In this document: positions 1 to 64,000 of the stretch, in pieces
How positions within the stretch are numbered: the stretch's first letter is position 1
Layout of the letters: each line of letters begins with the position of its first letter
IMG/VR virus record: IMGVR_UViG_2938655777_000006
Span: 16,983-80,982 of that record
DNA length: 64,000 nucleotides
Strand: one strand, 5' to 3'
DNA from: a virus
Lineage: Duplodnaviria; Heunggongvirae; Uroviricota; Caudoviricetes
Made by a program: the position numbers and the translations under genes
The notes under the pieces: model-generated
Database searches by the model: none
Told to the model about the DNA's origin: nothing
Seen by the model: only the letters and a program-made list of their open reading frames with translations

Positions 1-2919
1 TATTTCATCTTGCTTGTCTTTAATATCTTGATTAATAGAGTTTTTTTGAGAGATTAAACTTTGACGGTTCAATTCTTCTTTTTCAAGTTTTAAAGCCTTC
101 AATACTGCAATTTCTTTGTTTGCAGCTTCTTCTGTAAATCCTGCCGCCTTCAGTCTTTCTAATCCTTCGTCAGTAATAGTAACGGCTATAGCTTTCGATA
201 TCTCATCTAATTGCTTTTTTGCTTTACCTTGAGCTATTTCAGATAAAGTACCACTGTTCACTACCTTAGTCAGATCGTTATGGGCTTTAATTAGCTTAGG
301 AAAGAAATCGATTTGTCTGTCAATTTGACTTATTTGTTGCTCTCTAGCTGAGATGTTGTCTTTTATTTTTTGTGTTTCATCTCTTTGAGCTTTTTCTGCT
401 GTTCCCATTCCAAGTGCTAGGGAGGCCAGTAAACCAATAGCTACAGATATACCCATAGTTGCCACGCTTGTCATTACAGCAGCTCTTGCGGAAGCAGCAG
501 TTTGCGCATTAATTGCTACTGTAGTTGCCTCCGTAGCTACCGTTCTTCCAACTTCGGCGGTTGCAGCAGTTCTAGAAGTAACCGCATGTGCAGCATTAGC
601 TACCGAACTGGCAGTGACAGCAGTAGTTTCAGAATTCGTAACTACGACTAATCCCTGTCTCATAGCTCTTACAACAGTCAATGAATCAATTACATTTTTT
701 ACAGGAGACTTCAAAGCAAGGAAAGCTGCACCCAACCCCACAGTAGCAGCAGTTACACCAAAGACACTTGAAGGTATCTTTGTTAAACCAATAAATAATT
801 GATCGGTTACGTCGAGTATACTCTTAATCATGCTGCGCAATCCATCGTTACCAGCAGTATTGAATATATCAATGAAAGAGGTTTTTACCTGTGATGCTTT
901 GCGAGAAATAGTATCCATCTGGGTGGTCAGATATTCTAAAGTTGAGCCAGTTGAACCGATAGAATATGCCGTACCAAGTAAGATATCACCCGGATTTAAA
1001 GATGCAGCCAATTTAGCGTACTGATAAACACCACGGGAAATAGCAGCATAAGATTGAGTTAAATCGTAGTTCTTGTCTGTAACAGCAACAGAGAGGTCGA
1101 GTAGAATATCTTCGGCCTTGCGCCATTGTTCAACACCATTAACAACTTCCTTGGTTTTAACACCTAATTTTTCAATTTCACTTACAGCTTTACCTGTACG
1201 AATAGTACCCAAAACCGTCTTCCACATGTTACCAAGGTTTTCGCCAGATAATGCAGTATTACGCATACCAGATGAAATCAGACCGTTCATAAAATCAAAA
1301 CTAACACCAGTCTCTTGAGCGATTTTACCTGTACGTTCAAACGCTGCGCCCAAATCTCTAGCAGGAGCCATGGTTTCATGCGCTACTTTACTCCAGCTAT
1401 CCAAGATCCGACCACCATATAGTTGTGCATCATTTGTATTCTTAAGTTGTACACCATATTGAGCAAGCACGGATTCCATTGATTTTGTGGCATCTTCAAG
1501 ACTCACCAAGTCAACTGTGGAGAGCATAGTAGATTGACGCACCAACGTCTGGACTACACCAACATCTTTATACATACGGCCCCAAAGACGAGCAGACTCA
1601 ATTACATCATTGATGGCAGCACCTTGATCGTGTGCAGTTTGTATAAATTGTCTCGATTGGTCATTGACCTTCTGCATATCCAAAGCGCCTTTTTGCATAC
1701 CTTGAAAGTAATGTTCATTTGTCTGAATGTATCCAGCCATATGTGTTTCAATATCAACCATACCTTTGAATCCAGCGGTAATCGATGAAAACACACTGCC
1801 GTAAACAGCGCCAGCCACTAAATGAGCAGCTATAGATTTAAAAGCATGTCCAACTTTTTCTCCAAAAGTTGCTACTTGCGTACTAGCAGATTTTGCTGAT
1901 GTTTCTAAATCTCTAAATCCTTGTTGGATTTGTTTCATCTTATTTTTCAGGTTTGCGTCATTAATGTCCAACTTTGACGCAGACGAAAGAAGAGAAGAGA
2001 GATCGGACTGATTAACACTAGAACCGTATTTTGTATTCAGCCTTTGAGCGTTAGTTTCAGCTTGTTGTTTAAAATCTCTTAAATTTTGTATTTTTTTCTG
2101 ATTTGCTTGACGTTCAGCGACCTCCTGTTGACCAAGTGAGCGAACCCACCAGTCCTGATATTCTTTACGAGTCGCCTGAATTGCATCTTGATTCTTTTTA
2201 TCGGCTGAACGTTGTCTATCTGCATTTTCCTGAATGGCTTTTTGCTGATTTGTGGCTAATTGACGTTCAGCCGTATTTACTCTCTCCATGGACTTAATAC
2301 GTCCATCGTACATCTGATTAACAAGAGACTCTTGATCTTTCAGTGTTTTAGCATGGTTGATTATTTCGTCGTACTTTTTTACAATGCCATTTTGATCAAT
2401 ATTAGCTGTAACTTTTTGTCCAGTCTCTTTGTTTTCATATGTATTTTTATAACCAACTACTTGACCTTTACCATTCTTAATAGCTTTCTCATTGGCTAAT
2501 ACATAGCCTTTTAGCTCAGATTCCAACTGCTGAATTGACTTTCGTTGTTTGTCATAAGCTTCAGTCTCTTGCTGTAATTTTAATCTATGCTCATCAACAG
2601 TTTTGTTGGTCTTAGTGATAACAGAATTATCGGCTAACCGTTGCTCTGTTATTTTTTCAATACTTCCATCTAATCTTTTATATGTAGTAGTGGTTTCACT
2701 AACAATCTTATTTTGTTGTTCCATTGCTAAATTCAACTTATTAGCAGCGGATACAAAGCTATTCATACTTGCCACAAAGCTCTTATCAATATTGATCTTT
2801 ATATTCAAACTTTGAAGGGAAGGGTGTTTACTTAGAGCCTTCAATTTTTCATTGATGTTGCCTATACTAGCTCCCATGTTTAGGTCAGCTTGCACTAAAA
2901 TCTTAAGCATATCTGCCAT
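1..2919 (-). CDS. Tail tape measure protein (N-terminal part; runs off the left edge)
   Basis: ATG at 2919 (MADMLKILVQADLNMGASIG...) after SD AAAGGAAGTG. 2919 is a multiple of 3, and the frame appears open to base 1, so it is absent from the ORF track. Ala/Thr/Gln-rich helical sequence with a TP901-like core, located downstream of tail genes. Confidence 0.88.
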   Translation of the reverse strand, partial: MADMLKILVQADLNMGASIGNINEKLKALSKHPSLQSLNIKINIDKSFVASMNSFVSAANKLNLAMEQQNKIVSETTTTYKRLDGSIEKITEQRLADNSVITKTNKTVDEHRLKLQQETEAYDKQRKSIQQLESELKGYVLANEKAIKNGKGQVVGYKNTYENKETGQKVTANIDQNGIVKKYDEIINHAKTLKDQESLVNQMYDGRIKSMERVNTAERQLATNQQKAIQENADRQRSADKKNQDAIQATRKEYQDWWVRSLGQQEVAERQANQKKIQNLRDFKQQAETNAQRLNTKYGSSVNQSDLSSLLSSASKLDINDANLKNKMKQIQQGFRDLETSAKSASTQVATFGEKVGHAFKSIAAHLVAGAVYGSVFSSITAGFKGMVDIETHMAGYIQTNEHYFQGMQKGALDMQKVNDQSRQFIQTAHDQGAAINDVIESARLWGRMYKDVGVVQTLVRQSTMLSTVDLVSLEDATKSMESVLAQYGVQLKNTNDAQLYGGRILDSWSKVAHETMAPARDLGAAFERTGKIAQETGVSFDFMNGLISSGMRNTALSGENLGNMWKTVLGTIRTGKAVSEIEKLGVKTKEVVNGVEQWRKAEDILLDLSVAVTDKNYDLTQSYAAISRGVYQYAKLAASLNPGDILLGTAYSIGSTGSTLEYLTTQMDTISRKASQVKTSFIDIFNTAGNDGLRSMIKSILDVTDQLFIGLTKIPSSVFGVTAATVGLGAAFLALKSPVKNVIDSLTVVRAMRQGLVVVTNSETTAVTASSVANAAHAVTSRTAATAEVGRTVATEATTVAINAQTAASARAAVMTSVATMGISVAIGLLASLALGMGTAEKAQRDETQKIKDNISAREQQISQIDRQIDFFPKLIKAHNDLTKVVNSGTLSEIAQGKAKKQLDEISKAIAVTITDEGLERLKAAGFTEEAANKEIAVLKALKLEKEELNRQSLISQKNSINQDIKDKQDEI

Positions 2920-2959
2920 TACGTTTAAGTCACTTCCTTTTTTTACTTTAGAAAAATAG

Positions 2960-2988
2960 AAAAAAGAAGAGACTTAATATCTCTTCTT
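2960..2988 (-). terminator. Intrinsic terminator-like hairpin just upstream of the tape measure gene
   Basis: 9-bp stem AAGAAGAGA (2964-2972) / TCTCTTCTT (2980-2988), followed by a U-run on the minus strand. Confidence 0.6.
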
Positions 2989-3412
2989 ACTGTTGTTCAT
3001 CCTTATATTCAATTTGTTCTACAATTTCACAGAAACGAACATACCAGTCTCCTTCGATACCAGTAAATTCGGTTGGGCCACGATTGATCACCGATTCTTT
3101 AACAGATAGGAGCATTGCTTTTCGTTCTTCTGTTTCATCAATCACAACTTCTTCATTATAAAGCTTGTTTAACTCAGAGAGTCGCTCATTGTCTTTCTCG
3201 AAGGTATATTTTCCGTTTTCAACAATGGGATTGTCATCTTTATCTTTAGTCACATAATCAAGGTTGATATCATCTGCATCATTTAAAAGTTCTGAGTAAT
3301 GCTCAGCAAGCAACCCTTTGAATTTAACTCTATGCCGAGTATCAGTTCGGTCTGTTTTTAGTTTATCTAGATAAGTTATAAAATTTTCAAGTTCAAATTT
3401 GTATAGTTTCAT
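2987..3412 (-). CDS. Hypothetical protein (tail region, 141 aa)
   Basis: ORF track; SD AAGGGAG precedes the ATG. Confidence 0.7.
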   Translation of the reverse strand: MKLYKFELENFITYLDKLKTDRTDTRHRVKFKGLLAEHYSELLNDADDINLDYVTKDKDDNPIVENGKYTFEKDNERLSELNKLYNEEVVIDETEERKAMLLSVKESVINRGPTEFTGIEGDWYVRFCEIVEQIEYKDEQQ

Positions 3413-3447
3413 ATTAGCTCCCTTAACATTAAGATATCTAATTGTGA

Positions 3448-3463
3448 TAAAAGGATAGTTTTA
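3448..3463. repeat. Junction palindrome TAAAA-GGATAG-TTTTA
   Basis: Matches the RTVAAA-N6-TTTBAY family; lies between the recombinase stop and the next gene. Confidence 0.6.
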
Positions 3464-3477
3464 CTGGGGATAGTTAA

Positions 3478-4479
3478 TCAAAAAATCTGATTCTTCTCAT
3501 CTTCGAAATCACGTAAATCATAAATAGATGTGGTGGAAATATCATTGTGATGTGCAACGAACTTCGAAACTATTTTAATATCCTTACCACTTTCTAAAAG
3601 ATAGGTGATACATGAATTTTTAAAAATATGTACGTTAACTCTACGCTCCAAAATATCGGAGAGAGTATTTGAACAAAAATCATCTGCCCAAGCAGGAGAC
3701 ATAGCCTTTATCTCATTACCGTATTTAGTGGTAAAGATATATTCACTTTCATAGCCACGAGAATCTACCCATTTTTTCAAATGAGGAACAACGTCTAATG
3801 GGATCATATATTGAATCGGCTTCCCATCTATCGATTTACCTTTTCCTCTTACGTTATGAGTCATAATATAATTCTTGTCTTGTTGAACTTCATAATCCAA
3901 TATTTCAGTTTTAAACTGTATAATTTCGGAGCGTCTTGCACCAACTCTAAAAGCCGTAGCCAGCCAAGCCATTCCAAGCCAGTTTTCATCTTCTTCTAAG
4001 ACGTTCATCATCATGTCGTATTCATCTTTTGTAACTTTTACTTTTTCATAGACACGGTTTTTAGAAATAGCAGGGAGACCACGAGTAAAATTTCGGAAAC
4101 TTTTGTAGTTTTCATCCTCTTCTGCAATGATGTTTTCAATGTGATTACAGAAACTTGAGATAACTGACTTTCTAAAACTTATTGCAGAGGAAGACATCTT
4201 TCTGTTATCACGGATATAGCTTAAGTACCGCAAGAAATCTCTTTTTGTAATTTTATAGAAGAGTTTATTATTCATTGAAGTAACCATGTACCAACCGAAC
4301 TGCCTAATTACACTAGTGTACTGCTTGCGCGATTGAGGGGAGAGGTCTTGTACTGAGACAAATTCCTCAGCATTAAACCTGTAGTCTTCATTGACTTGTT
4401 GCCACATTTCATCTGTTACTTCGGGCTGCTTTTTTGCAGGTTCACGTAATGTATTCTGTTTGATTTCTTTTCTTGCCAT
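3478..4479 (-). CDS. Tyrosine recombinase/integrase family protein (SPbeta YomM-like position in tail module)
   Basis: GARRSE (catalytic Arg), HIFKNS (HxxR with R>K), HHNDISTTSIY (catalytic Tyr). Confidence 0.85.
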   Translation of the reverse strand: MARKEIKQNTLREPAKKQPEVTDEMWQQVNEDYRFNAEEFVSVQDLSPQSRKQYTSVIRQFGWYMVTSMNNKLFYKITKRDFLRYLSYIRDNRKMSSSAISFRKSVISSFCNHIENIIAEEDENYKSFRNFTRGLPAISKNRVYEKVKVTKDEYDMMMNVLEEDENWLGMAWLATAFRVGARRSEIIQFKTEILDYEVQQDKNYIMTHNVRGKGKSIDGKPIQYMIPLDVVPHLKKWVDSRGYESEYIFTTKYGNEIKAMSPAWADDFCSNTLSDILERRVNVHIFKNSCITYLLESGKDIKIVSKFVAHHNDISTTSIYDLRDFEDEKNQIF

Positions 4480-4570
4480 TCACATCAAATCCTTATGTAT
4501 TATTAATGAGTATTTAAGTGAACTCATCACGGTATTTTGCAGTCATATAAACACACTCCCTATGTTTTTA

Positions 4571-4586
4571 TAAAATAGCTCTTTTA
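4571..4586. repeat. Junction palindrome TAAAA-TAGCTC-TTTTA
   Basis: Same family; its arm contains the TAA stop of the 4584..5018 gene. Confidence 0.6.
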
Positions 4587-5018
4587 CTTAACTTCCACAT
4601 CAAGTCCTTGGCGTGATAATCCCCTATGAAGAGCAGTGAAATGGGCATTTGTATTACGCAACTCTTCAGCAGTTTTTTCTACGAATGGACGAGGACGACC
4701 AGAATAAGCAAAGTCAAAATTATACCCCTGTCCAGTTTCTACAACTTGTCCAACGTTTGTAATGCCATCTAAACGTCTACTTTCCACGGTCAAAATATTT
4801 CCAACAACTGGATGTGTGATTATGTTTTCATCATCAATCAATCCACCATGATTCATTTGTCGTTCATATATGGTGGGAGAATAGACATCGTAGACTTCTT
4901 CTTTAATTTTTTCTTTCTCTATTTCCCTAACACATTGTGCCACTTCTATTTGGAGAGACTTAGTTAACTTTTGCCGCAGTAGTTTTTCCAGCTCTTTGTA
5001 ACTATTCGCTGTCGGCAT
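4584..5018 (-). CDS. HK97 gp10-like tail-completion/neck protein
   Basis: ORF track; C-terminal PRPFVEKTAEEL motif typical of gp10-like proteins; position in the morphogenesis operon. Confidence 0.6.
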   Translation of the reverse strand: MPTANSYKELEKLLRQKLTKSLQIEVAQCVREIEKEKIKEEVYDVYSPTIYERQMNHGGLIDDENIITHPVVGNILTVESRRLDGITNVGQVVETGQGYNFDFAYSGRPRPFVEKTAEELRNTNAHFTALHRGLSRQGLDVEVK

Positions 5019-5481
5019 GGGAGTTTGTCTCGGTACTATTCATTTCTTCATTTGCTTTTCTTTCAATCTCCGCAAAATTATCTGCTATTTCCTTAAAACG
5101 TTTCTCTAATTTTTTGACCTCAACCTCAGGTAATTTATTTGCAACTTCTACGAAAATGTTTGTATTCAATAAATTCTCATACACCTTAATCAAAGTCTGA
5201 AAGTCATTCTTATTGGGAATGGGGAGGTCTGTAAATTCGCGTAGCATCAAAGTAGATCCAATTTGTGACGCAATTTGGCTGAAAGTTAATTCAGTAAGTT
5301 GTGACTTTTCAATCCCTTCTACAACTTCTATTAGTCCTGTAAAGATGTTATTAATTGAACTTTCTTTAAAGTTTTGCTTAATGGTCACTTCAAATTGACC
5401 ATCCAGAATGGGATATGTTTGCGTCTGTCCCAGTTCTTTGCTGAGTTTATTCAATTCTGAAACTGTTAATTTTTTAGCCAA
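5002..5481 (-). CDS. Putative tail assembly chaperone
   Basis: 159 aa, TTG start with SD AAAGGAG; position downstream of the tail tube gene. Confidence 0.45.
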   Translation of the reverse strand: MAKKLTVSELNKLSKELGQTQTYPILDGQFEVTIKQNFKESSINNIFTGLIEVVEGIEKSQLTELTFSQIASQIGSTLMLREFTDLPIPNKNDFQTLIKVYENLLNTNIFVEVANKLPEVEVKKLEKRFKEIADNFAEIERKANEEMNSTETNSHADSE

Positions 5482-5496
5482 TAATTACACTCTCCT

Positions 5497-6591
5497 TTAT
5501 TGTGGAAATGTTTCATCCAGTACTTTAGACCATTTTTCTTCCCATCTTTTACTATCAAACGCCATTGAAACTTCTCTTGCATTCTTACCAAATGTTTCGG
5601 CTTTATCTCTATTGTGATATAAATATTCAATTGAATTACATAGATTATCTACCGTAGGCTTAATCAGTAATCCATTATATCCATCAATAATTAGATCACT
5701 TAATCCACCTACGCAACTAGCTATAACTGGTTTTCCAAATGCCTGTGCTTCAATGCAGCTCAAACTTGTACCTTCTGCACCGAGAGTAGGGATTAAAACT
5801 ATATCTGCTTGTTCGTAAGCACGATACATTTTATTCATATCAAAATGTTCCCATCGAACTCGATCTTGAGTATTTACCCATCGCTTAAATTGTTGTTCGC
5901 CTTCAATTGTTCCTCTACCTACAAAGTAAAATTCCATATCTTCGTATTTGGGGAGAAGTTTCTTAGATGCTTCAGCCGCCAACAAATATCCTCTTAATTC
6001 ATGAAGTCTGCGAGGAATAAGCACTGTAAATTTACCTTTTCCTTTTTTCTCTCTAGGTTTAAAAGCATCGGTATTGACATAGTTCGGTATGTATTCAAAT
6101 TTATCATATAGTTTTGGATATAAAGCTTTAGTCCAACCAATAGTGTTTGTATCTACAGAAACAATTTTTCCTACACGGCGGTAGCAGTCTCTAATGTATT
6201 CATTGTATCCTTTAGCGTGATACCAATCTTGAATTTCATTGTCCCACCAAATACCATGTGAAATAGCAATAGAGTTCTTTCGTGCTTCGGGAAAAGCCAG
6301 AGTAGCTACAAAATATATAGTGTAATCATAATTTTCTGTCCGTTTATGAAACTCAATTGTTAGATCTGGAAAAGATTCTTTGTCACCAATGGGGCAGGGG
6401 ATACCAGTTATTTTTACATCCTTGAAGTTCTTTACCCAAGGCGTAGTAGATGCTTGAAAAACGTCTACAATATAATTCTTTTTTCTTAATAGACGTACTA
6501 GATCAATTAAATACCTTTCGCCGCCACCCATTTGAGTATATGTTCCACTTAAATCAAAGAATTGCGTTGTTAAGAGTGCTACCTTTTTCAT
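5497..6591 (-). CDS. Glycosyltransferase, GT4 family (GT-B fold)
   Basis: Start reassigned to ATG 6591 (SD AAGGAG; MKKVALLTT). Motifs GGGERY, IPNYVN, EGTSLSCIEAQAFGKPVIAS (EX7E), GGLSDLIIDGYNGLL. Confidence 0.92.
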   Translation of the reverse strand: MKKVALLTTQFFDLSGTYTQMGGGERYLIDLVRLLRKKNYIVDVFQASTTPWVKNFKDVKITGIPCPIGDKESFPDLTIEFHKRTENYDYTIYFVATLAFPEARKNSIAISHGIWWDNEIQDWYHAKGYNEYIRDCYRRVGKIVSVDTNTIGWTKALYPKLYDKFEYIPNYVNTDAFKPREKKGKGKFTVLIPRRLHELRGYLLAAEASKKLLPKYEDMEFYFVGRGTIEGEQQFKRWVNTQDRVRWEHFDMNKMYRAYEQADIVLIPTLGAEGTSLSCIEAQAFGKPVIASCVGGLSDLIIDGYNGLLIKPTVDNLCNSIEYLYHNRDKAETFGKNAREVSMAFDSKRWEEKWSKVLDETFPQ

Positions 6592-7588
6592 CCTTTTCTC
6601 CTTTGAAAAATTCCTTAATAGCGCTGTTAATGATTTCAAATCTATCATCCCATGAATTGTTTTTGGCCATTTTTTTAGCCTTATTTTTGTATTCGTTACA
6701 CTTAGATACTTTAATTGCTTTGTGAATATTTTTTATGAATTCTTTATGGTTTCTGCTTACAAATACTACATCTTTATAATCATCCATTTCAGGAATATCG
6801 GTTGCTACCACTGGAGTACCATGAGCAAGTGACTCATAAACTTTTAAAGGATTGCTGAAGTCACTGATTTGACAGCGTTGGAAGGGGAGAAGGGTAACAT
6901 CAGCGTGACGATAATAGGCTTGAAGTTCTTGGTATCCTTTTGAACCCAAATAATGAACCCCTTTAGGCATTTCTTTAATACCCCAAGGAAGTCCAACAAC
7001 AAAAACTTGATATTTCTTCGCAACTTTCTCCATAAGTAATAGATCGCACCAATTGGATGTAAGCGCACCTGAAAATAATACAATAGGCTTATTCTTTTTA
7101 ATGAATGGAATCAAGTCTTCAGGAATAGGATAGTCGAGATCTCCTAATTCTTTAAAACAGGCATTTTGAACCAAGTGTACATTTTTATGTTGTTTACTTC
7201 TTAGTTCTAGCAGAGGTTTGGAGGCAGCCAATAAGATATCTGCCTTATTTATCATGTTGTCTTCCTCATGTTCATTTTCTGGGAAATTGTCCAGTGAATC
7301 ATAAACAACTAAGTCAGCTTTAATACTTTCTAAATCTGTATGTCGCATAGCCCAAGATGAAAAGTAAATATCAACTTTAGGATGTCTTTTTAAAAAAACT
7401 TCCCAGCTATGATAAACTTCAAGTGTATCAGAGATGCGATCACGCACTTTATCGGTTCGTTGTGTGTAGTTAACCCAATAGACCATATATCCATTCTCAG
7501 AAAAATATTTCATAAGATGATGTGGTCGCTGCTGTAATGGCTGGTCGAAATCAATTGTATTAGCATAAACAATCGTTTTTTGTTTCAT
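6554..7588 (-). CDS. Glycosyltransferase, GT-B fold (TuaH-like)
   Basis: QRPHHL N-terminal motif, VYDSLD, SNPLKVYESLAHGTPVVAT. Confidence 0.88.
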   Translation of the reverse strand: MKQKTIVYANTIDFDQPLQQRPHHLMKYFSENGYMVYWVNYTQRTDKVRDRISDTLEVYHSWEVFLKRHPKVDIYFSSWAMRHTDLESIKADLVVYDSLDNFPENEHEEDNMINKADILLAASKPLLELRSKQHKNVHLVQNACFKELGDLDYPIPEDLIPFIKKNKPIVLFSGALTSNWCDLLLMEKVAKKYQVFVVGLPWGIKEMPKGVHYLGSKGYQELQAYYRHADVTLLPFQRCQISDFSNPLKVYESLAHGTPVVATDIPEMDDYKDVVFVSRNHKEFIKNIHKAIKVSKCNEYKNKAKKMAKNNSWDDRFEIINSAIKEFFKGEKDEKGSTLNNAIL

Positions 7589-8381
7589 TTAAGAACTCCC
7601 TTAAATATTCTGGACTCATAATATGATTCGAAAACACACTTAAATCACAAAAAAGCTCAAACCCTTTGTCCTGAGCCATTTTACAAAAGTATGCATCCTC
7701 GCCTTGCGGATGAAATCCGTATTTTACTGACTTATAGACTTTGCGACTTAGCAGAATTACTGCACCTGTTAAATCAACCTCCATAATAGTGGGAGAGGAG
7801 AGGAAGGGTGCATTTTTTACCTGATTGCTAACAATATGTTCAAAGTAGCCTTTACTATTAAGTTTCATGATGTTTGGATATAAATAGGGCTTCTCTGGAC
7901 AAGTAATATGACCATTCCAAATCAATCCTGATATGATATCCTTTTTATGTTTGAGTAGATTATTAATGATATCAGGTTGAACGAGGATGTCTGTGTCTAT
8001 ATACATCAGATGATCAGTTTTAGTCTTTGACATGATATAATTCCGTAATTTACTCAAGTGATCATATATAAAATTATTTCTTACATTGACATCTCTTTTG
8101 TCTTCTGGGGTATTACGATTATATAGATCGATTCGTATGTTTTTATATATGTGCTTATTTTCCTTTTTAAATTTGTTTAGAATATCAAATGATTTATCGT
8201 TAGAATCATTTACTACAAACAATAATTCGATTCTTTCTTTTGGATAATCAATAGTATGAATATGTTGTAAGTAAACAGGAAGAATCCAAGCTCTATTTCT
8301 AATGGGGGCAGCAATTGTAACTGTCGGTGTATTTATATTTTCACTTCCTAAAATTTGTGGTTGGATAAAATACCCAACCAC
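7560..8381 (-). CDS. Glycosyltransferase, GT-A fold (GT2/Anp1-like); true start may be ATA at 8336
   Basis: IAAPIRNR, VVNDSND, LRN, DxD motif (YIDTDIL), TGAVILL, GEDAYFC. Confidence 0.88.
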   Translation of the reverse strand: MVGYFIQPQILGSENINTPTVTIAAPIRNRAWILPVYLQHIHTIDYPKERIELLFVVNDSNDKSFDILNKFKKENKHIYKNIRIDLYNRNTPEDKRDVNVRNNFIYDHLSKLRNYIMSKTKTDHLMYIDTDILVQPDIINNLLKHKKDIISGLIWNGHITCPEKPYLYPNIMKLNSKGYFEHIVSNQVKNAPFLSSPTIMEVDLTGAVILLSRKVYKSVKYGFHPQGEDAYFCKMAQDKGFELFCDLSVFSNHIMSPEYLREFLNETKNDCLC

Positions 8382-8399
8382 TTTTCAGTTTTATTCTAA

Positions 8400-9194
8400 T
8401 TACACAAGCTCATCTTCATCATAGATTGTCATTATGTATGTTTCTTTACGATCTACAGGCTTCAAAATCTCAATAGGAATATCGAACACAGAAGGGTCGC
8501 CTTCGGCAGCCATTGTCAAGTTCCAATTGTCTTCCATCTTAGCATCGAAAATATGAATCTGTGCTGCAAAATCTTCTTTTGTAACTGTATCTCGGATCAA
8601 GCAATCCAAAATAAGTTCATATGTACCCGCAAATTTATCTGAACTTACAGTAATCTGTTTAGCGGAAGCACCCGATTGAGTAGTATAGTAAGCTACAATT
8701 TTTGTGCCATCTGCGTATTCACCTGCTTTAAACGTAAGCTCTTTTCCTGAGATAGTATACTGCTTAGTTCCAAGTATTCCAGTAGAAAACTCAATTTCAT
8801 TTTCATGTACTTGGTCGGCAGTAAGAGTGTAAACGCTATTCAATCCATTTACAGGGGTAGCAGGAGTGAATTTAAGAGTAGCTTTGTCTCCAATAACCTC
8901 AAGAACATCGCGGTACTTAATAGGAACTTGTCCACTCTTAATATCATTACCAGTCATCATTGCAATAACTTCATTTGTAAAAATAGCATCTTGCAATGAA
9001 ACTTTACCGCCACGATCACCAGAAAATCCGACAATGCGGTTATTACCACGACCACCCATAGCATATACAGTGGTAGCAGTATTCTCGATTCCAGAAGTTT
9101 TAAGATTCTGAAGTTGAATCTTTGCTTTACCAGTTTTCTTATCATAAAACGTAGCAAGTGCAACCTCACGGATTGCCCAAGTATTAGGTGTCAA
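8400..9194 (-). CDS. Major tail tube protein
   Basis: TTG start at 9194 (MTPNTWAIREVA); beta-rich SPbeta-like tail tube family; position after tail terminator-type genes. Confidence 0.75.
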   Translation of the reverse strand: MTPNTWAIREVALATFYDKKTGKAKIQLQNLKTSGIENTATTVYAMGGRGNNRIVGFSGDRGGKVSLQDAIFTNEVIAMMTGNDIKSGQVPIKYRDVLEVIGDKATLKFTPATPVNGLNSVYTLTADQVHENEIEFSTGILGTKQYTISGKELTFKAGEYADGTKIVAYYTTQSGASAKQITVSSDKFAGTYELILDCLIRDTVTKEDFAAQIHIFDAKMEDNWNLTMAAEGDPSVFDIPIEILKPVDRKETYIMTIYDEDELV

Positions 9195-9212
9195 TATGAT
9201 CACACATCTTTC

Positions 9213-9926
9213 TTATTTTAATTTGTTTGCCCAGTGTATGTCAGCCATCTTTATACTCTTACCATCAAGTGTTCCAGCATAAAGAGCTGTTATTGTGTGG
9301 TGATAGTTATCGATATTGTTACTGACATACAGACCGTTGTAGATTTGATAAATATTCATTTTGTACAAATCAAAAAGGCTTAGCCCATTGTCTTTCCAAG
9401 CTAAACCCGCAACTATACTATGTAAGTCAATTTTTTCTTTTACTTTTGGTTGTTTGGCTCGGTTTTTTAAAATCATCTCTATCATCTTCTTAGCCCGTGA
9501 GTTGGCAGGTTTAAATTCAGGCTCATTCTGTATCTCTACATTATTGCCAAGTCTTATAATCTTTTGGATTATATTAAAATTACTATGATTTATTTGCCCC
9601 TTACCAATCTCAATATATACACTATCATCCGACTCTTTTAGAGTTGGACTCTCACTGAAAAACAAGAATATTGCTGCAAATGCATTAGCTTTAAACTCTT
9701 CATTGTGATAGCAGTTTGCATAAAAGATATCAAAATTCGTTACATTGTTGTCTAAGTCACTCTTTATCATGCTTTTATCTATAAGAAGAGATGCCAAGAA
9801 AGAGTTGTACAGAGACATATTTATATCAACGATTTTTTCAAGAGGGGGGATTGTTAGGTAGCCAGCTTGTTCGATGTAAATTGGTCTTCCGCCAAGCAAC
9901 TTAAAATGGATATCTAAATCATCCAA
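9213..9926 (-). CDS. Conserved tail morphogenesis protein
   Basis: ORF track, 237 aa, TTG start with SD AGGTGG; position in operon. Confidence 0.6.
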   Translation of the reverse strand: MDDLDIHFKLLGGRPIYIEQAGYLTIPPLEKIVDINMSLYNSFLASLLIDKSMIKSDLDNNVTNFDIFYANCYHNEEFKANAFAAIFLFFSESPTLKESDDSVYIEIGKGQINHSNFNIIQKIIRLGNNVEIQNEPEFKPANSRAKKMIEMILKNRAKQPKVKEKIDLHSIVAGLAWKDNGLSLFDLYKMNIYQIYNGLYVSNNIDNYHHTITALYAGTLDGKSIKMADIHWANKLK

Positions 9927-9935
9927 ATAACCACC

Positions 9936-10409
9936 TCAATTAAAATCCCAAAGTTTGTACTGTATAAAAAATCCTACGTACTTCTCATTAACAAACATTT
10001 CATCCATGCGATAAAACTGTAGTTTGCCAATACCGAGATTTCTATTCTCATTAAAGAGCTCATCAATGCAGGCCAATATATGGTCATATCTTAAAACCTC
10101 ATAATCAGTAAGAATCGAATCTTTGTGTACAATCACTTGAAAATGAAGTATTCCAGACTTGAACTGTGGGCCTGAAGGTCTGTAATCCCTGAATGAGAAT
10201 GTCACATAGGATGAAGCTGTGTCAGCTATTGTAGGAACATGATTAAAGGGGAAGATGTTCTTATTTATCAGCTCTGAGGTATCTTCGATATCTGATTGAT
10301 CAAGATAGTCAGTCCCTGTGTACCAAACTGATTTACAAAGTTTCTGTGAACTCAATAAATGATTCAGTACGATCAAGCGATTTTTACCCAATTCCTCAAG
10401 TCTAGACAT
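9936..10409 (-). CDS. Putative tail terminator/completion protein
   Basis: 157 aa; position and beta-rich pattern. Confidence 0.5.
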   Translation of the reverse strand: MSRLEELGKNRLIVLNHLLSSQKLCKSVWYTGTDYLDQSDIEDTSELINKNIFPFNHVPTIADTASSYVTFSFRDYRPSGPQFKSGILHFQVIVHKDSILTDYEVLRYDHILACIDELFNENRNLGIGKLQFYRMDEMFVNEKYVGFFIQYKLWDFN

Positions 10410-10410
10410 G

Positions 10411-10923
10411 TTAGTTCACTACTTGATAATCTCTTACTAACTCATATTTCAAAAATCCACCTGCTACAGTATCTCTTGAATCGTCAAAGGTTGAAGCTAC
10501 CTGAATTGTTCGTTCGAGTGTTTCAGGGTTTGTACGATGAATTTCTTCGCCCAAACTATTACGAATAACCATTCGATAATAGTTACCATTGGGTTGCAAA
10601 TTTCCTAATTCGTACTTAATTGATATACATTCCAACGCTTCCATTGCCGAACTTTTGTCTTTATGAGTTGTTTTACTGAATGCCAACTTGAACTTGTTGT
10701 CTGTGGCTATTGAATAAGCATAAGCATATTGAGGATCAATTGCGACATCTAAATCAGCATCAATAATCTCAATTGTTGGTGTAGCACTGATTATAATATC
10801 TCCATCAATTCCAGACGAATGCTGTCTACCGAAGGGGAGGGGAGGAAAGATGAGCCAATTGTTATATACACCTTGCACAAATTGTTCAGGTCTTAGTTCC
10901 CCAAAACGAATAATTGCTTGCAT
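10411..10923 (-). CDS. Hypothetical protein within the head-tail module
   Basis: ATG at 10923 after SD AGGAG; no family recognised. Confidence 0.65.
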   Translation of the reverse strand: MQAIIRFGELRPEQFVQGVYNNWLIFPPLPFGRQHSSGIDGDIIISATPTIEIIDADLDVAIDPQYAYAYSIATDNKFKLAFSKTTHKDKSSAMEALECISIKYELGNLQPNGNYYRMVIRNSLGEEIHRTNPETLERTIQVASTFDDSRDTVAGGFLKYELVRDYQVVN

Positions 10924-10939
10924 GGTCACACTCCTAATT

Positions 10940-12154
10940 CTAAATAAGTGATTTAATTTCTATTTTTTTATTTTTATAAGCAAGCTTTGATCTATTCTGA
11001 CAGTGAAGCAAGAACGATCCTTTTTTGTTGTTTGCTTTAATCTTGCACGTATGTAATATCTGGTCTTGCTCTAAAATTGAGGCGAGTGAAGAGGGGGATG
11101 AGCCGTCAATATCTGTAATCCAATAATTAGTAATGTCATCTCTTTCGATACCATTATTAAAAACCGTTGACCTAAAATTTTTAATCATATTGTACTTAAT
11201 GCTATCATCACCAACAATTTCACACGAATAGTTGTTAGTAGTTGAAGCAGTTATATTAACATGAAGGGTCTTTGTAATATCTCTGAATGAAATAGACACT
11301 TTAACAAGTCCTTTTTCAACTGGGGTTAATAGACCAGTAGAAGAGATAGTAGCTTTCGATTCGTCATCAATTGCAAATATCAGTTCATCGCTGACATTGA
11401 CAACTTCACTTCTATTTTTAATTTCTATATTTATCTGTAAAGTTTGTTTGTCCTCTATTGAAATGTAGTCTCCATTTAGTATAGCTAACTGGTAATCGGC
11501 AACATTTCCATAGTAATCAGCAATTCCTAACTCAAGATTATCTTTAACAGGATTAATATCTCCAGAAGACCGCAAACTTAAATTTACAATACCTACATCA
11601 CTGACGCAATCGACATCTATAACTTCAAAAGCCTCGCCGCCAATAATAAAACGTTTTTCTTTTTTTATTTTTGAAGTGAATTGATTATATTGAGCAGCAA
11701 CTTGTCTCCGAGAAGAAGGTAAAATCATAGTTTTATCTTCATCGATTCCAATATTTGATCGTATATTTGAATATAATACGGAAGGCTGAGAATGAACACT
11801 TCCACTTTTATCTACCCATCGCAAATCGATATTACATTCTTCAAGTTTGCTTCGTTGATACATCTTATTGAAGTACGGTCTTTGAGTCACCAAAAAATTC
11901 AACTTGTTACTTATATTAAAAACTATATCGCCAGCTTTATAATCTCCGAACCTACTCAAAATATTTAGTACACCGTCTTTTGTAGATTGCTGAATGATAA
12001 CTCTTTTAGTTATGCCATCAATTAACACGTCAGTAGATTCGGGGGAATCAGCCAGAAGTTCATCAAAACCGCTTTGGGCAAACAAACTAAAATCATCGTT
12101 TTCAAATCCACTTACTCTACTGTGAGATCCCATTAGGTACCATGATTTAGACAT
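10940..12154 (-). CDS. Head-closure-like protein with Ig-like (Big_2) domain
   Basis: 404 aa; segment IDDESKATISSTGLLTPVEKGLVKVSISF is Big_2-like. Confidence 0.6.
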   Translation of the reverse strand: MSKSWYLMGSHSRVSGFENDDFSLFAQSGFDELLADSPESTDVLIDGITKRVIIQQSTKDGVLNILSRFGDYKAGDIVFNISNKLNFLVTQRPYFNKMYQRSKLEECNIDLRWVDKSGSVHSQPSVLYSNIRSNIGIDEDKTMILPSSRRQVAAQYNQFTSKIKKEKRFIIGGEAFEVIDVDCVSDVGIVNLSLRSSGDINPVKDNLELGIADYYGNVADYQLAILNGDYISIEDKQTLQINIEIKNRSEVVNVSDELIFAIDDESKATISSTGLLTPVEKGLVKVSISFRDITKTLHVNITASTTNNYSCEIVGDDSIKYNMIKNFRSTVFNNGIERDDITNYWITDIDGSSPSSLASILEQDQILHTCKIKANNKKGSFLLHCQNRSKLAYKNKKIEIKSLI

Positions 12155-12168
12155 ATTTTTACCTCCTA

Positions 12169-12561
12169 CTATTCATAGTAAGAGTTTTTTTTGAGTTTGT
12201 TGAACCTGTCGGCTATTTCCTTATCTAAATTGGTCAGCCTTATTTGCATTGTCCTTTTAGCATCACCCATACCAGTCAGTCCAATATCTTTACCCACGAT
12301 ATTTGTTAATTTCAATACTCTATCTAACTCTCTACTTAAATAGTGACGATACATGATCGCACCCAATTGATTAATTAAAATATTGTTCAGTTGAGTATTG
12401 AATTGTTTTAAGTCTTTTTGGTAATCCAATTGGGTTAATTCAAGCTCATAGTCTGCAACAGCTAAAAATAGAAATTGTTCAACTAAATCTTCGTCCAGTA
12501 ATACTTTAGACTGAGGTCTTGAATAAAAGTTTTCAAACACTTCTTCGAAACTTGTTCCCAC
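12169..12561 (-). CDS. Head-tail adaptor protein
   Basis: 130 aa helical protein starting MGTSFEEVFENF; position after the capsid genes. Confidence 0.55.
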   Translation of the reverse strand: MGTSFEEVFENFYSRPQSKVLLDEDLVEQFLFLAVADYELELTQLDYQKDLKQFNTQLNNILINQLGAIMYRHYLSRELDRVLKLTNIVGKDIGLTGMGDAKRTMQIRLTNLDKEIADRFNKLKKNSYYE

Positions 12562-12571
12562 AATTCAGCAC

Positions 12572-13063
12572 CTACTTAATTTCATCTTCCATTGTATAGC
12601 CCGTATATTCTTCTAAGAATTTAACTTTAGCTAAATCATTGAATTTTGTTTCTTTGGCAAACTGGATCACGGCGAACTTTTCAGCTTGTGTTTGAACGTT
12701 TGATTGAATAGTGTTTTCAAATTCTTTTTTTGCTTTAATTTTAAAAATCTCAGTCAAGAATTCTTTTGTTAAAATCTTTTGTTTCTCTGTTTCGTTTTCA
12801 AACCCAAGTAAAACTCTTGTTGGTTGGTCTTCAACAAACAGTCGAGCATGAGAGCCATTATTGTCTTTGCCCACAAAAAGTTTGTTGCCATTATACACTT
12901 GGGATTGGATTTCTTCGCGGGATAAGCGAACTTGGCCTTTTGCGGCAATTTTAACATCACCAACTGAATTAATGCGAGAGAAATATACATCCCAATTACA
13001 CAGATTTTTTACTGATACCTTTTCATCGAGATTTAGAGTATCATTTGTTACTACATCGGTCAT
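12572..13063 (-). CDS. Conserved virion morphogenesis protein
   Basis: ORF track, 163 aa, immediately downstream of the capsid gene. Confidence 0.6.
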   Translation of the reverse strand: MTDVVTNDTLNLDEKVSVKNLCNWDVYFSRINSVGDVKIAAKGQVRLSREEIQSQVYNGNKLFVGKDNNGSHARLFVEDQPTRVLLGFENETEKQKILTKEFLTEIFKIKAKKEFENTIQSNVQTQAEKFAVIQFAKETKFNDLAKVKFLEEYTGYTMEDEIK

Positions 13064-13089
13064 ATTTAAGCTCCCTTATGTTAGTTATT

Positions 13090-13117
13090 TACAGGTGTGA
13101 AAAACTCCACACCTGTA
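13090..13117 (-). other. 10-bp stem-loop downstream of the capsid gene (possible mRNA-stabilising stem)
   Basis: TACAGGTGTG (13090-13099) / CACACCTGTA (13108-13117); no U-tail on the coding strand. Confidence 0.45.
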
Positions 13118-13129
13118 TTTCAGTATTTA

Positions 13130-14251
13130 TTAGCCTACTTGTTCAATTTCGAAGTTGGTGTCAGAAATAAGTCCAACTTCATATTCACGACCTTTTGCAA
13201 GGTCAGCTCCAATTTCCATATCAAAACGAGTCATTTCTGTACCTGTAACTACATCGTTACCGGACATAGAAGAAATACCACCACGTTTGAAAATTTGAAG
13301 AGGGGCTACAGTAGCTTGTGGAATTACAAACAGCAAACCTTCAGGGAGATATGTATCGAAGTTATCTCCGGCAGCATTCATTTTAGTCAGATTATACTGA
13401 TTCGGTGTTTCAACAATAGGGCTGCCATTATACGTTGTGAGAAGTCCACTTTGACGAATTTCCTCCATAACAGCTTGAGATAGGAAATTGTTTTTCGCAT
13501 CAGTTGGATCAGCTTTAAATCCAGCAAATGAATTGAGCTGAGAAACAACAGAGTAGTCACCAGTCAAAGAGGGACGACCAAAGCGACGAACTTTTTTGAC
13601 AATATCATCAACAGAGGCTTTTGCGATACCAGCAGATTCCGCAAAGTATTTTACTCCAGATGCATTTTTGATACCGTTATACAGAGTAGTAATAACATAC
13701 AACATTGCTTTGTTCATCATATCTACCTGTACTTGTTGTAATCCTTCAGACACCTTATCCAGATTGCCACTAGCAATTTCACGGTAATTAACAGCATAAC
13801 CAGAGGAGATGGTCTTCGTGACAATAGGGTATTCGTTCCATACAGTTGTACCAAAGCTTACATCGCCTTGAGAGGCTTGAAAATTACTGCGGATAGATTC
13901 ATGTTTGTAGGTTTTAACCATTGCCTGTTCATCGTAACCAATCTCTTTAAAGGTACCCATAAAATTAAAAAGTTGGATTTGAGTTTGAAGATGTGGTTCC
14001 AATGCATAACGAACGATGGAGTTGAATTCTGCTTTCGCTGCAAGATCTCCATTGTGAGCGCGAGAACAAAGCTCTTTAATTCGATCAAAAGTAGCATCAA
14101 CTTTTTTACCGTATTTAGTTGTGTCGTTACCGCTTACGAGAGCTGAAAAGATCTCAACAATCTGAGATTGTGGGTTAAGCTTATTGTGTACCGAAAAGTC
14201 TTCATCTTTGCGAAGATTGTTGAGATTTAGTTCATAAATGCTATTTTTCAT
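13130..14251 (-). CDS. Major capsid protein (HK97 fold, SPbeta-like)
   Basis: 373 aa; follows the scaffold and decoration genes; C-terminal TRFDMEIGADLAKG family motif. Confidence 0.8.
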   Translation of the reverse strand: MKNSIYELNLNNLRKDEDFSVHNKLNPQSQIVEIFSALVSGNDTTKYGKKVDATFDRIKELCSRAHNGDLAAKAEFNSIVRYALEPHLQTQIQLFNFMGTFKEIGYDEQAMVKTYKHESIRSNFQASQGDVSFGTTVWNEYPIVTKTISSGYAVNYREIASGNLDKVSEGLQQVQVDMMNKAMLYVITTLYNGIKNASGVKYFAESAGIAKASVDDIVKKVRRFGRPSLTGDYSVVSQLNSFAGFKADPTDAKNNFLSQAVMEEIRQSGLLTTYNGSPIVETPNQYNLTKMNAAGDNFDTYLPEGLLFVIPQATVAPLQIFKRGGISSMSGNDVVTGTEMTRFDMEIGADLAKGREYEVGLISDTNFEIEQVG

Positions 14252-14282
14252 TATTATTAAAACTCCTTAAATTATGTATGTA

Positions 14283-14777
14283 TTAGTCTCTTACAATTAC
14301 AATGCCGTAAAAACCTTTTTCGCCAAAAGAGGTTTTCTCAAGGACTTTAATCCCAACCTTATAATCAGGATCAGCAGATACTTTCCATTTACCTTTTGCT
14401 TTAATGCTTGCTGTGTCATCTGTATCATCACAAGGAACAAGCACATCATTTTTATTAATAGCTGCGTAATCATCTTTTACGGTGTCATAGGACAGGTCAA
14501 CAGGCAGTCCAACCAAATCTGCAAGTTTAAAAGCCCGAACATATTCGCCAATATTAATTTTATAATCAGCAGAATTGCGAATTTCGGGTTTATCGATGAT
14601 ATTGTATACAACATACACATCGGTACTCTTTGCTTGTGTAGGTGTTGCCGCTGTTGGAGCTAATCCTGTAGCATCATCTGGGATAACGACATATCCATTT
14701 CTAAGTTCAATAGTTGCTTTAGTGCGGGGGTTATTTCGAACCTGTTTAAAGGCTCCGATTGTTCCAAACTTAAACAT
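14283..14777 (-). CDS. Head decoration/capsid-stabilising protein
   Basis: 164 aa between the scaffold and capsid genes. Confidence 0.55.
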   Translation of the reverse strand: MFKFGTIGAFKQVRNNPRTKATIELRNGYVVIPDDATGLAPTAATPTQAKSTDVYVVYNIIDKPEIRNSADYKINIGEYVRAFKLADLVGLPVDLSYDTVKDDYAAINKNDVLVPCDDTDDTASIKAKGKWKVSADPDYKVGIKVLEKTSFGEKGFYGIVIVRD

Positions 14778-14796
14778 TATTTATTTCCTCCAATTT

Positions 14797-16008
14797 TTAA
14801 TAAAGATCCTCATATGGCATTTTATCGCCATTGTTATTTAGTTCTAAAATGTCTCCATAAACATCAGCCGCTGAATTTAACTCCGTTTTATTATTTTTAC
14901 TTTCTCTTTGTTCAAGAATAGTCTTAGTAATATATGAATTGATCTCCGACAAAATAGTCACCATTTTTTCTCGCGAAGGTTCGGCACTAAATGTCTCAAT
15001 TTTTTCTTTTGCTGCTTCTTTTTCCTTATCTGTATAACGCGCAAGTGAGTTATTAAGTTCGGCTACTAATTCTTTATCTTCAGTAGATTTTTTAAAAGCT
15101 TTAAGCTCGTTAATCTCTGAAGTTAGAGATGCAATTTCAGATTCTCTTTCTTGTAAAACAGTCTTTGTTGAATTAATTTCTACATTCAATTTCTCATTTT
15201 CTTCAAGCGACTTATTTTTTTCGTTTGTCAAAGTAGAGTTAAGTTCGGAAATCTCTGTCTCCTTTTCAGAAATAGTTTTTTCCAATGAGCCAATTTTGTT
15301 TGTCAAAGAGTTGATCTCATTTGTTTTTGTCTCAATCTTGTTGTTTAGTTCAACAATTAGAGCATTTTCTGTCTTATCCATTTTTTTCTCCTTGTGTGTT
15401 CTATTATTTAATTCAAGTAAAACAGCATTATCATCAGAAGGTTCAATGCCTAAGATAGCTGATCCTGAATAATCGTAGATCATAGGTACTCTTCCTTTTT
15501 CTTTCCAACCGCCATCGTAAATAATAACTTCGTTGCTACTATCTTTTTTTTTGCCTATTTCTACGCTTGTTTCGGGAAGATTACCATCAAACATTTCACC
15601 TTTAAGCCAATCAACAAATGTAGAGTATCTTTGTTCAAATATGTAACCTTCGGCAATTAGCGCTCGTATTGTCTTGCCATTGACTTCTACATTGTCAACA
15701 TACGCGTTATCTGTAACACCAACTACAACACTGTCTACGAAAACTGGCTCATTGTCTTTGATCTCACTTAGGTAACCATGACCCCAAGGTTCGGACATAT
15801 TATAGTCTAAAAATTGAACAACAATCGGCATGTTTTTTGCGCTTTCAATATTGTTATTTACATATTGTTCGTTCCAACTAATACCGTTTTTATTCCATTT
15901 TGTTGGATCGTTTTGTATTTCATGTACAACCCACTTGATATATCTTCGCCCAGCGGCATTTTGTCGCTGAGATAACTCCAAAATTGATGACTTTAATATA
16001 ATATTCAC
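14797..16008 (-). CDS. Prohead protease with C-terminal coiled-coil scaffold; start probably ATT 16002 or ATA 15999
   Basis: N-terminal PWGHG, TSVE and GSAILG motifs; long heptad-rich C-terminal region. The GTG at 16008 overlaps the SD GGAGG. Confidence 0.75.
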   Translation of the reverse strand: MNIILKSSILELSQRQNAAGRRYIKWVVHEIQNDPTKWNKNGISWNEQYVNNNIESAKNMPIVVQFLDYNMSEPWGHGYLSEIKDNEPVFVDSVVVGVTDNAYVDNVEVNGKTIRALIAEGYIFEQRYSTFVDWLKGEMFDGNLPETSVEIGKKKDSSNEVIIYDGGWKEKGRVPMIYDYSGSAILGIEPSDDNAVLLELNNRTHKEKKMDKTENALIVELNNKIETKTNEINSLTNKIGSLEKTISEKETEISELNSTLTNEKNKSLEENEKLNVEINSTKTVLQERESEIASLTSEINELKAFKKSTEDKELVAELNNSLARYTDKEKEAAKEKIETFSAEPSREKMVTILSEINSYITKTILEQRESKNNKTELNSAADVYGDILELNNNGDKMPYEDLY

Positions 16009-16027
16009 CTCCCTTCAAAGACTGGAA

Positions 16028-17563
16028 TTAATGATTTTTAGGGTAGTCGTTTGAACCGTTCGTTTTAGATTTTATAGTATTTTCATTAGTGGGATTATCA
16101 TTACTTGGTCGTCCACCATTTTCTGTTGCTGTGTAAGAGGTGAGATGTGGTTTGTATTTTTCTTCAAAGTTTTCTGCAATTTCGTAATCCATAAGAGCGA
16201 GATAGGCATCAGGTCTAAATCCTGTTGCACTTATCCAGGCTATCAATGATCCCCTACCCAAAGTGTATAACTCTTTCATATTTGTGATTGTTTCACTTCT
16301 ATTGATATAGGTAATGGGGAGGTAATAAACCTCTATATAATCATTGGGATCTTGGATTATATTATAGTTGATGACTTTGTTAAATTCATTCTCAAGTTGT
16401 TCAATCCAAGAAAATATTTCAGCGGCAACCAAGTCTAAGTTCGTTTTTTGAGATGTAAAGTTGGAATCTTCGCCATTTAGTGCCGAACCAGCAAATCCCA
16501 AGTCTGTTGCAATCTTTTTAATTAATGCCTCTTCCGAATTAGTTTTCAATAGCTCCACATTTGCTGAAACTTTATCTAGCTTTGTGCCAGAAGCCACACT
16601 AAAAAAACTTACTTTTTTTCGATTACCCCTAGCAAATAATGCATTGCGAATATTGTCATGTTGATCTTTTTGCTGTGTATTTGTTAGTGAAGATGATCCC
16701 TTGGAATCCCCTTCAGGGAAAGTTTGATAAATAATTAAATTATTATTATCGTCCAATACACCTCTTTTTGATTCTGTAAAATAATCTTCATAAAGCATAT
16801 CTATAAAAGCAGCAAGCCCGATTGGTCTGCCATAAGGTTCTTCAATTGAAGCCCTCACCTTAGATGAGACTGTTTTCTTATTGTCTAGCACCATCCATTT
16901 TTTAGTTGTATCTTTTCGATATTCCTGATATTTCTTTCTAATCTCTTGAGGATATCGCTTAAGTTTTAGACTGCGACCATTACTCAAAAATTGATCAAAA
17001 TAAGATAAATTGAAAGCAACAACATATGAGGAATTTAAAGTACCAATAATTCTACAATAGTCTGTAGGTAGAGGCATTAAAGCACAATTAAAATCAAAAT
17101 CATTGATTTCTTTGATTTGAGATATATCATAGTCTTCTAAAGTAGAGGGGAGAGAGGAAGAGAGTTCGGTATTGAAATAGTAATAAACAATTCCGTCCAT
17201 TGCCAACTTTCTTATAGCGTCCCTGATAAGAACTTTGTCACGTATTTTCTTTAGAGATTTTTTGTATTTTTCAACATTTTTTTTTGACTTGTTATGATTG
17301 TTTTTATTTGTACTATAAACAACATTATCGAGCGTTGGAAGAGAAACCATATAGTCAATAACATTGGTATACACACCATTAGCATTATACATTCTTCCAG
17401 ACAGGTGCCTTAACTCCAGATGATATAGCATGGGATCTTTCAACCAACGTTTGACTTGTGAATTGGTTATTTCCCCGCTGTCTCCAATAAATAATTCAAA
17501 TGATCTTAGATTAGAATTCCACTCATATAAAGACTGATCTTTTTCATCGTTCAGCTTATTCAC
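16028..17563 (-). CDS. Portal protein; start probably CTG at 17554
   Basis: About 510 aa directly downstream of terminase; PYGRPIGLAAF family motif. Confidence 0.8.
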   Translation of the reverse strand: MNKLNDEKDQSLYEWNSNLRSFELFIGDSGEITNSQVKRWLKDPMLYHLELRHLSGRMYNANGVYTNVIDYMVSLPTLDNVVYSTNKNNHNKSKKNVEKYKKSLKKIRDKVLIRDAIRKLAMDGIVYYYFNTELSSSLPSTLEDYDISQIKEINDFDFNCALMPLPTDYCRIIGTLNSSYVVAFNLSYFDQFLSNGRSLKLKRYPQEIRKKYQEYRKDTTKKWMVLDNKKTVSSKVRASIEEPYGRPIGLAAFIDMLYEDYFTESKRGVLDDNNNLIIYQTFPEGDSKGSSSLTNTQQKDQHDNIRNALFARGNRKKVSFFSVASGTKLDKVSANVELLKTNSEEALIKKIATDLGFAGSALNGEDSNFTSQKTNLDLVAAEIFSWIEQLENEFNKVINYNIIQDPNDYIEVYYLPITYINRSETITNMKELYTLGRGSLIAWISATGFRPDAYLALMDYEIAENFEEKYKPHLTSYTATENGGRPSNDNPTNENTIKSKTNGSNDYPKNH

Positions 17564-17566
17564 CTC

Positions 17567-19417
17567 CTAGTTGTAAAAGAATTGAAAGTTGTATTCCTCA
17601 TTGCTTCTATTTAACAATTTTTCTCTACGTAATTGCTGTAAATGCCAAGCTAACATTGCCAAGCAGTAAGCTCTATCGTCGTGCATTTTAGATTCTTTTT
17701 CAGGTGAAAGCGCATATCTACGTCCACCGTTCGGATTATCATATCTATAAATATTGACGACTTCTTCTTTTGCTAAGTCAATATTCTTTAAAGCTAACTC
17801 TTCATCAAAAGAAAGTTTATGTATTTTCTCTTTACTGGTAACACTCTTGTTTTTGTTCTTCTTCTCATCTTCGTATTCAATTTCTTCATTATCGAAAAGG
17901 GTGAGATACCCCTTCATATCATATTCTTCTGTGAATGATATGAGGTCTAAACCAAGCATTTCAACTAAGGCATCGAACATTTCGGTTTTATATTTTTTAG
18001 GATTCATAAGTTTTATCTTGTCTGCCGCATTTGGGAATTTAGATATATAATCACTAGACTCTTTTTTGTCGATCAGACCTTTGTGTAAAATTCCTTTTGA
18101 ATCTGTCCAATCCTCCATAAAGTCATCAGCTATATTGACCCCACCACCACCAGCGCCTGAATCGATTAATAGTGCAGATATATTTTCGTAATCTGCTGAA
18201 TGAGTACCGTTATAATCAAGTATCATCTGTTTTAGATGAGCTATCTGTTCAGGCGTTCTCATTGGAGTCTTTTTTTCTTTGGCTATATCTACAAAACTTA
18301 CTCCGTTACAAATTCTCATTTTATAACCAACAGTTTCATCCCAGTAGATTTCTCCTACCATTGTAATTGAGTTATCATACGAACGTGCAGGGTCATATGC
18401 TAATGCTATTTTATTTCCTGTGTTATTATAGAGGAGAGGAAGTCTAACTTCGCTATTTCTTATGATTACAGACCTTTTAACTGCTTGATTCTCTCCACCT
18501 TCAGTGGAAAACTTATTATAGTACTCACGAAGTGCCTTTTCCTTATTTTTTCTCATTGCATCATCAATAACTTCTTGTTTAAGCAATCCAACTGGATATT
18601 TTTTACCGTTAAAAGTAGCATTAATAACGATTTCAGCATTTATGTCTGCTACAAAATATCGATTATCGCCAATAAACATTTTCTTAGCATAGTCTTTGTA
18701 TACCTTATAGAAATAGGTGTCGGTTCCAGATGCAGAAGAAGCAAATATTGCTTGGTTGGGAAATTGCTTAGGCTCAAGACTAATATCAATATCTCCACCA
18801 AGCTTAAAGTTACTATCTTGAGTAATAAAGGGGAGAGAGGTAACAAAAAGTTCTTCGGGGGCGAAACCACTCTCATCATATACATTTAAATTCGACCTTT
18901 TAGATCTGTTATTATCGTATGAGCCATTGAGAGAATTGAGCGCCGCGCCGTTGTATAGCTTATATTGAAATGAAGCAGGGTTGTGAGTAAATCCATCTGT
19001 ATTTGCTGAACTCTTTACGGTTTCATTGTAGAAAATATCGGTAAGACCAGTAAAAGACGAAATTTCTTTTTTTGCTATTTTTTCAATTTTGAGAAATGTT
19101 TCTTGGGCTTGCGAACCTACACCAGCCATAATGTAAGCCTGAAAGTTGGGTATCAAATTTGTTTTAGCCATAACAAAAGGAGCCAACATCGTTGTTTTAC
19201 CACTTCCCCGTGACTGACACCAAACGTTAAATGGGGTGACCCAACTCATCATAAATACATATTTTTGATTATCAAGAAATTCGATGCCATAGAAAATTTC
19301 GCAGAACTTAACAGGGAATTTCCTTCCATATTGAATTATTTTTGCTAGTTTTAAATACCCCTCAAGTTTCCTTGCTGATAGTTCTCCTTGGGTTTCTCTA
19401 ACAATAATATTAGCTAT
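17567..19417 (-). CDS. terL: Terminase large subunit (616 aa if started at ATA 19417)
   Basis: Walker A SRGSGKT, Walker B VYDES, nuclease-domain YDPA. The frame is open for 55 codons upstream of the track ATG, back to an in-frame TGA; SD-like GGATGGTGGTG lies 6 nt before the ATA. Confidence 0.92.
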   Translation of the reverse strand: MANIIVRETQGELSARKLEGYLKLAKIIQYGRKFPVKFCEIFYGIEFLDNQKYVFMMSWVTPFNVWCQSRGSGKTTMLAPFVMAKTNLIPNFQAYIMAGVGSQAQETFLKIEKIAKKEISSFTGLTDIFYNETVKSSANTDGFTHNPASFQYKLYNGAALNSLNGSYDNNRSKRSNLNVYDESGFAPEELFVTSLPFITQDSNFKLGGDIDISLEPKQFPNQAIFASSASGTDTYFYKVYKDYAKKMFIGDNRYFVADINAEIVINATFNGKKYPVGLLKQEVIDDAMRKNKEKALREYYNKFSTEGGENQAVKRSVIIRNSEVRLPLLYNNTGNKIALAYDPARSYDNSITMVGEIYWDETVGYKMRICNGVSFVDIAKEKKTPMRTPEQIAHLKQMILDYNGTHSADYENISALLIDSGAGGGGVNIADDFMEDWTDSKGILHKGLIDKKESSDYISKFPNAADKIKLMNPKKYKTEMFDALVEMLGLDLISFTEEYDMKGYLTLFDNEEIEYEDEKKNKNKSVTSKEKIHKLSFDEELALKNIDLAKEEVVNIYRYDNPNGGRRYALSPEKESKMHDDRAYCLAMLAWHLQQLRREKLLNRSNEEYNFQFFYN

Positions 19418-19435
19418 TCAAAACACCACCATCCT

Positions 19436-20476
19436 CTAAATTGCTTTTTTCTTTTCTATTTTCAATAGTCTGTTTTCTTCTTCAAGCACTTCAAGACGAT
19501 TTCTTAAAGATTCGATCATATTTTTTTGATCTTTTATCATCTCAGTGTAATCATTTTCATTAAGCATTAGTTGTTCAATGATACTCCTATTACTAATATC
19601 TGCAACTTGCTTCATTCCTTCACTTGTTGCAATGTCGAACACATTAATCTCAGCAGAGTCAATGCCTTTTTCGTTTAATTGTTTAATGATTCCCGACAGA
19701 GTACCTGAGCCTTTACTTTTATTGTTGTTATGATTGACTGAAATACCGTTATCTTTAGCAAGTGCGAGTACAGACTTGTACATTTTGTCTTTGCTATCTA
19801 TTAGTGATTTAATCATCCCTGCATTTTGGGCAATGGCTTTCGTATCAGCGGACAGAGAAGAGATAGTATTATTCAGTTTATCTAAATGGTTAAAGGTTTT
19901 AACAATTTCAATAACAGTAGGTAATTTGAAACCATCTTCTAATGTACTTTCATCTAAAAAATCAACTAGTTTATTATATAGATGCCTTTTATCATTTTCA
20001 TGTTCATATTCAAACGGATCATAGCCCACCATACGTATTACATCTGATTTATTTTGATTTTCAAACTCCAATTTTAAAATGTCATTGTCAGGATAATCGA
20101 CTGGCTCATTTTCTTTGCTGTTGTTATCAAAATCTAAATCTTCAGATGTACTTTGAAACCCATTGTCACTGTCTTTCCAAGTTAGTTCTCTGTACTTGGG
20201 TAGTCCCAATGTTTTCATGTATATCCCGAAATGGTCATGATTCTTTAACTTTGATTCTTCTTCAGAGGAAATCCACAAACTATGTATAAATGGTCTATTG
20301 ATTTGCATAAGTATGTCTTTAGCAGTGTTTATATCATCATAGTCAATTGAATTTTTCAAGCAATTTTTACAAACACTCAGCCGACCATCACTATCGAATT
20401 TATTGTAGGACTTATAAAAATACGAAAGAGCCAAGCTTTTCTCGCAAGAAATGCATATCTTCTTACTATCAGCCAA
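19436..20476 (-). CDS. Zinc-finger protein upstream of terL (putative terminase small subunit, YonG-like)
   Basis: TTG start at 20476 (SD AAGAAGGTGA); CxxC pairs CISC and VCKNC; position. Confidence 0.6.
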   Translation of the reverse strand: MADSKKICISCEKSLALSYFYKSYNKFDSDGRLSVCKNCLKNSIDYDDINTAKDILMQINRPFIHSLWISSEEESKLKNHDHFGIYMKTLGLPKYRELTWKDSDNGFQSTSEDLDFDNNSKENEPVDYPDNDILKLEFENQNKSDVIRMVGYDPFEYEHENDKRHLYNKLVDFLDESTLEDGFKLPTVIEIVKTFNHLDKLNNTISSLSADTKAIAQNAGMIKSLIDSKDKMYKSVLALAKDNGISVNHNNNKSKGSGTLSGIIKQLNEKGIDSAEINVFDIATSEGMKQVADISNRSIIEQLMLNENDYTEMIKDQKNMIESLRNRLEVLEEENRLLKIEKKKAI

Positions 20477-20734
20477 TACTTCACCTTCTTTGCATAGAAG
20501 AAACATAATAAAATTCCCATTTGATTGTGAAAAAGCATGGGGTAGGAGGGAGCAGCCTGTTTAAAGACGGAAGTCTCCCCATGAGAAACAAAAACAAAGA
20601 AACAGACAACAATGTTTGTCTGCTTGATCTTTTTACTTATTCATCATCAACAACCAATTAAATATAAAAACTCATCTCTTCGACATCGAATCTCAACATT
20701 TCAATATGAATAACTAATTATGTATGTTTATTGC

Positions 20735-21472
20735 TTACACCTTGTAATTCATTAACGCGTCATATAGTTTATCTGGAATTTTATTATAGTATGAATTAGC
20801 CATATCTTTAATTAACTTTTCCTTGTATTGTTTATATGCCATATGTGCCTCTTGTGGTGTATCGTATATCCCAAGATAAATCGGTTTCCCATTTTTATTA
20901 CAACTTGCTTGATATTTTTTTGTTTTTTTATGGTAAGAGACACCCAATGGTGAATCTCCACCATCTGATCTTGTTCTTCCGTTAATCAACATATTTATAG
21001 AATTGGGGACAATTATGCAAGAATTTTCTGAATAAGTTTTATTATCTTTAGTTAATATGTCCTTATCTAGCATCATCACTTCGCCATCAATCTGATAATA
21101 ATTATTTTTGTACCATTTTGCGAAGTTTTGATAATTATGCCAGTCAGATGAAACATAGCATTCAGAGTACGAAATATCTCTTACACGATTCTTATTTGTA
21201 CCGTAACATCTTTCTATCATTCCTCTCCAGATGTTATGAGCCATGTCGTTCGAATCAAATACCCCGTATCCCATAAATCCAACATTACACAAACTGGGAA
21301 TGTAGGGATTTGCAACAGCTCCTCTTTTAAAGTTTCCATATCTTATGTTCTTCATAATGAATCCGTCATCAAACAGAATACTAATATTATTAGCGTTGTT
21401 ATAGGACACTATCTTCATTCTATGTCCACTATTTGTGTAGCCTATTTCACCAACGCGATAATTCTTCTTTAT
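20735..21472 (-). CDS. Free-standing HNH-like/AP2-domain homing endonuclease (ATA start)
   Basis: WRGMIERCY, W..Y.NFAKW, LDKD, CIIVP..IN, and C-terminal AP2-like YLGIYDTPQEAHMAY. SD AGGAGG is 8 nt before ATA 21472. Confidence 0.85.
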   Translation of the reverse strand: MKKNYRVGEIGYTNSGHRMKIVSYNNANNISILFDDGFIMKNIRYGNFKRGAVANPYIPSLCNVGFMGYGVFDSNDMAHNIWRGMIERCYGTNKNRVRDISYSECYVSSDWHNYQNFAKWYKNNYYQIDGEVMMLDKDILTKDNKTYSENSCIIVPNSINMLINGRTRSDGGDSPLGVSYHKKTKKYQASCNKNGKPIYLGIYDTPQEAHMAYKQYKEKLIKDMANSYYNKIPDKLYDALMNYKV

Positions 21473-21548
21473 AGTTTTATCCTCCTAAATAATTATTAAT
21501 ATAGGAGGGCAGTAGGAGTATACCCCACAATGAGTTACCCCAAAAAAT

Positions 21549-22835
21549 TTATTCTACTGTTGTATAAATTGCATCCAATAATCCTAATTCCTTATCCCAA
21601 ATAAACGCCTGACCAACCTTCAATGCTCCAATGTAGGCAGATTCAAAGTGCCAAGTATCAGTTCCAGTAGGAGAGTTTAGGTAGCGAACAATAACCCCGT
21701 TATCTTTTGTTACAGTCTTCTCGGAATGGAAGTGCCCAGCATGAACCTCATGATAAATTGTTCGTCCCCATGCTTCTCTTGCTTCTACTGGCATTACTTC
21801 TCCGATTCGTTTTCCTTCGGCATGCCCATGAGAAAATTGAATTAGGCACTTTCCGAACTCAACATACTTCCTAATCTTGGGATCTGTATCTACCGTCACA
21901 TTAGGATCATTTCTATACCATGCTGCAAGATGTTCAGTGGCAACATAGCTTGTCAATTTATCATGATTTGCTCCAACGTAGAACGTTTCTACAGGAGCAA
22001 ATTGAGATAATATGTCAACCGCTTCAACTAGCATATTCGTTCCAATTTTATACATTTGAGCGAACTTTAAATCGGTATCTTGTGGAGTTCCACCAGTCGT
22101 AGTCTTGGTTAATCCATCATAATGGAAAAAATCGTTACTCCAACAGAATAAGATTTTCTCAAATTTGTATGCCTGTGTTCTAGTCAGAACATCATTTATG
22201 ATATGGAAGAATCTCTCTCTTGCAATTTCCCAATTATATGTATCATTGGAGTCGCCTTGCCAAGCAAGTTTACCAAGGTGAATATCAGCAATAGAGACTT
22301 CGAGCATCATGCCATTTTTACTATAGCGAATTGGATTATGCGTCGGACGTATGTAGTTGTCTGACATTTCTTTAAACATAGATCGAATTGATTCAATGGA
22401 TAATTTATCCTTCTTGGGTTTAACCGAAATCTTACTGGCGTATAGTTGCATAATTCCATCTTTTTTTGAATAAGAATTCCAAATATTTGAGCGCGCAGAA
22501 ATTAGTTCCCACAAATCAGGATTATATCCGTGGGCTTTAAGTAGATAATTTACATCTTTAGAATCTTCAATGGACATTTTGATGAGCTTATTACTACTTT
22601 GTGAACCATCTTTATTGATCTCGATAGACTCTTTAAAATTTTCTGTGATAGAAGTTAGTTGGTTTTTATTCTTATCTTGGGTTCTAAGTCTATTCTTGAC
22701 CCATAGACGATATTGTTCACCGTCAGAAAACATTCCCTCACTAAAGTCTTCTGCGAGAGAAGACCAACTATCTATGATTTCTCTATTTCGTTTCTTAATC
22801 CCAATTTCAAGCAGTTTTTCAGGAGTCGTAGTCAT
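21549..22835 (-). CDS. Calcineurin-like metallophosphoesterase with N-terminal extension (YonJ-like)
   Basis: DIHLGK, NDFFHYD, GANHD, HGH, GHFH motifs. Confidence 0.85.
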   Translation of the reverse strand: MTTTPEKLLEIGIKKRNREIIDSWSSLAEDFSEGMFSDGEQYRLWVKNRLRTQDKNKNQLTSITENFKESIEINKDGSQSSNKLIKMSIEDSKDVNYLLKAHGYNPDLWELISARSNIWNSYSKKDGIMQLYASKISVKPKKDKLSIESIRSMFKEMSDNYIRPTHNPIRYSKNGMMLEVSIADIHLGKLAWQGDSNDTYNWEIARERFFHIINDVLTRTQAYKFEKILFCWSNDFFHYDGLTKTTTGGTPQDTDLKFAQMYKIGTNMLVEAVDILSQFAPVETFYVGANHDKLTSYVATEHLAAWYRNDPNVTVDTDPKIRKYVEFGKCLIQFSHGHAEGKRIGEVMPVEAREAWGRTIYHEVHAGHFHSEKTVTKDNGVIVRYLNSPTGTDTWHFESAYIGALKVGQAFIWDKELGLLDAIYTTVE

Positions 22836-22839
22836 TCAT

Positions 22840-23010
22840 TTACTCCTCTTCAATTTCTAGTCCAACTGGAATTTCATAGTCCTCAATCGGAGCAACTTTG
22901 ATTTTTTCACCATCAATTGTAATGGTGATCTTAGAGGCATTAGGGTATAGTCCAAAGGCTGCTTCTCGAATTCCATTCAAGCCAACCAATTTCTCTTTAT
23001 TTGATTCCAT
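22840..23010 (-). CDS. Hypothetical protein, 56 aa (MESNKEKLVG...)
   Basis: Read by hand; SD AGGGAG; stop lies next to the start of the following gene. Confidence 0.65.
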   Translation of the reverse strand: MESNKEKLVGLNGIREAAFGLYPNASKITITIDGEKIKVAPIEDYEIPVGLEIEEE

Positions 23011-23195
23011 ATATATTTGCTCCCTATATTATGTATTTTTTGATTCTAATCTATCTGCTTTTTTGTAGCTTACCCGATTAGGGTAAGATGGAGGGGAGAT
23101 TAACCCCTCAAGTATTTACTGTTTAACTTCTTCAGTCGTTAGTCTGCCATGTTTCATCTTGCAGGTTCCTTTGTTCAAGGCTTAGTTAAGTATTG

Positions 23196-23284
23196 AGTCA
23201 ATGCAGGGCGGCGTATCCTGATCTCTGGTAACTTCCATATTTGCATAAGGAAGCGCGTAGATTACCTTTTCTACTTCATTGACT
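23196..23284 (-). ncRNA. Candidate structured RNA (multi-stem junction with pseudoknot)
   Basis: Closing stem AGUCAAUG/CAUUGACU encloses three hairpins, one with a GCAA tetraloop; loop GGUAA is complementary to downstream UUACC. Confidence 0.5.
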
Positions 23285-23421
23285 TATATCTGGCTTGCGC
23301 CAACTTTACCACACACTCTTATATGGTGGTGAAACACCGATTTTTTTGATCCTTGTATATTTTCGTCTACCCACATGATTCAATGAGTAGACGTTTTAGA
23401 TTATGTATAATTAAGATAAAA

Positions 23422-23745
23422 TTACTGTTTTACTGTATCTTTTAGCGCTTTAGCGGCTTTAAATGCAGGCTTTTTCGACGCAGCGATAGCAATGGTAGCT
23501 TGTGTTTTGGCTGCTTCGGTATCTACACCTTGCTCTTTGAGTTCTGCTAGCAGTTTCGGATTAATGCCGTTTCGAGCAGCGGTTTCACGCACCTCAAATG
23601 TACCAAAGCCAGCAATCTTAACTTCTTCGCCTTTAGCCAATGCACTTGTAATAGTAGCAAATGTAGATTCGACTACAGCTTCAACGTCTTTTTTTGTATA
23701 ACCTGTAGTTTCTGCAATCACTTTTACCAATTCTGTTTTGTTCAT
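23422..23745 (-). CDS. hup: HU family DNA-binding protein with arm insertion
   Basis: MNKTELV..., GFGTFEV, RNGINP, KPAFKAAKALKD. Confidence 0.95.
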   Translation of the reverse strand: MNKTELVKVIAETTGYTKKDVEAVVESTFATITSALAKGEEVKIAGFGTFEVRETAARNGINPKLLAELKEQGVDTEAAKTQATIAIAASKKPAFKAAKALKDTVKQ

Positions 23746-23913
23746 AGTTATATAATCTCCCTTAAATTTGTTTTTGTTGTTTGGTGGGGGAATGTAAAGA
23801 TCTCTTCGCTTTGTATATCAGTCAAAACTTGTCCCCCTTAAAGACTATTAAGCGAACTGAATAAAAGTTCAAAAAATCCTTTTAAACATTGGGTTTTATG
23901 TATATTGTTATTT

Positions 23914-26514
23914 TTATGTCTCACGGGGACAATTTTTACTTCTTTGTTTTCTCTTTTTGTCACGCTCTTTTTCTTTTCGTACTATTTTGAAACAGTCGTC
24001 ACAATAAATCTGACGCTGTTTAGTTATGGTATATTTAACTCTGCATCTTTCACATGTTCCCAATTTATTTAGATTTCTTAATAAATTTTCCAATATAATA
24101 TCCCCGAATGATGACCATAGAGTTGTTTTAAAATTGCTTTTTTTGTTGTTATACAAGTACACAATTAAAACATCAACAATTTCGTTTCTACTTTTTTTAC
24201 TACTTGAAAATATATTTTCTCTTATGGATGTATAATGAAATAATTCGTCATTTGACTTTGTGTTTCCATCATTAGAGAACATAAACTTCTTATTCTTGTC
24301 TAATCTTTTGTAAACTTCAATTAAGTTCTCATCTAATAGTACAGGTTTTGTGGGATCGCTCAGCAAAAGGTTATAGTTGAATTTACCAGAGCCAATATTA
24401 TTAAAACTAATTCTAGGATTTGGGATAAGGGTTGACAGACGATTCATTACACTTTTATTTGAAAGCTCAACTTTTTTCTCTTCTTTGTCTTTTGCGTACA
24501 TAAAAAAGTAAGGCGCTTTTGATTTAGTATGCTTTAGTACGTTTTTCTTTATATGCTCTGGACGTTCTGGTTTGTACAGTGTTTTTGCATAATCGATTGT
24601 AAAGTTGTTTTCCATACATAAAATCTTGATAACATTAAGATCGATATTATCACTGTTCCAAATCTTCGTTATATCATTACTAATGATTCCAATGTTACCC
24701 CCCGTATACGCAGCGTTCAGTCCGTTAAATATACTCTTACTATTAACAAGTTCCGCTCCTGCCTTAGCCATCTCGTAATAAAGAGGGTATATACCTTGCA
24801 TGTTCCTCTTTGCAACATCGACTAGTGTTTTGTCGCAACAGACTAGGGCTTTGTCTCCGTCGTTGTCAAACATAAGTATCTTACTAATAGGATCATGAAT
24901 GCTGGTATATAAACTCTTAGTTACAAACCATCGCTTCATCTCTTTATTCTTCGAGTTCTTTCTTACGGCGTGTTCCCTATACAGATGAGGACTTCTAAGG
25001 CAATCTAGTTCAACAGCATTATCAAATAAATCACAAAACACTTCTGTATTCTTTAATAAGCCTTGAGGTTGATTAATTCCTAAGAAAAGATACTCACAAA
25101 ATGCATAGAGATCAGGGCTTATAAAAGTATACTTTCCCTCCACATCGATTTTTCCAGCTTTGGCATGTTTAATTAAACTTTTTTTCACTTGCTTAATTGT
25201 TTCTTTGCTATAAGTGTCGTTAAGAAGCTCTGGATAAATTTCCAGGGCTTTTTGGAAATGATTTTTGTGTTTGTTGTAGCTAGTGACACCCAAGATTTTT
25301 AGCATTGTGTCTTTGTCTGATCCAATTTTACGAATGTCTTGTACGGTTTCTGAGCTGATTATTTTTAGTTCTTCGTTTGTTATGTCGGTTAAAGTTTGCA
25401 TCATTTGATAATTTAATTTAGCGTATCCAATCACATCTTCTTCTTCATTGCACTTTCCAGCCTGACAATTATACTTTAAATATTTATTTATGTATTCTGA
25501 CCAAGAACTATAGTATTTCCACATTTTAAACTGACTCTTTGTAAAAATGACCTCTATTTCTTCTTTTAATATATCATGCTCTTTACCATAGATGTCTTTG
25601 ATGACTCCATATTTACTGTAGCCTACTTGTTTGTTTTTTTCTCTCAAAAATTTATCAAAAGGGAAGGGGACTAGTAACCCTTTGACCCAAGGAAGGCGAA
25701 TCATCATTGCTTTTTTACTTTTACGAGGTAAAATCATTCCACAACCATCTGTGTGTTCAATGGGAACATCCATAGCTTTACGTTCAATTTCATATGTTCT
25801 ATCTGAAATAAAGTCAACGGTAGTTTTTAGAGTTGTTGTCATATCATCAACGACAATAGACTTTTTAATATCAAAAGCGTGCCATTGTTCCGTAGCGCTA
25901 TTACAAAGAGCCAAGTATGCCAGATACTTGTTAATGTTTACGCCACCAAGTTCATTGATTTTTTCGATGGTTAATCCACACATTAATGTTCGCTGGTGAA
26001 CATGAAAAACCGATTCTTTAATAAATACAGTTTTCTTTGTTCTAATTTGCCCTGCACTTGCTGTAAAGCAAATATATTTCTCGTTGTTATAAAGAAATCC
26101 ATTAACAATGATATCTTTCAGAACATCGAAAAAGTATGTTTGTACTATGATTATATCTCTAAAGAGACTGCCTTCTTCAACTTGAAGGACTCTTGTTAGA
26201 GTTGAATCAAATACAGAAACAATATTCTTCAGATTTTTGCTATCAACTTCGTTTGGGCGAAGGGATCTAATAGTTTTATTAGATCTGAATAGAGCATATA
26301 GTTTATCTTTAGATTTTTTTATTCGTTTATTGGTGTACTTTAAGTATTGGTCAGTTTTGTTTAATAACATTGGATTATTCGAACATTTGCTTTTGATTTC
26401 TTTTAAGCTAGCTCTAAATCTATAATTTCTTTTTTGTCTTCTATGTATTTTCATTTCTTCTTCATCATAAAACGCGCTAGTATCGACACTAAATACATGT
26501 ACTTGTTTATTCAA
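23914..26514 (-). CDS. yonO: YonO-type single-subunit DNA-dependent RNA polymerase
   Basis: 866 aa; N-terminus resembles SPbeta YonO; TDGCG, RLPWVKG, LRSPH and catalytic DNDGD motifs. Confidence 0.92.
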   Translation of the reverse strand: MNKQVHVFSVDTSAFYDEEEMKIHRRQKRNYRFRASLKEIKSKCSNNPMLLNKTDQYLKYTNKRIKKSKDKLYALFRSNKTIRSLRPNEVDSKNLKNIVSVFDSTLTRVLQVEEGSLFRDIIIVQTYFFDVLKDIIVNGFLYNNEKYICFTASAGQIRTKKTVFIKESVFHVHQRTLMCGLTIEKINELGGVNINKYLAYLALCNSATEQWHAFDIKKSIVVDDMTTTLKTTVDFISDRTYEIERKAMDVPIEHTDGCGMILPRKSKKAMMIRLPWVKGLLVPFPFDKFLREKNKQVGYSKYGVIKDIYGKEHDILKEEIEVIFTKSQFKMWKYYSSWSEYINKYLKYNCQAGKCNEEEDVIGYAKLNYQMMQTLTDITNEELKIISSETVQDIRKIGSDKDTMLKILGVTSYNKHKNHFQKALEIYPELLNDTYSKETIKQVKKSLIKHAKAGKIDVEGKYTFISPDLYAFCEYLFLGINQPQGLLKNTEVFCDLFDNAVELDCLRSPHLYREHAVRKNSKNKEMKRWFVTKSLYTSIHDPISKILMFDNDGDKALVCCDKTLVDVAKRNMQGIYPLYYEMAKAGAELVNSKSIFNGLNAAYTGGNIGIISNDITKIWNSDNIDLNVIKILCMENNFTIDYAKTLYKPERPEHIKKNVLKHTKSKAPYFFMYAKDKEEKKVELSNKSVMNRLSTLIPNPRISFNNIGSGKFNYNLLLSDPTKPVLLDENLIEVYKRLDKNKKFMFSNDGNTKSNDELFHYTSIRENIFSSSKKSRNEIVDVLIVYLYNNKKSNFKTTLWSSFGDIILENLLRNLNKLGTCERCRVKYTITKQRQIYCDDCFKIVRKEKERDKKRKQRSKNCPRET

Positions 26515-26762
26515 ATTGATAACTTATTCTCCTCTGCAATAAGAGTTGTCTTGTGTGGCTCTCTATAATATTTTTTCTGAGCTTCATTCTTTAACCAAAT
26601 AACTTCATCATCGTGCTTCTCTATGTATTCATAACAATCCTCTGTGCCATCCAGCATCCAACCTGATACATCTCTCTCATCAAACACATCTACTTCATAT
26701 CCGTCATAGTACAAATCCTCCCAAGTAATAATTGAATGATTTCCTTTATTCTGTTTTTTCAT
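26511..26762 (-). CDS. Hypothetical acidic protein
   Basis: ORF track; stop overlaps the yonO start. Confidence 0.55.
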   Translation of the reverse strand: MKKQNKGNHSIITWEDLYYDGYEVDVFDERDVSGWMLDGTEDCYEYIEKHDDEVIWLKNEAQKKYYREPHKTTLIAEENKLSI

Positions 26763-26873
26763 TATGTATGATATTTTCCTCTCAAGTTATATTTTCAGAG
26801 ACAATTAATCTCTGTACGAACAATATATCACGACATATTCAAAGTCGTCAACAATACAATTATTTTCATTATA

Positions 26874-26902
26874 TTTACTTGTATAAAAATATGATGTATA
26901 AT
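26874..26902 (+). promoter_or_regulatory. SigA-type promoter of the YopP-like recombinase
   Basis: TTTACT-N17-TATAAT, overlapped by an inverted AAATATAATGAA motif (26865-26876). Confidence 0.55.
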
Positions 26903-26912
26903 AGATATAAAG

Positions 26913-27986
26913 ATGAATGGAGGTCGTAACATGAATGCAGCGTTAAATAATAATGTAGTTGGGTTGCATACTAACAGAGTATTTGAAAGTATTTCAGCAT
27001 ATCTAATGAAGGTTGAAAGAAGAAGTGAACATACGCGTTACAACTATGAAGTTGCGATTCGCAGATTCTTTATGTGGTATAGAAATAAGAATTTAGAAGA
27101 GTTAAAAGAAGAAGATCTCGATATTTTAAACGAACAAATGATTAGGTATCAGGCTCATTTATTGGATGATTATGATTATGGTCATAACTATGTAAATGCA
27201 CTGGCAGCTCCAATCGTTAAGCTGTATGAACATTTGTCTCGGAACAGATATAACGTAAAGGCAGAAGATGTCCGCTTAGACAAACTCCCAGACGATGGAG
27301 AGAGCTATGGCAAACTAACCGTAAAAGAAGCGGAGACAATGGCGAAGTTAGCAATGAAACAAAAAAAGGGACAAGAAAAAGCCACTCTCATTAGGGTTGC
27401 ATATACAACTAGCTTCAGAAAATCTAGTTTGCTACATATAAAATGGTCAGATATATATTTAGATGCAAATAGTCAAAATTATATAGTAAAAGTAATTGGT
27501 AAAGGAAATAAAAAACATTCTCGTCCTTTATCTCCAGATCTATATAATGAGATGTTAAAAATAAAAGAACATACCTACTATAAAAAATATAACGATAACT
27601 ATGTATTTCACCTGTCAGATAATACAATCCTAGCAATGATGAAAAATTTAAAAGCTGAAATGAATATCTCTGAGGATAGAAACATAGTTTTTCACAGTTT
27701 TAGGAATGTAGCGGCAAACTACATAAAAGAAACAGGAGGGGATATAGAGGAGATCAGAAGTCAACTTGGTCATTCAAACTATGCATCACTTAGACACTAT
27801 ATGTCTGATAATGAAGATTATGCGAATATGGCAGGTATTCGGATGCTAGAAGACATTGAAGATAATATTTTAGAAAAACTGAACAAAGAAGAATTATTGC
27901 AAGTCATTAACAAACAAAGTGAATCCATTAAAATCATATTACAAAGAGAAGCTAAAAAAATAATTAGCAAAAAGGAGAATAAATAA
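26913..27986 (+). CDS. Tyrosine recombinase family protein, SPbeta YopP (SroD)-like
   Basis: TSFRKS, FHSFRN, LGH and RHY give a full catalytic set; size (357 aa) and overall pattern resemble YopP. Confidence 0.85.
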   Translation: MNGGRNMNAALNNNVVGLHTNRVFESISAYLMKVERRSEHTRYNYEVAIRRFFMWYRNKNLEELKEEDLDILNEQMIRYQAHLLDDYDYGHNYVNALAAPIVKLYEHLSRNRYNVKAEDVRLDKLPDDGESYGKLTVKEAETMAKLAMKQKKGQEKATLIRVAYTTSFRKSSLLHIKWSDIYLDANSQNYIVKVIGKGNKKHSRPLSPDLYNEMLKIKEHTYYKKYNDNYVFHLSDNTILAMMKNLKAEMNISEDRNIVFHSFRNVAANYIKETGGDIEEIRSQLGHSNYASLRHYMSDNEDYANMAGIRMLEDIEDNILEKLNKEELLQVINKQSESIKIILQREAKKIISKKENK

Positions 27987-30226
27987 TTGAATGATATTAT
28001 TGAGTTAAAATTAACACCTGAAAAAATGATGTTCCCTAAAAGAGAAGCAGATAACAAGAATGATTTTAGAATTTATTCATGCAACACTCGAAGTACGGAG
28101 GTTAAACTGAATCCATATAACAATTTATCCATTAAGGGTATTATGCAGAGGTTAGAGCTGGGTGTAGAGTATGATGCACAAATACAATTAGATAAGGTAG
28201 ACCCGCAATACGGTGCAAGTTACAATGTATTATCAATCTATCAGGATATCCCTGAAACATTAGAGGGGCAAAGTGCATTTTTGGCAACGTTGATGACTGA
28301 TCTGCAATTAAAAGAAGTTTATAAAACATATCCAGAAGATAATGTTCTTCGATTGATAATTGATGATGAATTCGATTATAAAAAGGTAAAAAACTTTGGC
28401 CCCGTTGTTTACGGAAAAATCAGAGATCGAGTTATGGAAAATATAACTTATAAAGAAATTTTGAGTAAGTTGGGGAAATACGGGATAACGTATGATGTGA
28501 TTTTAAAGCTCGAACTGGTGTTTGGGAGCAAAGAACTAGCGATACAAAAAATAGAAGATAATCCGTATGAACTAACTAGACTACAAGGATTTGGATTCAA
28601 AAGGGCAGATAAGATAGCGAAAATGATGGGATTTTCTCATGACAATCCACAAAGAATAAAGTATGGCATAAGATATACACTTGATGAAAATCAACAAGGT
28701 GGGCATACCTTTATGTATAGAGAAGACCTTTTGCGAAGCGCTTCAGAAAAATTAGAAATTGAAATAGAAATGATCGACAACCTTCTAAATCAAACTGATG
28801 AGCTTAAATTTATTGGAGACAAGATATCTCTACTAAAAACATATAATTCCGAATACTACATAGCCAAAAGATTCAAAGAAATATTGAGTAGAGATGATGA
28901 GTTAGAATTTGATGCAGAAGAATACATAAAAGACATAGAAGAAAATAATAAAGAGTCGTTGAAAAACGGACTAACGCATCAACAAAAAGACTTTTTTAGA
29001 AATATACAAAAACATTCTATCAACTTATTAGTGGGATACGCAGGAACGGGAAAATCACAGTTACAAAAATTCCTTGTTGATTTACTTAAAAAATTAAAGC
29101 TTACATATGTACTGTTATCCCCTTCAGCTAAAGCAGCAAAAGTTACGAAGAAGTATACAAACACAGATGCTCAAACAATACATAGAAGAATAGGCTATGG
29201 CATGGATAAAGACGAGGAGCAAATGTATGAAATTTATGAGGACTTTGTAGTTATTGATGAATCTGGAATGACTGATGTATTTATTTTGTCTTCTCTATTG
29301 GCTAAAATAAGGAACCCTAAAACGAGACTATTATTTGTTGGGGATGATTTTCAGTTATTGTCAATTCAGGCAGGAAATTTCCTACATGATGCAATAGAAA
29401 GCGGAGCAATACCAATGACCAAGTTGGACATTGTATTTCGTCAAGGAGAAGGGGGAATTCTCGATATAGCAACTAAGATTCGTCAAGGAGAATTGTTTGT
29501 AGATAAAAATTTTAATGGCAAAAAACTTTTTGGCGACAACTTTTTGCTGCACTGTGTTGAGCAGATACACATGGAGTCGGGATATAAGAGTTATTACAAA
29601 GTGCTGCTAAATAATTTTAAAGCTGAAGATATCATGGTGCTATCCCCCACAAAAAAAGGTAAGTTGGGAACTATTGAAATAAATAAATATATACAGTCAT
29701 TAGTTAATCCATTAGATGATAACAAAATTCAGTACGAATATGGATATGATAATGTTATTAGAGTTGGAGATTATGTCCTTAACACAATTAATATGTACCG
29801 CATTGCCAGTATGCTTGGCGAAGCGATTGATGTTGTCAATGGGGATTCGGGTAAAGTGATAGATATTAAACTTGAAGATGAGAGGAAGCCAGAAAAGGAT
29901 GAGGATTTAACTGAAAAAGAAAAGAAAGGTATCATAATAAAGATTGATGATGAACTAGTTAGGCTAGACTTATCTCTAGCAACTCAACTGTTATCTGCAT
30001 GGTCTCTTACTATACATAAATCACAAGGCAGCTCAGCAGAATCCACTTTGATCCTTGTTGATAGATCAATAAATTTCAAATTAGTGCAAATCTGATATAT
30101 ACAGCTATTACAAGAAGTGTACATAAATGTATACTATTAACTCAAGCAGAAACTTTGAACTATGCTATAAGAAAGGTAGACAGTATGAGAAGAAATACTC
30201 ATCTGTGCGATTTACTAAAAAATTAA
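27987..30226 (+). pseudogene. recD2: RecD2-like SF1B helicase interrupted by a frameshift near 30069
   Basis: GYAGTGKS, IDESGM, LFVGDDFQL, VFRQ, TIHKSQG. Motif VI (YTAITR) lies in the -1 frame, which ends at TAA 30226. Confidence 0.85.
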
Positions 30227-30229
30227 AAT

Positions 30230-30904
30230 ATGAGTGATAATATAACTAAAACGAAGCAATCTATACGTCTCCTATCAAAGTCTGTAAGAGATTCAAGTTT
30301 AAATGCAAATGATTTTTGCATGATCTTGTATCTTAAATATCTAATTTGGAAAAGTGGAGACAAGTACGAGTTTATGGTGTCTGTCTCAGATATGAAAATG
30401 TATTTGAGTATATCTGATAACAGAACTATTAAGTCATCATTTCAAAATTTGTATGAATCAGAATATTTACTTAATGCGATTGAAGAAATAAAACCTAATA
30501 AGCCGATTATGCTTACTCTCAATGAATGCAAATTTAACACAGAAATAAGAAGTGAGAAAGAATTTTATACCTCTCTTCCTATTAATGTGCTGTATGGAAT
30601 TAAAGATGGAAAACTTGATAGAAAAGAAGCTCGGTTACTGTACTATATAAAAAGCTATATAAACTACAGTGATCCAAATAAGAGATATTGTTATACTGGA
30701 ATTGAAAAAACGATGAAGACAGAATTAAATATGAGTAGTAATACAATACCTAAATACACAAAGAAACTCGTAGATAAGAAATTGATTGTAATAGAAAAGC
30801 ATAACTTAAGCACAAGTTACCAGTATGATGAGGAAGGCAATCTATTATTTACTAAGTATAATAATCATTATTACATCAATATGAACGCCTTGGAAGCACT
30901 GTAA
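30230..30904 (+). CDS. Putative replication initiator (tandem winged-helix-like protein)
   Basis: 224 aa with two similar halves; immediately followed by iterons. Confidence 0.55.
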   Translation: MSDNITKTKQSIRLLSKSVRDSSLNANDFCMILYLKYLIWKSGDKYEFMVSVSDMKMYLSISDNRTIKSSFQNLYESEYLLNAIEEIKPNKPIMLTLNECKFNTEIRSEKEFYTSLPINVLYGIKDGKLDRKEARLLYYIKSYINYSDPNKRYCYTGIEKTMKTELNMSSNTIPKYTKKLVDKKLIVIEKHNLSTSYQYDEEGNLLFTKYNNHYYINMNALEAL

Positions 30905-30913
30905 TTTTTCCTA

Positions 30914-31008
30914 ACCTCAATTCATGCAACATCTTACCTCAAATCATGCAATGTTCACCCTCAATTTATGCAAGGGTCTACCTCAATTCATGCTGCACGA
31001 TTTGAGGT
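30914..31008. repeat. Iteron array: four 16-bp direct repeats at exact 22-bp period plus one inverted copy (putative origin)
   Basis: ACCTCAATTCATGCAA 30914, ACCTCAAATCATGCAA 30936, CCCTCAATTTATGCAA 30958, ACCTCAATTCATGCTG 30980; inverted GCACGATTTGAGGT 30995-31008. Confidence 0.85.
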
Positions 31009-31147
31009 CTAGTTAGTAGTTCTTAAATCTTTAGATTTTAGATGTGTAGATACAGTATTTAGAGTGTGATTGCGCTAACGCTTATCCAACTCTTGAAATT
31101 TATTTTTTGTTGGTTGAGGTTAAGTTAGTTTTTATAACCAAACAAAT

Positions 31148-31193
31148 AAATATAATGAATACTATTGACTATAATATGATTGTGTGGTACTGT
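31148..31193 (+). promoter_or_regulatory. SigA promoter preceded by the AAATATAATGAA motif
   Basis: Motif 31148-31159; TTGACT (31165)-N17-TACTGT. Confidence 0.55.
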
Positions 31194-31240
31194 TGAATAG
31201 AAATGAAAATAAAATAAGTAAAGGTGGATTAGATAAATAG

Positions 31241-32437
31241 ATGCAAATGATAGACACTGATAAGTTACTCTCTCATCCTAGAAATCATGAATTCTTTGAT
31301 GATATAGAAGGTAGTAAATGGGAAGACTTTAAACAGTCTGTTGTCCGTAGAGGCATTGTTGAATCTATTGTAGTAACTCAAGACCTTATGATTGTTTCAG
31401 GACATCAACGTACAAAGGCTTGTAAAGAGTTGGGTATACTGGCTATACCATGTAGAATTACACACTATCCAGATTTCGATCCTCAAACTAAAAACTCAAA
31501 AGAAGATCAAATTTTAGAAGATCTGATTTGTACTAATATCATGCAGCGTGGAGTAGGTAATGTTAATCCAATGAAACTTGCTAAATGTATTGTTGAGTTG
31601 GAAAGAATTTATGGAGTGAGGGATGGGAGCGCTAGTGATGGAAGTAATCAATACAAAGATAAAAGTGCTGAGCAAAATAATTTTGGTCAGCAAAAAACAC
31701 AGGCTGATATTGCGCAAGAGTTAAATATAACAACTCAGCAACTTAGAAACTACAAAAAACTCCTTACGCTTATCCCTGAGTTGAAAGATATGGTTGAAGA
31801 TCGAAATTTAAAGTCTACCACAGCTACATTGATTGCCAAAAAATTAAACAAAGAAGAACAAGAAAATCTGTTGGAGGAGGTGGGAATTGATCTGCTATCG
31901 GAAATGACACAGAGAGAAGTGTCAAAGGAAATCGATAAATATATCAAGGAAATCGATGAAATCAAAGAAGAGAAAAAAGCTTTACTGGACACCATAGAAT
32001 CTTTAAAAGAACAAGATCCAATTGTTAAAACAGTAGAAAGAGAGTATATACCGGGATATCTAACAGATGAGATTACTTTATTGAAAGAGCAGATAAAGGA
32101 AGTTACTGAAGAAAAGCTAAGTTTAGAAAAATACATAAAGTCAGACGAGTATGAAATTTTGTCTAACGAAAGAAAAGAAGAAATTTTAAAGCAACAAGAA
32201 AGATTAACTAAAACAAAAGCTCACATAGATGCTTTCGACCTTAAAGTGAAAATTAATTCATTCATAAAAGAAGCTTCACCAGATATATATATTCAAGGCT
32301 CTATGAGTATATTAGACCAGAATGTAAAGAAAGATATGCTTGAAGCTTTGGCTGCTCTTAAGATTTATTGTGTAAATTTAGAAAATGTTTTGTATGGGAA
32401 CGTTAGAGAAGTTAAGAGTGTAACTGATTGTAATTAA
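31241..32437 (+). CDS. ParB/Srx N-terminal domain protein with HTH and coiled coil
   Basis: HPRN.EFF, SGHQR.KAC, N..QR, HTH TQADIAQELNITTQQLRNY. Confidence 0.8.
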   Translation: MQMIDTDKLLSHPRNHEFFDDIEGSKWEDFKQSVVRRGIVESIVVTQDLMIVSGHQRTKACKELGILAIPCRITHYPDFDPQTKNSKEDQILEDLICTNIMQRGVGNVNPMKLAKCIVELERIYGVRDGSASDGSNQYKDKSAEQNNFGQQKTQADIAQELNITTQQLRNYKKLLTLIPELKDMVEDRNLKSTTATLIAKKLNKEEQENLLEEVGIDLLSEMTQREVSKEIDKYIKEIDEIKEEKKALLDTIESLKEQDPIVKTVEREYIPGYLTDEITLLKEQIKEVTEEKLSLEKYIKSDEYEILSNERKEEILKQQERLTKTKAHIDAFDLKVKINSFIKEASPDIYIQGSMSILDQNVKKDMLEALAALKIYCVNLENVLYGNVREVKSVTDCN

Positions 32438-32463
32438 AATAATAACAAAAGGGAGATAACATA

Positions 32464-33099
32464 ATGAAAAATATGAATAGTGTTGAGAATATGATGATCC
32501 TTAAGAATCTATTAGACAATAATAGAAAATTAACTCAAGCGGTGGACAACCAAAATGAAGTATCATCAAAGATGCTTGCCGAGATGATCAATCAAGCCAA
32601 TAGAGCTGAAAAATCTGAAACAGTTGCAGTTATAGCAGCGGAGATTGCCTTAGATTCTCTAAATGAAATAAAAAATCATGAATGCTTAAGTAATGCACAG
32701 TGCGTCTTGCTTTCACTGGCAATCAAAGATAAAACTACAGAAATTACAAATAAACTATATCCAAATTATGATGGTAAAGAATTTAGTAAGAAATGGGGAT
32801 ATGTGAATAGAGGTTTATGGACTATATTTAAAAATAACGTAAATGGGGGAAGTAAAGCTCCATATAGTACAACATTAAAAATAAAATTCAATGCCGCAAA
32901 GATATATGTTGAGAGCCTAAAAGTTGAGGACTATTTGTTACATAGAGAAGGTGAGTTTTCTAAGATTCAAAAGTTTCACTTTGAATTATCGTTAGAAGAA
33001 AAAGCCAAGGCTATACAGGATATTATTAGTGAAAGAATAGATAGTAAGATCAACGATCTGGAACAATTTACAGAGAATGAGATAAAATTAATCAATTAA
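32464..33099 (+). CDS. Antirepressor-like protein (ORF6C-like C-terminal domain)
   Basis: LSNAQC...IKDK...LWTIFK...Y......FNAA pattern. Confidence 0.5.
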   Translation: MKNMNSVENMMILKNLLDNNRKLTQAVDNQNEVSSKMLAEMINQANRAEKSETVAVIAAEIALDSLNEIKNHECLSNAQCVLLSLAIKDKTTEITNKLYPNYDGKEFSKKWGYVNRGLWTIFKNNVNGGSKAPYSTTLKIKFNAAKIYVESLKVEDYLLHREGEFSKIQKFHFELSLEEKAKAIQDIISERIDSKINDLEQFTENEIKLIN

Positions 33100-33986
33100 T
33101 ATAATACATAATGTGATGGCATCCTTTAATCTGGGGTGTCATTTTTGCATTTCACTAAAGAATTGAGGATACTGTAACTCAATCGTGATGAAAAAAAGTT
33201 GAATCGTAAATTGAGGTTAAATGGATGAAAAACGTATATGTTATAAGGGTTTGTGGGATGAATTGGCTTGGTTTTGGGGCTATTGAATCGTAAAAGTATA
33301 AACAGTGAAAGGATAATATGATACAGGGAAGCTAAAAATGATCAAAAAGTGTGTAGTTACAGAATTGTAATGAGAGATAAAACATAGGAGAAATAAGGAG
33401 TTAGACGATTCAAGTTACGATTGAGATGAGGGGGAAATATGATGTGAAAGTTACAAAGATGTAATAAATGAAAACAATGAGTTGAAAAAATAACTTGAGT
33501 GTGGGAGTGGAAGTGCTAGGGGTATATTTATAAAAAATAGGTGTCTTCTGGATGTAAACTACCCCCCACTACCCTATTCTAAATGAGGTAAAACCATAGT
33601 TGTAGCGCATTTAGAAATATTTATCAATCAAGCAGCCACCAACAATATCCATACTCTACCAGTTAAAATAAATGGAAATTATTTTCAGAAATATATTGAA
33701 TCTCATTTTTAAATTTGAACTTTCACGCCATTGCCTATAGTGGGGAAAGCAGCAATACAGCAACTCAATCGAACTGTAACGGTAATAGCGTGAGATAAGA
33801 CTTATATCCACAAACTATCAATCACATCTAATATATCAATATTCCCTATATATCCAGCTTATCTCATAGCCTATATCTATATCTCATCCTATCACTATCT
33901 CTCAAAATTTTCTCCTCTCTTTATCAAATTTATATACACAAATATAATGAAATATGTTATAATAATATATGTAAGGGGGTGATAAC

Positions 33987-34187
33987 ATGATAGAAACAAT
34001 AAGTAAAATACTTGCTACGGTTGGAGCTGCTTTAACCACAACAATATTAGCAATGAACTTCTTCCCTGATAAGGCTAGAAAAATTGCTGATACTGAAAAG
34101 GTTAAAGCTGAAACTGAAAAGATAAAGGAGGAGACAAGAAGACTTAAACTAGAAAATGACAAGCTAGAACGTGAAAATCAGGCATAA
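33987..34187 (+). CDS. Small membrane-anchored protein (type I toxin-like)
   Basis: N-terminal hydrophobic helix plus charged coiled-coil tail; own promoter TATAAT; SD AAGGGGGTG. Confidence 0.6.
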   Translation: MIETISKILATVGAALTTTILAMNFFPDKARKIADTEKVKAETEKIKEETRRLKLENDKLERENQA

Positions 34188-34296
34188 TACATATCCTGTC
34201 TAGGTTGAAGGGGTCGATTGACTCCTTCTTATCTCTAGGCTACAATAACATTAAGTTTGTTATGATACGGCATCAAGTGTGAAAGGAGACTTATGT

Positions 34297-34458
34297 ATGA
34301 CCAACTCTAAAGCAATGTTGACACGTACATTATCAGTCATTGTATTTATAATTGGCTGTGTCTTATTAGGCATTAACAATACATCATTACCTAGCTTTAT
34401 TCCTTATACCTTTATCTTTATAAGTGTAATTACCTTTGTAGCTTCAATGAGAAAGTAA
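34297..34458 (+). CDS. Small 2-TM membrane peptide, 53 aa (MTNSKAMLTR...)
   Basis: Read by hand; SD AAAGGAG; followed by a terminator. Confidence 0.65.
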   Translation: MTNSKAMLTRTLSVIVFIIGCVLLGINNTSLPSFIPYTFIFISVITFVASMRK

Positions 34459-34483
34459 CTAATAGAAACTAATAGATTTATAC

Positions 34484-34515
34484 GAGCCTAGATGATTTAT
34501 GTCTAGGCTCTTTTT
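34484..34515 (+). terminator. Intrinsic terminator
   Basis: GAGCCTAGA / TCTAGGCTC followed by TTTTT. Confidence 0.8.
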
Positions 34516-34545
34516 GTGCTATTTAGGATCACATAAGTGATCCAC

Positions 34546-34767
34546 TTACTCACTGTCATCCTCATCCGATTCCTCAACTGTAAATAACTCTTCTACGCTT
34601 ATTCCTAATGCTTTAGCCACTGCAAACAAATTATTTATATTATGCTGCTCTGACTTATCGAACCGCGATATATAAGGCTGTGGAACTCCTGCATCTACTG
34701 CTAATTGAGATTGCTTTATGTCTTTCTCTTTGATTATTTCTCTTAGTTTACCTTTGTATTTGAGCAT
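34546..34767 (-). CDS. XRE/Cro-like HTH regulator
   Basis: KQSQLAVDAGVPQPYISRF...LFAVAKALGISVEELF. Confidence 0.9.
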   Translation of the reverse strand: MLKYKGKLREIIKEKDIKQSQLAVDAGVPQPYISRFDKSEQHNINNLFAVAKALGISVEELFTVEESDEDDSE

Positions 34768-34896
34768 TATAATATCTCCTTTAACGTGGTTACTACAGTA
34801 TACAATATTGAATAAATAATTGAAATTATATTGACTACTGAATATACAATACTGTATAATGTAAATATAAGAGTTGCACTAAAGGAGGGACAGCAA

Positions 34897-35046
34897 ATGA
34901 AGCACATACGAGTAGTCAAACAGAATGGATCAACAATCATACATAAACATGGAACAGATTTAGATATTCTTGAACTATCTACAGCTTTCCAAATGGACAG
35001 AGTAGACTACCAAGGTGAATATGTCTACATTCACCTGAAAGGATGA
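34897..35046 (+). CDS. Hypothetical protein, 49 aa
   Basis: ATG 34897 after SD AAAGGAGG; divergent from the XRE gene. Confidence 0.6.
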   Translation: MKHIRVVKQNGSTIIHKHGTDLDILELSTAFQMDRVDYQGEYVYIHLKG

Positions 35047-35213
35047 ATACTATGAACTCATGGAATCTTAAAGACAAAGTAACTATTGCAACAAGTATAT
35101 TGTTTTGGCTTATTGTGATAATTAAGATTAAATACTAATACATAAATATAATGAAATGTTCCACGTGAAACAAAAGATAATTAAATATCATTTGCACATA
35201 ACAATACATAACC

Positions 35214-35240
35214 AAACCGTCTAATAGGCGGTTTATTTTA
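35214..35240 (+). terminator. Intrinsic terminator
   Basis: AAACCGTCT / AGGCGGTTT followed by a T-rich tail. Confidence 0.7.
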
Positions 35241-35331
35241 TATTAATCATACAAATAAATATAATGAAATGCTATACATATAAAATGAATTATGGTATAA
35301 TAATATATGTAAGGGAGGGAGGTGAAACCAC

Positions 35332-35481
35332 TTGGACAACTGGCAGAAAACAGCAGTCATCATATCCATTCTAACTTTCTTACGACTTGTGTATAAGGAC
35401 ATATCCGAATACATAGCATCAAGAAAGAAGAAACGGAAAAAGAAAAAAGCACCTACGTCCCGCAACAGACGTAAGCGCTAA
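35332..35481 (+). CDS. YonT-like type I toxin, 49 aa
   Basis: TTG start after SD GGAGG; MDNWQKTAVIISILTFLRLVY (TM) plus very basic tail RKKKRKKKKAPTSRNRRKR. Confidence 0.7.
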   Translation: MDNWQKTAVIISILTFLRLVYKDISEYIASRKKKRKKKKAPTSRNRRKR

Positions 35482-35605
35482 TCCAAGTCGCTAAACTTGA
35501 AGACATTGCAAGGACGGAAACTAACACCGTCCTACTCTTATCCCTTACATTTTATTATAATGTGTTGCCTATAGTCAATAAACAAAAGAAGGAGGACAAT
35601 AAAAT

Positions 35606-35764
35606 ATGAAATCTGAAGCAGCCACAAGGCTATCTATTGCTATTCTCATGTTTGTACTTGCGTCATTCATGCCTAATTGGTGGTCAATAAGCATTGTTTC
35701 ATTTGTGGGATTGTATTCACTTACTACAGGATTGATTAAGTTAAGAAAGGTTGATAAGCCATAA
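35606..35764 (+). CDS. Small 2-TM membrane peptide, 52 aa (YoyJ-like position)
   Basis: Read by hand; SD AAGGAGG; its TAA overlaps the ATA start of the next gene. Confidence 0.65.
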   Translation: MKSEAATRLSIAILMFVLASFMPNWWSISIVSFVGLYSLTTGLIKLRKVDKP

Positions 35765-36987
35765 CAAAGATTAAAGTTGTTGATTCAATTATGGGTTCAG
35801 GGAAAACGACATCAGCAATTCAAATGATGAATAAAATTGATGATGACAAATATATCTATATCACTCCATACTTAGATGAAATAGCAAGAATCAAAAATAC
35901 TTGTACGCAGCGTAAATTTTATGAACCAAAGGTATTCACAATAGACGGAGAGATATTTTTTAAATTGGATTCCCTACACAAATTACTATCAGAAGGTAAA
36001 AATATAGCCACAACACATGCATTATTCAAAATGGCTACAGAGGAAACTAGAGAATTGATTTACAACGAGGGTTACACATTAATTCTTGACGAAGCATTGG
36101 AAGTAATTAAAGAGTTAAAAGTTTCTCCAGATGACACAAAGATGCTACTAAAAGAATGGATGAAACAAGATGAAAATGGATTAATACAGTGGGATACCAA
36201 AAAAGAGTCATTACAGGGTGTTTACAATGGGAAATTCCAAACAGTGAGAAGATATGCGTTAAACAATAATCTAATAATGCATAATGGAGTCATATTGTTG
36301 TGGAATTTCCCACCAGACATATTTAAGTTATTCAAAGAATCATACATACTAACATATTTATTTAGCGCTCAGTTACAAAAATACTATTTTGATATTCATG
36401 GTATTGAGTATGAATACTATAGTGTGAAAGTTGAAAACGATCTGTATATGTTTTCTCAAGGGATCAATAATGATGATACAAAAATCAAAGAAGCAATCAA
36501 AAGGAATATATTCATTTACGAAGGCACTTTAAATAAAATAGGCGATGAACACTATTCTTTGTCTAAATCATGGTATAGCAAAAAGACGCACCTACATAAA
36601 CAATTGAAAAATAATACATTAAACTACTTCAACAATATCATGCAATCTAAGTCTAATGACAATATGTGGACAACTTTTAAAGATTATAAATCAAAGATAA
36701 GTGGAAAAGGATATACAAAGGGCTATGTCTCAGTAACAGAGAGAAGTACAAATAAATACTGTCATAAAAAGGTTTTGGCTTATGCAGTCAATAGATTTGC
36801 AAGTCCACTAATAGAAAGCTATTTCCATACTAAGAATATTAAAATCAATCAAGAACTATTTGCGTTATCTGAATTGGTACAGTGGATATGGAGAAGTGCG
36901 ATTAGGAACAATGAAGAAATTAATTTATATATTCCTTCACAAAGAATGAGAAGTTTATTGAATCAATGGCTTGATGATGAGATATGA
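35761..36987 (+). CDS. P-loop helicase-like protein (YonV-like), ATA start
   Basis: KVVDSIMGSGKT Walker A, LILDEA Walker B, QWIWRSAIR. In-frame TGA TAA lies just before ATA 35761. Confidence 0.8.
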   Translation: MTKIKVVDSIMGSGKTTSAIQMMNKIDDDKYIYITPYLDEIARIKNTCTQRKFYEPKVFTIDGEIFFKLDSLHKLLSEGKNIATTHALFKMATEETRELIYNEGYTLILDEALEVIKELKVSPDDTKMLLKEWMKQDENGLIQWDTKKESLQGVYNGKFQTVRRYALNNNLIMHNGVILLWNFPPDIFKLFKESYILTYLFSAQLQKYYFDIHGIEYEYYSVKVENDLYMFSQGINNDDTKIKEAIKRNIFIYEGTLNKIGDEHYSLSKSWYSKKTHLHKQLKNNTLNYFNNIMQSKSNDNMWTTFKDYKSKISGKGYTKGYVSVTERSTNKYCHKKVLAYAVNRFASPLIESYFHTKNIKINQELFALSELVQWIWRSAIRNNEEINLYIPSQRMRSLLNQWLDDEI

Positions 36988-37498
36988 GTATTACCTCAAA
37001 AGTAATAAACGATAAAAATAATACATATAAACACTGGATTTTTTTAGCGTAAGTGTTAGAAGCAAAGGTATATAATTATATAATATAAGATAGATAATAA
37101 ATAAGGGAAACTCTCTCACCATCTCGATAAAGCACTGCGCTACGCTTCGTGAACGCATTATCGACCTGCCGCCGTTTCCCTCTTGCCTTCGGCAATTCAC
37201 CCTATGCGGCTATTTTGTTTTTTCATCTAACCATCTATGCATATAATAGGTGGTTTATTTGTCGTTTACTCAAATTATATAATTAAATATAATGAAATGT
37301 ATTGTGTATAATATAAAACCGTGCTATAATAAGTACATAAAGAACAAGAGATTACGAGGTGAAAGCATAATGAGTCAGTCTAAATTGGCAGTTCTAAAAA
37401 GCCAATGGCAACGTAAACAAGCATTAAAAGGTCAAACAGTATATGGTCACTTGGTACTTAGATAAATATAATGATAAAAATATATAGGTGGTTAACTC

Positions 37499-37702
37499 AT
37501 GAGGAAAAAGAATTTGAAGCGAAAACCTGACAATATATCGAGGCTATATTGGAATTACCTTCAAGGCAACATAGATCCATCTGAATTAACTCCAAAACAA
37601 TTTAATCAAATTGTACTGGAGCAATACATTCAATATAAACAGCATGATGGATATAAGTCCTTTGAAGAGTATTATCAATACATTAAGTCAAAAGGATTAT
37701 AA
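37499..37702 (+). CDS. Hypothetical protein
   Basis: ORF track; SD AGGTGG; stop forms the arm of a junction palindrome. Confidence 0.65.
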   Translation: MRKKNLKRKPDNISRLYWNYLQGNIDPSELTPKQFNQIVLEQYIQYKQHDGYKSFEEYYQYIKSKGL

Positions 37703-37840
37703 AACTGATATTTTACATGGTTTATATAGACTGGTGAAAGTGCAAATCTAATAAACAAATATAATCATATACTTGAATATAATGAAATGGTGTGTTATAA
37801 TGAATTCATAAGGTAAGTTAATACATAGGAGGCGGTTACG

Positions 37841-38029
37841 GTGAAAAATATAAATGTTGGTGCATTAAGAGGAATGCTTGCATATATAAATACAATTACT
37901 AGAGATGAACGGAAATTTACCGAAGAGATGGAGAAAAAAGAACGTTTAAAAATTAAATTCACAGAAGATGAGAGAATTAAATTGTCCATTCTGATTGGTA
38001 AAATGAATGCTTGGTATTTTAGCTATTAA
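37841..38029 (+). CDS. Hypothetical protein
   Basis: ORF track; SD AGGAGG. Confidence 0.65.
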   Translation: MKNINVGALRGMLAYINTITRDERKFTEEMEKKERLKIKFTEDERIKLSILIGKMNAWYFSY

Positions 38030-38179
38030 GTCGTCAGAGCGACAATAAACCGCATTAGGCTCTGAGCGTTAGCCAGTTAAAGCTGGCTAGGTTGCAACGG
38101 TAACAATATATTGTAATGAGTAACGATGTACTGTAGACAACTTAAAATACTCATTTTATAAGGATATGGTGGGATAAAC

Positions 38180-38368
38180 ATGTTAGGGAAAAAGGCATTT
38201 TATTATGCGGGTACTCAGCGCATTGATTCAATTGTAGTAGGTTTTGAAGGTGGATATTACAAGTTATCCAATGGACATTATTTTCATGGAGCAACAAAAG
38301 AGCATTGGGACTTTGATGCGGTATTGACTGATGCCGAAGGCAATCCTTCCAAGTTGATTTTTTTATAG
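38180..38368 (+). CDS. Hypothetical protein
   Basis: ORF track; SD-like sequence upstream. Confidence 0.6.
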   Translation: MLGKKAFYYAGTQRIDSIVVGFEGGYYKLSNGHYFHGATKEHWDFDAVLTDAEGNPSKLIFL

Positions 38369-38639
38369 TAAATGAGTGATTTGATCTAAATTATTAATAA
38401 AAATAAAACGTATCTGGGGGAAATAATTATGAATATCAAAATTACATCAACTGAATCGAATATGGTAACTGTAGGTAAGGAATATAAAGTGAATGACACA
38501 TTAGGGGATTTGCTCTTTGTTATCGGTGATGATGGATCAGAATTTAGCTTCATTGCAAATGATTTTGTTAAATTTGATGTGATTTAAATCTAAGTAAAAT
38601 TCTTGTTTTAACTAAAAAACAATTAGGAGAGTGGTAACA

Positions 38640-38918
38640 ATGAATATGACTATCGAGGGAAACAAAACAAGTTACCTTTTAGGGGATGAAATGATTTTGT
38701 CTATTGTAACGCTTGAAAACAATAACTATGTAGTGGAAAACAAATTCAACAAGATGGTTGGGTATTGTAAAAAAATAGACGAAAAAAACTCTGAATACAA
38801 AGTTACTGAGCATTACAGCAAAGGACAGAATGGACGATTATATAAGACAAAGAAACTATTAAAACACAATGAAAGTTGGTTCGCCTACATTCTCAAAGAG
38901 ATGGGTTTTCTCAACTAG
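38640..38918 (+). CDS. Hypothetical protein
   Basis: ATG 38640 after SD AGGAG. Confidence 0.65.
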   Translation: MNMTIEGNKTSYLLGDEMILSIVTLENNNYVVENKFNKMVGYCKKIDEKNSEYKVTEHYSKGQNGRLYKTKKLLKHNESWFAYILKEMGFLN

Positions 38919-39060
38919 AAAAGGCCGATGCAACTTTGCTTCACTTAAGTATGAATGTATGAATATTCATTATAAAAAGTATAATGCTCGCATTTTATGA
39001 TATTATCATCCACAATACTGTATATTTATAAATAACTTATGATAGGAGAATGAAAATAAT

Positions 39061-39285
39061 GTGAAGATTGATAAATTGGTGAAACAAATTACTAAGAAAC
39101 TTGATTCTGAAGGATTGTATTATGAAGTATCTGGTGATCAATATACATTCGTTATAATACATACTAATCATTGCACAATTGAGATACACAAGAATAGTAT
39201 TACGGTTAATGAACAGCCTGTAGTAGATATTGAAGAAATGATGGAAGAAGTCATGGAAGTTGAAGGTGGGGTATATGTGGGTTAA
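39061..39285 (+). CDS. Hypothetical protein
   Basis: ORF track; SD AGGAG. Confidence 0.6.
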   Translation: MKIDKLVKQITKKLDSEGLYYEVSGDQYTFVIIHTNHCTIEIHKNSITVNEQPVVDIEEMMEEVMEVEGGVYVG

Positions 39286-39372
39286 GTTTATGTAAAATGC
39301 TTATTTGATTGTATTTATTCCTTTAATATTTATAATGAGAAATATAACTACATAAAAGGAGAAATAAAGAGA

Positions 39373-39654
39373 ATGGCAGATTACAAAATAACTTCATTTA
39401 CTGATAACAAAGTTGTGCTAAATTATAAGGGATCTGAAGATATCACTTTAAAGTCGATTGTTAAGATTCAATTTGTTACTCTAAGACATAAAGACGGTGT
39501 AACGAAAGGATTTTCTTTTGATTCATTGATTCGCTTTATTAAGGAAGATGGTAATACTTTTCAATATCCTAGAAGTAAAATTAATTTATCTGAGACAGAG
39601 AGTTTTCTGAAAGATAAGAATGCCCCAATTGAGCATTTAGATGAATTTATGTAA
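39373..39654 (+). CDS. Hypothetical protein
   Basis: ORF track; SD AAAGGAG; bounded by palindromes 39293 and 39658. Confidence 0.65.
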   Translation: MADYKITSFTDNKVVLNYKGSEDITLKSIVKIQFVTLRHKDGVTKGFSFDSLIRFIKEDGNTFQYPRSKINLSETESFLKDKNAPIEHLDEFM

Positions 39655-39734
39655 GTATAAAACCAGTCTTTTACTAAAACAAGAATCTTGATGGTTCTTG
39701 TTTTTTATTCTGGTTTTTAAGATCAGATGATACA

Positions 39735-40208
39735 ATGTATATAAACAAGTATAAGGGGGATCAGAGCTTGCCTACACCTACTCAAAAGAAGTTCAATAGA
39801 AGTATGGCTAAGATTGAAAAGAACTCGCGTAAGAATAGTTCTGAGAAGGTATACAGTTACATCCAAGATAGGTACATAAGTGATTACTATGATAGAGAGC
39901 CTAAAGCGAGGATAAGGGTTAAGAAGCTTCAAACATTTAAGTATATGACCATTGCCACAATAGCGGTATTCTTTTTCATTTGTTTTGTGTTTGCACCATT
40001 CAATAGATTTGCAGCAATACCTTTCACAACCATGGTTAGCGCGGTTCCCTTGTTGCTATTGGGTATAATTCACCCCAGTTTAGCATTTATGGATGGTAGG
40101 TCGAGAATTACTGTTATTTGGGTCTACGTTTTAATTTTTATAGTATCTTTTATTGTTGCTGGTCTTATGCTTGGGGTTGAGGTACCAGCGCATAGCGTAC
40201 AAAATTAA
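39735..40208 (+). CDS. Membrane protein (3 C-terminal TM segments)
   Basis: Basic N-terminus and hydrophobic C-terminal half. Confidence 0.65.
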   Translation: MYINKYKGDQSLPTPTQKKFNRSMAKIEKNSRKNSSEKVYSYIQDRYISDYYDREPKARIRVKKLQTFKYMTIATIAVFFFICFVFAPFNRFAAIPFTTMVSAVPLLLLGIIHPSLAFMDGRSRITVIWVYVLIFIVSFIVAGLMLGVEVPAHSVQN

Positions 40209-40255
40209 CAACATCCTTCTAAGGCTATTTAATTATAATAAAATGTTACTTCATA

Positions 40256-40297
40256 AAAAGAAGCGCTGAGTAATTATCTCAAACGCTTCTTTTTTTG
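40256..40297. terminator. Bidirectional intrinsic terminator
   Basis: AAAAGAAGCG...CGCTTCTTTT between convergent genes. Confidence 0.7.
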
Positions 40298-40418
40298 TTG
40301 TTAGTTATGCCAGTTATTATATAGCAGTCTGGATAAAATATATAGAACAAGTAATACGCCAAGTACTATTCCTAAAATCGTAATTGTCTTTTTTTTCATA
40401 TTTTAAACTTATCCTTTA

Positions 40419-41123
40419 TTATGACTTTGAAAATGATGCATCCCAAGTACCGTCAGTAAATCCCCAAATAGTATGTGTGCCAGTTCCGACAACTGCACCA
40501 AGCGACGAGTGTATAAAGTTCCAAGTGAAATACGCTGTCTCGTAGGCTCTAGTTTTATTTGAATTGATATATGGCTTATCTTCTTTGATGGTGATATTCA
40601 CAACAGGGAACCAATTTCTAGTTACGATTCCACCGCCGTTTAATATTTCAGTTACTTTTCCTCCGCTAACTCTATACTGAACATATACTTGAGTTGTAAT
40701 AATATTGATACCAAATGTAGAAGCGACTGTTTCTGCATGAGGCTTGTATTCAGTTGCAAATGGAGTAATGGTATGATCGGGTTTGTTTTGGTTTACCCTC
40801 ACTTTTATATCTCCATTGTATAGGTCTGCATTTTCTCCATTTTGCATTGCATTAAAAATAGCTTTAATTGCTTCAGGATTATTCATGTAATCAACAAATT
40901 TCTGTTGATCTTCTTTTGAGAGACTTTGGAACTGCTCTAGAACAACAGATGAATCATTATCGTTCTGCGAGCTTAGACCTTTATTATTGGACTTTAGATA
41001 GTTAATATAGTCCTCTGGGGTGTTAATGGTTGAATCCTGTGCGTTAACCGAGTAAGGAAGAACGCCTAAAAATAATACCAACACAACAAACAAACTTAGC
41101 AATTTTTTCACTTTATTAATCAC
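40419..41123 (-). CDS. Secreted protein (Sec signal peptide), moron-like
   Basis: MINKVKK + hydrophobic core + VNA cleavage motif; opposite strand to its neighbours. Confidence 0.75.
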   Translation of the reverse strand: MINKVKKLLSLFVVLVLFLGVLPYSVNAQDSTINTPEDYINYLKSNNKGLSSQNDNDSSVVLEQFQSLSKEDQQKFVDYMNNPEAIKAIFNAMQNGENADLYNGDIKVRVNQNKPDHTITPFATEYKPHAETVASTFGINIITTQVYVQYRVSGGKVTEILNGGGIVTRNWFPVVNITIKEDKPYINSNKTRAYETAYFTWNFIHSSLGAVVGTGTHTIWGFTDGTWDASFSKS

Positions 41124-41346
41124 TCCTTAGTAATAATAGTAAAACAAAACCATTTGATGACTTGTTATGGATTTGATTTACAAGGAATATACTACCATGC
41201 GCTAAATAAATTATCAAAAATTAAGAGAGGGTATCAAATTGTTTTGTTTAACAAATGAATATAATGAAATATATTGACTTTAAGTAAGTGGGATGATATA
41301 TTAATTGCAAGAGAACATTAAAATAAATTTTAACGGAGGTGAATAC

Positions 41347-41523
41347 ATGACGTTAAGAGAAAGAACGCTTAAGTTAATAATAGAAAGAGGAATAAAGAAA
41401 TCATTTATTGCTAGTAAATTATCAATAAGCAATTCGTTGTTCTCGCTATTTATTAATAATAAGCAGCCACTGCAAAAGCCTGAAATAATGAAACTTGAAG
41501 AACTAATCCAATCTTACAAATAA
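41347..41523 (+). CDS. Small HTH (Cro/XRE-like) protein
   Basis: ATG 41347 after SD GGAGGTG; KKSFIASKLSISNSLFSLF. Confidence 0.7.
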   Translation: MTLRERTLKLIIERGIKKSFIASKLSISNSLFSLFINNKQPLQKPEIMKLEELIQSYK

Positions 41524-41547
41524 ATAAAAATATAAAGGAGAATTACT

Positions 41548-42606
41548 ATGGGAGCTTTGTTGAAGATAGATAACTTTGTTGAGGATAAAAATGTAAGAGA
41601 TCAATACATAGATAGAACTGAAGTGCTTGAAAAAGTGAAATCTCTTTCTATGTTGCCTGACAAGAAACATATGACTGTTAGAGCAGTTGCAGATTTTTAT
41701 GAGGTAGAATACGCCGTAATAGGAAATATGCTTACCAGATACAAAAAAGAGTTTCAAACGGACGGTGTTCATACTTTAACAAGTAAGGATGAGGCTTTTA
41801 ACAAGTTGACAAAAGCCTTGCCCAGCAAGCAATTTGTCGTGAAACTGCTTCCCAAAAGGGCGGTATTGCGAATAGGAATGCTACTAAGAGACAGTGAGGT
41901 GGCAGTCAAGGTAAGAGACTATCTCCTGAAAGTTGAAGAAATATCTACTGTAGAACAAAAGAGAGGCGTTTGGACAGATGCCGATTTGATAACACTCAAT
42001 GAGATAATGAAAGATGAAATTAATAAGGGGAATAGTAAATGGGGTGCCATTAGAACGGCAGCAAAAGTCATTAAAAAGAATCCTCATGCAATTTATCAGA
42101 AGTATCAAAATATCAAAAAGAAACATGGAACATTAGAAAAATTTATTGAAGAAAATAATCTTATTTATTTGAATGCGCAATCCAAGGAAGTTCATGAAGA
42201 AATATCATTAGTAACTGAATCACTAGTAAATGAAGAACAGCAGAACGTAGTAGTAGGAACTTTTCAAACAAAGATGAATAAAATGCTTAATGATATGAAA
42301 AATATTAGCGATTTGGAATCAACTATTAATGAGTTAAAATTAGAAGTCAGAGATCTGAAACATCAACTAGAAATTAAAGAATTAGAATTATCAGCTAATG
42401 CTGAAATCATTACTAAGAAAGGCAAGGTTATTAGTAAGTATAAGAAAGAAAAGTTAGCTTTAGAAGCAAGTATAAAAGCAATCCGAAAAATAGTATTAAA
42501 CGGTGCGAGGGTAAGCAGCGCTGAGCGACAAAATGCTTTAGAATCAGAAACTTTAGGGCGTAAGTATACGCAAGAAAAGAGTGGCATAGTCGAACTAAAA
42601 TCATGA
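41548..42606 (+). CDS. Antirepressor-like DNA-binding protein with Myb/RsfA-like domain and coiled coil
   Basis: VADFYEV and RAVLRIGMLLRDSEVA..VRDYLL antirepressor-type motifs; WTDADL... Myb-like segment. Confidence 0.6.
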   Translation: MGALLKIDNFVEDKNVRDQYIDRTEVLEKVKSLSMLPDKKHMTVRAVADFYEVEYAVIGNMLTRYKKEFQTDGVHTLTSKDEAFNKLTKALPSKQFVVKLLPKRAVLRIGMLLRDSEVAVKVRDYLLKVEEISTVEQKRGVWTDADLITLNEIMKDEINKGNSKWGAIRTAAKVIKKNPHAIYQKYQNIKKKHGTLEKFIEENNLIYLNAQSKEVHEEISLVTESLVNEEQQNVVVGTFQTKMNKMLNDMKNISDLESTINELKLEVRDLKHQLEIKELELSANAEIITKKGKVISKYKKEKLALEASIKAIRKIVLNGARVSSAERQNALESETLGRKYTQEKSGIVELKS

Positions 42607-42799
42607 CAATGAAGCTGAGTCTATAAAGGCTCAGTTTTTTTCATTAATGACAAACAATTAAATATAATGAGTGTTGATATATTATATAGAAGTGTGTTAT
42701 AATTTACCTAACAAAAGGGAAACAACGTATCGTAAATAGCAACAATGTACTGTAATAGATGATCAAACAACGATTTTATAGAGAAAGAGAGGGCATTAA

Positions 42800-43039
42800 A
42801 TGAATGTTTATGTTATAAGGACAAACCAAGGGTATGTAAAGAGCATTCATAGAAGTAAACTCTTTTATACTGATAGCCCAGAATACGCTAAACTATACAA
42901 TTCATCACACAAATGCACTGTGGCAATGGCTAATAATAAGCCGCTATTCAAGAAAACTTCTCCATCCATATACTGTATTAAAGCTGAAATTGAAGCGCTT
43001 GAGGAAATAGAGAATTCATGTCTATCTCAATATTGGTAA
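42800..43039 (+). CDS. Hypothetical protein
   Basis: ORF track; bounded by palindromes 42763 and 43048. Confidence 0.65.
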   Translation: MNVYVIRTNQGYVKSIHRSKLFYTDSPEYAKLYNSSHKCTVAMANNKPLFKKTSPSIYCIKAEIEALEEIENSCLSQYW

Positions 43040-43347
43040 ACAATCTATGAAAACAGTATTTGATAAGGAAGGAGAAAGTAGATGAGTGATAACAAATCAG
43101 TCAACTTTTAAATAACAATAAACGAAAAAGTATCAAATGGGGATTTGATTGATTACGAAGGGAAAACGATGTATATAACAAAAATCAATACAGTTGAGAT
43201 AACACCGGATGGAAAGTTGCTTGTGGTAGGCTTATGCAAGGAAGAACAGATCAGTAGAGTGCTTCGGAAATTCTCAAGACATAAATAGATTGAAGATTAG
43301 CAAATTGAACAATACCTTGCTTAAACAAAAAAATGGAGGCTTTGATT

Positions 43348-43563
43348 ATGCGTAAATATAGAAAAGAAAATGGATTTATGTATATAGATTGGGAGATGTC
43401 TATTGGTTACCCTGGTGCAACACAAGAAGGAACAGCAGAAATTGAACTGACTGAAATTGAAGATAAATCAGATTTGGAGCAAAATGAAATTATTAGCCAA
43501 GCGATATGGGAAGATGCAATGCAGTATGTTGATGTATATCCCAAGAAGACTCAAGGTGAATAA
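43348..43563 (+). CDS. DUF7167-like small acidic protein
   Basis: ATG 43348 after SD GGAGG; SIGYPGATQEGTAEI motif common in Bacillales phages. Confidence 0.55.
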   Translation: MRKYRKENGFMYIDWEMSIGYPGATQEGTAEIELTEIEDKSDLEQNEIISQAIWEDAMQYVDVYPKKTQGE

Positions 43564-43607
43564 ACGTTGTAAAAGCAGGATTTCATTAAAAAGAGGAGAG
43601 GGAGACT

Positions 43608-43838
43608 ATGAAGGAACATACAGGCAAGGTTGTAAGATTTTCTAGTAACAATGGAAATGAGTTTCGAATGGGTGATCTTGCTATATGCATGAATGGAGAG
43701 TCTGGACTTTTTCTAGGTCTTAGTGGAGACAATTTTATGCGTATGTGGTATGAGTCAGGCAAATTTAAAGTGATGCCAACACTTAAGCCAGAAATTGAAG
43801 AACTTTTGTCTAAAGCTCGCTGTAAGTACTTTGAGTAA
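43608..43838 (+). CDS. Hypothetical protein
   Basis: ORF track; SD GAGG. Confidence 0.6.
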   Translation: MKEHTGKVVRFSSNNGNEFRMGDLAICMNGESGLFLGLSGDNFMRMWYESGKFKVMPTLKPEIEELLSKARCKYFE

Positions 43839-43957
43839 AGCACGAATTTATTAAAGCATTTTTATGAGAGAGGGGTTATGTATTAATAAATGAGGTTCTA
43901 ACTCATAGTGAAAAACAAATTGTTCTTTATTCTAAAGGACATTTCCAAAAAACAGAT

Positions 43958-44248
43958 ATGTTTGAGGATATCAGACAAATCACAGCAAAAGCGTTTTCTA
44001 TTCCAGTTGAATCAACTCACTTTTATCACCTGTATAATTATATTACATCAATCTTTTTGAAATTACATGAAGCGGAATACATAACGGAAAGCATGGAGGA
44101 CTTTTTGTGCAGCCTCTTTAAGTGGAAACCTGTTTTAAAACCTGAAGACATGGTAACCAAAATGATTGGACAGATATCAATAGTCAAGGCTTCAGGTTTG
44201 TATCTAGGAGAGGCAGATGATGCGTATTTACTAACCAACAAGAAATGA
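43958..44248 (+). CDS. Hypothetical protein
   Basis: ORF track; weak SD. Confidence 0.45.
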   Translation: MFEDIRQITAKAFSIPVESTHFYHLYNYITSIFLKLHEAEYITESMEDFLCSLFKWKPVLKPEDMVTKMIGQISIVKASGLYLGEADDAYLLTNKK

Positions 44249-44274
44249 ATTAAAAATAAAAGGAGTGCACAAGC

Positions 44275-44616
44275 ATGACAGAAAATGATTTGGACGAGTT
44301 CTTTCTTCCAAGGCTGCAAATTAAATGCGTGAACATAAGCAGTGATTACAGAATTACAGAATGGAAGTATGAATTAGTATACAAACATTTTGATAATGAT
44401 ATTGCTTATGTTTCATTGGGGTCTACAAAAAGAGAAACAGGAAGAACTGAAATACCATTGAATGAAGATGGAACACTAGATTTGCCATTTAGAGATGGTG
44501 TCCATATTAAGCATGATGCTATTCAATTAAACCTGCCCGCATTCGCAATATGTGGAGATATTATTCAAAAAATTGATTTAATTAAATTTAAAAAGAAGCT
44601 CCCTGAGAGGTATTGA
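44275..44616 (+). CDS. Hypothetical protein
   Basis: ORF track; SD AAGGAG. Confidence 0.7.
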   Translation: MTENDLDEFFLPRLQIKCVNISSDYRITEWKYELVYKHFDNDIAYVSLGSTKRETGRTEIPLNEDGTLDLPFRDGVHIKHDAIQLNLPAFAICGDIIQKIDLIKFKKKLPERY

Positions 44617-44768
44617 ATTAATAAAACAGTTATTTTACAAGGAGGTAAGAAAAGAAATGCCTAAATGGTATAATGACCCATATTGTATTTTCGCCTTCTG
44701 TGTTGCAACTCTGACTGTTATTGTAGTGATGATGTTTAAATATGTTTTTTAATAGAGGAGATGAAGAG

Positions 44769-45059
44769 ATGGATTTGAATAGAACATTAATACATATGGG
44801 ATATGGCATTGATTCTTTAGGCTATAAAAACATCAAGAACGAAAAGCAAGAGTTGATGTTGGATATTGCAATTGAACTAGCATCAACATTGTGGAAGTCA
44901 AATAAATTAGATAAATTTGATCTGATTTCTTTTATTGATAGTACAGTTGACGACTTTATAGATGCATTGTATGACGAATTCGAGATTAATCCCGATATAT
45001 CAAGAACAGAATTTATATATGTTTGGTATAAAGATAAAATTCATAAGAACTTGAAATAA
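44769..45059 (+). CDS. Hypothetical protein
   Basis: ATG 44769 after SD GAGGAG. Confidence 0.65.
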   Translation: MDLNRTLIHMGYGIDSLGYKNIKNEKQELMLDIAIELASTLWKSNKLDKFDLISFIDSTVDDFIDALYDEFEINPDISRTEFIYVWYKDKIHKNLK

Positions 45060-45300
45060 GAAGTGCTTAACAGGAGGTAAATATATGAAAGTGTTTGTAA
45101 TACTCGAGGACGTGGAAGAGGCATACGTTTTTAGTGTCAACGGGGTTTTGGTGGAAATTTTTCAAAGTGAAGAAGCAGCAAAGGCATTTTGTGATGAACA
45201 TAATAGAGAAAGACCTTATTCAGAATATTACTATGAAGAACGAGAAGTACGTAAAAGTTGAATTTTACAATGTAAAAAACACATAAGGAGTGGCATATTT

Positions 45301-45540
45301 ATGAACCCACAAGCAATGCAAGAAGCTATGACATTGATGGAAAAGGCAAGGAAGTATGACGAATTAATCGCTTTTCCAGAAAGAGACTATGAGTTGCGCT
45401 GTTCATTTTGTGGTAAGGGTCAATCTGAATTAGATAAAATGGTGACAGCGAAGAACGTGTGTATTTGCAATGAATGTATTGGAGTATGCGTAGAAATTAT
45501 TGCTGAAGATGAGAATGAAGGAGTCAGTACTAATGAATAG
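45301..45540 (+). CDS. Stand-alone ClpX C4-type zinc-binding domain protein
   Basis: CSFCGKGQSELDKMVTAKNVCICNECIGVC closely resembles the ClpX N-terminal ZBD. Confidence 0.85.
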   Translation: MNPQAMQEAMTLMEKARKYDELIAFPERDYELRCSFCGKGQSELDKMVTAKNVCICNECIGVCVEIIAEDENEGVSTNE

Positions 45541-45792
45541 GCAGTGGTTTGTAAAAAGGATCATTCCTATAAGCGCAGTAATCTATGCGATTCTGTCAAT
45601 TGGAATAGCGTTAATGTCGAAGTAATTCAGAATACATAGAACACCTAGTAAAAGCTTGAACAAAAAACGTTGATTCGTTTCATGAATATTAGCTCTTTAC
45701 AGTTAGGAAAACTTATGAGCTAATAAGAGAAGTGATTCGTCGCAAGATTTGGTATACACACTACACTGATAAACAGCTTAGAGGTGAACAGC

Positions 45793-46077
45793 ATGACTTT
45801 ACATAAGTGCAAGAATGAATTTTGTTCAGGAAACATTGTATCTGATTATAAAGAAGCTGAATATTGTCTTAAATGCTATATGGATATGTTGAAAATTCTT
45901 CCCTTGTTTCACATACCAGTTGGAATTATGCCATATAAATCGGCAGAACAGATGAGAAATAACCCAAGTCAATGTAAGATGAAATTTTGTAAGAATAAGG
46001 CGCGGTTGAGAGGTAGATGTTTTAAGTGTTATATCGAGTTTACCAAAAAGCAAGAATCTGAGATGAAAAAGCTATAA
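45793..46077 (+). CDS. Cys-rich hypothetical protein
   Basis: ATG 45793; several CxxC-like pairs. Confidence 0.6.
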   Translation: MTLHKCKNEFCSGNIVSDYKEAEYCLKCYMDMLKILPLFHIPVGIMPYKSAEQMRNNPSQCKMKFCKNKARLRGRCFKCYIEFTKKQESEMKKL

Positions 46078-46219
46078 AAGATTAATTTGACCAAGATCGC
46101 TTAGGCGGTCTTTTTTATATAATTAAATATAATGAAATTATAGAAAACCTATATACAAAAATAATTAAATGAAGTATAATAAAAACATAGAAAAGAACAA
46201 TACATATGAGGTGATAAGC

Positions 46220-46375
46220 ATGTGCAAGGTAACCGTGTTTGAGAAGGTGCTAGGTAAATTAGAGGCGAATATATATTCGTTCGATGATAAAATAGAAATG
46301 GCTAAGTTTGCCGCTCTATGTGAAGCAAATGGTGCAATGGTTGTTATAAATATTGGTTCAAAACAAACGGTGTAA
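46220..46375 (+). CDS. Hypothetical protein
   Basis: ATG 46220 after SD GAGGTG. Confidence 0.6.
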   Translation: MCKVTVFEKVLGKLEANIYSFDDKIEMAKFAALCEANGAMVVINIGSKQTV

Positions 46376-46888
46376 AACTATATTTTTATTACAAGTGACG
46401 AAATAATATAAAACAAAGGAGCCGATTATTATGAAAGTGAAATTGACAATTACTATCGAGATTGATGAGAAAAAATATCCTAATCTTACTAAAGAAACTA
46501 TTCGGACAGAATTGCAAGGGAACTTTGATCTTTACATGCAACAAGTTGAAGAGGAAACAAAGAATTTGCTTACAGATATGAATAGGAATGCATCTAATTG
46601 AGGTTTTGTCAATCTTGAAGAAGCTTGTGCTTTGTTGAGGATTGAATTGAGTCTAAGAAAAATAAAATGATGCTTAGATAGGGAGTGTGAATATGAGAAA
46701 TATTTTTGTAATTGACCCTGAAGGCGACACCAACCAGATCTGTGAATGTGGAAAGGATGCTATGTTTGTGTTGGGTATTAGCAGTGACCAAAATCCCCAT
46801 CATCTATGCGAAGAATGTTTAGGTGAAATTGCCAAAAGAATTATAGATGCATTAGTCTAAATCAAATGATCCTTTTAGAAGGAGTGAT

Positions 46889-47119
46889 TTGGAATGTCTT
46901 CAAGAAAACAATGGTTTGAAAAGTTCATTGGCTGCTGCTTTGGTATTGATGGTGAAGAATACATATTTCAAGGAACATTTTACTAATACCGAAACGAGCA
47001 GTGGCAAACCTTATCAGTATGTATTTGAAGCCGAAGGTAAGCCACAGATAATAATGATGTATAAAGAAGCTCGTTCCACTATGGGGGCGATGATTGATAA
47101 GTACAACAAGCTAAAATGA
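46889..47119 (+). CDS. Hypothetical protein
   Basis: ORF track; bounded by palindromes 46862 and 47112. Confidence 0.6.
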   Translation: MECLQENNGLKSSLAAALVLMVKNTYFKEHFTNTETSSGKPYQYVFEAEGKPQIIMMYKEARSTMGAMIDKYNKLK

Positions 47120-47145
47120 ATATTTCATAAGGAGATGTTGTTGAA

Positions 47146-47331
47146 ATGAACAAGCACAAAATACTTAGCACTATTGAAGAAACAGCAAAAGAATACGATT
47201 GGAGTTTAGATGAAGCACTTGAAAGACTTGAACAAATCGGCTTCGAAATTGGAGAGATAGAAGGAAATGAAAGGTTTACTGAGTCACACGTAAAGATGTC
47301 AGTCGATTTTGCCTATAATGCATCCAGATAA
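47146..47331 (+). CDS. Hypothetical protein
   Basis: ORF track; bounded by palindromes 47112 and 47329. Confidence 0.65.
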   Translation: MNKHKILSTIEETAKEYDWSLDEALERLEQIGFEIGEIEGNERFTESHVKMSVDFAYNASR

Positions 47332-47360
47332 AAAGATTATTTTACAAGGAGATGTAATTC

Positions 47361-47594
47361 ATGAGTAAGAAGTATTTGAGTTATGAAGAACAATTTAATG
47401 AAGTTCTAAATCAGGAAGAAATAAATCGTATTGAAAACGCCGAACTTAGAGACATTAGAATGAAGTACTGGAAATTACAGCGAGACATATTTCTTGATGA
47501 AAAAAATATATCAGATGAAGAATTAAATAAAGTTTCAAAAGAATTACAACGTAAAGAGATGGAAGAAATACAACGATTCAGAAACAAAAAGTGA
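47361..47594 (+). CDS. Hypothetical protein
   Basis: ORF track; bounded by palindromes 47329 and 47604. Confidence 0.65.
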   Translation: MSKKYLSYEEQFNEVLNQEEINRIENAELRDIRMKYWKLQRDIFLDEKNISDEELNKVSKELQRKEMEEIQRFRNKK

Positions 47595-48241
47595 GTAAGT
47601 TCATAAAAGGATTCTTTTAAAAGGAGTTGACCGTGTGTTAGATAGTTGTCCAGTCAAATATTTAGACGAAGAGTGTAAAAAGTGTGGCAGAATGAGAGTT
47701 GAGTTATGGTCTAACTGCGAAAAGATTTGTGAAAAGTGTAATTGGGATCAAGATAAAAACGAATATAATTTCGACTATGATTTATAAGTTGATCAAAGAA
47801 GTATTTCATGGGGAGAGGTAAAGATGACGAGAATTGATCTGGTAAGAGAACGTTTTGAGAATACCGTTATAGAAGATATAGATCAAAAACAGGCTTATTT
47901 AGATTTGATGATACTCTTTGATGAGATACACGACAGAGACATCCTTATCGATGATCTTAGGGATCAGATTGCTGAATTGAAGAAACAGATAAAATAAGTC
48001 TTTTAAAAACAATAATTCATATAACAACGGAGGAATAACTATGTTTACTGTGATCAATACAGAAACCAAACAATACCTTAGAGCAGATTGGGAAGAACAT
48101 CGCGGTCAACTATATACTCATGACATTGATCTAGCTGCAAAGTTCGAAAGTTGGCACGATGCTGAAGATATTATAGAAGTAACAGAACAAGTAGTACCTT
48201 TGTTCGATTAAAAAATAAATATAATTAAAGGAGTGTTTAAA

Positions 48242-48418
48242 ATGGATACATATATGATAGTCGTAGACGGAAAAGTAGAAGAAGAAATCGAGACCGCTGG
48301 ACGCTCCAAAGAAGCAATGAGTTATGTGTTAATTGATCGATTCTATCATTGGAAAGGTTTATCTGGTAATGTCAACATCTATAGCTCTTTGACAGGGAGT
48401 GAATATCGCTATGTTTAA
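48242..48418 (+). CDS. Hypothetical protein
   Basis: ATG 48242 after SD AAAGGAG. Confidence 0.6.
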   Translation: MDTYMIVVDGKVEEEIETAGRSKEAMSYVLIDRFYHWKGLSGNVNIYSSLTGSEYRYV

Positions 48419-48698
48419 AGCTGGGGCATTAAAAGATAATAAGCTGTATGTTAGGAATAATCAGGGCAAGTGGATTGAATTACATGAAGCAGCGAAACAA
48501 TATGAACAGCACAGAAATTTGAAGCATACATAATATAGATAGCCATAATGTGGTCTTTTTAATAAACAAAAATAATGAATATATTGAATGAATAAAAGAA
48601 ATGTGTTATGATTTATTTAACGATAGGTAAACATTGTAAAGGAACTAGTAACATAGTATTGTAGAGTTTGAAGAATATTGCGCAGAGGTGATAACAGA

Positions 48699-48860
48699 AT
48701 GAGTCAGGATAAAAAGAAGATATTCGTATACGACGAAGCAACTAAAAAGGAAATGGAAGTAGATGTTTCACGTATTGTCGCCTTTCAAGCTAGGACTATT
48801 AAAAGGAAGTCATTGTTGGTGGCTTTCATGGATGATGGCAATCAATACATTTTGTTGTAG
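48699..48860 (+). CDS. Hypothetical protein
   Basis: ATG 48699 after SD GAGGTG. Confidence 0.55.
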   Translation: MSQDKKKIFVYDEATKKEMEVDVSRIVAFQARTIKRKSLLVAFMDDGNQYILL

Positions 48861-48890
48861 TAAAAGGTTTATTTTATTAATTGGGGGAAA

Positions 48891-49121
48891 ATGACCATGA
48901 ATAAAGTGTTGGAAGCCAGTAGTAAGGTGACTCAAAAGCAATATAGTGCAGATGAAGCACTAAGGGAATTAAAGTCTGCTCAAAATGAGTATAATGATGC
49001 GCTTATTCAGTCTTGTATTGATGACATACTGAAGATTGTGAATGAAGAAGGAACTATTACGGGACGAGATTTAAAGATATTTCTAAAAGATTTAGTTACT
49101 AATACTTACAAAGTTAAATAA
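48891..49121 (+). CDS. Hypothetical protein
   Basis: ORF track; bounded by palindromes 48861 and 49127. Confidence 0.6.
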   Translation: MTMNKVLEASSKVTQKQYSADEALRELKSAQNEYNDALIQSCIDDILKIVNEEGTITGRDLKIFLKDLVTNTYKVK

Positions 49122-49167
49122 GGTTGTGAAATAACTATTTTACTATAAGAAAAGGAGGCATTCTATT

Positions 49168-49857
49168 ATGGACATATCAAAGGAACTCAAACCAACTAAA
49201 GGTGATATAGCTCACATTACAGCTAAAAACGCAATTGCTTCGATCCCAGTTCTGGGCAATTTACTGTCAGAAGCTTTTTCTTTGTTGGTGACTCAACCCG
49301 CTGAAAAGAGAAAAGAAAATATTCTTATAATGATTGATCAAAGGTTACAACAATTAGAAGGAAACTCTTTTGATATGGGGTCATTGGCAAACAATGAATT
49401 ATTTTTAAGTAGTGTTTTACAGGCAACGCAAATTGCTATGAGAACTCATCAGCAAGATAAGCTTGCCGCTTTGTTAAACATTGTTACTAACGTTGCCACT
49501 GACACAAGTATCGACGATAGTATAGTGCAAATGTACTTAAATATTATAGATACTTTTAATGAATGGCATTTACGTGTACTTTTATTATTAAATAATCCTC
49601 GTAAATACTATGTTGACAAAGGAATTCCTACTCATAATATTGTCACTGGTTCGCCTATGTTGGTATTGTACACTATTTACCCAGAACTAAAATCTAGAGA
49701 GTCATTTACAAAACAAATTCTCAACGATTTATTTCAAAGAGATATGATTTCAACAGATCCTTTTAATATGGTGGCAGTAATTAACGTCGACCGAATGTTG
49801 TCATCTAGAACTACTGAAACAGGTAAACATTTTATTGAATTTATCTCACAAAGATAA
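49168..49857 (+). CDS. Abi-alpha/DUF4393-like protein
   Basis: IPVLGNLL..., FLSSVLQATQIAMRTHQQDKL..L.N, C-terminal wHTH-like TETGKHFIEF; family recognised by eye only. Confidence 0.45.
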   Translation: MDISKELKPTKGDIAHITAKNAIASIPVLGNLLSEAFSLLVTQPAEKRKENILIMIDQRLQQLEGNSFDMGSLANNELFLSSVLQATQIAMRTHQQDKLAALLNIVTNVATDTSIDDSIVQMYLNIIDTFNEWHLRVLLLLNNPRKYYVDKGIPTHNIVTGSPMLVLYTIYPELKSRESFTKQILNDLFQRDMISTDPFNMVAVINVDRMLSSRTTETGKHFIEFISQR

Positions 49858-49900
49858 AATGACTGTTTTATCGCAATTTATAGAAGGAAGGTGTTTAGAT

Positions 49901-50236
49901 ATGACAAAACATTTATGGGAAGTTGAGCATCCTTATTATTGCAATTTGAGCAATTATCGTACAAAAGGAGACGAAGGAGGTTACGAATATAGTTCGTTTG
50001 AAGAGTTTTTGAAAGAATGGGATGATGCCGATATGGATTACCATTTGCTCTTTAGATGGGATTGGAAAGTGTATGACGAAGGTAGCGATGAATTACATAT
50101 GTTTTGGATGCTTCAGCGGAGAGGCGATTATCAATACTGTACAGTTAAAGTAAACAAAGAGGATGAGGATAAAGTAAAAGAGTTCTTGCAGCCAAGATGG
50201 GAGTATATGAAGACATTATGGGAACCTTTTATTTAA
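49901..50236 (+). CDS. Conserved phage hypothetical protein
   Basis: ATG 49901 after SD GAAGGTG; HLWEVEHPYYC, FRWDW. Confidence 0.7.
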   Translation: MTKHLWEVEHPYYCNLSNYRTKGDEGGYEYSSFEEFLKEWDDADMDYHLLFRWDWKVYDEGSDELHMFWMLQRRGDYQYCTVKVNKEDEDKVKEFLQPRWEYMKTLWEPFI

Positions 50237-50277
50237 ATCTCATGATGAAGAAGTGATTCATGTGAAGGAGCATTGCC

Positions 50278-50718
50278 ATGACAAATAAGATTAACCTCTA
50301 CGTAGACGACCTCAGAGACTGTCCAGATGGCTTTGTGGTCGCTCGTACATATTATGAAGCAATACATATATTTGAGACCAGAAGTGTCGGCATTCTTACA
50401 TTAGACCATGATTTAGGCGAAGATGTTGATGGCAAAGAGTCTAATTTTCACCCTACTGGAAGCATCCAAAGAAAATTTAAACTTGAGACAATTGATGAGG
50501 TTTCCTATCTGTTGAAAACCTATATTCATGATTTTGCATTTGGCATTCTGTACAACAACGTTCAGTTTTCACTCTATAAAGAGAGTGATACATTTTATGT
50601 TAGAAATAATAACGGACAAATCTATAAAAATAAATTTGATAAGCCTCCAATTACCTCATTATATGACATGAAAACTAACGAGATAGAAGAAGTAACCACG
50701 TTTATAAGATCAGCATAA
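50278..50718 (+). CDS. Cyclic-phosphate-processing receiver-like N-terminus fused to an unrelated C-terminus
   Basis: LYVDDLRDCP...LTLDHDLGED signature; the usual IHT.N C-terminal half is absent. Confidence 0.6.
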   Translation: MTNKINLYVDDLRDCPDGFVVARTYYEAIHIFETRSVGILTLDHDLGEDVDGKESNFHPTGSIQRKFKLETIDEVSYLLKTYIHDFAFGILYNNVQFSLYKESDTFYVRNNNGQIYKNKFDKPPITSLYDMKTNEIEEVTTFIRSA

Positions 50719-50835
50719 AATGCAAGTTTGATCAGTCTAATTTAATGTAAGGAACAACATAGCATAAAAATACTCAATTGGTATTCCTCTCTTGATTTTT
50801 TATATGCAAAGCAAATTGGAAGGGAGAAAAATAGA

Positions 50836-51114
50836 ATGGCATCAAGTAGACTGACAGATAACTTAAAAACTAAACAAAATAAATGGGGCTATAACCAGCG
50901 TATATGGTTAAGAGGTGCTAGTATTGGGTGGATAAAGGGATATTGTGATATCAAAGATAAGTATGCGGTAGAAAGAATGGTGAATGGAAAATTAGTAGAA
51001 AGATTGTATTTGTCTGAAAATATTGTTGAGTATGAGCCTTGGGATGAAGAAAAGAAGAAACAAAACAAAGAACACATAGAAAATAAAAAAATACACAAGA
51101 GTATAGAAGGCTGA
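50836..51114 (+). CDS. Hypothetical protein
   Basis: ORF track; SD AGGGAG. Confidence 0.6.
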   Translation: MASSRLTDNLKTKQNKWGYNQRIWLRGASIGWIKGYCDIKDKYAVERMVNGKLVERLYLSENIVEYEPWDEEKKKQNKEHIENKKIHKSIEG

Positions 51115-51563
51115 TCTTAATTTTGATGGCTGGAAGTGTTAAAAGTAGATTCAACTAAAAGATAGGTGAATTATGAGATGTATTGCGATAAGTGTGGTAA
51201 GAAGCTGGAGGATGTGCTGGAACATGTTAAACATATCCTCCATGAGTGCGATGGAGAGAATACATAAAATAGTAAGGGGAAGCAGTAATAATGGACGAGA
51301 ATGCAAGGGAGACGCTCAGAAAGGCTGTGTATTTAATAGGCATAGGGGAAGGTCTGAAGGCGAGTGAGTTATTGATTGAGTTGCTAAATCGCACAAATAC
51401 TTCTGTAGATTAATTTATGTTGTAAAATATACACACGTAGTATCATAGCAGTCCTAATTAAGTATGAAATTTTACGAAAAATAGCCGCTATCTTTGATCG
51501 GATGTTCGGCTATTTTTTATTTATCTTGCGTAAAATATAATTTTTATTAAGAAACCTGCCAAC

Positions 51564-52085
51564 TTACATGGCAGGTTCTTTGTGTTGAGGCATGTTTTTT
51601 TGTATTTGATCCGCTCTATGCAATATTTTCAATAAAGTGTCTAAATCATCACTAGCAATAGGTCGTCGATCTTCTTTATTGCTTTCTTGAATTTCTATAG
51701 TTAATTCAGTTATTTTATTCTTCTGTGTGCGTATGGTTTCTTGCATATTAAGATATTCGACTCGTAAATTATTTAAAGATTGAATAGCAATGTCTATTTC
51801 GTTCATAAAATTTATTTCAATCTTTTGAATGGGTGCAGCACTAATACTGTTTTTTGAGTTTATCTTATTGTTCATTCTCTCTTCTTTCGCTGCCTTTATT
51901 TCATTGTAATACTTATGTCTTAAAGCACTGTTCCAACGAAATCCGCATGCTGCTGCTGTACGATTAAGTTCATTCCCAACTTCCTGAAATGCGGTTAATT
52001 GCGTTTTATTACTACTTATATGGGTTAGAACCGTATTAGCTAGCAAATCATCTTCAGGTTGAGTCCAAGCATCTTGTCTATGCAT
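51564..52085 (-). CDS. RsfA/YlbO-family transcription factor
   Basis: RQDAWTQPEDDLLANTVL..I....TQLTAFQEVG..LNRTAAACGFRWNS signature. Confidence 0.9.
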   Translation of the reverse strand: MHRQDAWTQPEDDLLANTVLTHISSNKTQLTAFQEVGNELNRTAAACGFRWNSALRHKYYNEIKAAKEERMNNKINSKNSISAAPIQKIEINFMNEIDIAIQSLNNLRVEYLNMQETIRTQKNKITELTIEIQESNKEDRRPIASDDLDTLLKILHRADQIQKNMPQHKEPAM

Positions 52086-52359
52086 ATGTATTCCTCCAAT
52101 ATACTTTTTACTAAGTATATCCAGTTATCAAGTTTTCTATGCAGCAATATTGTAAAAATACGCATGGTGTTTAAATTACTTGACAGAACAAACGTTCCGT
52201 ATTGTATTTTATTATTTTTATTTGTATAATTACCAGTATAGAGAGCAAGAAAGCGAGAAGTATAGTTAGTCAAATTAGAAGTTGTAGATATATATAATAA
52301 GAATACATGGAAAATAACGATAAGAAAAATAAGATTTAATAATAAGGAGCGTGTACATA

Positions 52360-52740
52360 ATGGCGGTAGCAGTGGAAAACGAAGTAAGAGAAATTAAAAA
52401 ATTAGATGTGTGGATCGCAAATTTAGGAGAAACTGATAGAGGAAAAACGAATATTCAAAAAGGACAGCGACCTGTAATTGTTATGAGTAACAATATAGGA
52501 AATAAATTCTCTCCAGTAGTAATGGTAGTACCTTTGTCAGCGCAGACCCAAAAAGCAAACTTTCCAACTCATGTACTTTTAGACAAAGATAAGTGCGGAT
52601 TCGATAGACATTCTGTGGCTCTGTTTGAACAAATGCGAGTTTTAGATAAAAAGGATTTAGCATGCAAGGTCGCAAGCATTCCCCAAGAATATGAATTGAG
52701 TTTAAACAGTACATATAAAGTAGTAGCAGGAATTAGTTAA
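52360..52740 (+). CDS. mazF: MazF/PemK endoribonuclease toxin (NdoA-like)
   Basis: ATG 52360; QKGQRPVIVMSNNIGNKFSP, AQTQKANFPTHV, EQMRVLDK. Confidence 0.92.
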   Translation: MAVAVENEVREIKKLDVWIANLGETDRGKTNIQKGQRPVIVMSNNIGNKFSPVVMVVPLSAQTQKANFPTHVLLDKDKCGFDRHSVALFEQMRVLDKKDLACKVASIPQEYELSLNSTYKVVAGIS

Positions 52741-52778
52741 CTTAACAGGAGTGAAATAAAAGAAGGGATTGCCTTCTT

Positions 52779-52988
52779 TTATTTTTTATTTAGAGTAAGT
52801 AATTCTGAGATATCAATCCCTAGTTCATCGCATAGAATAGAAATATTCTTTAAAGAAATTTGTTTCACATCGTTGTTACACATATTGTTGATAGTGGCTT
52901 GTCTAATTCCTGTTCTTCTAGCAATTTCTCTTTCACTGATTTCAAATTTTATAAGTATAGATTTGAGATTGATGTCAACCCAAGACAT
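52779..52988 (-). CDS. XRE-family HTH regulator (YozG/Cro-like)
   Basis: ATG 52988 after SD GGAGG; SEREIARRTGIRQATINNM...ISILCDELGIDISELL. Confidence 0.9.
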   Translation of the reverse strand: MSWVDINLKSILIKFEISEREIARRTGIRQATINNMCNNDVKQISLKNISILCDELGIDISELLTLNKK

Positions 52989-53019
52989 ACACATTTCCTC
53001 CATTAATTACAAATAGGGG

Positions 53020-53077
53020 TTGACACGAAAACGGATAAATCCTATAATATAACACAGGTGATACGTTTTTCGTGTCA
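53020..53077 (+). promoter_or_regulatory. Consensus SigA promoter with inverted-repeat operator
   Basis: TTGACA (53020)-N17-TATAAT (53043). TGACACGAAAACG (53021-53033) recurs inverted, with one extra base, at 53064-53077. Confidence 0.85.
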
Positions 53078-53198
53078 CTAACATAATAAGACAAATACAC
53101 TCCCTATGATTTGGGCGTAGGGTGTATTTGTCATTTTATTCTAGCAGAGTTTACGGTGAAATAACAGTAAAAAAATACATCCTTAGAGGACAACTACC

Positions 53199-53408
53199 AT
53201 GAAAAGATATCGTTTAATGAAATTAACAGCTTATGATAGAGAGCACAAATTGAAAACATGGAGATTTGTTAATATTGAAGCAGAAAATGTGCATGAGTTA
53301 AATAATTTTATGGCTAATGGTTTTCGTATATGGGACTCAGACAGAAATAAAGTTGTAAAAACAAATCTTGATCTAGATAAGTGGATAAAGGATCATCATG
53401 AGGAGTGA
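53199..53408 (+). CDS. Hypothetical protein
   Basis: ORF track; SD AGAGGA. Confidence 0.7.
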   Translation: MKRYRLMKLTAYDREHKLKTWRFVNIEAENVHELNNFMANGFRIWDSDRNKVVKTNLDLDKWIKDHHEE

Positions 53409-53812
53409 ATGGAGAAATGGCCCAAATTCTAACAAGGCATATGATTGAAATCGCTTATAAATACTCTAGAAAGGTGTACCATAATGAGTTGAAACTTAGT
53501 TCTGCGCTCAGTCATATTTCACTGCTATCAGGTATGCATAGAGGGACAGCTTTGGTGCACATCTCTGATTTTTGCTCAATGATGAAAGGCGAAGCATATA
53601 AGAGAAAGATGACCACAGATGCAACAAAATATTACTTGTTAAATATCTATAAAGATTATGGTATAGAAGCTTTAAATGGAGCTGTAGCAGCAGTCAAGTT
53701 ACATATAAAATATTTTAAAGAAGAGAAAAGTTTGAATTTGGTTAGACTTACAATGGTCGTTAAAGAGTTTAACAAAGGGTTGGCTAATAATGAAATAGTA
53801 ATTGAAGAATAA
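53405..53812 (+). CDS. Hypothetical protein (resembles an N-terminal domain seen on HNH nucleases; no nuclease motif here)
   Basis: F..MM.G..YKR.M...AT.YYL.NI..DYG pattern. Confidence 0.55.
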   Translation: MNGEMAQILTRHMIEIAYKYSRKVYHNELKLSSALSHISLLSGMHRGTALVHISDFCSMMKGEAYKRKMTTDATKYYLLNIYKDYGIEALNGAVAAVKLHIKYFKEEKSLNLVRLTMVVKEFNKGLANNEIVIEE

Positions 53813-53914
53813 TTAAAAGAATTACTAGAAAGCGGGCATAAATTATGCTACGCTTATTTTTTTACTCTTTGATAATAATTATCGCTTATAGTATATTTAA
53901 ATGGGGGGTGTATT

Positions 53915-54382
53915 ATGGGAACTAATATTATGACCTACACGCTAAACAGCGGTATTAAAGGAACTATTAGCCTATCCACGAAGCAAATACAAGACTGGAT
54001 AGAATCATATCGTGTAGGAAGCAAATATGTGACAACAGTAGGCAAGGAACATTTCGGATTGAATCCTGAGCTTGTAGCAGATTTTAAAGTACATAATGAA
54101 TTTTCTGAGCAAAGGGAGTATGTAACAGCATTACAGCAACCTACAGCAGTGAGTAAGGCCAGTGAACAGTTAGCAGACGCATACAGCCAACACAAGGTAT
54201 TGATTCAGGTGGAGTGTAAATGTGGAGCTTCCTATGTAGAAGAGTCAGCGTACAAGAGGAACAAATGGGGCTGTAAAGAATGTGGTGATATTGTGTTTTT
54301 GGATAGCAAGAAGGGTATGGTGGATACAGAGAAGGGTAATAAGGCTTGGTATATGACCAATAGGTATTTTGTTGAGAGGTGA
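53915..54382 (+). CDS. Zinc-ribbon protein
   Basis: ECKCG...WGCKECG. Confidence 0.7.
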   Translation: MGTNIMTYTLNSGIKGTISLSTKQIQDWIESYRVGSKYVTTVGKEHFGLNPELVADFKVHNEFSEQREYVTALQQPTAVSKASEQLADAYSQHKVLIQVECKCGASYVEESAYKRNKWGCKECGDIVFLDSKKGMVDTEKGNKAWYMTNRYFVER

Positions 54383-54390
54383 ATGCTGAT

Positions 54391-55161
54391 ATGAATTTGG
54401 AACTTGAAAATAAGTATATAGCTGAAGCAAAGCTGGCAGCAAAGGAAGCAGGAGGGTATCTCACAGTTGAACTCTTTGACTTTTATAGAAACAAAGAAAA
54501 AACTACTACATGGGATACCTATAATAGAAAAGCAAAAACAAGCTTTAAAGATTTTTTGAAAAAAGCAGGCATTCCAACAAAAGAAGAGTATTTATTAGAA
54601 AAGAACAGGATTAAAGCAATCAGTAATTTCAAATTATTAAATGTATTAAATGGGTATGTAGATAAAATGGATTATGAAGCTGGTAAATTCGAACCTGCTT
54701 GGGATTACATATCTGACCACTTTGGAATAGAAAAGATATGCAAATTTGCTGAAGTTAATTTGAAAAACAAATATACAAGCGTTGATTCGATGATTGTTGA
54801 TTTAAAAAATTCTATAAAAAAAATAGGTTATATCCCAACAAAAATAGAATATGATAGTTTGAAACTCAAACCATCTTCTAGTGCAATGAACAATAAAGGG
54901 TTGAGCTGGACTGAAGCGATGAAAAAAGCAGAATTTTCTCCAAAGAAAGTTGGGGAAAAAGTATGTGAGTACGAAAGATGTTATTCGCAGTTTCCTTATA
55001 TTGAAGGTAAGTTATTTTGCATCACTTGTGAGAACAAAATTAAGAATGAAATTCTAAATAAAATTGAATTAATGAATACAAAAGACTTAAAAGATGTGAC
55101 TAAAGTTCTGGTTTTGGAAGGTAATAATCACAAATTGTTAGATAAACTTAGGAAAAAATGA
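54391..55161 (+). CDS. Protein with homing-endonuclease-associated repeats and a C-terminal Cys cluster
   Basis: Repeated units such as GYIPTKIEYD...PS......GLSWTEAMKKA; ATG 54391. Confidence 0.6.
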   Translation: MNLELENKYIAEAKLAAKEAGGYLTVELFDFYRNKEKTTTWDTYNRKAKTSFKDFLKKAGIPTKEEYLLEKNRIKAISNFKLLNVLNGYVDKMDYEAGKFEPAWDYISDHFGIEKICKFAEVNLKNKYTSVDSMIVDLKNSIKKIGYIPTKIEYDSLKLKPSSSAMNNKGLSWTEAMKKAEFSPKKVGEKVCEYERCYSQFPYIEGKLFCITCENKIKNEILNKIELMNTKDLKDVTKVLVLEGNNHKLLDKLRKK

Positions 55162-55219
55162 TCGTGTATATTTATTATATTTATGTGTTATAATTCTTTA
55201 ATAAAGGAGTGTATCACAT

Positions 55220-56554
55220 TTGAAAACTGATCGCAGAGAAGTAGAAAAAATAATCATTGAGATACTTGATGAACATAAGACAAATAGAAAAAAGATACTT
55301 AGCGTAAATGACAGATTAAACTCACTAGGAGTTCCTTATGGAACATTAAATGAGATTGTTTTAAAAAAGAAAAGCATTGAAGAGGTTAGTCTACCTTTAT
55401 TGTGTGTCTTTACTGAGAGCATTAATAGTGTTTTTGGCGGTTTAGATCCACTTGAATATTTTACAGCGACTGAAATTAGAGAAGCCAAAGAAAGTATAGC
55501 CTCAGAATTCGTTAGCGAAACAATAAGTCTACCTTTGACTTTTAATGTAATACAAATTGACGAAAAAGCATATTCATCAAAAATATCAGCCAAGCTTCTA
55601 AATAAGATGTTCGAATCGCAGATGATAATATATGATCCAAGATCTCAAAGAGGATTAAAATATAAAGGCAATCGCAATGATGGAATTATTGAAACGCCTA
55701 TTGTAAATCAGTCTTCCGTTAGAACTATTGCAAATAAACTTGTTGCGAAAGACTATCTAACTGATACCATAAGGTTTAATGTTTATAATTTTGAATCAGA
55801 GCCAGTAACTTGGATTCCAAAAGAAGACGATTTTGGACAATTAGTAATAAACAGAGACGCTACAATAAGTATATTAGATGGTTTTCACCGTTTACAGGCT
55901 ACTGTCAAAGCAATGAATGAGAAAAATGATTTAGATTTTAATTTTGAATTATCGATTAGAACTTATGATCAACAGACCGCTTCTAAATTTTTTGGTCAGA
56001 TAAACACAATCAACATTCTAAATAAAGACAGAAAGAAAGAATTGTCATCGGAAGGGCGTTCAGCTTCTGTCGTAAAAGAATTGCAAACAAACCAAGACAG
56101 CGAACTCAAGGGTATTCGAATTGCTTCTGCAACCAAGCCTAATACTGCTGTTGGACAGTTAACAACTTTCAGTATCTTAAATTTAGCGATTGAAAGAACC
56201 TTTAATCCTCAGACGTATCTTGATTATCAAAATGTATCTCACTATCTTGTGAAATATTTTGGTATTTTGATAAGTCTATATGTGGATGCTTTTTTGGAAA
56301 ATAGAGAAAAGTATGATAAAAGCTATATAAATCACCCTTTAATGTTTTTTGGATACACGGTGATTGCTTATAGAATGTATCAAAAAGATAATCAAAACAT
56401 CAGTCCTAAGGAGTTAAATAAAATAATTGATAATCTTGATTTAAGTAACGATAAAATACTGATAGATTTATTTGAGGCTAAAAGAGCTTATTCGTCTACT
56501 CGCATTCAAGTGGACATACTAAAACATTTCGAAAATTTAATTAAAGAGGTGTAA
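55220..56554 (+). CDS. DndB/DGQHR-like protein, SPbeta YopQ (SroE)-like
   Basis: QRG, ILDGFHRL, FGQINT motifs; 444 aa directly upstream of the YopR-like gene. Confidence 0.8.
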   Translation: MKTDRREVEKIIIEILDEHKTNRKKILSVNDRLNSLGVPYGTLNEIVLKKKSIEEVSLPLLCVFTESINSVFGGLDPLEYFTATEIREAKESIASEFVSETISLPLTFNVIQIDEKAYSSKISAKLLNKMFESQMIIYDPRSQRGLKYKGNRNDGIIETPIVNQSSVRTIANKLVAKDYLTDTIRFNVYNFESEPVTWIPKEDDFGQLVINRDATISILDGFHRLQATVKAMNEKNDLDFNFELSIRTYDQQTASKFFGQINTINILNKDRKKELSSEGRSASVVKELQTNQDSELKGIRIASATKPNTAVGQLTTFSILNLAIERTFNPQTYLDYQNVSHYLVKYFGILISLYVDAFLENREKYDKSYINHPLMFFGYTVIAYRMYQKDNQNISPKELNKIIDNLDLSNDKILIDLFEAKRAYSSTRIQVDILKHFENLIKEV

Positions 56555-56558
56555 CAAA

Positions 56559-57536
56559 TTGAATAATATATATGGGGATAGCCTATATAATCCAGAAATC
56601 AAAAAAAGATTTTTAAGCGAATTCAGAGAAAACACTCGTAAAAACTATGAAGGAAAGCTAAAACGAGCAAGTAGAGTAGAAATGAGATTAGGTAAAGACC
56701 TCTACGATTTTACATTAAGCGAATTTGAAGAGGTTATTTACCTCTTGGCTCCCACAAAGTTAAGTAGTGCCATGAACTATGGGTCAATTCTCAGAAAATA
56801 TGTTGAGTGGGCAAGTGGGCATGGTCTTAGAAAAGATAAAATGAATCCACTTGCTTCAATGAAAGGGAAAAGCGATTTTGAAAAATTTGTACCACAGCAA
56901 ACATTAATTCGAAAAGATCACCTAGACGATGCTTTATCAGAGTTGGATAGCTATAGAGATATAGCGATAATACTATCAATATTTGAAGGTATACTGGGTA
57001 GAAACAGTTCTGAAATAAGAACTTTAAAAGTGGGAAATATCGATAAGGTCAATAATAAAATAAAACTAACAAATGTAGACCGCTATGAAACAACAGAAAG
57101 AGAAATCATTGTTAGTGATTTTTTAATTGATGCTCTTTTAGCAGCAGATCAAGAGGAAGTGTATAAATCTAATTTTGGTGAAGGCAGCAAAAGAAAAGAC
57201 ACTTCCAAATTAAAAGACAGTGATTATATAATAAAGAGCACAAGAGGAGAAGAAGTTAAGCAGTCATTAATAACATTTGTTATTACTAAATTTGGTGAAA
57301 AGCTGAATAGACCAAGTTTATCTCCAATCGATATAAGAAATTCAGGTATGTTAGAAATGGCAAGAAAAGAATATCTCCGTGAGAATAAAAAAACTTTAGA
57401 TCGTTCAGATATTCATAAGATATGTAAACAATTTAATGTTGGTTTGCGTGATGGTGGCATAATCAACAGTACAATGTATACTCAAGATTTCCTCAATGAA
57501 GAAACCATAAAAAGAGTTTACCCTGAAGTAGAATAA
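56559..57536 (+). CDS. mrpR: MrpR/YopR (SroF)-like master repressor with a degenerate recombinase fold
   Basis: 325 aa; YN.EIK.RFL, LGKDLYDFT..E, IFEGILG, IRNSGM; HxxR His and catalytic Tyr not evident; YopQ-YopR synteny. Confidence 0.78.
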   Translation: MNNIYGDSLYNPEIKKRFLSEFRENTRKNYEGKLKRASRVEMRLGKDLYDFTLSEFEEVIYLLAPTKLSSAMNYGSILRKYVEWASGHGLRKDKMNPLASMKGKSDFEKFVPQQTLIRKDHLDDALSELDSYRDIAIILSIFEGILGRNSSEIRTLKVGNIDKVNNKIKLTNVDRYETTEREIIVSDFLIDALLAADQEEVYKSNFGEGSKRKDTSKLKDSDYIIKSTRGEEVKQSLITFVITKFGEKLNRPSLSPIDIRNSGMLEMARKEYLRENKKTLDRSDIHKICKQFNVGLRDGGIINSTMYTQDFLNEETIKRVYPEVE

Positions 57537-57573
57537 GTTTTTCTTATTCTACTTTTTTTTATGGAAAATTGTG

Positions 57574-57625
57574 TTGACATCAACGAAAACGCATGATATA
57601 TTTAGGGTACAAATTCATTATATTT
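57574..57625 (+). promoter_or_regulatory. SigA promoter of the agr-like operon with two phage motifs
   Basis: TTGACA (57574)-N17-TATATT (57597); ACGAAAACG in the spacer; inverted AAATATAATGAA at 57614-57625. Confidence 0.75.
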
Positions 57626-57649
57626 AATTATAAGAACGTGAGGGCTAAC

Positions 57650-58291
57650 ATGGAAACGGCTAAATACATAATATTTTCAATGTTGGATGGTATGGCAATT
57701 TTTATTTTTGGATTTGGTATGTATTCTATAAAGCTAAGAGACTACTGGGTTCAATTTATCGTTTCAAGTCTGTGTATTTCTGTAGGTACCTTCTTGTATG
57801 TGGAATACGACCTTCCGACTAGAGTTGCACCGATTGCCAATTTATTATTATTGATAATATTTCTCGTGATTTTATTTAAACTATCTCCCCTTTCATCATT
57901 GAGGATATCGGGAATAAGTTTTTTAGTGCAGATGATTTTACAAACTTTAACTGCGCTTATACTTGCAAGTACACTTAATATTGATTTTTTTGAAACAACA
58001 AAAGAATATGGAATACTGATTCAATTCTTGGGTGACACAGTAATGGTCATCATAAGTTTGATATTAAGGAAACGATCTATCTTCTTTACAACATTACCAT
58101 ATCAATATACATTAAAATTCAAAATTAACACCTCGAATATAATACTTTTTATTGTGTCTCTGCTCGGTATAGCTTTAATGACAAAGCCTACTTTCAACAA
58201 TATGACTTCAAGTGTAGTTTTCTGGATAGCAATATTCGTATTATTGATTCTAATAGAAAGAAGAAAGGAAATTAAAAATGAATATGATTGA
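57650..58291 (+). CDS. Polytopic membrane protein resembling an AgrC sensor domain, with no kinase domain
   Basis: ATG 57650; about 6-7 hydrophobic segments; ends 10 residues after the last TM; no H-box or HATPase; overlaps agrB. Confidence 0.7.
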   Translation: METAKYIIFSMLDGMAIFIFGFGMYSIKLRDYWVQFIVSSLCISVGTFLYVEYDLPTRVAPIANLLLLIIFLVILFKLSPLSSLRISGISFLVQMILQTLTALILASTLNIDFFETTKEYGILIQFLGDTVMVIISLILRKRSIFFTTLPYQYTLKFKINTSNIILFIVSLLGIALMTKPTFNNMTSSVVFWIAIFVLLILIERRKEIKNEYD

Positions 58292-58814
58292 TCAAATAGC
58301 CGATAAGTGGAGTTGTGCAGCTAAAAGTAAATATCCTGATGAATTACCGTCACAACAAATAGTGAGATATACATTAAAATTTATAATCTCGAATACCATT
58401 CCCATATTTATAGTATTAATTGCATCGATGCTATTAGGCATTACTAAAGAAACAGTATTTGCATTAATAGGGTTTTCATCACTTAGAATGTTTTCAGGTG
58501 GTTTTCACTTTAAATCGGCAGATATGTGCATAGTTTTTTCATCGCTAGTAATAATTTTAATAGCATTGGGAGGCAATTATTTCGAGAATTACTCTTTTGC
58601 TATGTATCTAGCCAGTGTAATATTGGTAATGATATATGCACCAAGTAAGATAGAACAGCAAACAAGAGTGAAACCGGAAAAATTTAAATGGTTTAAAATT
58701 ATATCCTTAATAATAGTTTCGCTGATATATATAATAAATATTCCAGTAATGAATTTAGCTGTTTTAGTACAAAGTCTCCTCTTGATACGCTTGAGAGGAG
58801 GTGAAAAGTTATGA
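58278..58814 (+). CDS. agrB: AgrB accessory gene regulator B (peptide-processing protease/cyclase)
   Basis: LRMFSGGFH (catalytic His), Cys 7 residues later, YAP motif, TM pattern. Confidence 0.93.
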   Translation: MNMIDQIADKWSCAAKSKYPDELPSQQIVRYTLKFIISNTIPIFIVLIASMLLGITKETVFALIGFSSLRMFSGGFHFKSADMCIVFSSLVIILIALGGNYFENYSFAMYLASVILVMIYAPSKIEQQTRVKPEKFKWFKIISLIIVSLIYIINIPVMNLAVLVQSLLLIRLRGGEKL

Positions 58815-58933
58815 AATTGAACAAACTTATGCTGATTGTTGGTAGTTTTTGCTCTCTGTTGGCAGTAACAGTGGTAAGCACTGCTAGTTGGACATTGATC
58901 CATGGAGAAGCAGTGCCAGAAGAATTGAAATAA
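58811..58933 (+). CDS. agrD: AgrD-like cyclic lactone autoinducer propeptide, 40 aa
   Basis: MKLNKLMLIVGSFCSLLAVTVVSTA-SWTLI-HGEAVPEELK: amphipathic leader, Ser-nucleated 5-residue ring, acidic/Pro tail; overlaps the agrB stop; SD GAGGAGGTG. Confidence 0.9.
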   Translation: MKLNKLMLIVGSFCSLLAVTVVSTASWTLIHGEAVPEELK

Positions 58934-58937
58934 TATA

Positions 58938-58980
58938 TTTGGGGTCCCGCTCTTTCTTCTGGGTGGGGCGAGACCCCAAA
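58938..58980 (+). other. GC-rich stem-loop between agrD and the LytTR gene
   Basis: TTTGGGGTC / GACCCCAAA outer stem plus inner CGCTC/GGGCG pairing. Confidence 0.7.
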
Positions 58981-59000
58981 TGAATTAAGAGGTGATAATA

Positions 59001-59393
59001 TTGAAGTCAACAGACACTATAAAAGTAGTAAAAAAAATAGGTGACAAAATAGATGAAGTAGCAATTATGTTACCAGTGTCAGAAGTTCAAGGATTTAGAA
59101 CTGAAAAAAAGAGCGGAAAAACAGGACAAACACGGATTGTATACATAACAGATAATGGTGAGTTTATTGATGAAACAAGAACAGAACAGACAATGCGTTT
59201 ATTTGAGAACATTGAAGGATTCGTAAGAGTTGGGAGAGGAAGTATGGCCGATGTGACTAAGATTGACGAAATCGATGAAAGGGTATATGAGATATATTTT
59301 GATAAGAGTAAAAAAAGCTTCGTGGAAATCGCAGCGGTACATTTGGCAACAGTAAAAAAAATGTTACAGAGACTAAGAAACAATAAAAAATAA
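59001..59393 (+). CDS. Stand-alone LytTR-like DNA-binding protein (no receiver domain)
   Basis: TTG 59001 after SD GAGGTG; FVRVGRGSMADVTKI resembles the LytTR F.R.HRS.IVN...I motif; beta-rich; 130 aa. Confidence 0.7.
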   Translation: MKSTDTIKVVKKIGDKIDEVAIMLPVSEVQGFRTEKKSGKTGQTRIVYITDNGEFIDETRTEQTMRLFENIEGFVRVGRGSMADVTKIDEIDERVYEIYFDKSKKSFVEIAAVHLATVKKMLQRLRNNKK

Positions 59394-59624
59394 ATGTTAT
59401 TTTTGGTTTACTATTGCTTATACCTTTTGGCAGTAGTATAATTTGAATAAACACGAACATAGGTTCCCTAAATAGCGATTCGACAAAAAGTGACACACTA
59501 TATGGACATTTTTCCAGTATATTGATTAAGTCAATATATTTAGACATGGTGTGTAAAGTTGTTGCCTAATTATAGTAATCTCGTATAATAAAAGTATAGA
59601 ATTCGACAGCAAGGAGATAATGCT

Positions 59625-59999
59625 ATGCAGCAAGACGAACTAATATATCGGCTTGAGATACCACAAAGAGCCACAATAATAATAACAAAAATGAGTTTTC
59701 TTCTAAGAAGTGACTCTGACAGACAAAAAATGTTTACATTTTGCAATGATAATCCCGGCTCTGAGTATGTATTTCTCGCTGAGAAAAGAAAACAGTTGAT
59801 TGACGAAGAAGGTTATAAAGACAAGAATGAATTTATTAGTGATTATAATGATAATAATATCAAGGCGCTTGAGAAATTATGTCAAGAAAAAGTTGATGGT
59901 TTTAAGTTGGCTAGATTAAAAGTAACAGATCCAGAAACATTATATAGCTTGTATGAAAAAAATAAATATTCAAATTTGCTGCATTTAGCCTTGTCTTAG
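59625..59999 (+). CDS. Hypothetical protein
   Basis: ORF track; SD AAGGAG; promoter TTGCCT-N16-TATAAT upstream. Confidence 0.65.
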   Translation: MQQDELIYRLEIPQRATIIITKMSFLLRSDSDRQKMFTFCNDNPGSEYVFLAEKRKQLIDEEGYKDKNEFISDYNDNNIKALEKLCQEKVDGFKLARLKVTDPETLYSLYEKNKYSNLLHLALS

Positions 60000-60082
60000 A
60001 TAACCTTTGCCGAGCGTATTGGTTCGGCTGATTACATACTCCACAGATAGAGATAGAAGTTGTAAGGATGAATTAAACAAAT

Positions 60083-60126
60083 AAATATAATGAAGTGTTG
60101 ACTTAACGAAAACATCGTGATATATT
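60083..60126 (+). promoter_or_regulatory. SigA promoter of the tRNA/recombination operon
   Basis: AAATATAATGAA 60083-60094; TTGACT (60098)-N17-TATATT (60121); ACGAAAAC in the spacer. Confidence 0.75.
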
Positions 60127-60200
60127 TAATTAGCAAGGTGATTGACCTCATAAAAGAATACTTTTATCAAGACAGATTGTTACCAAAAGGCAATAAATAA

Positions 60201-60277
60201 GAATCTTTCGTATAAGTGGTTAATACACCAATCTCATAAATTGGCTGATGCCCGTTCAAGTCGGGTGAGACCCACCA
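60201..60277 (+). tRNA. tRNA with CAU anticodon (Met or Ile2), acceptor stem degenerate
   Basis: D arm GTAT/ATAC, anticodon arm CCAAT-CTCATAA-ATTGG, T arm GCCCG-TTCAAGT-CGGGT, encoded CCA; A2:C71 and A3:C70 mismatches. Confidence 0.8.
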
Positions 60278-60590
60278 AAAATAACACACAATAATGTGTG
60301 ATTATATAGATGAAATATAACTGAAAGGATGTGTTGAAGCATGAATAGGTTTTACGGTAGAGGTTTTACTTAGTTTTTAATGAAGCAAGTCAATTAGAGC
60401 GTCATTATTTAAAAGAAGTACATACAATATTAACGTGCTTTGCACGATTATATAGATGCAACTCATTTCACTTTGCAAAGGTGGTGATATGAATCAAAAA
60501 TAAGTTGAGAAGTCCTCCCTTTTATGATTGATCAGATTTAGATTAATCAAATGAAAATAATAACATATAAAAGGGAGATATAAAATACAT

Positions 60591-61745
60591 ATGGCAGACT
60601 ATAAGATTAAGGTAAATAAAAAACACGGTGGCAAAGAATTTAAAAGCGCATTTCGGTATATCGGGAAAGTAAGCGAGATTAGTAAAAAGGATCAAGAAAC
60701 AGACAGTTGGGTTAAGCAGCCTATTTATCAACAAACGACTACGAAAACAGGTAAACAGCGAAGAGTACTTCAGTTTGAAATTGAAACTGCTCTAAGCAAT
60801 CGACTACGAGTAGAACTTTCAGGCATGGAACAGCAATGGGTTTATCCGTATAGTAGAACACATAATCAATCACAGAAGGTAGCTTGGGCAGACAGAAATA
60901 ATAAGGATGCCTTTCCCGATACTACATATCATCCTATTGAGGTAGATTGGGATAAAGCAGAACGTCTTGGTGAGTTGGTTAAAGTGGATGAGTGGTATGA
61001 AGTAAGAGGACAATATCAATTCGATGTTTTTACCCCAGACAATGGTGAGGAAAAGGTTTACCTAAAACGCATTATCAATTCTGTTCGCCCAATTAAAGAT
61101 GGTCTGATTGTCAATGATGATGGTACAACTCAAACAGTCAAACACTCTGGAGTAGAATTTGATTACATTACAGACTTCAATGATGAAAAATTCAGAGAAG
61201 TAAATTACTTTACAATGCAGCTCGGCATTCGAAGTACCTATCAAGAAGAAAATGGAGACACAAAGGTTAACGCACTGTTTCTTGATTACGGAAAAGAGCG
61301 TTCTGAGCCAAAAGATGTTGAATTGATTTGTTATCAAACAGAGGCAGTAGAAGGAAAGATCTCAATGGCAGATGCATTTGCAAGCTTGAATACATATGAT
61401 TTCATCGAAGCAACAGGGCAAGATAATAACCGTGCAACATTTGCTTATGTAGATGTAGTGGAAGAATTAGCTTCAGACGATCCTTTTAGCGATGTAGACG
61501 ATGCTCAAAAAGTAACGAGAAAAGAACGCGTAACAAACGGAGACAAAAAAGGACTTGAAGTAGCCAGTTATATACAGGGAAGCCTTATGCGTGAACTGCT
61601 TACAGAAGAAGAGTTCAAGAAGTCTGCTGTTTTGACAAATGAAAATCCATTTAGTGGCAGTGTTGCAAGTGATGATCCGTTTAATCAAACAGCCAATCCA
61701 TCCGATGATCCATTTACAGCAAATAACGACGATCCTTTCGCGTGA
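60591..61745 (+). CDS. Putative single-stranded DNA-binding protein
   Basis: Beta-rich body with acidic C-terminal tail DDPF repeated; next to an AAA recombinase. Confidence 0.6.
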   Translation: MADYKIKVNKKHGGKEFKSAFRYIGKVSEISKKDQETDSWVKQPIYQQTTTKTGKQRRVLQFEIETALSNRLRVELSGMEQQWVYPYSRTHNQSQKVAWADRNNKDAFPDTTYHPIEVDWDKAERLGELVKVDEWYEVRGQYQFDVFTPDNGEEKVYLKRIINSVRPIKDGLIVNDDGTTQTVKHSGVEFDYITDFNDEKFREVNYFTMQLGIRSTYQEENGDTKVNALFLDYGKERSEPKDVELICYQTEAVEGKISMADAFASLNTYDFIEATGQDNNRATFAYVDVVEELASDDPFSDVDDAQKVTRKERVTNGDKKGLEVASYIQGSLMRELLTEEEFKKSAVLTNENPFSGSVASDDPFNQTANPSDDPFTANNDDPFA

Positions 61746-61834
61746 GAGTAGATTCTTACAATTTATTAGAAAACGGTCTGTGTGTAAAAGCGCAGACCAA
61801 ACATAAATACATATAACAGGGAGAGATTCATTTA

Positions 61835-63013
61835 ATGAGTTGGAGAAATAAAGTTGTTGGTAATACGCCTAAAGTTGAGCTGCATTCTATCACAAGTCTG
61901 GTTGCTGGTACGTATAAAACAGGAAAAACGCGACTTTGGAAAGAACTAACTGAAATGCACTACAAAAATCCAGTAGAAGAAACGCTACTTATCGCGTGGG
62001 AGCCGGGATTCGAGACTTGGGAATTGGAAGAAAATGTTCTACCTATTTTTGAAGAAGGGTCGGACGAAGATGCTTGGAAGCAATGGGAGTTTTTTAAAAA
62101 AGATGTGGTTCCCGGTCTCGTACAAGAAGCAAAAGAAAACAAAAAAGTTAAGTTGATCGGATTCGATACGGCAGATCGTTGTATTGATGCAGCAACGGCT
62201 TGGTTGCTAAAAGATAGAGCTAAAAAATATGGGGTCGCTCGACTTGTTTCATTGCAAGAACTAACTGAAGCTTCTAAGGGAGCAGAGAATGGATACACTG
62301 CGCTCTATGATGAAATGAAAAAGCCAATTGACGCTCTCAAAGCAGCTAAATATGGAATTATGGCAATGGCTTGGACTAAGGAAAAAGAAACTACTCTGTA
62401 CAATGGTATGAAATATAATTCTGTCGAACTTATGATGCATCAAACAGGAAGAAAGATATTTGAATCTCAAGCAAGATTGATTTGCTGCCTATTTAATGAA
62501 GTTGTGGTCACAGATAAAGCAGGCAGTGAAGTTTCAGAAAATGTCAAGACTAAAGCAGGAAAAGAAAAAGGTCACAACTTTCATGAAACTCGTACGGTAA
62601 TGGTCTTTAGACCAACTGAGTACATCTCTATTGCTGGGGGAAGCTACACAGATCTTCCCGAAGAGCCAGTAGAGTATAGTGCAGAAAACTTTATGAAGGT
62701 GTTTGAGAATGCAGTTAAGGGGCAACTAAAAAAAACAAAGAAGAACATTGAAGAACTGAAGGTCGAACAAGAACAAGAGCGTAACGAACGAGCGAAGGAA
62801 TTTGCAACGCAAGAAGTAGAAAAACTAAATGCGGAAGATTTGATAAATAAGATTAACCAACAAAAAGAAAGATACACTAACGATCAACTAGCAAAATACA
62901 TTGTTCCAGAGTTCAAAACAATTCTTGGAACAGCAGCATATCCAACAGTTACAGATGTGGACGCTCTTACCAAAGCGCTTAAAGTAATTGCTGAGTTCCA
63001 GTTGCCAGCATAA
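61835..63013 (+). CDS. AAA ATPase, Sak4/YorG-like ssDNA-annealing recombinase
   Basis: Walker A AGTYKTGKT, IGFDTAD, G..GY motif. Confidence 0.75.
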   Translation: MSWRNKVVGNTPKVELHSITSLVAGTYKTGKTRLWKELTEMHYKNPVEETLLIAWEPGFETWELEENVLPIFEEGSDEDAWKQWEFFKKDVVPGLVQEAKENKKVKLIGFDTADRCIDAATAWLLKDRAKKYGVARLVSLQELTEASKGAENGYTALYDEMKKPIDALKAAKYGIMAMAWTKEKETTLYNGMKYNSVELMMHQTGRKIFESQARLICCLFNEVVVTDKAGSEVSENVKTKAGKEKGHNFHETRTVMVFRPTEYISIAGGSYTDLPEEPVEYSAENFMKVFENAVKGQLKKTKKNIEELKVEQEQERNERAKEFATQEVEKLNAEDLINKINQQKERYTNDQLAKYIVPEFKTILGTAAYPTVTDVDALTKALKVIAEFQLPA

Positions 63014-63100
63014 TACATAGAACTGATAAAAGACAGATTTGATCAGAAAATAGCCTCACTATAAAAGTGGGGCTTCATACTAAAACAGGAGCGTGATACG

Positions 63101-63607
63101 TTGGGTGAGCTAATCCTCTCTCTGCTATTGGCGCTATCAGTATACAACAACACTGAAGCACAAAGTGTCAATCAAGTACGAGAAATGAAAAACACGACTA
63201 TTATCAAGCAAGAAACAAAGGTCGCCAAGTTGGATCAGGTTGAACAGGTTAATCATAAGCAAGATACATATAAATCGGAACGTTTTGAATTAACGGCATA
63301 TACCAATAATCAGGGCAGAAGTGTACACAGTAAAGATTATGGCAGAACTGCTTCAGGTAAGATGACAAAATCAGGCGTGACAATAGCTGCTGACTGGAGA
63401 GTACTGCCCAAAGGAACAGTTGTATATATTGAAGGTGTAGGCAAAAGAGTGGTACAGGACAAAGGTGGAGCCATTAAAGGTCATAAGATTGATGTGTATG
63501 TCAGAACAGAAAGTGAAGCAAGACAATTTGGTAGAAAGAAACATGTAAAAGTACGAGTCATTAAGTGGGGAGAGAATAAAGATCGACAATCAGGAACAGC
63601 GAATTGA
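63101..63607 (+). CDS. 3D-domain (MltA-like) cell-wall protein with signal peptide
   Basis: LTAYT, TASG, IAAD.RVLP.GT, QDKGGAIKG.KIDVY. Confidence 0.9.
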   Translation: MGELILSLLLALSVYNNTEAQSVNQVREMKNTTIIKQETKVAKLDQVEQVNHKQDTYKSERFELTAYTNNQGRSVHSKDYGRTASGKMTKSGVTIAADWRVLPKGTVVYIEGVGKRVVQDKGGAIKGHKIDVYVRTESEARQFGRKKHVKVRVIKWGENKDRQSGTAN

Positions 63608-63869
63608 GAAGATTTGCGGTGAGGTTGAGTCACTTCTAAAAAGAAAGAACCATGATTACGGAAATTCTTTTAGTATCCAGTTTGAGAAATATGGAATTCT
63701 AAGTGCGCTAATTCGCATGGACGATAAAATGAGAAGACTTGAAAATTTGGTTCAAGGAAGTAAGGCTAAAGTTGAAGAATCAATTGAAGATACATTACTT
63801 GATCAAATTGGCTATGGAATACTCGCTTTAGTTGAATTAAGAAAACAGAAAGAGGGATTGAATGGCTAA
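63582..63869 (+). CDS. Nucleotide-modification-associated domain protein (DUF1599/Nmad-like), non-canonical start
   Basis: KNHDYGNSF, IRMDDKMRRL, IEDTLLD..GY. Frame opens after TAA 63546; no ATG/GTG/TTG before the conserved core; SD GGGGAG precedes ATA 63576 and ATC 63582. Confidence 0.8.
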   Translation: MDNQEQRIEKICGEVESLLKRKNHDYGNSFSIQFEKYGILSALIRMDDKMRRLENLVQGSKAKVEESIEDTLLDQIGYGILALVELRKQKEGLNG

Positions 63870-64000
63870 GAAAGTATTAGCTGTCGATCAGGACAATGTT
63901 ATTGCCGACCTGCTCACTGAGTGGGTACGGCGTTACAATCTTGATTACAATGACAATTTAGACCCAGAAGAAATTAATGCTTGGAATTGGCATCATTTAT
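63862..64000 (+). CDS. 5'(3')-deoxyribonucleotidase (HAD, YorS-like), truncated by the window edge
   Basis: MAKKVLAVDQDNVIADL: HAD DxD motif. Confidence 0.75.
   Translation, partial: MAKKVLAVDQDNVIADLLTEWVRRYNLDYNDNLDPEEINAWNWHHL

Follow-up and report, generated by a model that had tools for sequence, protein, structure and literature searches.

A glycosyltransferase cassette in the late operon of an SPbeta-like Paenibacillus provirus may glycosylate virion proteins

What are three glycosyltransferase genes doing among the tail genes of a provirus? The window that we analyzed, a stretch of 64,000 nucleotides from a 201.8-kb SPbeta-like Paenibacillus provirus, carries three consecutive ORFs on the minus strand at 7560-8381 (273 aa), 6554-7588 (344 aa) and 5497-6648 (383 aa). 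A sequence-only reading of this DNA had described them as one GT-A (GT2-like) and two GT-B enzymes encoded on the late strand, and had proposed that they are soluble late enzymes that glycosylate tail or capsid proteins. Profile searches confirmed the enzyme classes, as all three ORFs exceeded the Pfam curated cut-offs for glycosyltransferase families.

The first gene (GT-A; 7560..8381) encodes an Anp1/GT62-like, GT2-like enzyme that matched Pfam Anp1 (2.4e-15; 57.1 bits against a cut-off of 28.8) as well as Glycos_transf_2. The second (GT4a; 6554..7588) encodes a TuaH/CgeB-like GT-B enzyme that matched Glyco_trans_1_4 (2.9e-11), Glycos_transf_1 and Glyco_trans_1_2, while the third (GT4b; 5497..6648) encodes a GT4 enzyme of the GT-B class that matched Glycos_transf_1 (8.4e-25) and Glyco_transf_4. 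Over the C-terminal nucleotide-sugar domain, GT4b scored 87.7 bits against Glycos_transf_1 and GT4a scored 35.9-44.2 bits, with cut-offs of 26.4-27. No cassette enzyme reached an NCBIfam equivalog cut-off. The DxD motif of GT-A (D129, D131) is invariant across 34 homologues; N58, D62 and E228-D229 are also invariant in the GT-A alignment (A2), where D59, S60 and H253 are nearly so, and an alignment of the GT4a orthologues (A4) gives the invariant residues of that enzyme. An alignment-based AF2 model of GT-A predicted a single 273-aa domain with a GT-A fold (pLDDT 93.9); a model from the single sequence (pLDDT 38) was discarded. The structures nearest to this model were the GT1 domain of COLGALT1, LH3 and Mnn9, and TarS, TarP and RmlT were also among the matches. 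We do not count the likeness to a collagen galactosyltransferase as a sign that the acceptor is a protein: the part of COLGALT1 that matched has no catalytic role, and the match is therefore uninformative on the acceptor of GT-A. The sole collagen-like ORF in the record lies 170 kb from the cassette.

All three enzymes are predicted to be soluble and cytoplasmic. Their hydropathy maximum was 1.43 (Kyte-Doolittle, 19-residue window), which agrees with the earlier statement that none has an obvious transmembrane segment, and GT-A has no hydrophobic segment that could correspond to the type II membrane anchor of the Golgi mannan polymerase subunits. The reading frames do overlap as had been described, but the overlap between GT4a and GT4b is probably 38 nt rather than 95 nt, because a Shine-Dalgarno sequence (AAAGGAG) precedes an ATG at 6591 that is probably the start of GT4b. 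The true start of GT-A is possibly an ATA near 8336. The contrast that had been drawn with Gtr-type seroconversion also stood: that system comprises a membrane-bound bactoprenol glycosyltransferase, a GtrA flippase and a membrane GtrC near the lysogeny module, whereas the cassette enzymes show no transmembrane segments, their neighbors are the tube gene and small tail ORFs, and the sole Gtr-related match was marginal (phrog_841, 7e-4). Likewise, the view that no sugar-synthesis gene is adjacent extends to the whole 201.8-kb provirus, which contains no Epimerase or NTP_transferase match and no further GT2 or GT1 match.

Directly upstream of the cassette lies a gene for a tail tube protein of the YomU family (8400..9203, minus strand; phrog_2729, 2.5e-51). 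Tsamsa, Izhevsk and PJN02 have homologues that carry the annotation tail tube or major tail protein, and a profile built from the protein matched 8K98, the solved tail tube protein of SPR (E 3e-16); a phmmer search of the PDB with the tube sequence alone gave no match. Downstream, the cassette is bordered by two small overlapping ORFs on the minus strand (5002-5481 and 4584-5018, together spanning 4584..5481) that belong to families of unknown function (phrog_7383, phrog_19892) and whose homologues border the slot in all relatives. The sequence-only reading had placed the cassette between a tail tube gene and chaperone-like genes; the profile matches uphold the tube, while a role of the two small ORFs as tail assembly chaperones is suggested by their position. 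A YomM-like recombinase, a DUF1617 protein and the tape measure protein follow. The SPbeta-like marker, a YonO-type single-subunit RNA polymerase (23914..26514, minus strand; phrog_8308, 5.9e-293), shares 52% identity with yonO of SPBc2 and Goe11/12, and from what is known of SPbeta it probably transcribes the late operon. The cassette lies within this operon, far from the lysogeny switch, at gaps of 15-63 nt from its structural neighbors (the tube gene and the next ORF). Neither border of the cassette showed a promoter- or terminator-like site in a consensus scan; the weak matches inside genes were fewer than in shuffled sequence.

Synteny across relatives, which had been suggested as a check, revealed a cassette in this same slot in 20 of 22 related IMG/VR proviruses. 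GT-A was constant as the first gene in all 20, while its partners came in at least five combinations: two GT4 enzymes, two CgeB-like GT-B enzymes, a single GT-B, a GT8 with a GT32-like enzyme, and one mixed set. GT4b was confined to the type I cassettes (i.e., the window, L002, L003, L005, L008 and L048). Breakpoints fall between cassette genes: with GT4a and GT4b at 96-99% identity, GT-A was at 73%. Frames and catalytic residues were intact in 20/20 cassettes, even where identity had dropped to 51%. Cassette types reassort freely with tube types A, B and C, which indicates that the enzymes do not depend on one particular tube. Co-inheritance of GT-A with a single tube type was not seen among the related proviruses. 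A megablast search against cultured phages gave no match.

GT-A is also found well beyond this slot. A search of IMG/VR yielded at least 168 relatives. At least 10 unrelated phage lineages carry GT-A within a head or tail module, usually accompanied by a GT4a-like GT-B enzyme, and GT4a orthologues adjoin GT-A, before or after it, at ~70 of 78 genome loci. In a Collibacillus prophage and in L137, the family member separates terL from portal; other members lie after the head-completion genes of a Mu-like contig, and directly 3' of the capsid gene in L042 and L138, where they accompany a 1254-1283-aa multi-glycosyltransferase protein; L042 adds methyltransferases and a UDP-sugar dehydrogenase. 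A 39.7-kb T7-like genome that looks lytic by gene layout has one flanked by the genes for the major capsid protein and tail tubular protein A, and the archaeal virus PhiF1 has one among its structural genes. Siphoviruses, myoviruses and Mu-like phages all include carriers of the GT-A/GT-B pair, as do a T7-like podovirus and an archaeal virus. In bacteria, homologues of the pair are chromosomal and common in Firmicutes, with cousins beside flagellin and sporulation genes. In Fictibacillus, a GT-A relative fused to a methyltransferase directly follows a flagellin gene, as is typical of protein glycosylation genes. The cassette resembles the flagellin O-glycosylation islands of Gram-positive bacteria in that a soluble enzyme gene sits beside the gene for the subunit of a self-assembling filament, although the substrate there would be flagellin rather than a phage protein, and the Fictibacillus gene is uncharacterized.

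From gene content and context, the best reading of the locus, and one we consider somewhat probable, is that the cassette enzymes glycosylate virion proteins. The three soluble cytoplasmic enzymes would be co-transcribed with the late virion operon, and at least one protein exposed on the virion (the tail tube, the capsid or a decoration protein) would receive a short glycan from them, either ahead of assembly or while it proceeds. The Anp1-like GT-A and GT4a would make the glycan core, with nucleotide sugars supplied by the host, and the third, variable enzyme (GT4b in this provirus) would lengthen it. Because the slot is prone to recombination, partner enzymes could be exchanged, and the glycans would then differ between related phages. 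The tail tube, encoded next to the cassette, is a candidate acceptor. The earlier proposal of tail or capsid glycosylation is partly supported: the context fits soluble, late, virion-linked enzymes, but we found no acceptor motif, tube and cassette types are uncoupled, and the slot is a general cargo site. Specifically, no virion protein examined has a Ser/Thr-rich tract or a shared C-terminal tag, and the C-termini of 16 late-operon proteins and 9 downstream tail proteins have no Ser/Thr or other tag in common. Tube C-termini are acidic in 19 relatives.

The closest functional precedent is found in mycobacteriophages, whose virions are glycosylated by phage-encoded enzymes (Freeman 2023, as cited in PMC12363180 and PMC12619734). 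Examples are Che8 gp108-110, Corndog gp35-38 and Myrna, and according to PMC12619734 the capsid and tail tube proteins accept the glycan in their C-terminal regions. Both systems have soluble phage-encoded glycosyltransferases with capsid and tail tube as proposed targets, Corndog-type phages also carry the genes among structural genes, and companion methyltransferases recur beside GT-A relatives in L042 and L139. In contrast, the cassette is found in phages of Firmicutes and is known here from its genes, a C-terminal acceptor region was not found in the late-operon and tail proteins, and tblastn of the three enzymes against 50,697 phage records returned no mycobacteriophage match, a comparison at the sequence level only.

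An alternative that we regard as unlikely, and that survives best among the rivals, is that the enzymes act in the cytoplasm on a host envelope glycopolymer (wall teichoic or teichuronic acid, or S-layer or capsule precursors), altering phage receptors so that superinfection is excluded or progeny are kept from sticking to debris. TarM, TarS and TarP are soluble enzymes whose chemistry needs no flippase. Like the cassette enzymes, they are soluble cytoplasmic GT-A or GT4 proteins of Firmicutes, with weak sequence similarity to the cassette, and TarP is prophage-encoded. The best solved relative of GT4b by sequence is TarM (6e-11), through the C-terminal nucleotide-sugar half only, and the best NCBIfam match of GT4a is TuaH (46 bits, far under its cut-off), both being cell-wall polymer enzymes; the TarS, TarP and RmlT matches of GT-A and the frequency of chromosomal homologues in Firmicutes point the same way. 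However, these matches all fall far under family cut-offs. TarP is a prophage-expressed moron with an oligomerization domain, TarM has DUF1975, and TarS and TarP have a trimerization domain, whereas the cassette genes belong to the late operon and have no promoter-like site of their own at the borders, and GT-A is a bare catalytic domain that lacks the extra domains of TarS and TarP. Receptor conversion would also be of little use to the T7-like phage, or as a reason for family members to sit in head modules.

The same slot raises a second alternative, namely that a recombination hot spot has taken up the cassette as selfish or neutral cargo, which acts on some other substrate such as a small molecule or a non-virion protein of phage or host, and that its position has no functional meaning. 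The yomU-yomO region of SPbeta (SPBc2) has the same layout as the window (tube, slot, two small ORFs, YomM recombinase and tape measure, with YonO upstream), but its slot holds youA, yomT, yomS, yomR, yomQ and yomP (PBSX XkdV/W/X- and XepA-like) and no glycosyltransferase. Small unknown ORFs fill the slot in L026 and L033, and in phage Sundance it is empty. Since the slot also takes unrelated cargo, position alone is weak evidence. Homing-endonuclease-like ORFs within or next to some cassettes, and the breakpoints between cassette genes, are also what such cargo would show. Against this stand the retention of intact frames and catalytic residues in diverged cassettes and the presence of the same family in virion modules of unrelated phages; because the slots differ among these phages, a neutral hot spot is an insufficient explanation, and we consider this alternative quite improbable.

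Late DNA modification occurs in other phages, as with mom of Mu. Late glycosylation of the phage DNA by these enzymes as a defense against restriction is nevertheless barely credible here, even though DNA-hypermodifying phage glycosyltransferases are diverse (Pyle 2024, as cited in PMC12619734): no hydroxymethyl-base pathway was found in the provirus, its only thymidylate-synthase homologue is a canonical ThyA (nearest to B. subtilis ThyA, 7e-57), a search of the provirus for Tet/JBP (Tet_JBP) gave no match, with the positive control likewise silent, and the enzymes are unlike T4 AGT/BGT and sit among virion genes rather than replication genes.

If virion proteins are indeed the targets, one conceivable benefit would be evasion of host defense. 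The abortive-infection sensor DSR2 is activated by the SPR tail tube (PMC11263360, PMC11850899). The tube of this provirus is homologous to that activator, the cassette directly follows it, and cassette content varies among close relatives. Glycosylation of newly synthesized tail tube protein in the cytoplasm might allow it to escape sensors of SPbeta-type tube monomers such as DSR2, with enzyme swapping as an arms race, but we hold this to be very doubtful.

The earlier view that virion glycosylation is undescribed for SPbeta-like phages held up, as a literature search found no such paper, and to our knowledge mycobacteriophages are the only phages whose own enzymes have been demonstrated to glycosylate the virion. 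Because Paenibacillus polymyxa lysogens are culturable, the prediction is directly testable, and the five combinations in one slot provide a natural variant series for the role of the glycan in particle stability, adsorption or sensor evasion. If the prediction is true, virion glycosylation would reach the large temperate SPbeta-like phages of Firmicutes by way of unrelated enzymes, and would point to a general, portable means of sugar-coating self-assembling protein structures.

The glycosyltransferase cassette is best read as carrying out late, cytoplasmic glycosylation of virion proteins, an interpretation of the sequence that we hold to be slightly better than even. Profile searches confirmed the make-up that the sequence-only reading had proposed, one GT-A and two GT-B enzymes, all on the minus strand: the first gene (GT-A, 7560-8381) matched Pfam Anp1 (57 bits; cut-off 28.8) and Glycos_transf_2, the second (GT4a, 6554-7588) matched Glyco_trans_1_4, Glycos_transf_1 and Glyco_trans_1_2, and the third (GT4b, 5497-6648) matched Glycos_transf_1 (87.7 bits) and Glyco_transf_4. 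Alignment of 34 GT-A homologues revealed an invariant DxD motif, N..D pair and E-D pair, along with a nearly invariant D-S pair and one histidine, and a confident alignment-based AlphaFold model (pLDDT 93.9) predicts that this enzyme has a GT-A fold. Its best structural match was the GT1 domain of a collagen galactosyltransferase; because that domain is non-catalytic, the match carries no acceptor information and was rejected as an acceptor clue. As that reading had claimed, a hydropathy scan detected no membrane segment in any of the three enzymes. It had also noted no adjacent sugar-synthesis gene, and this held more widely: profile searches of the whole provirus found no Epimerase or NTP_transferase gene, which, judged by gene content, suggests that the enzymes must depend on host nucleotide sugars. 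The same kind of search revealed no GT2 or GT1 gene besides the cassette. No mycobacteriophage relatives of any of the three enzymes were detectable in a search of phage records.

The cassette is embedded in the late operon of a 201,847-bp provirus (IMG/VR record; the window is its bases 16983-80982), a long minus-strand run that proceeds from the large terminase (17567-19252) and portal (16028-17563) through the head genes to the tail tube (8400-9203). The three glycosyltransferase genes follow directly, and after them come two small ORFs in the chaperone position (5002-5481 and 4584-5018), a YomM-like tyrosine recombinase (3478-4479), a DUF1617 protein and the tape measure protein (1-2919, continuing beyond the window edge). 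An 866-aa protein encoded upstream of the operon shares 52% identity with SPbeta's YonO RNA polymerase and identifies the element by sequence as SPbeta-like, as had been assumed. Almost all named homologues of window proteins came from Paenibacillus, mostly the polymyxa group, and a nucleotide search found no similar DNA among cultured phages. A single ORF in the provirus record is collagen-like, with G-X-Y repeats (G000:C1:192412-193155, plus strand, 247 aa); it lies outside the window, ~170 kb away from the cassette.

Spacers of 15-63 nt separate the cassette from the structural genes on either side. A consensus scan found fewer promoter- or terminator-like sites in the cassette region than in shuffled sequence and none at either border; the few weak matches all fell inside coding sequences. 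For GT4b, the probable start is ATG 6591, preceded by AAAGGAG (6591-6648 concerned), so the overlap of reading frames described earlier is retained, but at 38 rather than 95 nt if this start is used. GT-A may start at an ATA at ~8336, behind AGGAAGTGA (8334-8381 concerned); this candidate agrees with a separate sequence-only note on ATA starts.

The main new evidence is that the GT-A family turns up repeatedly within morphogenesis modules, at differing slots, in unrelated viruses; its relatives are encoded on at least 168 IMG/VR stretches. In a Collibacillus prophage, where a GT4 accompanies it, and in contig L137, which has further glycosyltransferases, the GT-A gene separates the large terminase gene from the portal gene. 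Other relatives lie after Mu Gp36/Gp37-like genes in a Mu-like contig (with three more glycosyltransferases); after the portal, adjoining a methyltransferase, in contig L139; 2.4 kb before the terminase in L140; after a YomU-type tube in further SPbeta-like contigs; and in the structural block of archaeal virus PhiF1. In contigs L042 and L138 the gene directly follows the major capsid gene, both with a 1254-1283-aa multi-glycosyltransferase protein, and L042 also carries methyltransferases and a UDP-sugar dehydrogenase at this site. In a complete 39.7-kb T7-like genome it has the major capsid gene on one side and the gene for tail tubular protein A on the other; the layout looks lytic, making lysogenic conversion unlikely there. 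One 160-kb contig with a GT-A relative had no clear gene context. These placements in head modules and in the T7-like genome, like the late-operon position of the cassette itself, fit poorly with modification of a host wall polymer. Among named proteins, the two GT-B enzymes come closest to TuaH and TarM, which act on cell-wall polymers, though far below family cut-offs; this weak similarity fits a wall substrate and weakens the case for virion glycosylation, yet we regard a wall substrate as unlikely overall.

Synteny across relatives, a check proposed in the sequence-only reading, was assessed in 22 distinct proviruses from IMG/VR searches that took GT-A and a conserved head-tail protein as queries. 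Glycosyltransferases occupied exactly the same slot in 20, and GT-A (51-84% identity to the window protein) was the first cassette gene in all 20. Its partners were the window's GT4a and GT4b (4 relatives), a 40%-identical GT4a relative and a CgeB-like GT-B (11), a single GT-B (2), a GT8 and a GT32-like enzyme (2) or a mixed form (1). Identity changed sharply across gene boundaries (L005 and L008: 73% for GT-A versus 96-99% for GT4a and GT4b), and homing-endonuclease-like ORFs interrupt some cassettes. Extra 380-412-aa ORFs lie beside or inside the cassette at L034:13324-14466, L037:12602-13738 and L015:6713-7951, two of them with homing-endonuclease-type domains (DUF7487/DUF559; HNH_repeat/PvuRts1I-like). 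Small unknown ORFs fill the slot in L026 and L033, it is empty in Brevibacillus phage Sundance, and in SPbeta, unlike the window, it holds youA, yomT, yomS, yomR, yomQ and yomP rather than glycosyltransferases. (The SPbeta genes, L127, SPBc2 44037-45295 and neighbours, are PBSX XkdV/W/X- and XepA-like.) Thus, the tube-to-chaperone junction is a hot spot for cargo in SPbeta-like phages, and slot position alone is weak proof of function. Such behavior fits a cassette that is neutral cargo with an unrelated substrate; this account leaves the recurrence of the GT-A family in virion modules unexplained, and we give it a rather low probability. DNA glycosylation is very improbable, as we found no hydroxymethyl-base pathway in the provirus, its sole thymidylate synthase homologue is canonical, and no Tet/JBP match appeared in a search whose control stayed silent.

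If virion proteins are the substrate, the role of the constant GT-A/GT4a pair would be to lay down a glycan core, with the variable enzymes extending it. Virion glycosylation by phage enzymes is already known as a concept; our literature search found no publication in which the virion operon of an SPbeta-like or Paenibacillus phage is described as containing glycosyltransferases. One report places mycobacteriophage glycans on the C-terminal ends of the capsid and tube proteins (PMC12619734), whereas sequence searches of the provirus virion proteins found no shared C-terminal tag and no Ser/Thr-rich tract, which weakens virion glycosylation as an explanation. It is also weakened because the enzymes are not tied to one tube type: three types, alignable at ~25% identity to each other, combine freely with cassette types in the related proviruses. 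A 404-aa late protein (phrog_16444; 10940-12154, minus strand), whose C-terminal part appears Ig-like (Big_2-like) by eye, may decorate the virion surface, which would make it a further candidate acceptor. The tail tube is a homologue of the tube protein of SPR and SPbeta: its profile matched the solved structure of the SPR protein, 8K98, as well as related entries (E 3e-16), and the SPR protein triggers DSR2, an abortive-infection NADase defence (PMC11263360, PMC11850899). By analogy, glycosylation of tube monomers might conceivably mask the tube from DSR2-type sensors, a speculative extension that we consider improbable.

In bacterial genomes, GT-A was paired with a GT4a-like enzyme in ~70 of 78 loci. 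Syntrophomonadaceae carry a conserved chromosomal trio beside veg and spoIIR, a GT4a-like enzyme, GT-A and a cysteine-rich DUF8305 protein, which may act on the spore surface. The trio is found at L093:8605-11392 and ~50 loci (L054-L103), with a DUF8305 protein of 188 aa (75-98% identical in most species). A Pelosinus GT-A locus lies between spoIVB and recN, and Paenibacillus has a second GT-A locus with a GT-D-like enzyme. This second Paenibacillus/Priestia locus (L118:9061-18307 and L104, L107, L109-L116, L119, L125; at least 12 species) adjoins scpA and an amidase and encodes the GT-D-like enzyme, a GT-A with ~30% identity to that of the window and a GT4, along with three unknown ORFs and a protein of 1298 aa that gave a weak minor-tail match. 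In Fictibacillus halophilus, a 572-aa methyltransferase-GT-A (Anp1-like) fusion directly downstream of a flagellin gene is a candidate flagellin glycosylation enzyme (L106:7951-11026, within the flgK-fliD cluster). We infer that these bacterial settings are consistent with glycosylation of surface structures assembled from protein.

Follow-up and report, generated by a model that had tools for sequence, protein, structure and literature searches.

Palindromes with individual centres as candidate crossover points for ordered gene replacement in an SPbeta-like Paenibacillus prophage

Results

A palindrome array between small phage genes

The window analysed in this study, a stretch of 64,000 nucleotides, belongs to an SPbeta-like Paenibacillus prophage and contains an 18-base palindrome that is placed between its small genes. 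The exact pattern RTVAAA-N6-TTTBAY is matched 26 times in the window, compared to a mean of 1.34 and a maximum of 4 matches in 100 dinucleotide-preserving shuffles of the same sequence, which confirms the array, and its total, described in a first-pass annotation of this DNA. That annotation had assigned at least 22 copies to the interval 37700-50731, which holds 17 strict ones, with the remaining nine located at 3447, 4570, 7710, 11719, 20508, 23416, 51530, 60150 and 63026. The interval contains seven further copies with one mismatch (38142, 38368, 38594, 46861, 47111, 47603, 47989), which we count as genuine members because relatives hold the same centre at the same place. The whole record of 201,847 bp carries 67 strict copies and the spacing of six is specific, as any other spacing in the range 0-14 yields only 1-8 matches, while inverse and direct arrangements of the arms show no enrichment in the same record. 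Our literature search found no paper on this motif.

Each site consists of the constant inverted arms RTAAAA and TTTTAY flanking a 6-bp centre; A is nearly absent from position 7, as is T from position 12. The short arms show dyad symmetry, their half-site centres lie about 11 bp apart, and beyond the 18 bp nothing is conserved except for a purine-rich Shine-Dalgarno (SD) sequence downstream. As noted initially for the spacers of the window, the centres all differ, with no identical pair among 70 in this genome. Pairs differing by a single base are mildly depleted (13 observed versus 22 expected, p = 0.02), which therefore makes no clear case for a selection of non-cross-reacting centres.

Although 85% of the record is coding, 53 of 67 site centres fall outside CDS calls (binomial p = 3e-31), the enrichment that had been proposed as a check. 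Within the plus-strand block, 48 of 58 sites begin between -11 and +16 from the upstream stop codon, which at 15 sites is the TAA of the arm itself, and 33 end 13-29 nt upstream of the next start, most often at 18 nt. The sites are thus located between a stop codon and the following ribosome-binding site, as originally described, and each gene between them has its own SD. A terminator scan places many sites upstream of terminators or within operons, away from promoters. The sites of the window are listed below; they match the strict pattern unless marked as one-mismatch, and relatives holding a cognate (G001, G002, G003) are introduced in the next section.

3447..3464, junction site, centre GGATAG; just beyond the YomM-like stop; colinear same centre in G001, G002, G003
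4570..4587, junction site, centre TAGCTC; precedes the YomM-like gene; cognate in G001, right flank unrelated
7710..7727, motif copy, centre TCCGTA; in a late-strand CDS; same centre in G001-G003; status uncertain, uninformative because both flanks are homologous in relatives
11719..11736, probable chance match within a CDS; no relative has a cognate
20508..20525, junction site, centre TTCCCA; intergenic, late region; cognate in G001-G003
23416..23433, junction site, centre TTACTG; 3' end of HU-like gene; cognate in G001-G003; in G001 left flank unrelated, right flank identical
33305..33322, one-mismatch site, centre GGATAA; cognate in G001 and G002
37699..37716, junction site, centre CTGATA; cognate in G001-G003; both G001 flanks unrelated
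38142..38159, one-mismatch site, centre TACTCA; same 18-mer in G001; cognate in G002
38368..38385, one-mismatch site, centre GAGTGA; cognate in G001 and G003; unrelated flanks
38594..38611, one-mismatch site, centre TTCTTG; cognate in G001-G003
39292..39309, junction site, centre TGCTTA; cognate in G001; unrelated flanks
39657..39674, junction site, centre CCAGTC; cognate in G001; followed by terminator-like hairpin 39676-39704
42762..42779, junction site, centre CAACGA; cognate in G001-G003; BLAST block end 42755
43047..43064, junction site, centre ACAGTA; cognate in G001-G003; G001 flanks unrelated
43132..43149, intergenic copy, centre TGGGGA; no cognate; possibly an extra joint in this phage
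43569..43586, junction site, centre GCAGGA; G001 homology block start 43566
44621..44638, junction site, centre CAGTTA; cognate in G001-G003
45251..45268, junction site, centre GTTGAA; 99.9% G001 block begins exactly at site; left flank unrelated
46074..46091, junction site, centre GATTAA; arm TAA is the stop; cognate in G001-G003; terminator-like hairpin 46093-46112
46372..46389, junction site, centre CTATAT; G001 block end 46385
46861..46878, one-mismatch site, centre TGATCC; cognate in G001-G003; unrelated flanks
47111..47128, one-mismatch site, centre TGAATA; same centre in G001 and G002
47328..47345, junction site, centre AGATTA; arm TAA is the stop; cognate in G001-G003; four unrelated alleles in the following slot
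47603..47620, one-mismatch site, centre GGATTC; cognate in G001-G003
47792..47809, junction site, centre GAAGTA; cognate in G001-G003
47989..48006, one-mismatch site, centre TAAGTC; identical 18-mer in G001; 97.4% block begins exactly at site
48860..48877, junction site, centre GGTTTA; G001 block end 48880; same centre and same following centres in three further proviruses
49126..49143, junction site, centre TAACTA; cognate in G001-G003; unrelated flanks
49854..49871, junction site, centre TGACTG; arm TAA is the stop; 99.7% G001 block start 49853
50715..50732, junction site, centre TGCAAG; cognate in G001 and G002; long homology block begins
51530..51547, junction site, centre TATAAT; cognate in G001-G003; adjoins bidirectional terminator-like hairpin
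60150..60167, junction site, centre GAATAC; cognate in G001-G003
63026..63043, junction site, centre GACAGA; cognate in G001-G003; in G001 left flank unrelated, right homologous

Conserved centres and replaced genes in related proviruses

A comparison with three related proviruses (G001, G002 and G003), amounting to six genome pairs, revealed identical 6-bp centres at 58-71 sites per pair, all but one or two of them colinear, and 60-68% of these same-centre sites lack homology in the 40 nt to their left as well as to their right. In G001, 62 of the 67 strict sites have a cognate, and three further proviruses hold the same series of centres. Where a site was defined by its position between two cognate neighbours, with no pairing by centre involved, the centre was the same in 230 of 243 cases, which suggests the opposite of the tolerance for mismatched overlaps that had initially been invoked by reference to Tn916. 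The centre is the best-conserved part of the site and identical across phages even if both flanks are unrelated, whereas the wobble positions of the arms, 3-6 bp from the centre, are nearly randomised.

The genes between the sites show a different behaviour. Among 33 slots common to all four phages, 12 contain four unrelated alleles and 10 contain three, and the sharing of alleles is incongruent from one slot to the adjacent one. Homologous cassette ORFs of the four phages have kept both flanking centres in 316 cases, one in 137 and neither in 24. Since homologous genes retain their flanking centres, we conclude on ordered replacement, and the shuffling of cassettes proposed in the first-pass annotation is not borne out. 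As an independent replicate, SPbeta, which carries 34 strict copies of the palindrome, shares 21 same-centre pairs with plaBV1, which are mostly colinear and surrounded by unrelated flanks.

The borders of homology coincide with the sites. BLAST blocks of 87-99.9% identity start or stop on sites at 37700, 43566, 45251, 46385, 47989, 48880 and 49853, and the identity per position, which is about 30% outside the site, jumps within it. At sites with one homologous flank, the identity drops from about 91-95% to about 35-45% within 18 bp. Variable arm positions are identical in 73 of 80 cases on the homologous side compared to 48 of 80 next to the non-homologous flank (p = 6e-6), where the arm is still slightly more similar than background. 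As had been anticipated, breakpoints of gene replacement are thus located inside the sites, at a resolution of 18 bp and not down to the 6-bp centre. As judged from these alignments, exchange between related phages occurs inside cognate sites with the gene order being kept, and the swapped unit is a gene together with the ribosome-binding site and stop codon that belong to it, which is replaced by the allele of the other phage for the same slot. In G001, one additional gene is inserted between two copies of the 46372 site, one partial and one full, with the left copy lacking a proper right arm. In laboratory hybrids of phi3Ts and SPbeta, the single resolvable crossover falls into a 40-bp interval that contains no site and therefore illustrates that ordinary homologous recombination operates too.

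Candidate proteins

The layout of the sites, with its 6-bp centre, is fairly described as tyrosine-recombinase-like, as it had been initially, and intact tyrosine recombinase genes are encoded by the phage. The proteins considered are the following:

3478..4479, minus strand, YomM-like tyrosine recombinase, 333 aa; Pfam Phage_integrase and SAM-like domain; candidate recombinase
26913..27986, plus strand, YopP-like Xer-type tyrosine recombinase, 357 aa; Pfam Phage_integrase; candidate recombinase
23422..23745, minus strand, HU-family DNA-binding protein, YonN-like; Pfam Bac_DNA_binding 1e-28
56559..57536, plus strand, MrpR/YopR/SroF-like master repressor; Pfam MrpR_N_CB and MrpR_C_cat

The YomM-like gene, positioned just upstream of the tape-measure gene, has a site on each side. 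Its product is 58% identical to SPbeta YomM and retains the residues R, K, H-x-x-K, H and Y, where, in the SPbeta group, Lys replaces the second catalytic Arg; the homologues of Tsamsa and 949 have R at this position. In plaBV1 the motif is present but the best YomM-like match reaches just 24%, whereas Lactococcus phage 949 has a YomM homologue and only weak enrichment of the motif, and an action of the protein on the palindromes is a guess. The YopP-like protein, which is 29% identical to SPbeta YopP over its full length, aligns with XerD at six of six catalytic residues, and a homologue is found in Sundance, where the motif is absent. The HU-like YonN, which is common to SPbeta, plaBV1 and Perkons and absent from Sundance, is a possible architectural partner or binder of the sites. 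The MrpR-like repressor matches PDB entries 8A0A and 8BJ6 (E ~1e-22). Its SPbeta counterpart, a protein with recombinase fold, binds the repeated intergenic operator SPBRE (PMC10516654), which is ACAAATACAAAWAATATGTATA-like, asymmetric and found in about ten copies at promoters, whereas the strict SPbeta palindromes are located at other places. Due to these differences in sequence, symmetry and location we have rejected an identity of the palindrome with SPBRE, and, in light of the different operator sequence, also the repressor as binder of the sites.

Discussion

The presence of a distinct 6-base centre in each copy and the conserved order of sites around genes that are replaced make the palindromes look like numbered crossover points. 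We regard them, with a probability of about one half, as fixed, individually addressed points of exchange used by a phage site-specific recombinase, most likely of the tyrosine type. A property that counts against the involvement of such an enzyme concerns the conserved arms, which with 6-7 bp are shorter than the 9-13 bp found in well-studied sites of tyrosine recombinases. The Lys of the YomM-like protein and the distribution of YomM and YopP homologues in plaBV1, phage 949 and Sundance speak against it as well.

The main rival, which we consider a tentative possibility, attributes the exchange to short homology at a protein-bound site and requires no dedicated recombinase. In this case, the arms would be bound by a dimer with a regulatory or architectural function, for which the HU-like YonN, the DndB-like YopQ/SroE or some HTH protein come into question, and homologous recombination, either general or encoded by the phage (annealase or RecA), would use the 12-18 identical bp of cognate sites, perhaps helped by protein-induced stalling or nicking. 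The short dyad-symmetric arms with their half-site distance resemble operators of HTH dimers, and genes for HU-like, YopQ-like and YonO-like proteins track the motif in a small panel (SPbeta, plaBV1 and Perkons yes, Sundance no). The resolution of the breakpoints, the evident activity of ordinary homologous recombination in this phage group and the defective left copy at the G001 insertion, as expected for a microhomology join, also favour this explanation. However, homologous recombination usually needs stretches well longer than 12-18 bp to be efficient, and the process would have to suffice for the high fraction of identical centres despite nearly randomised wobble positions, while leaving the constant palindromic arms at every joint without reason.

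Explanations in which the sites serve other purposes appear less probable. An array of operators, where a repressor or silencer on about 70 sites blocks transcription through the early genes and the sites coincide with mosaic boundaries only because both fall between genes, is unlikely. Its number and placement in short gaps with overlapping stop codons recall the stoperators of cluster A mycobacteriophages, and the phage is temperate with an SPbeta-type repressor operon. Stoperators are asymmetric, orientation-dependent, all alike and bound by the immunity repressor (L5 gp71), whereas the sites described here are palindromic, with position-specific centres and putative binders. Moreover, a centre that is not read should drift, yet it is conserved best even between unrelated flanks, the known multi-site operator of SPbeta is the different SPBRE, and many sites precede terminators or reside in operons instead of at promoters. 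Even more doubtful is a cut-and-rejoin process, in which a homodimeric endonuclease would cut within the N6, leaving site-unique overhangs, and a ligase would join only cognate ends, so that the pieces of two phages reassemble in order. Although such rejoining would need identical centres, the layout corresponds to the interrupted palindromes with unspecified centre recognised by SfiI and BglI, and annotations of SPbeta-group phages include ligase-like proteins along with several nucleases of the HNH or GIY-YIG type, no candidate enzyme was found and about 70 cuts per genome would be hazardous. The least probable of all is a hairpin in the polycistronic mRNA, which would confer processing or translational control before each SD. 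It could account for the constant position 13-29 nt ahead of start codons, and an A-U stem of 5-8 bp is possible in some copies. In contrast, positions 1/18 show 21 A-C mismatches compared to 7 G-C pairs, only 5 of the 27 variants at positions 3/16 allow pairing, the folding energies predicted lie between 0 and -5 kcal/mol (with three of eight unfolded or nearly so and most no better than shuffles), Rfam has no match at the sites, and the position-specific centres are left unexplained. Given the lack of arm covariation and the weak folds, we have rejected this reading, which had been listed as an initial alternative together with a nucleoid-protein site, latter of which is a possible second role of the palindrome.

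Among known systems, the comparative data most closely resemble cassette exchange with heterospecific lox or FRT sites, where constant inverted arms surround a short centre, only identical centres recombine, and the segment between two unlike sites is traded without deletion or inversion. The likeness resides in the arms and the short centre, whereas the lox and FRT pairs used in this way are engineered, have 13-bp arms and are served by a known enzyme; each phage genome described here has about 70 sites of natural origin, with arms of 6-7 bp and candidate enzymes. With integrons, as initially proposed, the array shares single-gene cassettes between recombination-type sites that in some cases contain the stop codon. 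However, integron attC sites are imperfect palindromes of 57-141 bp, which IntI recombines with a single attI in the form of folded single strands, and their cassettes are without expression signals of their own. In contrast, our 18-bp sites show no attC-type structure, no attI, Pc or IntI-type integrase was found, and each gene has its SD, so that the integron-like anatomy was not sustained and the earlier interpretation as a whole is partly supported. The pdif sites of Acinetobacter plasmids similarly are multiple recombinase-type sites with a 6-bp centre that enclose individual accessory genes and delimit mobile modules, with dif modules moving between replicons; each has a length of 28 bp and distinct 11-bp arms for the host XerC and XerD (PMC6449649), whereas the palindrome has short identical arms, nothing conserved past 18 bp and modules at a fixed address. 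The PeSLs of T4-type phages are likewise repeated intergenic elements in plastic regions of a large phage, where relatives gain, lose or replace small genes. Each of them combines a promoter with a terminator, and they are alike wherever they occur, recombine mutually, shuffle modules and form mini-circles (PMC2839356), in contrast to a palindrome without promoter or stable stem-loop, with its own centre in each copy and a preserved order.

If the palindromes are indeed crossover points of a site-specific recombinase, a phage-encoded enzyme, most likely of the tyrosine type, would catalyse the exchange, with a dimer binding the arms and strand exchange proceeding across the 6-bp centre. The YomM-like (3478-4479) and YopP-like (26913-27986) proteins are candidates for this role, and the HU-like protein may assist by bending the DNA. 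Identical centres would be required, as for lox, FRT and dif, and deletions or inversions would be avoided by having no two centres of a genome alike. Frequent exchange might in turn keep the centres uniform in the phage population, since, as we propose, a mutated centre gets replaced when a larger segment swaps in.

A genome related to phage SPbeta

The source of the window is a single record of 201,847 bp with a G+C content of 36%, of which the window covers bases 16983-80982, and its gene content marks the genome as a relative of Bacillus phage SPbeta. The large terminase shares 62% identity with its counterpart in plaBV1 of B. velezensis, a phage that carries AimR/AimP together with a yopP-yopQ-yopR block, and several further homologues of SPbeta proteins are encoded in the window:

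3478-4479, YomM-like tyrosine recombinase (58% identity to SPbeta YomM)
23422-23745, HU-like YonN homologue
23914-26514, YonO-like protein of 866 aa (52% identity to SPbeta YonO), without any Pfam match
26913-27986, YopP-like tyrosine recombinase with all six catalytic residues present
55220-56554, DndB-like YopQ homologue
56559-57536, MrpR/YopR/SroF-like protein with Pfam MrpR domains (PDB 8A0A and 8BJ6 at E ~1e-22)

Late genes run leftward from about 26.5 kb, with early and accessory genes running rightward. The YonO-like gene heads the late operon in the window too, and in SPbeta the protein is the single-subunit RNA polymerase responsible for transcribing the late genes. Directly downstream of the HU-like gene, the late strand carries a skipping-rope RNA (23196-23284, minus strand; Rfam RF02924, 54.4 bits against a gathering score of 36.7). 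The lone leftward gene within the rightward block (51564-52085, minus strand) encodes a Myb/SANT-like DNA-binding protein of 173 aa, assigned by PHROG as 'transcriptional regulator', and at its 3' end are found one copy of the palindrome described below and a bidirectional terminator-like hairpin. Neither a megablast search of the array against a phage collection nor a search of genome contigs with the 352-aa protein returned a match.

A palindrome at gene boundaries

The first-pass annotation had described 26 copies of the 18-bp palindrome RTVAAA-N6-TTTBAY, a total that is reproduced by 26 strict matches in the window (shuffled sequences: mean 1.34, maximum 4). Its figure of at least 22 copies between 37700 and 50731 proved too high for strict copies, which number 17, with seven one-mismatch copies in the same interval being genuine members. 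The whole record contains 67 strict matches, mostly in the rightward gene block. A gap of six bases is the sole enriched spacing (67 matches against 1-8 at each other spacing from 0 to 14), half-sites in inverse or direct arrangement show no enrichment in the whole record, and a de novo scan ranked TAAAA-N6-TTTTA far ahead of any other spaced palindrome in over-representation (50 against about 2). The two arms represent the same half-site with 6-7 conserved base pairs each, and the dyad symmetry reaches the degenerate positions. A further symmetric feature is the near-absence of A at position 7 and of T at position 12. Beyond the 18 bp, conservation is confined to a purine-rich Shine-Dalgarno sequence (SD) downstream. 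Within the genome, the six-base centre of every copy is different, but a test for selection of unlike centres revealed only a mild depletion of centres that differ by a single base (p = 0.02).

The expected intergenic enrichment is pronounced, with 53 of 67 centres located outside CDS calls in a record that is 85% coding (p = 3e-31). In the rightward block, the site starts between -11 and +16 relative to the upstream stop codon in 48 of 58 cases, and it ends 13-29 nt ahead of the next start codon in 33; at 15 of these 58 sites, the TAA of the arm itself serves as stop codon. Where a terminator-like hairpin is present (39657, 46074 and 51530), the order is stop codon, site and hairpin, and since the site is thus placed between stop codon and hairpin, it is a feature of the gene boundary rather than of the SD.

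The palindrome is also strongly enriched in SPbeta (34 copies against 1.6 expected), plaBV1 (21 against 1.8), phi3Ts (30 against 2), Perkons (17 against 1.2) and Tsamsa (23 against 3), and Brevibacillus phage Sundance lacks it. No mention of it was found in the literature within reach of our search, a body that excludes the 1999 SPbeta genome paper (Lazarevic et al.). The same 16-mer site with the centre GAATAC occurs in the Paenibacillus phages (60150-60167 of the window), at 128077 of SPbeta and at 118179 of phi3Ts; one such match is about what chance provides for the number of sites compared.

Centres are kept in order between related phages

The genome under study (G000) was compared with three whole related proviruses from IMG/VR (G001, which is IMGVR_UViG_2919367315_000003, G002 and G003). 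G000 and G001 form a colinear mosaic, in which blocks of 66-99.9% identity alternate with unrelated stretches, and in the array interval the ends of homology blocks coincide with the sites at 37700, 43566, 45251, 46385, 47989, 48880 and 49853. In this interval, 22 successive sites have identical centres in both phages, yet of the 21 intervals that these sites delimit, about 15 are of unequal length and encode proteins without similarity. Altogether, 62 of the 67 strict sites of G000 have a partner in G001, and 70 of 71 same-centre pairs are colinear. All six genome pairs contain 58-71 such colinear pairs, 60-68% of which lack a homologous 40-nt flank on either side. Since pairing by centre is circular, we separately considered the middle centre in cases where both neighbouring sites are cognate, that is, carry the same centre at the same place in two phages, and found it to be shared in 230 of 243 cases, in phages whose backbone identity amounts to only about 88-92%. 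Rare variants of a centre do occur, such as GAGGAG in G002.

A scan for one of the centres uncovered three further proviruses with the same centre series. In an independent pair of Bacillus phages, SPbeta and plaBV1, 21 centres are common, with mostly unrelated flanks and, allowing for the different start points of the records, mostly colinear order. Between the Bacillus and Paenibacillus groups, sharing of centres does not exceed chance.

Genes are replaced at breakpoints within the sites

The central prediction of the recombination idea raised in the first-pass annotation, that breakpoints of gene replacement fall inside the sites, is borne out by the alignment of cognate sites. Where both flanks are unrelated (n = 207 site pairs), identity starts from a background of about 30% in the sequence around the site, rises along the series 62/100/70/100/100/93 in the left arm with a symmetric fall in the right arm, and is back to background directly after position 18. 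Where one flank is homologous, identity remains at 91-100% through the arm of that side and drops to about 35-50% just past the other arm. Arm positions that vary track the adjoining flank: they are identical in 73 of 80 cases next to the homologous flank and in 48 of 80 next to the opposite one (p = 6e-6), and for the left arm in G000 and G001 alone in 19 of 19 against 23 of 51. Together, the switch of identity within the site and the tracking of the flank by the arm positions place the breakpoint, as read from the aligned sequences, within the 18 bp, a resolution of the data that is coarser than the 6-bp centre.

Defining a slot as the stretch between an adjacent pair of centres, 33 slots are present in all four phages, with four unrelated alleles in 12, three in 10, two in 3 and one in 6. 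Along successive slots, the allele of G000 is shared with G003, G001, G003 and G002, and this change of partner from slot to slot illustrates that adjacent slots have been exchanged independently. Among pairs of homologous cassette ORFs, both flanking centres match in 316, one in 137 and neither in 24. Homologous ORFs thus reside between the same centres, reflecting the replacement of alleles at fixed addresses, which contradicts the shuffling of cassettes that had initially been proposed.

The slot between the centres CTGATA and TACTCA, whose alleles differ in all four phages, harbours in the window a Pistol self-cleaving ribozyme (38029-38096, plus strand; Rfam RF02679, 60.5 bits against a gathering score of 34.5). 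At about 80373-80660 of G001, in a region cognate to position 46372 of the window, an extra small gene is located between two copies of a CTATAT site, one partial (left arm, centre and TTT followed by divergent sequence) and one full, amounting to a duplication of about 17 bases. The arrangement resembles the outcome of a cassette insertion at the CTATAT joint. In a search for more partial site duplications at insertions only this case was convincing, the 9-mers used being too common in AT-rich DNA.

Nature of the site and alternative readings

A role as mRNA-processing hairpin, which had been considered as an alternative, would require pairing of the arms in the transcript. However, the arms vary independently, with the combination A-C at positions 1 and 18 being commoner (21) than G-C (7) and pairing at positions 3 and 16 possible in only 5 of 27 variant pairs. 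When eight of the sites were folded as RNA, energies ranged from 0 to -5 kcal/mol, with three being unfolded or nearly so and most no better than shuffles, and Rfam returned no match at the sites. Because the arms vary independently and the folds are weak, the site is, on the evidence of its sequence, a double-stranded DNA element and not an RNA hairpin, and the extension of its symmetry to the degenerate positions suggests recognition by a dimer, with two RTAAAA half-sites spaced about 11 bp from centre to centre.

Such a protein could be a regulator, but a purely regulatory role gives no account of the centre being the best-conserved part of the site, and known operators differ from the palindrome. 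The ComK box (AAAA-N5-TTTT) has a 5-bp gap between its A and T tracts and occurs as paired boxes, and the corresponding N5 spacing is represented by 8 copies (4 in the strict form) against 67 (50) at N6. The stoperators of cluster A mycobacteriophages are asymmetric repressor sites of 13-14 bp with one orientation relative to transcription, whereas the site described here is dyad-symmetric. Stoperators are bound by the phage immunity repressor; the master repressor of SPbeta has an operator other than the palindrome. This repressor, MrpR, binds SPBRE at ten named promoters (Kohm et al., PMC10516654), and exactly the ten MrpR ChAP-seq promoter regions of SPbeta have in common an asymmetric ACAAATACAAAWAATATGTATA-like element instead of the palindrome, which excludes the latter as MrpR operator. 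In SPbeta (NC_001884), such SPBRE-like elements are located at 64140, 66415, 68705, 68769, 76195, 77884, 83407, 99580, 110900, 116149, 129204 and 129272, and at aimR one is found 9 bp downstream of a TAAAA-N6-TTTTA site. A search for the ACAAATACAAAWAATATGTATA-like element in the Paenibacillus genome returned no good match, and its MrpR-like repressor must therefore read a different operator. The SroF box of phi3T is likewise ruled out as identity of the palindrome, as it is an asymmetric element of 26 bp that is bound by a monomer (bioRxiv 10.1101/2025.11.27.690993).

The main rival to a dedicated recombinase is exchange by short homology at a protein-bound site. It is favoured by the shortness of the arms compared to recombinase sites. 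In laboratory hybrids of phi3Ts and SPbeta (MT366946 and MT366948), four of five crossovers fall in long stretches identical in both parents, where they are not placeable, and one in a 40-bp interval without a site, illustrating that ordinary homologous recombination also occurs. On the side of a recombinase, the anatomy of the site fits the core of tyrosine-recombinase sites in general, in which a recombinase dimer binds inverted arms and strands are exchanged at the edges of an overlap of 6-8 bp that has to match between partners; the centres are identical between partner phages and the breakpoints lie inside the site.

Comparison with known systems

The integron-like character assigned to the array in the first-pass annotation did not hold, since its sites of 18 bp (RTAAAA-N6-TTTTAY) lack a stable fold, the two recombinases described below match Xer proteins best and each gene has its own SD. 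Integron attC sites are imperfect palindromes of 57-141 bp with R and L boxes (GTTRRRY core) and extrahelical bases, and the IntI integrase lies beside a single attI site and a Pc promoter from which promoterless cassettes are expressed, whereas here the sites are spread over about 90 kb instead of forming an array at one attI. The 6-bp central region between recombinase-binding arms in Xer/dif and pdif is matched by the N6 layout, but these 28-bp sites contain two different arms of 11 bp for XerC and XerD, whereas the arms described here are alike and comprise 6-7 bp. The PeSL elements of T4-type phages combine a strong sigma-70-like early promoter with a terminator stem-loop in nearly identical copies, in contrast to the weak folds and the different centre of every site in our case; no promoter-like hexamers coincide with the sites. 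The logic of the centres proposed here is the same as in engineered cassette exchange with unlike, heterospecific lox or FRT sites. Compared to known cassette and joint systems, the distinctive feature is the position-specific centres, which preserve gene order.

Proposed mechanism and candidate proteins

We propose that SPbeta-like phages perform a natural form of cassette exchange, in which a dedicated phage recombinase, using about 50-90 heterospecific, uniquely addressed sites per genome, would frequently exchange individual genes at their boundaries when phages are co-resident, with gene order always left intact, a reading to which we assign slightly less than an even chance (about 0.45). 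In this mechanism, the inverted arms and the 6-bp centre would constitute a tyrosine-recombinase core, and partners would need identical centres, those within one genome being unlike. A crossover in the centre would leave each gene with its own SD on the side of the right arm and its own stop codon on the side of the left arm. A high flux of exchange would be enough to maintain uniform centres even in the absence of selection, since any centre that has mutated would be removed along with a larger segment during its replacement.

The YomM-like (3478-4479) and YopP-like (26913-27986) proteins are candidate enzymes, whose link to the sites is itself only a candidate one, and the HU-like protein could act as bending factor. 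The best PDB matches of both recombinases are Xer proteins, with IntI4 reaching only E = 0.012. The YomM-like gene is located between two sites and its product contains the residues R, K, H-x-x-K, H and Y, the K being replaced by R in the homologues of Tsamsa and 949. The gene is found directly upstream of the tape-measure gene in the window and likewise in Staphylococcus phage SPbeta-like, Tsamsa and even the virulent Lactococcus phage 949, and this conserved spot is an odd one for a recombinase. Its occurrence fits most motif-bearing phages, with plaBV1 (24% match) and Lactococcus 949 (weak motif) as exceptions. The YopP-like protein is also present in the motif-less Sundance, and the HU-like, YopQ-like and YonO-like proteins track the motif in a panel of only five genomes. 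The distribution of candidate binders among phages is thus ambiguous and provides leads only. A literature search on yomM and yopP returned only papers on Yersinia.

Implications for phage evolution

The clean exchange of single genes at phage gene boundaries is an old open question, and most mosaic joints are not known to carry a sequence able to account for them. In the phages compared here, the joints can be seen and counted, and each has an address: about 70 sites per genome retain their 6-bp centres in at least seven phages, in spite of a complete turnover of the intervening genes. Botstein's modular theory of phage evolution is said to have postulated linker sequences, and if the cassette-exchange reading is true, the sites would be their molecular form. 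If an enzyme reads the sites, they would define a new class of gene exchange that is directly testable in the model phages SPbeta and phi3T of B. subtilis, account for the hypervariable slots with accessory, defence and counter-defence functions in SPbeta-like phages and supply engineers with a ready set of orthogonal recombination sites. Should exchange turn out to proceed by short homology, the addressed joints still offer a precise map of the units of gene flow in these phages.

Follow-up and report, generated by a model that had tools for sequence, protein, structure and literature searches.

Agr signalling is textbook two-component signalling. The locus described here raises the question of whether a cyclic peptide pheromone can be read without a phosphorelay: in a large SPbeta-like Paenibacillus prophage, directly behind the master-repressor gene, lies a four-gene unit encoding a membrane protein (Mem), AgrB, AgrD and a LytTR-domain protein. 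A widespread form of agr devoid of both phosphorelay halves would reveal that cyclic peptide pheromones can be read by a second route. Phages would have, besides arbitrium, another system for communicating by peptides, and in SPbeta-like genomes the cassette occupies the equivalent control point. Kinase-less membrane proteins are already known: in three Brevibacillus phages they were pointed out as possible AgrC homologues without an ATPase domain (Hargreaves 2014, PMC3901668); we found no functional study of the kinase-less cassette in the literature. We propose that the unit makes up a complete agr-type peptide pheromone module in itself, one that operates without any phosphorelay, a reading to which we give about an even chance.

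Organization of the cassette

The window (the whole stretch of DNA that was analysed, 64,000 nt) belongs to a virus record of 201.8 kb, and all features given below are on its plus strand. The upstream neighbour of the cassette is an mrpR-like master repressor gene (56559–57536; 325 aa; PF22822, 6.4e-23; PF22823, 2.1e-12; phrog_5830, 6e-68) with an intrinsic terminator composed of a 13-bp stem and a T run (57525–57555), which is conserved in 4 loci. The cassette had been described as starting 37 nt after this gene, and the −35 hexamer of the cassette promoter does begin 37 nt past its stop codon, the mrpR terminator occupying the stretch in between. The promoter, TTGACA-17-TATATT with a TG extension (TTGACA-17-TGaTATATT; 57574–57602; 11/12 matches plus TG), is kept in 6 diverged loci. 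Judging from its sequence, it is a single strong sigma-A promoter that would drive all four cassette genes.

The anatomy outlined in the sequence-only reading, four genes with a single promoter and a hairpin, is present in every element, with two start codons corrected. The ATG of the 232-aa open reading frame that covers the Mem gene (57593) falls between the −35 and −10 hexamers of the promoter, 4 nt short of the latter; the true start is the ATG at 57650, where all homologues begin. The resulting protein (57650–58291) has 213 aa and seven membrane helices, its AgrC/ComD-type fold is that of a sensor domain alone, and it matches phrog_15604 (1e-10) and no Pfam family. Its gene overlaps agrB by 14 nt (4–23 nt across loci). 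The agrB assignment stands: the 178-aa product (58278–58814) matches PF04647 at 6.2e-25 and keeps the peptidase residues His77 and Cys84 in the catalytic motif G-x-H-x6-C, which is found in 15/15 cassette AgrBs.

The third gene encodes a 40-aa AgrD-type precursor (58811–58933) with the canonical layout of an amphipathic leader, Ser plus four residues, five residues and P-x-E-L, here a predicted Ser-Trp-Thr-Leu-Ile ring followed by HGEAV-PEEL. The Ser, the spacing and the P-x-x-L layout are identical to those of the annotated AgrD of phage phiCDHM1, and motif and spacing are conserved in about 40 loci. The earlier prediction of an agrD with the Ser-lactone ring SWTLI is compatible with this layout and its conservation; the TIGR04223 match is sub-threshold (16.3 bits at a cut-off of 19 bits). 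The ring, SWT[LIF][ILV], is near-identical across prophages whose Mem proteins are just 32–37% identical, in contrast to the peptide diversification seen in arbitrium. Against one relative, AgrD shows 0 nonsynonymous and 4 synonymous changes, and the pN/pS values are 0.23 for Mem, 0.16 for AgrB, 0 for AgrD and 0.06 for LytTR, which points to purifying selection on all four cassette genes.

Between agrD and the LytTR gene lies a conserved RNA hairpin (58931–58987; −29.5 kcal/mol, z −3.7) with no U tract, whose structure is kept in 4 diverged loci by wholly different stem sequences. The fourth gene (59001–59393) encodes a stand-alone LytTR-domain protein of 130 aa with no receiver domain. It starts with the TTG at 59001, since a stop in this copy closes off the ATG farther upstream that relatives use. 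This copy scores 21.2 bits against PF04397, just under the cut-off of 22.6 bits; 9/9 family members tested match PF04397 at E<=0.01 (best 2.6e-10), and the family profile finds solved LytTR domains (PDB 3d6w, 1.5e-4; AgrA 3bs1, 5.6e-3). These matches agree with the original description of a LytTR-only protein without a receiver.

Beyond the cassette, two promoters precede the early genes. The first, read from the sequence as TTGCTT-17-TATAAT (59414–59442), is conserved in 4 loci. About 12 nt past its −10 is a LexA (Cheo-box)-like palindrome, CGAAC-N4-GTTCC (59454–59467), at the same place in 5–6 mrpR-linked loci; LexA-type palindromes occur twice in the window against 0.38 expected. A candidate operator, the CGACA-N5-TGACA direct repeat (59481–59495), occurs once in the record and is kept at every mrpR-linked locus. 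Behind the LexA-box promoters, the early genes open with orf124 (59625–59999), which belongs to no family and is likewise conserved in the mrpR-linked loci without exception. Neither motif was retained as an MrpR site: the GAAC-N4-GTTC palindrome fits the Bacillus LexA box, and the SPBRE of MrpR is a 15-bp motif at many promoters; CGACA-N5-YGACA is unique in the record.

Candidate LytTR sites are of low complexity or unusual spacing. A direct repeat, TATATTTA-N14-TATATTTA (57597–57626; period 22), spans the −10 and about +12 of the cassette promoter and might, speculatively, be such a site. No other perfect pair exists in the 201.8-kb record, and 3–4 of 6 mrpR-linked loci retain this one; as evidence for a LytTR site it is weak because the sequence is low-complexity. 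The positive feedback usual in agr and LRS operons is not evident, since the promoter is near-consensus and there is no space for activator repeats upstream of the −35.

Structure of the membrane protein

A profile search of 1.84e9 proteins found at least 321 sequence clusters of the Mem family. Among the 150 matches listed, lengths range from 121 to 240 aa, nearly all being 190–240 aa, and none is of kinase length (all <=240 aa). An earlier AF2 model built from 8 sequences was poor (pLDDT 64.5) and was replaced by one with a pLDDT of 92.3. This model superimposes on a 424-aa PF14501 kinase cluster with a TM score of 0.68 over 190 residues (rmsd 3.9) and on GHKL, ComD and GGDEF proteins with TM scores of 0.54–0.65, through their N-terminal 7-TM part. 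Mem itself is a 7-TM protein with its N-terminus outside and its C-terminus inside, and ends a few residues past TM7. The earlier description of an AgrC-sensor-like membrane protein without a kinase domain is thus upheld by both the fold match and the end point of the chain; as modelled, Mem resembles the AgrC sensor at the level of the fold. A few of its structural neighbours are longer, e.g., the 368-aa entry A0A0H4NWZ9 at a TM score of 0.76.

At the sequence level, an hhalign comparison of the Mem family with phiCDHM1 AgrC is in register and not significant (probability 0.4%, E 0.16). Foldseek searches of the Swiss-Prot AlphaFold models, PDB and BFVD and a VIA-align search of PDB representatives gave no meaningful match; an AgrC-class kinase is absent among the PDB matches listed. 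Tblastn of Mem against phage records gave no match, nor did megablast of the cassette region, and two scans of genome contigs and an atlas feature search found nothing. The possibilities that Mem is a MroQ/CPBP-type protease or an LRS inhibitor were dropped, as no Pfam family was matched.

Conservation in Mem is lowest in the outer loops (0.9–1.2 bits) and highest in the cytoplasmic loops and at the buried residues S10, E13, Q98 and Q125. Comparison of distance matrices, which we take as a hint only, gives r 0.82 for Mem and LytTR (partial 0.57 given AgrB), a drop to 0.23 for AgrB and LytTR given Mem, and a partial r of 0.51 for Mem and AgrB after removing LytTR.

Searches for a phosphorelay and for AimR

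The description of the system as kinase-less agrees with a search of the provirus record: PF14501, PF02518 and PF00072 have no match in the whole 201.8 kb. No kinase-length open reading frame matching Mem occurs in the 48 loci examined, and a kinase or receiver gene stands beside the cassette in 0/19 loci with gene-family calls (L005–L008, L014–L017 and L020–L024, and those of phages Abouo and Emery). Any signalling would need no kinase, because nothing that could read out the signal is visible beyond a bare sensor-type membrane protein and a DNA-binding protein with no further domain. An AimR search of the 201.8 kb (NF038310) gave only two short HTH matches, of 21 and 16 bits against a cut-off of 70 bits.

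Distribution of the cassette

The Mem-AgrB-AgrD order is found in 48/48 loci examined (13/13 sampled and 35/35 from IMG/VR), and a LytTR gene follows in 44 of them (11/13 and 33/35, respectively). The sequence-only reading had proposed a survey for this four-gene synteny beside mrpR; it is found again in 12 or more independent SPbeta-like Paenibacillus prophages, always with the cassette between mrpR and the LexA-box promoter. Phages of the Abouo and Emery types also carry it in the integrase/repressor region. The cassette is not phage-specific: in Paenibacillus and Brevibacillus it occurs on plasmids and in chromosomes as well as in further phages. Mem-AgrB-AgrD without a LytTR gene within 5–7 kb was found in the core chromosome of P. 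polymyxa, where the ring is SYVYV, and in one other locus; the role of Mem therefore cannot consist solely in holding LytTR. Some P. polymyxa strains carry canonical agrABCD. The record studied here contains a second cassette, with the ring SLSWI, in a different prophage type.

Comparison with known systems

The closest counterparts are in Brevibacillus phages. Abouo gp44–gp47 (also Davies; Emery gp53/54–57) are the same four genes in the same order, beside the integrase/repressor region: a 222-aa membrane protein, AgrB, a peptide of about 40 aa and a LytTR protein of about 122 aa. Their membrane proteins match the same Mem profile at 1e-38 to 1e-44, and the Abouo LytTR match is above the Pfam cut-off. 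The fourth gene was annotated as 'peptidase' or 'hypothetical', and its LytTR nature is absent from Hargreaves 2014. The proteins of these phages differ from those of the present cassette in being just 17–32% identical to them; neither Mem nor LytTR has a significant pairwise BLASTP match in Abouo, and the relationship is visible with profiles only. Their peptides have no Ser or Cys at the canonical ring position, and they have neither the hairpin nor mrpR.

Phage phiCDHM1 carries agrC-agrB-agrD of the C. difficile agr3 type. Mem occupies the agrC position of this operon, agrC and agrB overlapping by 8 nt compared with 14 nt here, and both units are without an AgrA-type response regulator. In contrast to Mem, which stops after TM7, phiCDHM1 AgrC is a 453-aa protein with a GHKL kinase domain (PF14501, 4e-26); phiCDHM1 has no LytTR gene, whereas the present cassette adds a LytTR-only gene. 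With canonical S. aureus agrBDCA, the cassette shares the AgrB His/Cys peptidase, an AgrD-type precursor with a predicted 5-residue ring position and P-x-E-L, a polytopic sensor fold and a LytTR output. It differs in lacking the DHp/CA kinase domain and the receiver, in gene order, in having Ser rather than Cys at the ring position, and in that no direct repeats that might serve an activator are evident upstream of the −35. Of AgrC, a sensor joined to an HPK10-type kinase (PF14501), Mem shares the sensor fold alone, and of AgrA, a receiver joined to LytTR, the 130-aa protein is the LytTR domain only.

In HdrRM/BrsRM of Streptococcus mutans, a receiver-less LytTR regulator is encoded together with a membrane protein, as in the cassette, and phosphorylation-independent control by membrane-protein inhibition has been proposed or shown (PMC6193735). 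LRS operons begin with the regulator gene, contain membrane proteins of other families, e.g., DUF2154, have no peptide-synthesis genes, and carry 9-bp direct repeats 12 bp (11–13 bp) apart, 4–11 bp upstream of the operon −35 (PMC6193735). In the cassette, Mem is encoded three genes upstream of LytTR and has no DUF2154-type match, and the sole repeat pair overlaps the −10/+12 region. Membership in the HdrRM/BrsRM group was rejected on the grounds of the different membrane-protein family, the different gene order and the missing space for repeats upstream of the −35. With arbitrium (AimR-AimP-AimX), the cassette has in common a phage-encoded secreted peptide and a place in the lysogeny-control region of an SPbeta-like phage with an MrpR-type repressor. 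The components themselves are unrelated, arbitrium relying on an intracellular TPR receptor, a linear hexapeptide and import by Opp.

A possible mechanism and its alternatives

In the mechanism that we propose, AgrB would process AgrD to a Ser-lactone peptide, (tail)-cyclo(SWTLI), that would be secreted, and Mem would bind the cyclic peptide via its variable outer loops. The conserved cytoplasmic face of Mem (the FR loop, the G-F-x-F loop at 142–160 and the KE tail) would relay the signal by direct contact with the LytTR protein, which would be held or released by Mem as in membrane-inhibitor/LytTR pairs. The freed or captured factor would then tune phage promoters in these arbitrium-less SPbeta-like Paenibacillus prophages, candidate targets being the promoter repeat of the cassette itself and the SOS-type early promoter immediately downstream. 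The outcome might be that cell or lysogen density modulates the maintenance of lysogeny or induction. We infer both the path from peptide through Mem to LytTR and the role in lysis-lysogeny. The full proposal, that a kinase-less AgrC-type sensor gates a free LytTR factor on a Ser-lactone peptide, that lysogeny and induction thereby depend on density, and that co-resident prophages use different peptides, is tentative and less probable than not.

The gene arrangement and the loci without LytTR also fit another role for Mem, as a helper that works with AgrB to make, export or tolerate the peptide rather than as a receptor, with LytTR controlled independently; its task would then be the handling of a lipophilic AgrD intermediate or protection of the producer. 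In every cassette Mem is translationally coupled to AgrB, the two genes overlapping, an arrangement that suits a biosynthetic partner equally well; two loci have Mem-AgrB-AgrD alone, the Mem-AgrB distance correlation persists without LytTR, and sequence homology to AgrC is not significant. However, the fold of Mem matches sensor domains attached to kinase or GGDEF outputs, not transporters or proteases, families of which Pfam detects none in Mem, and agrC lies upstream of and overlaps agrB in phiCDHM1, so that nothing is unusual in a receptor gene being coupled to agrB. In S. aureus, AgrB and AgrD alone are sufficient to make the peptide. The two also suffice in the case of P. polymyxa agrBD expressed in B. 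subtilis (PMC12180512), which speaks against a biosynthetic partner. We consider this role unlikely.

Two further alternatives accept that the cassette signals. Its purpose might be lysogenic conversion or competition, with a change in how the host behaves, or jamming of or listening to the peptides of the host and co-resident prophages, instead of lysis-lysogeny. The second cassette (SLSWI) in a different prophage type of the same record, the Mem-AgrB-AgrD (SYVYV) of the P. polymyxa chromosome together with the agrABCD of some strains, the occurrence outside phages, the near-invariant ring among distantly related SPbeta-like prophages, and the moron-like layout, terminator-bounded and with its own constitutive-looking promoter, would all suit such a purpose. 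It is nevertheless improbable in our estimation, given that the site of insertion, between mrpR and the SOS-type early promoter, is the same in different species without exception, that other phage families place the cassette in the integrase/repressor region, and that these prophages lack AimR. Alternatively, a kinase might be used after all, with Mem pairing with a host kinase or transducer and LytTR acting downstream of, or competing with, a host AgrA-type regulator. Such a partner could lie in the host genome, outside the provirus record that was searched, P. polymyxa strains can carry agrABCD, and Mem has some longer structural neighbours, such as the 368-aa entry. Against it, neither a kinase-length Mem in 48 loci nor an adjacent kinase or receiver gene in 19 was found, and the LytTR protein offers no receiver domain for phosphorylation; the transfer of the cassette as a whole among phages, plasmids and chromosomes of different species argues that it is autonomous. 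We regard the involvement of a host kinase as very unlikely.

In the plant probiotic Paenibacillus polymyxa, agr peptides control antibiotic production (PMC12180512), and cassettes carried by prophages could supplement this signalling or disturb it. The Pp-AIP locus of this species was considered as a member of the cassette family and rejected: its peptide is ICFGLF, and it is another agr locus (PMC12180512).

Organization of the four-gene cassette

The window is part of a 201,847-bp IMG/VR provirus record that is related to prophages of the Paenibacillus polymyxa group. The sequence-only reading had placed a promoter, a membrane protein gene (Mem), agrB, agrD, a hairpin and a LytTR-only gene 37 nt after an mrpR-like master-repressor gene, and family matches, conservation and inspection of the promoter confirmed this arrangement. 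AgrB (58278–58814) matches PF04647 (6e-25), and the G-x-H-x6-C motif is kept in this protein and in 15/15 cassette AgrBs examined. The adjoining 40-aa AgrD-type ORF (58811–58933) scores just below the TIGR04223 cut-off (16.3 versus 19 bits) and consists of Ser, four residues, five further residues and P-x-E-L. An identical layout is found in the annotated AgrD of the Clostridium phage phiCDHM1 and is seen again in about 40 cassettes, with Ser as the ring residue in most and Cys in two. Between this agrD and that of a relative with an 81% identical Mem there are four synonymous and no nonsynonymous changes. By the family rule, this AgrD is predicted to yield the Ser-lactone ring SWTLI. AgrD-like peptides of the Abouo/Emery group (L001:4522–4650; L002:4467–4583; L042, L044, L049, L050 and L056) lack Ser and Cys where the canonical ring residue would stand (e.g., ...KVTIGSP...) and may be linear or contain a ring of different size.

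A hairpin 3' of agrD (58931–58987; −29.5 kcal/mol) is kept in four diverged loci with unrelated stem sequences. A clear U tract is absent from all four, and the hairpin is probably an attenuator or stabiliser that determines how strongly the last gene is expressed. In cassettes outside the mrpR-linked group, no such gap separates agrD from the LytTR gene. The latter starts at TTG 59001, preceded by GAGGTGA; the upstream ATG of its relatives is closed off by a stop in this copy. Its 130-aa product is a single LytTR domain with no other part. This copy reaches 21.2 bits against PF04397 (cut-off 22.6), the nine family members tested all give E≤0.01 against it (best 2.6e-10), and a profile of family members matches the solved LytTR domains of 3d6w (1.5e-4), AgrA (3bs1; 5.6e-3) and ComE.

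The proposed lack of a kinase and a receiver held for the entire record, where PF14501, PF02518 and PF00072 found no match. A search of the same record with a model of AimR, the arbitrium receptor of SPbeta-family phages, returned two short sub-threshold HTH matches only.

Mem resembles AgrC sensors in fold

The start shared by all Mem homologues, ATG 57650, gives a 213-aa protein; the ATG of a longer, 232-aa ORF sits within the promoter spacer, just 5' of the −10 hexamer. Mem has no match in Pfam or NCBIfam, and its only family match is phrog_15604 ('membrane protein'). Searching 1.84 billion representatives with a profile yielded 321 relatives at E≤1e-3; the 150 listed are 121–240 aa long (nearly all 190–240), and none of these is of kinase length. 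An AlphaFold2 model built on an alignment of 145 relatives contains seven helices (pLDDT 92.3, pTM 0.88), and the charge distribution indicates an external N-terminus and an internal C-terminus.

The nearest named ESM Atlas neighbour of the model is a cluster of 424-aa sensor histidine kinases (TM 0.68 over 190 residues, rmsd 3.9), 98% of whose members carry PF14501; the remaining named rows have TM ≤0.44. Among AlphaFold DB clusters, the neighbours beyond Mem's own family are GHKL-domain proteins (TM 0.57–0.65), a GGDEF protein (0.60) and a ComD entry (0.54), each aligning through its N-terminal ~210 residues. Swiss-Prot models and the PDB gave no match. Comparison of Mem with phiCDHM1 AgrC by hhalign produced an alignment in register at a probability of 0.4% (E 0.16), at which homology is not demonstrable. 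Thus, the original description of Mem as AgrC-sensor-like is supported by the modelled fold and by gene position, and not by sequence. A 368-aa AlphaFold DB entry, A0A0H4NWZ9, matches the Mem model over its first 212 residues (TM 0.76); the ~150 residues beyond this match could represent an output domain joined to a sensor of the Mem type.

Distribution of the cassette

This gene set and its order recur in Brevibacillus phages Abouo, Davies and Emery, the last with a tandem pair of Mem paralogues (gp53 and gp54; L002:2547–3948). In ten members sampled from across the profile search, Mem was always directly followed by AgrB and a ~40-aa ORF, and a LytTR gene was also present in eight. Scanning IMG/VR with an alignment of cassette AgrBs identified 35 loci, with Mem upstream of AgrB in all and LytTR downstream in 33; of the two remaining loci, one is truncated by the contig end. 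In three loci (L031, L041 and L053), the LytTR gene is followed ~0.5 kb later by another.

The suggested survey for this synteny beside mrpR showed that it recurs: mrpR lies directly upstream in 7 of the 35 IMG/VR loci (~2.3 kb away in an eighth, L036), as well as in five other genomes (P. polymyxa, P. peoriae, P. dendrobii, P. donghaensis and a Logan contig). Genes at mrpR-linked loci invariably run DndB-MrpR-cassette-orf~125-YorF-AAA_24. Other members are located among ordinary chromosomal genes or on a plasmid. At two chromosomal loci, no LytTR gene was found within 5–7 kb of Mem-AgrB-AgrD. One, in the P. polymyxa core genome (L020:7001–8269; ring SYVYV), lies between an Acyl_transf_3 gene and rsmD/coaD, with no LytTR within 7 kb; L023 likewise consists of these three genes. 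For such loci, either the partner for output lies elsewhere or Mem functions independently of LytTR.

The record itself contains a second, paralogous cassette outside the window (~188.2–189.9 kb; G000:C1 about 188172–189870, L004:807–2505), 17–38% identical to the first, which encodes a 210-aa Mem, AgrB, a 48-aa AgrD (ring SLSWI) and a 131-aa LytTR protein scoring above the cut-off (26.4 bits). It adjoins an XRE repressor and a YolD-like gene bearing a LexA-like box. Its occurrence in 54–79-kb IMG/VR proviruses as well assigns it to a second type of prophage.

Regulatory surroundings

The mrpR-like gene (56559–57536; PF22822/PF22823) is preceded by a DndB-like gene, as in SPbeta, and ends in an intrinsic terminator (57525–57555). 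The cassette promoter, TTGACA-17-TGaTATATT (57574–57602; 11/12 matches plus the TG extension), is kept in six loci despite protein divergence to ~33% identity. It contains TATATTTA-N14-TATATTTA, spanning the −10 element and about +12, which is the sole perfect pair within the record; its 22-bp period fits LytTR sites, though the sequence is of low complexity.

Directly 3' of the LytTR gene is a TTGCTT-17-TATAAT promoter, followed after ~12 nt by CGAACATAGGTTCC, with a GAAC-N4-GTTC palindrome at 59455–59466. The consensus of the Bacillus LexA (Cheo) box is CGAAC-N4-GTTCG, which CGAACATAGGTTCC fits. This arrangement is kept in five or six mrpR-linked loci. Just 3' of the box lies a direct repeat, CGACA-N5-TGACA (59481–59495), whose general form, CGACA-N5-YGACA, occurs once in the record and is present in 6/6 mrpR-linked loci. 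A second promoter, orf124 and replication genes follow. The first gene behind these SOS-type promoters, orf124 (59625–59999), has no family match, and all mrpR-linked loci have a homologue of 124–126 aa at the same position; it may encode an anti-repressor or early regulator. Another LexA/Cheo-like GAAC-N4-GTTC palindrome (52186–52197) overlaps a TTGACA promoter, that of the PemK/MazF-like toxin gene at 52351–52740. Together, the two palindromes suggest that both flanks of the lysogeny module are SOS-controlled.

A putative signalling pathway and its alternatives

We infer a pathway in which AgrB and AgrD would produce a lactone peptide, Mem would sense it, and Mem would in turn control the LytTR protein through direct contact; we give this signal flow, inferred throughout, about an even chance. 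It is favoured because of the conservation pattern of Mem and the distance correlations. The outer loops of Mem are variable and its cytoplasmic loops and buried polar residues conserved, which would suit a receptor. Mem distances correlate with those of both AgrB and LytTR, and the AgrB–LytTR correlation is mostly gone after controlling for Mem, a hint that Mem links the two, with the caveat that linked genes co-vary anyway. The explanation that Mem is AgrB's partner in peptide biosynthesis remains alongside this pathway, as do the use of a hidden host kinase and a module aimed at the host or a competitor.

A role in lysogeny control is plausible but unproven, given that arbitrium is lacking and that the site is fixed, with mrpR on one side and an SOS-type early promoter on the other. 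The ring, SWT[LIF][ILV], is nearly unchanged among prophages whose other proteins are ~35% identical, and such near-invariance counts against arbitrium-like logic. Overall, the earlier interpretation of the cassette, as a phosphorylation-independent circuit and putative arbitrium alternative, is partly supported.

On this sequence evidence, the cassette would represent agr signalling without a phosphorelay that is widespread and, in SPbeta-like Paenibacillus prophages, stands out by its regulatory location. Full-text searches turned up no functional or comparative account of the four genes as a unit. The agrC-agrB-agrD genes of phiCDHM1 were described by Hargreaves et al. 2014 with no mention of a LytTR gene (PMC3901668); the same paper remarked on the membrane proteins of three Brevibacillus phages as possible AgrC homologues without the ATPase domain. 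Reviews repeat the phiCDHM1 case alone, and Brevibacillus phage papers offer nothing beyond listing 'accessory gene regulator B'. Closest as a mechanistic precedent are the S. mutans LytTR regulatory systems (PMC6193735), in which the membrane protein, the order of genes and the repeats at the promoter are all different. Agr peptides of P. polymyxa have been shown experimentally, the published ICFGLF coming from a different, Cys-type locus (PMC12180512).
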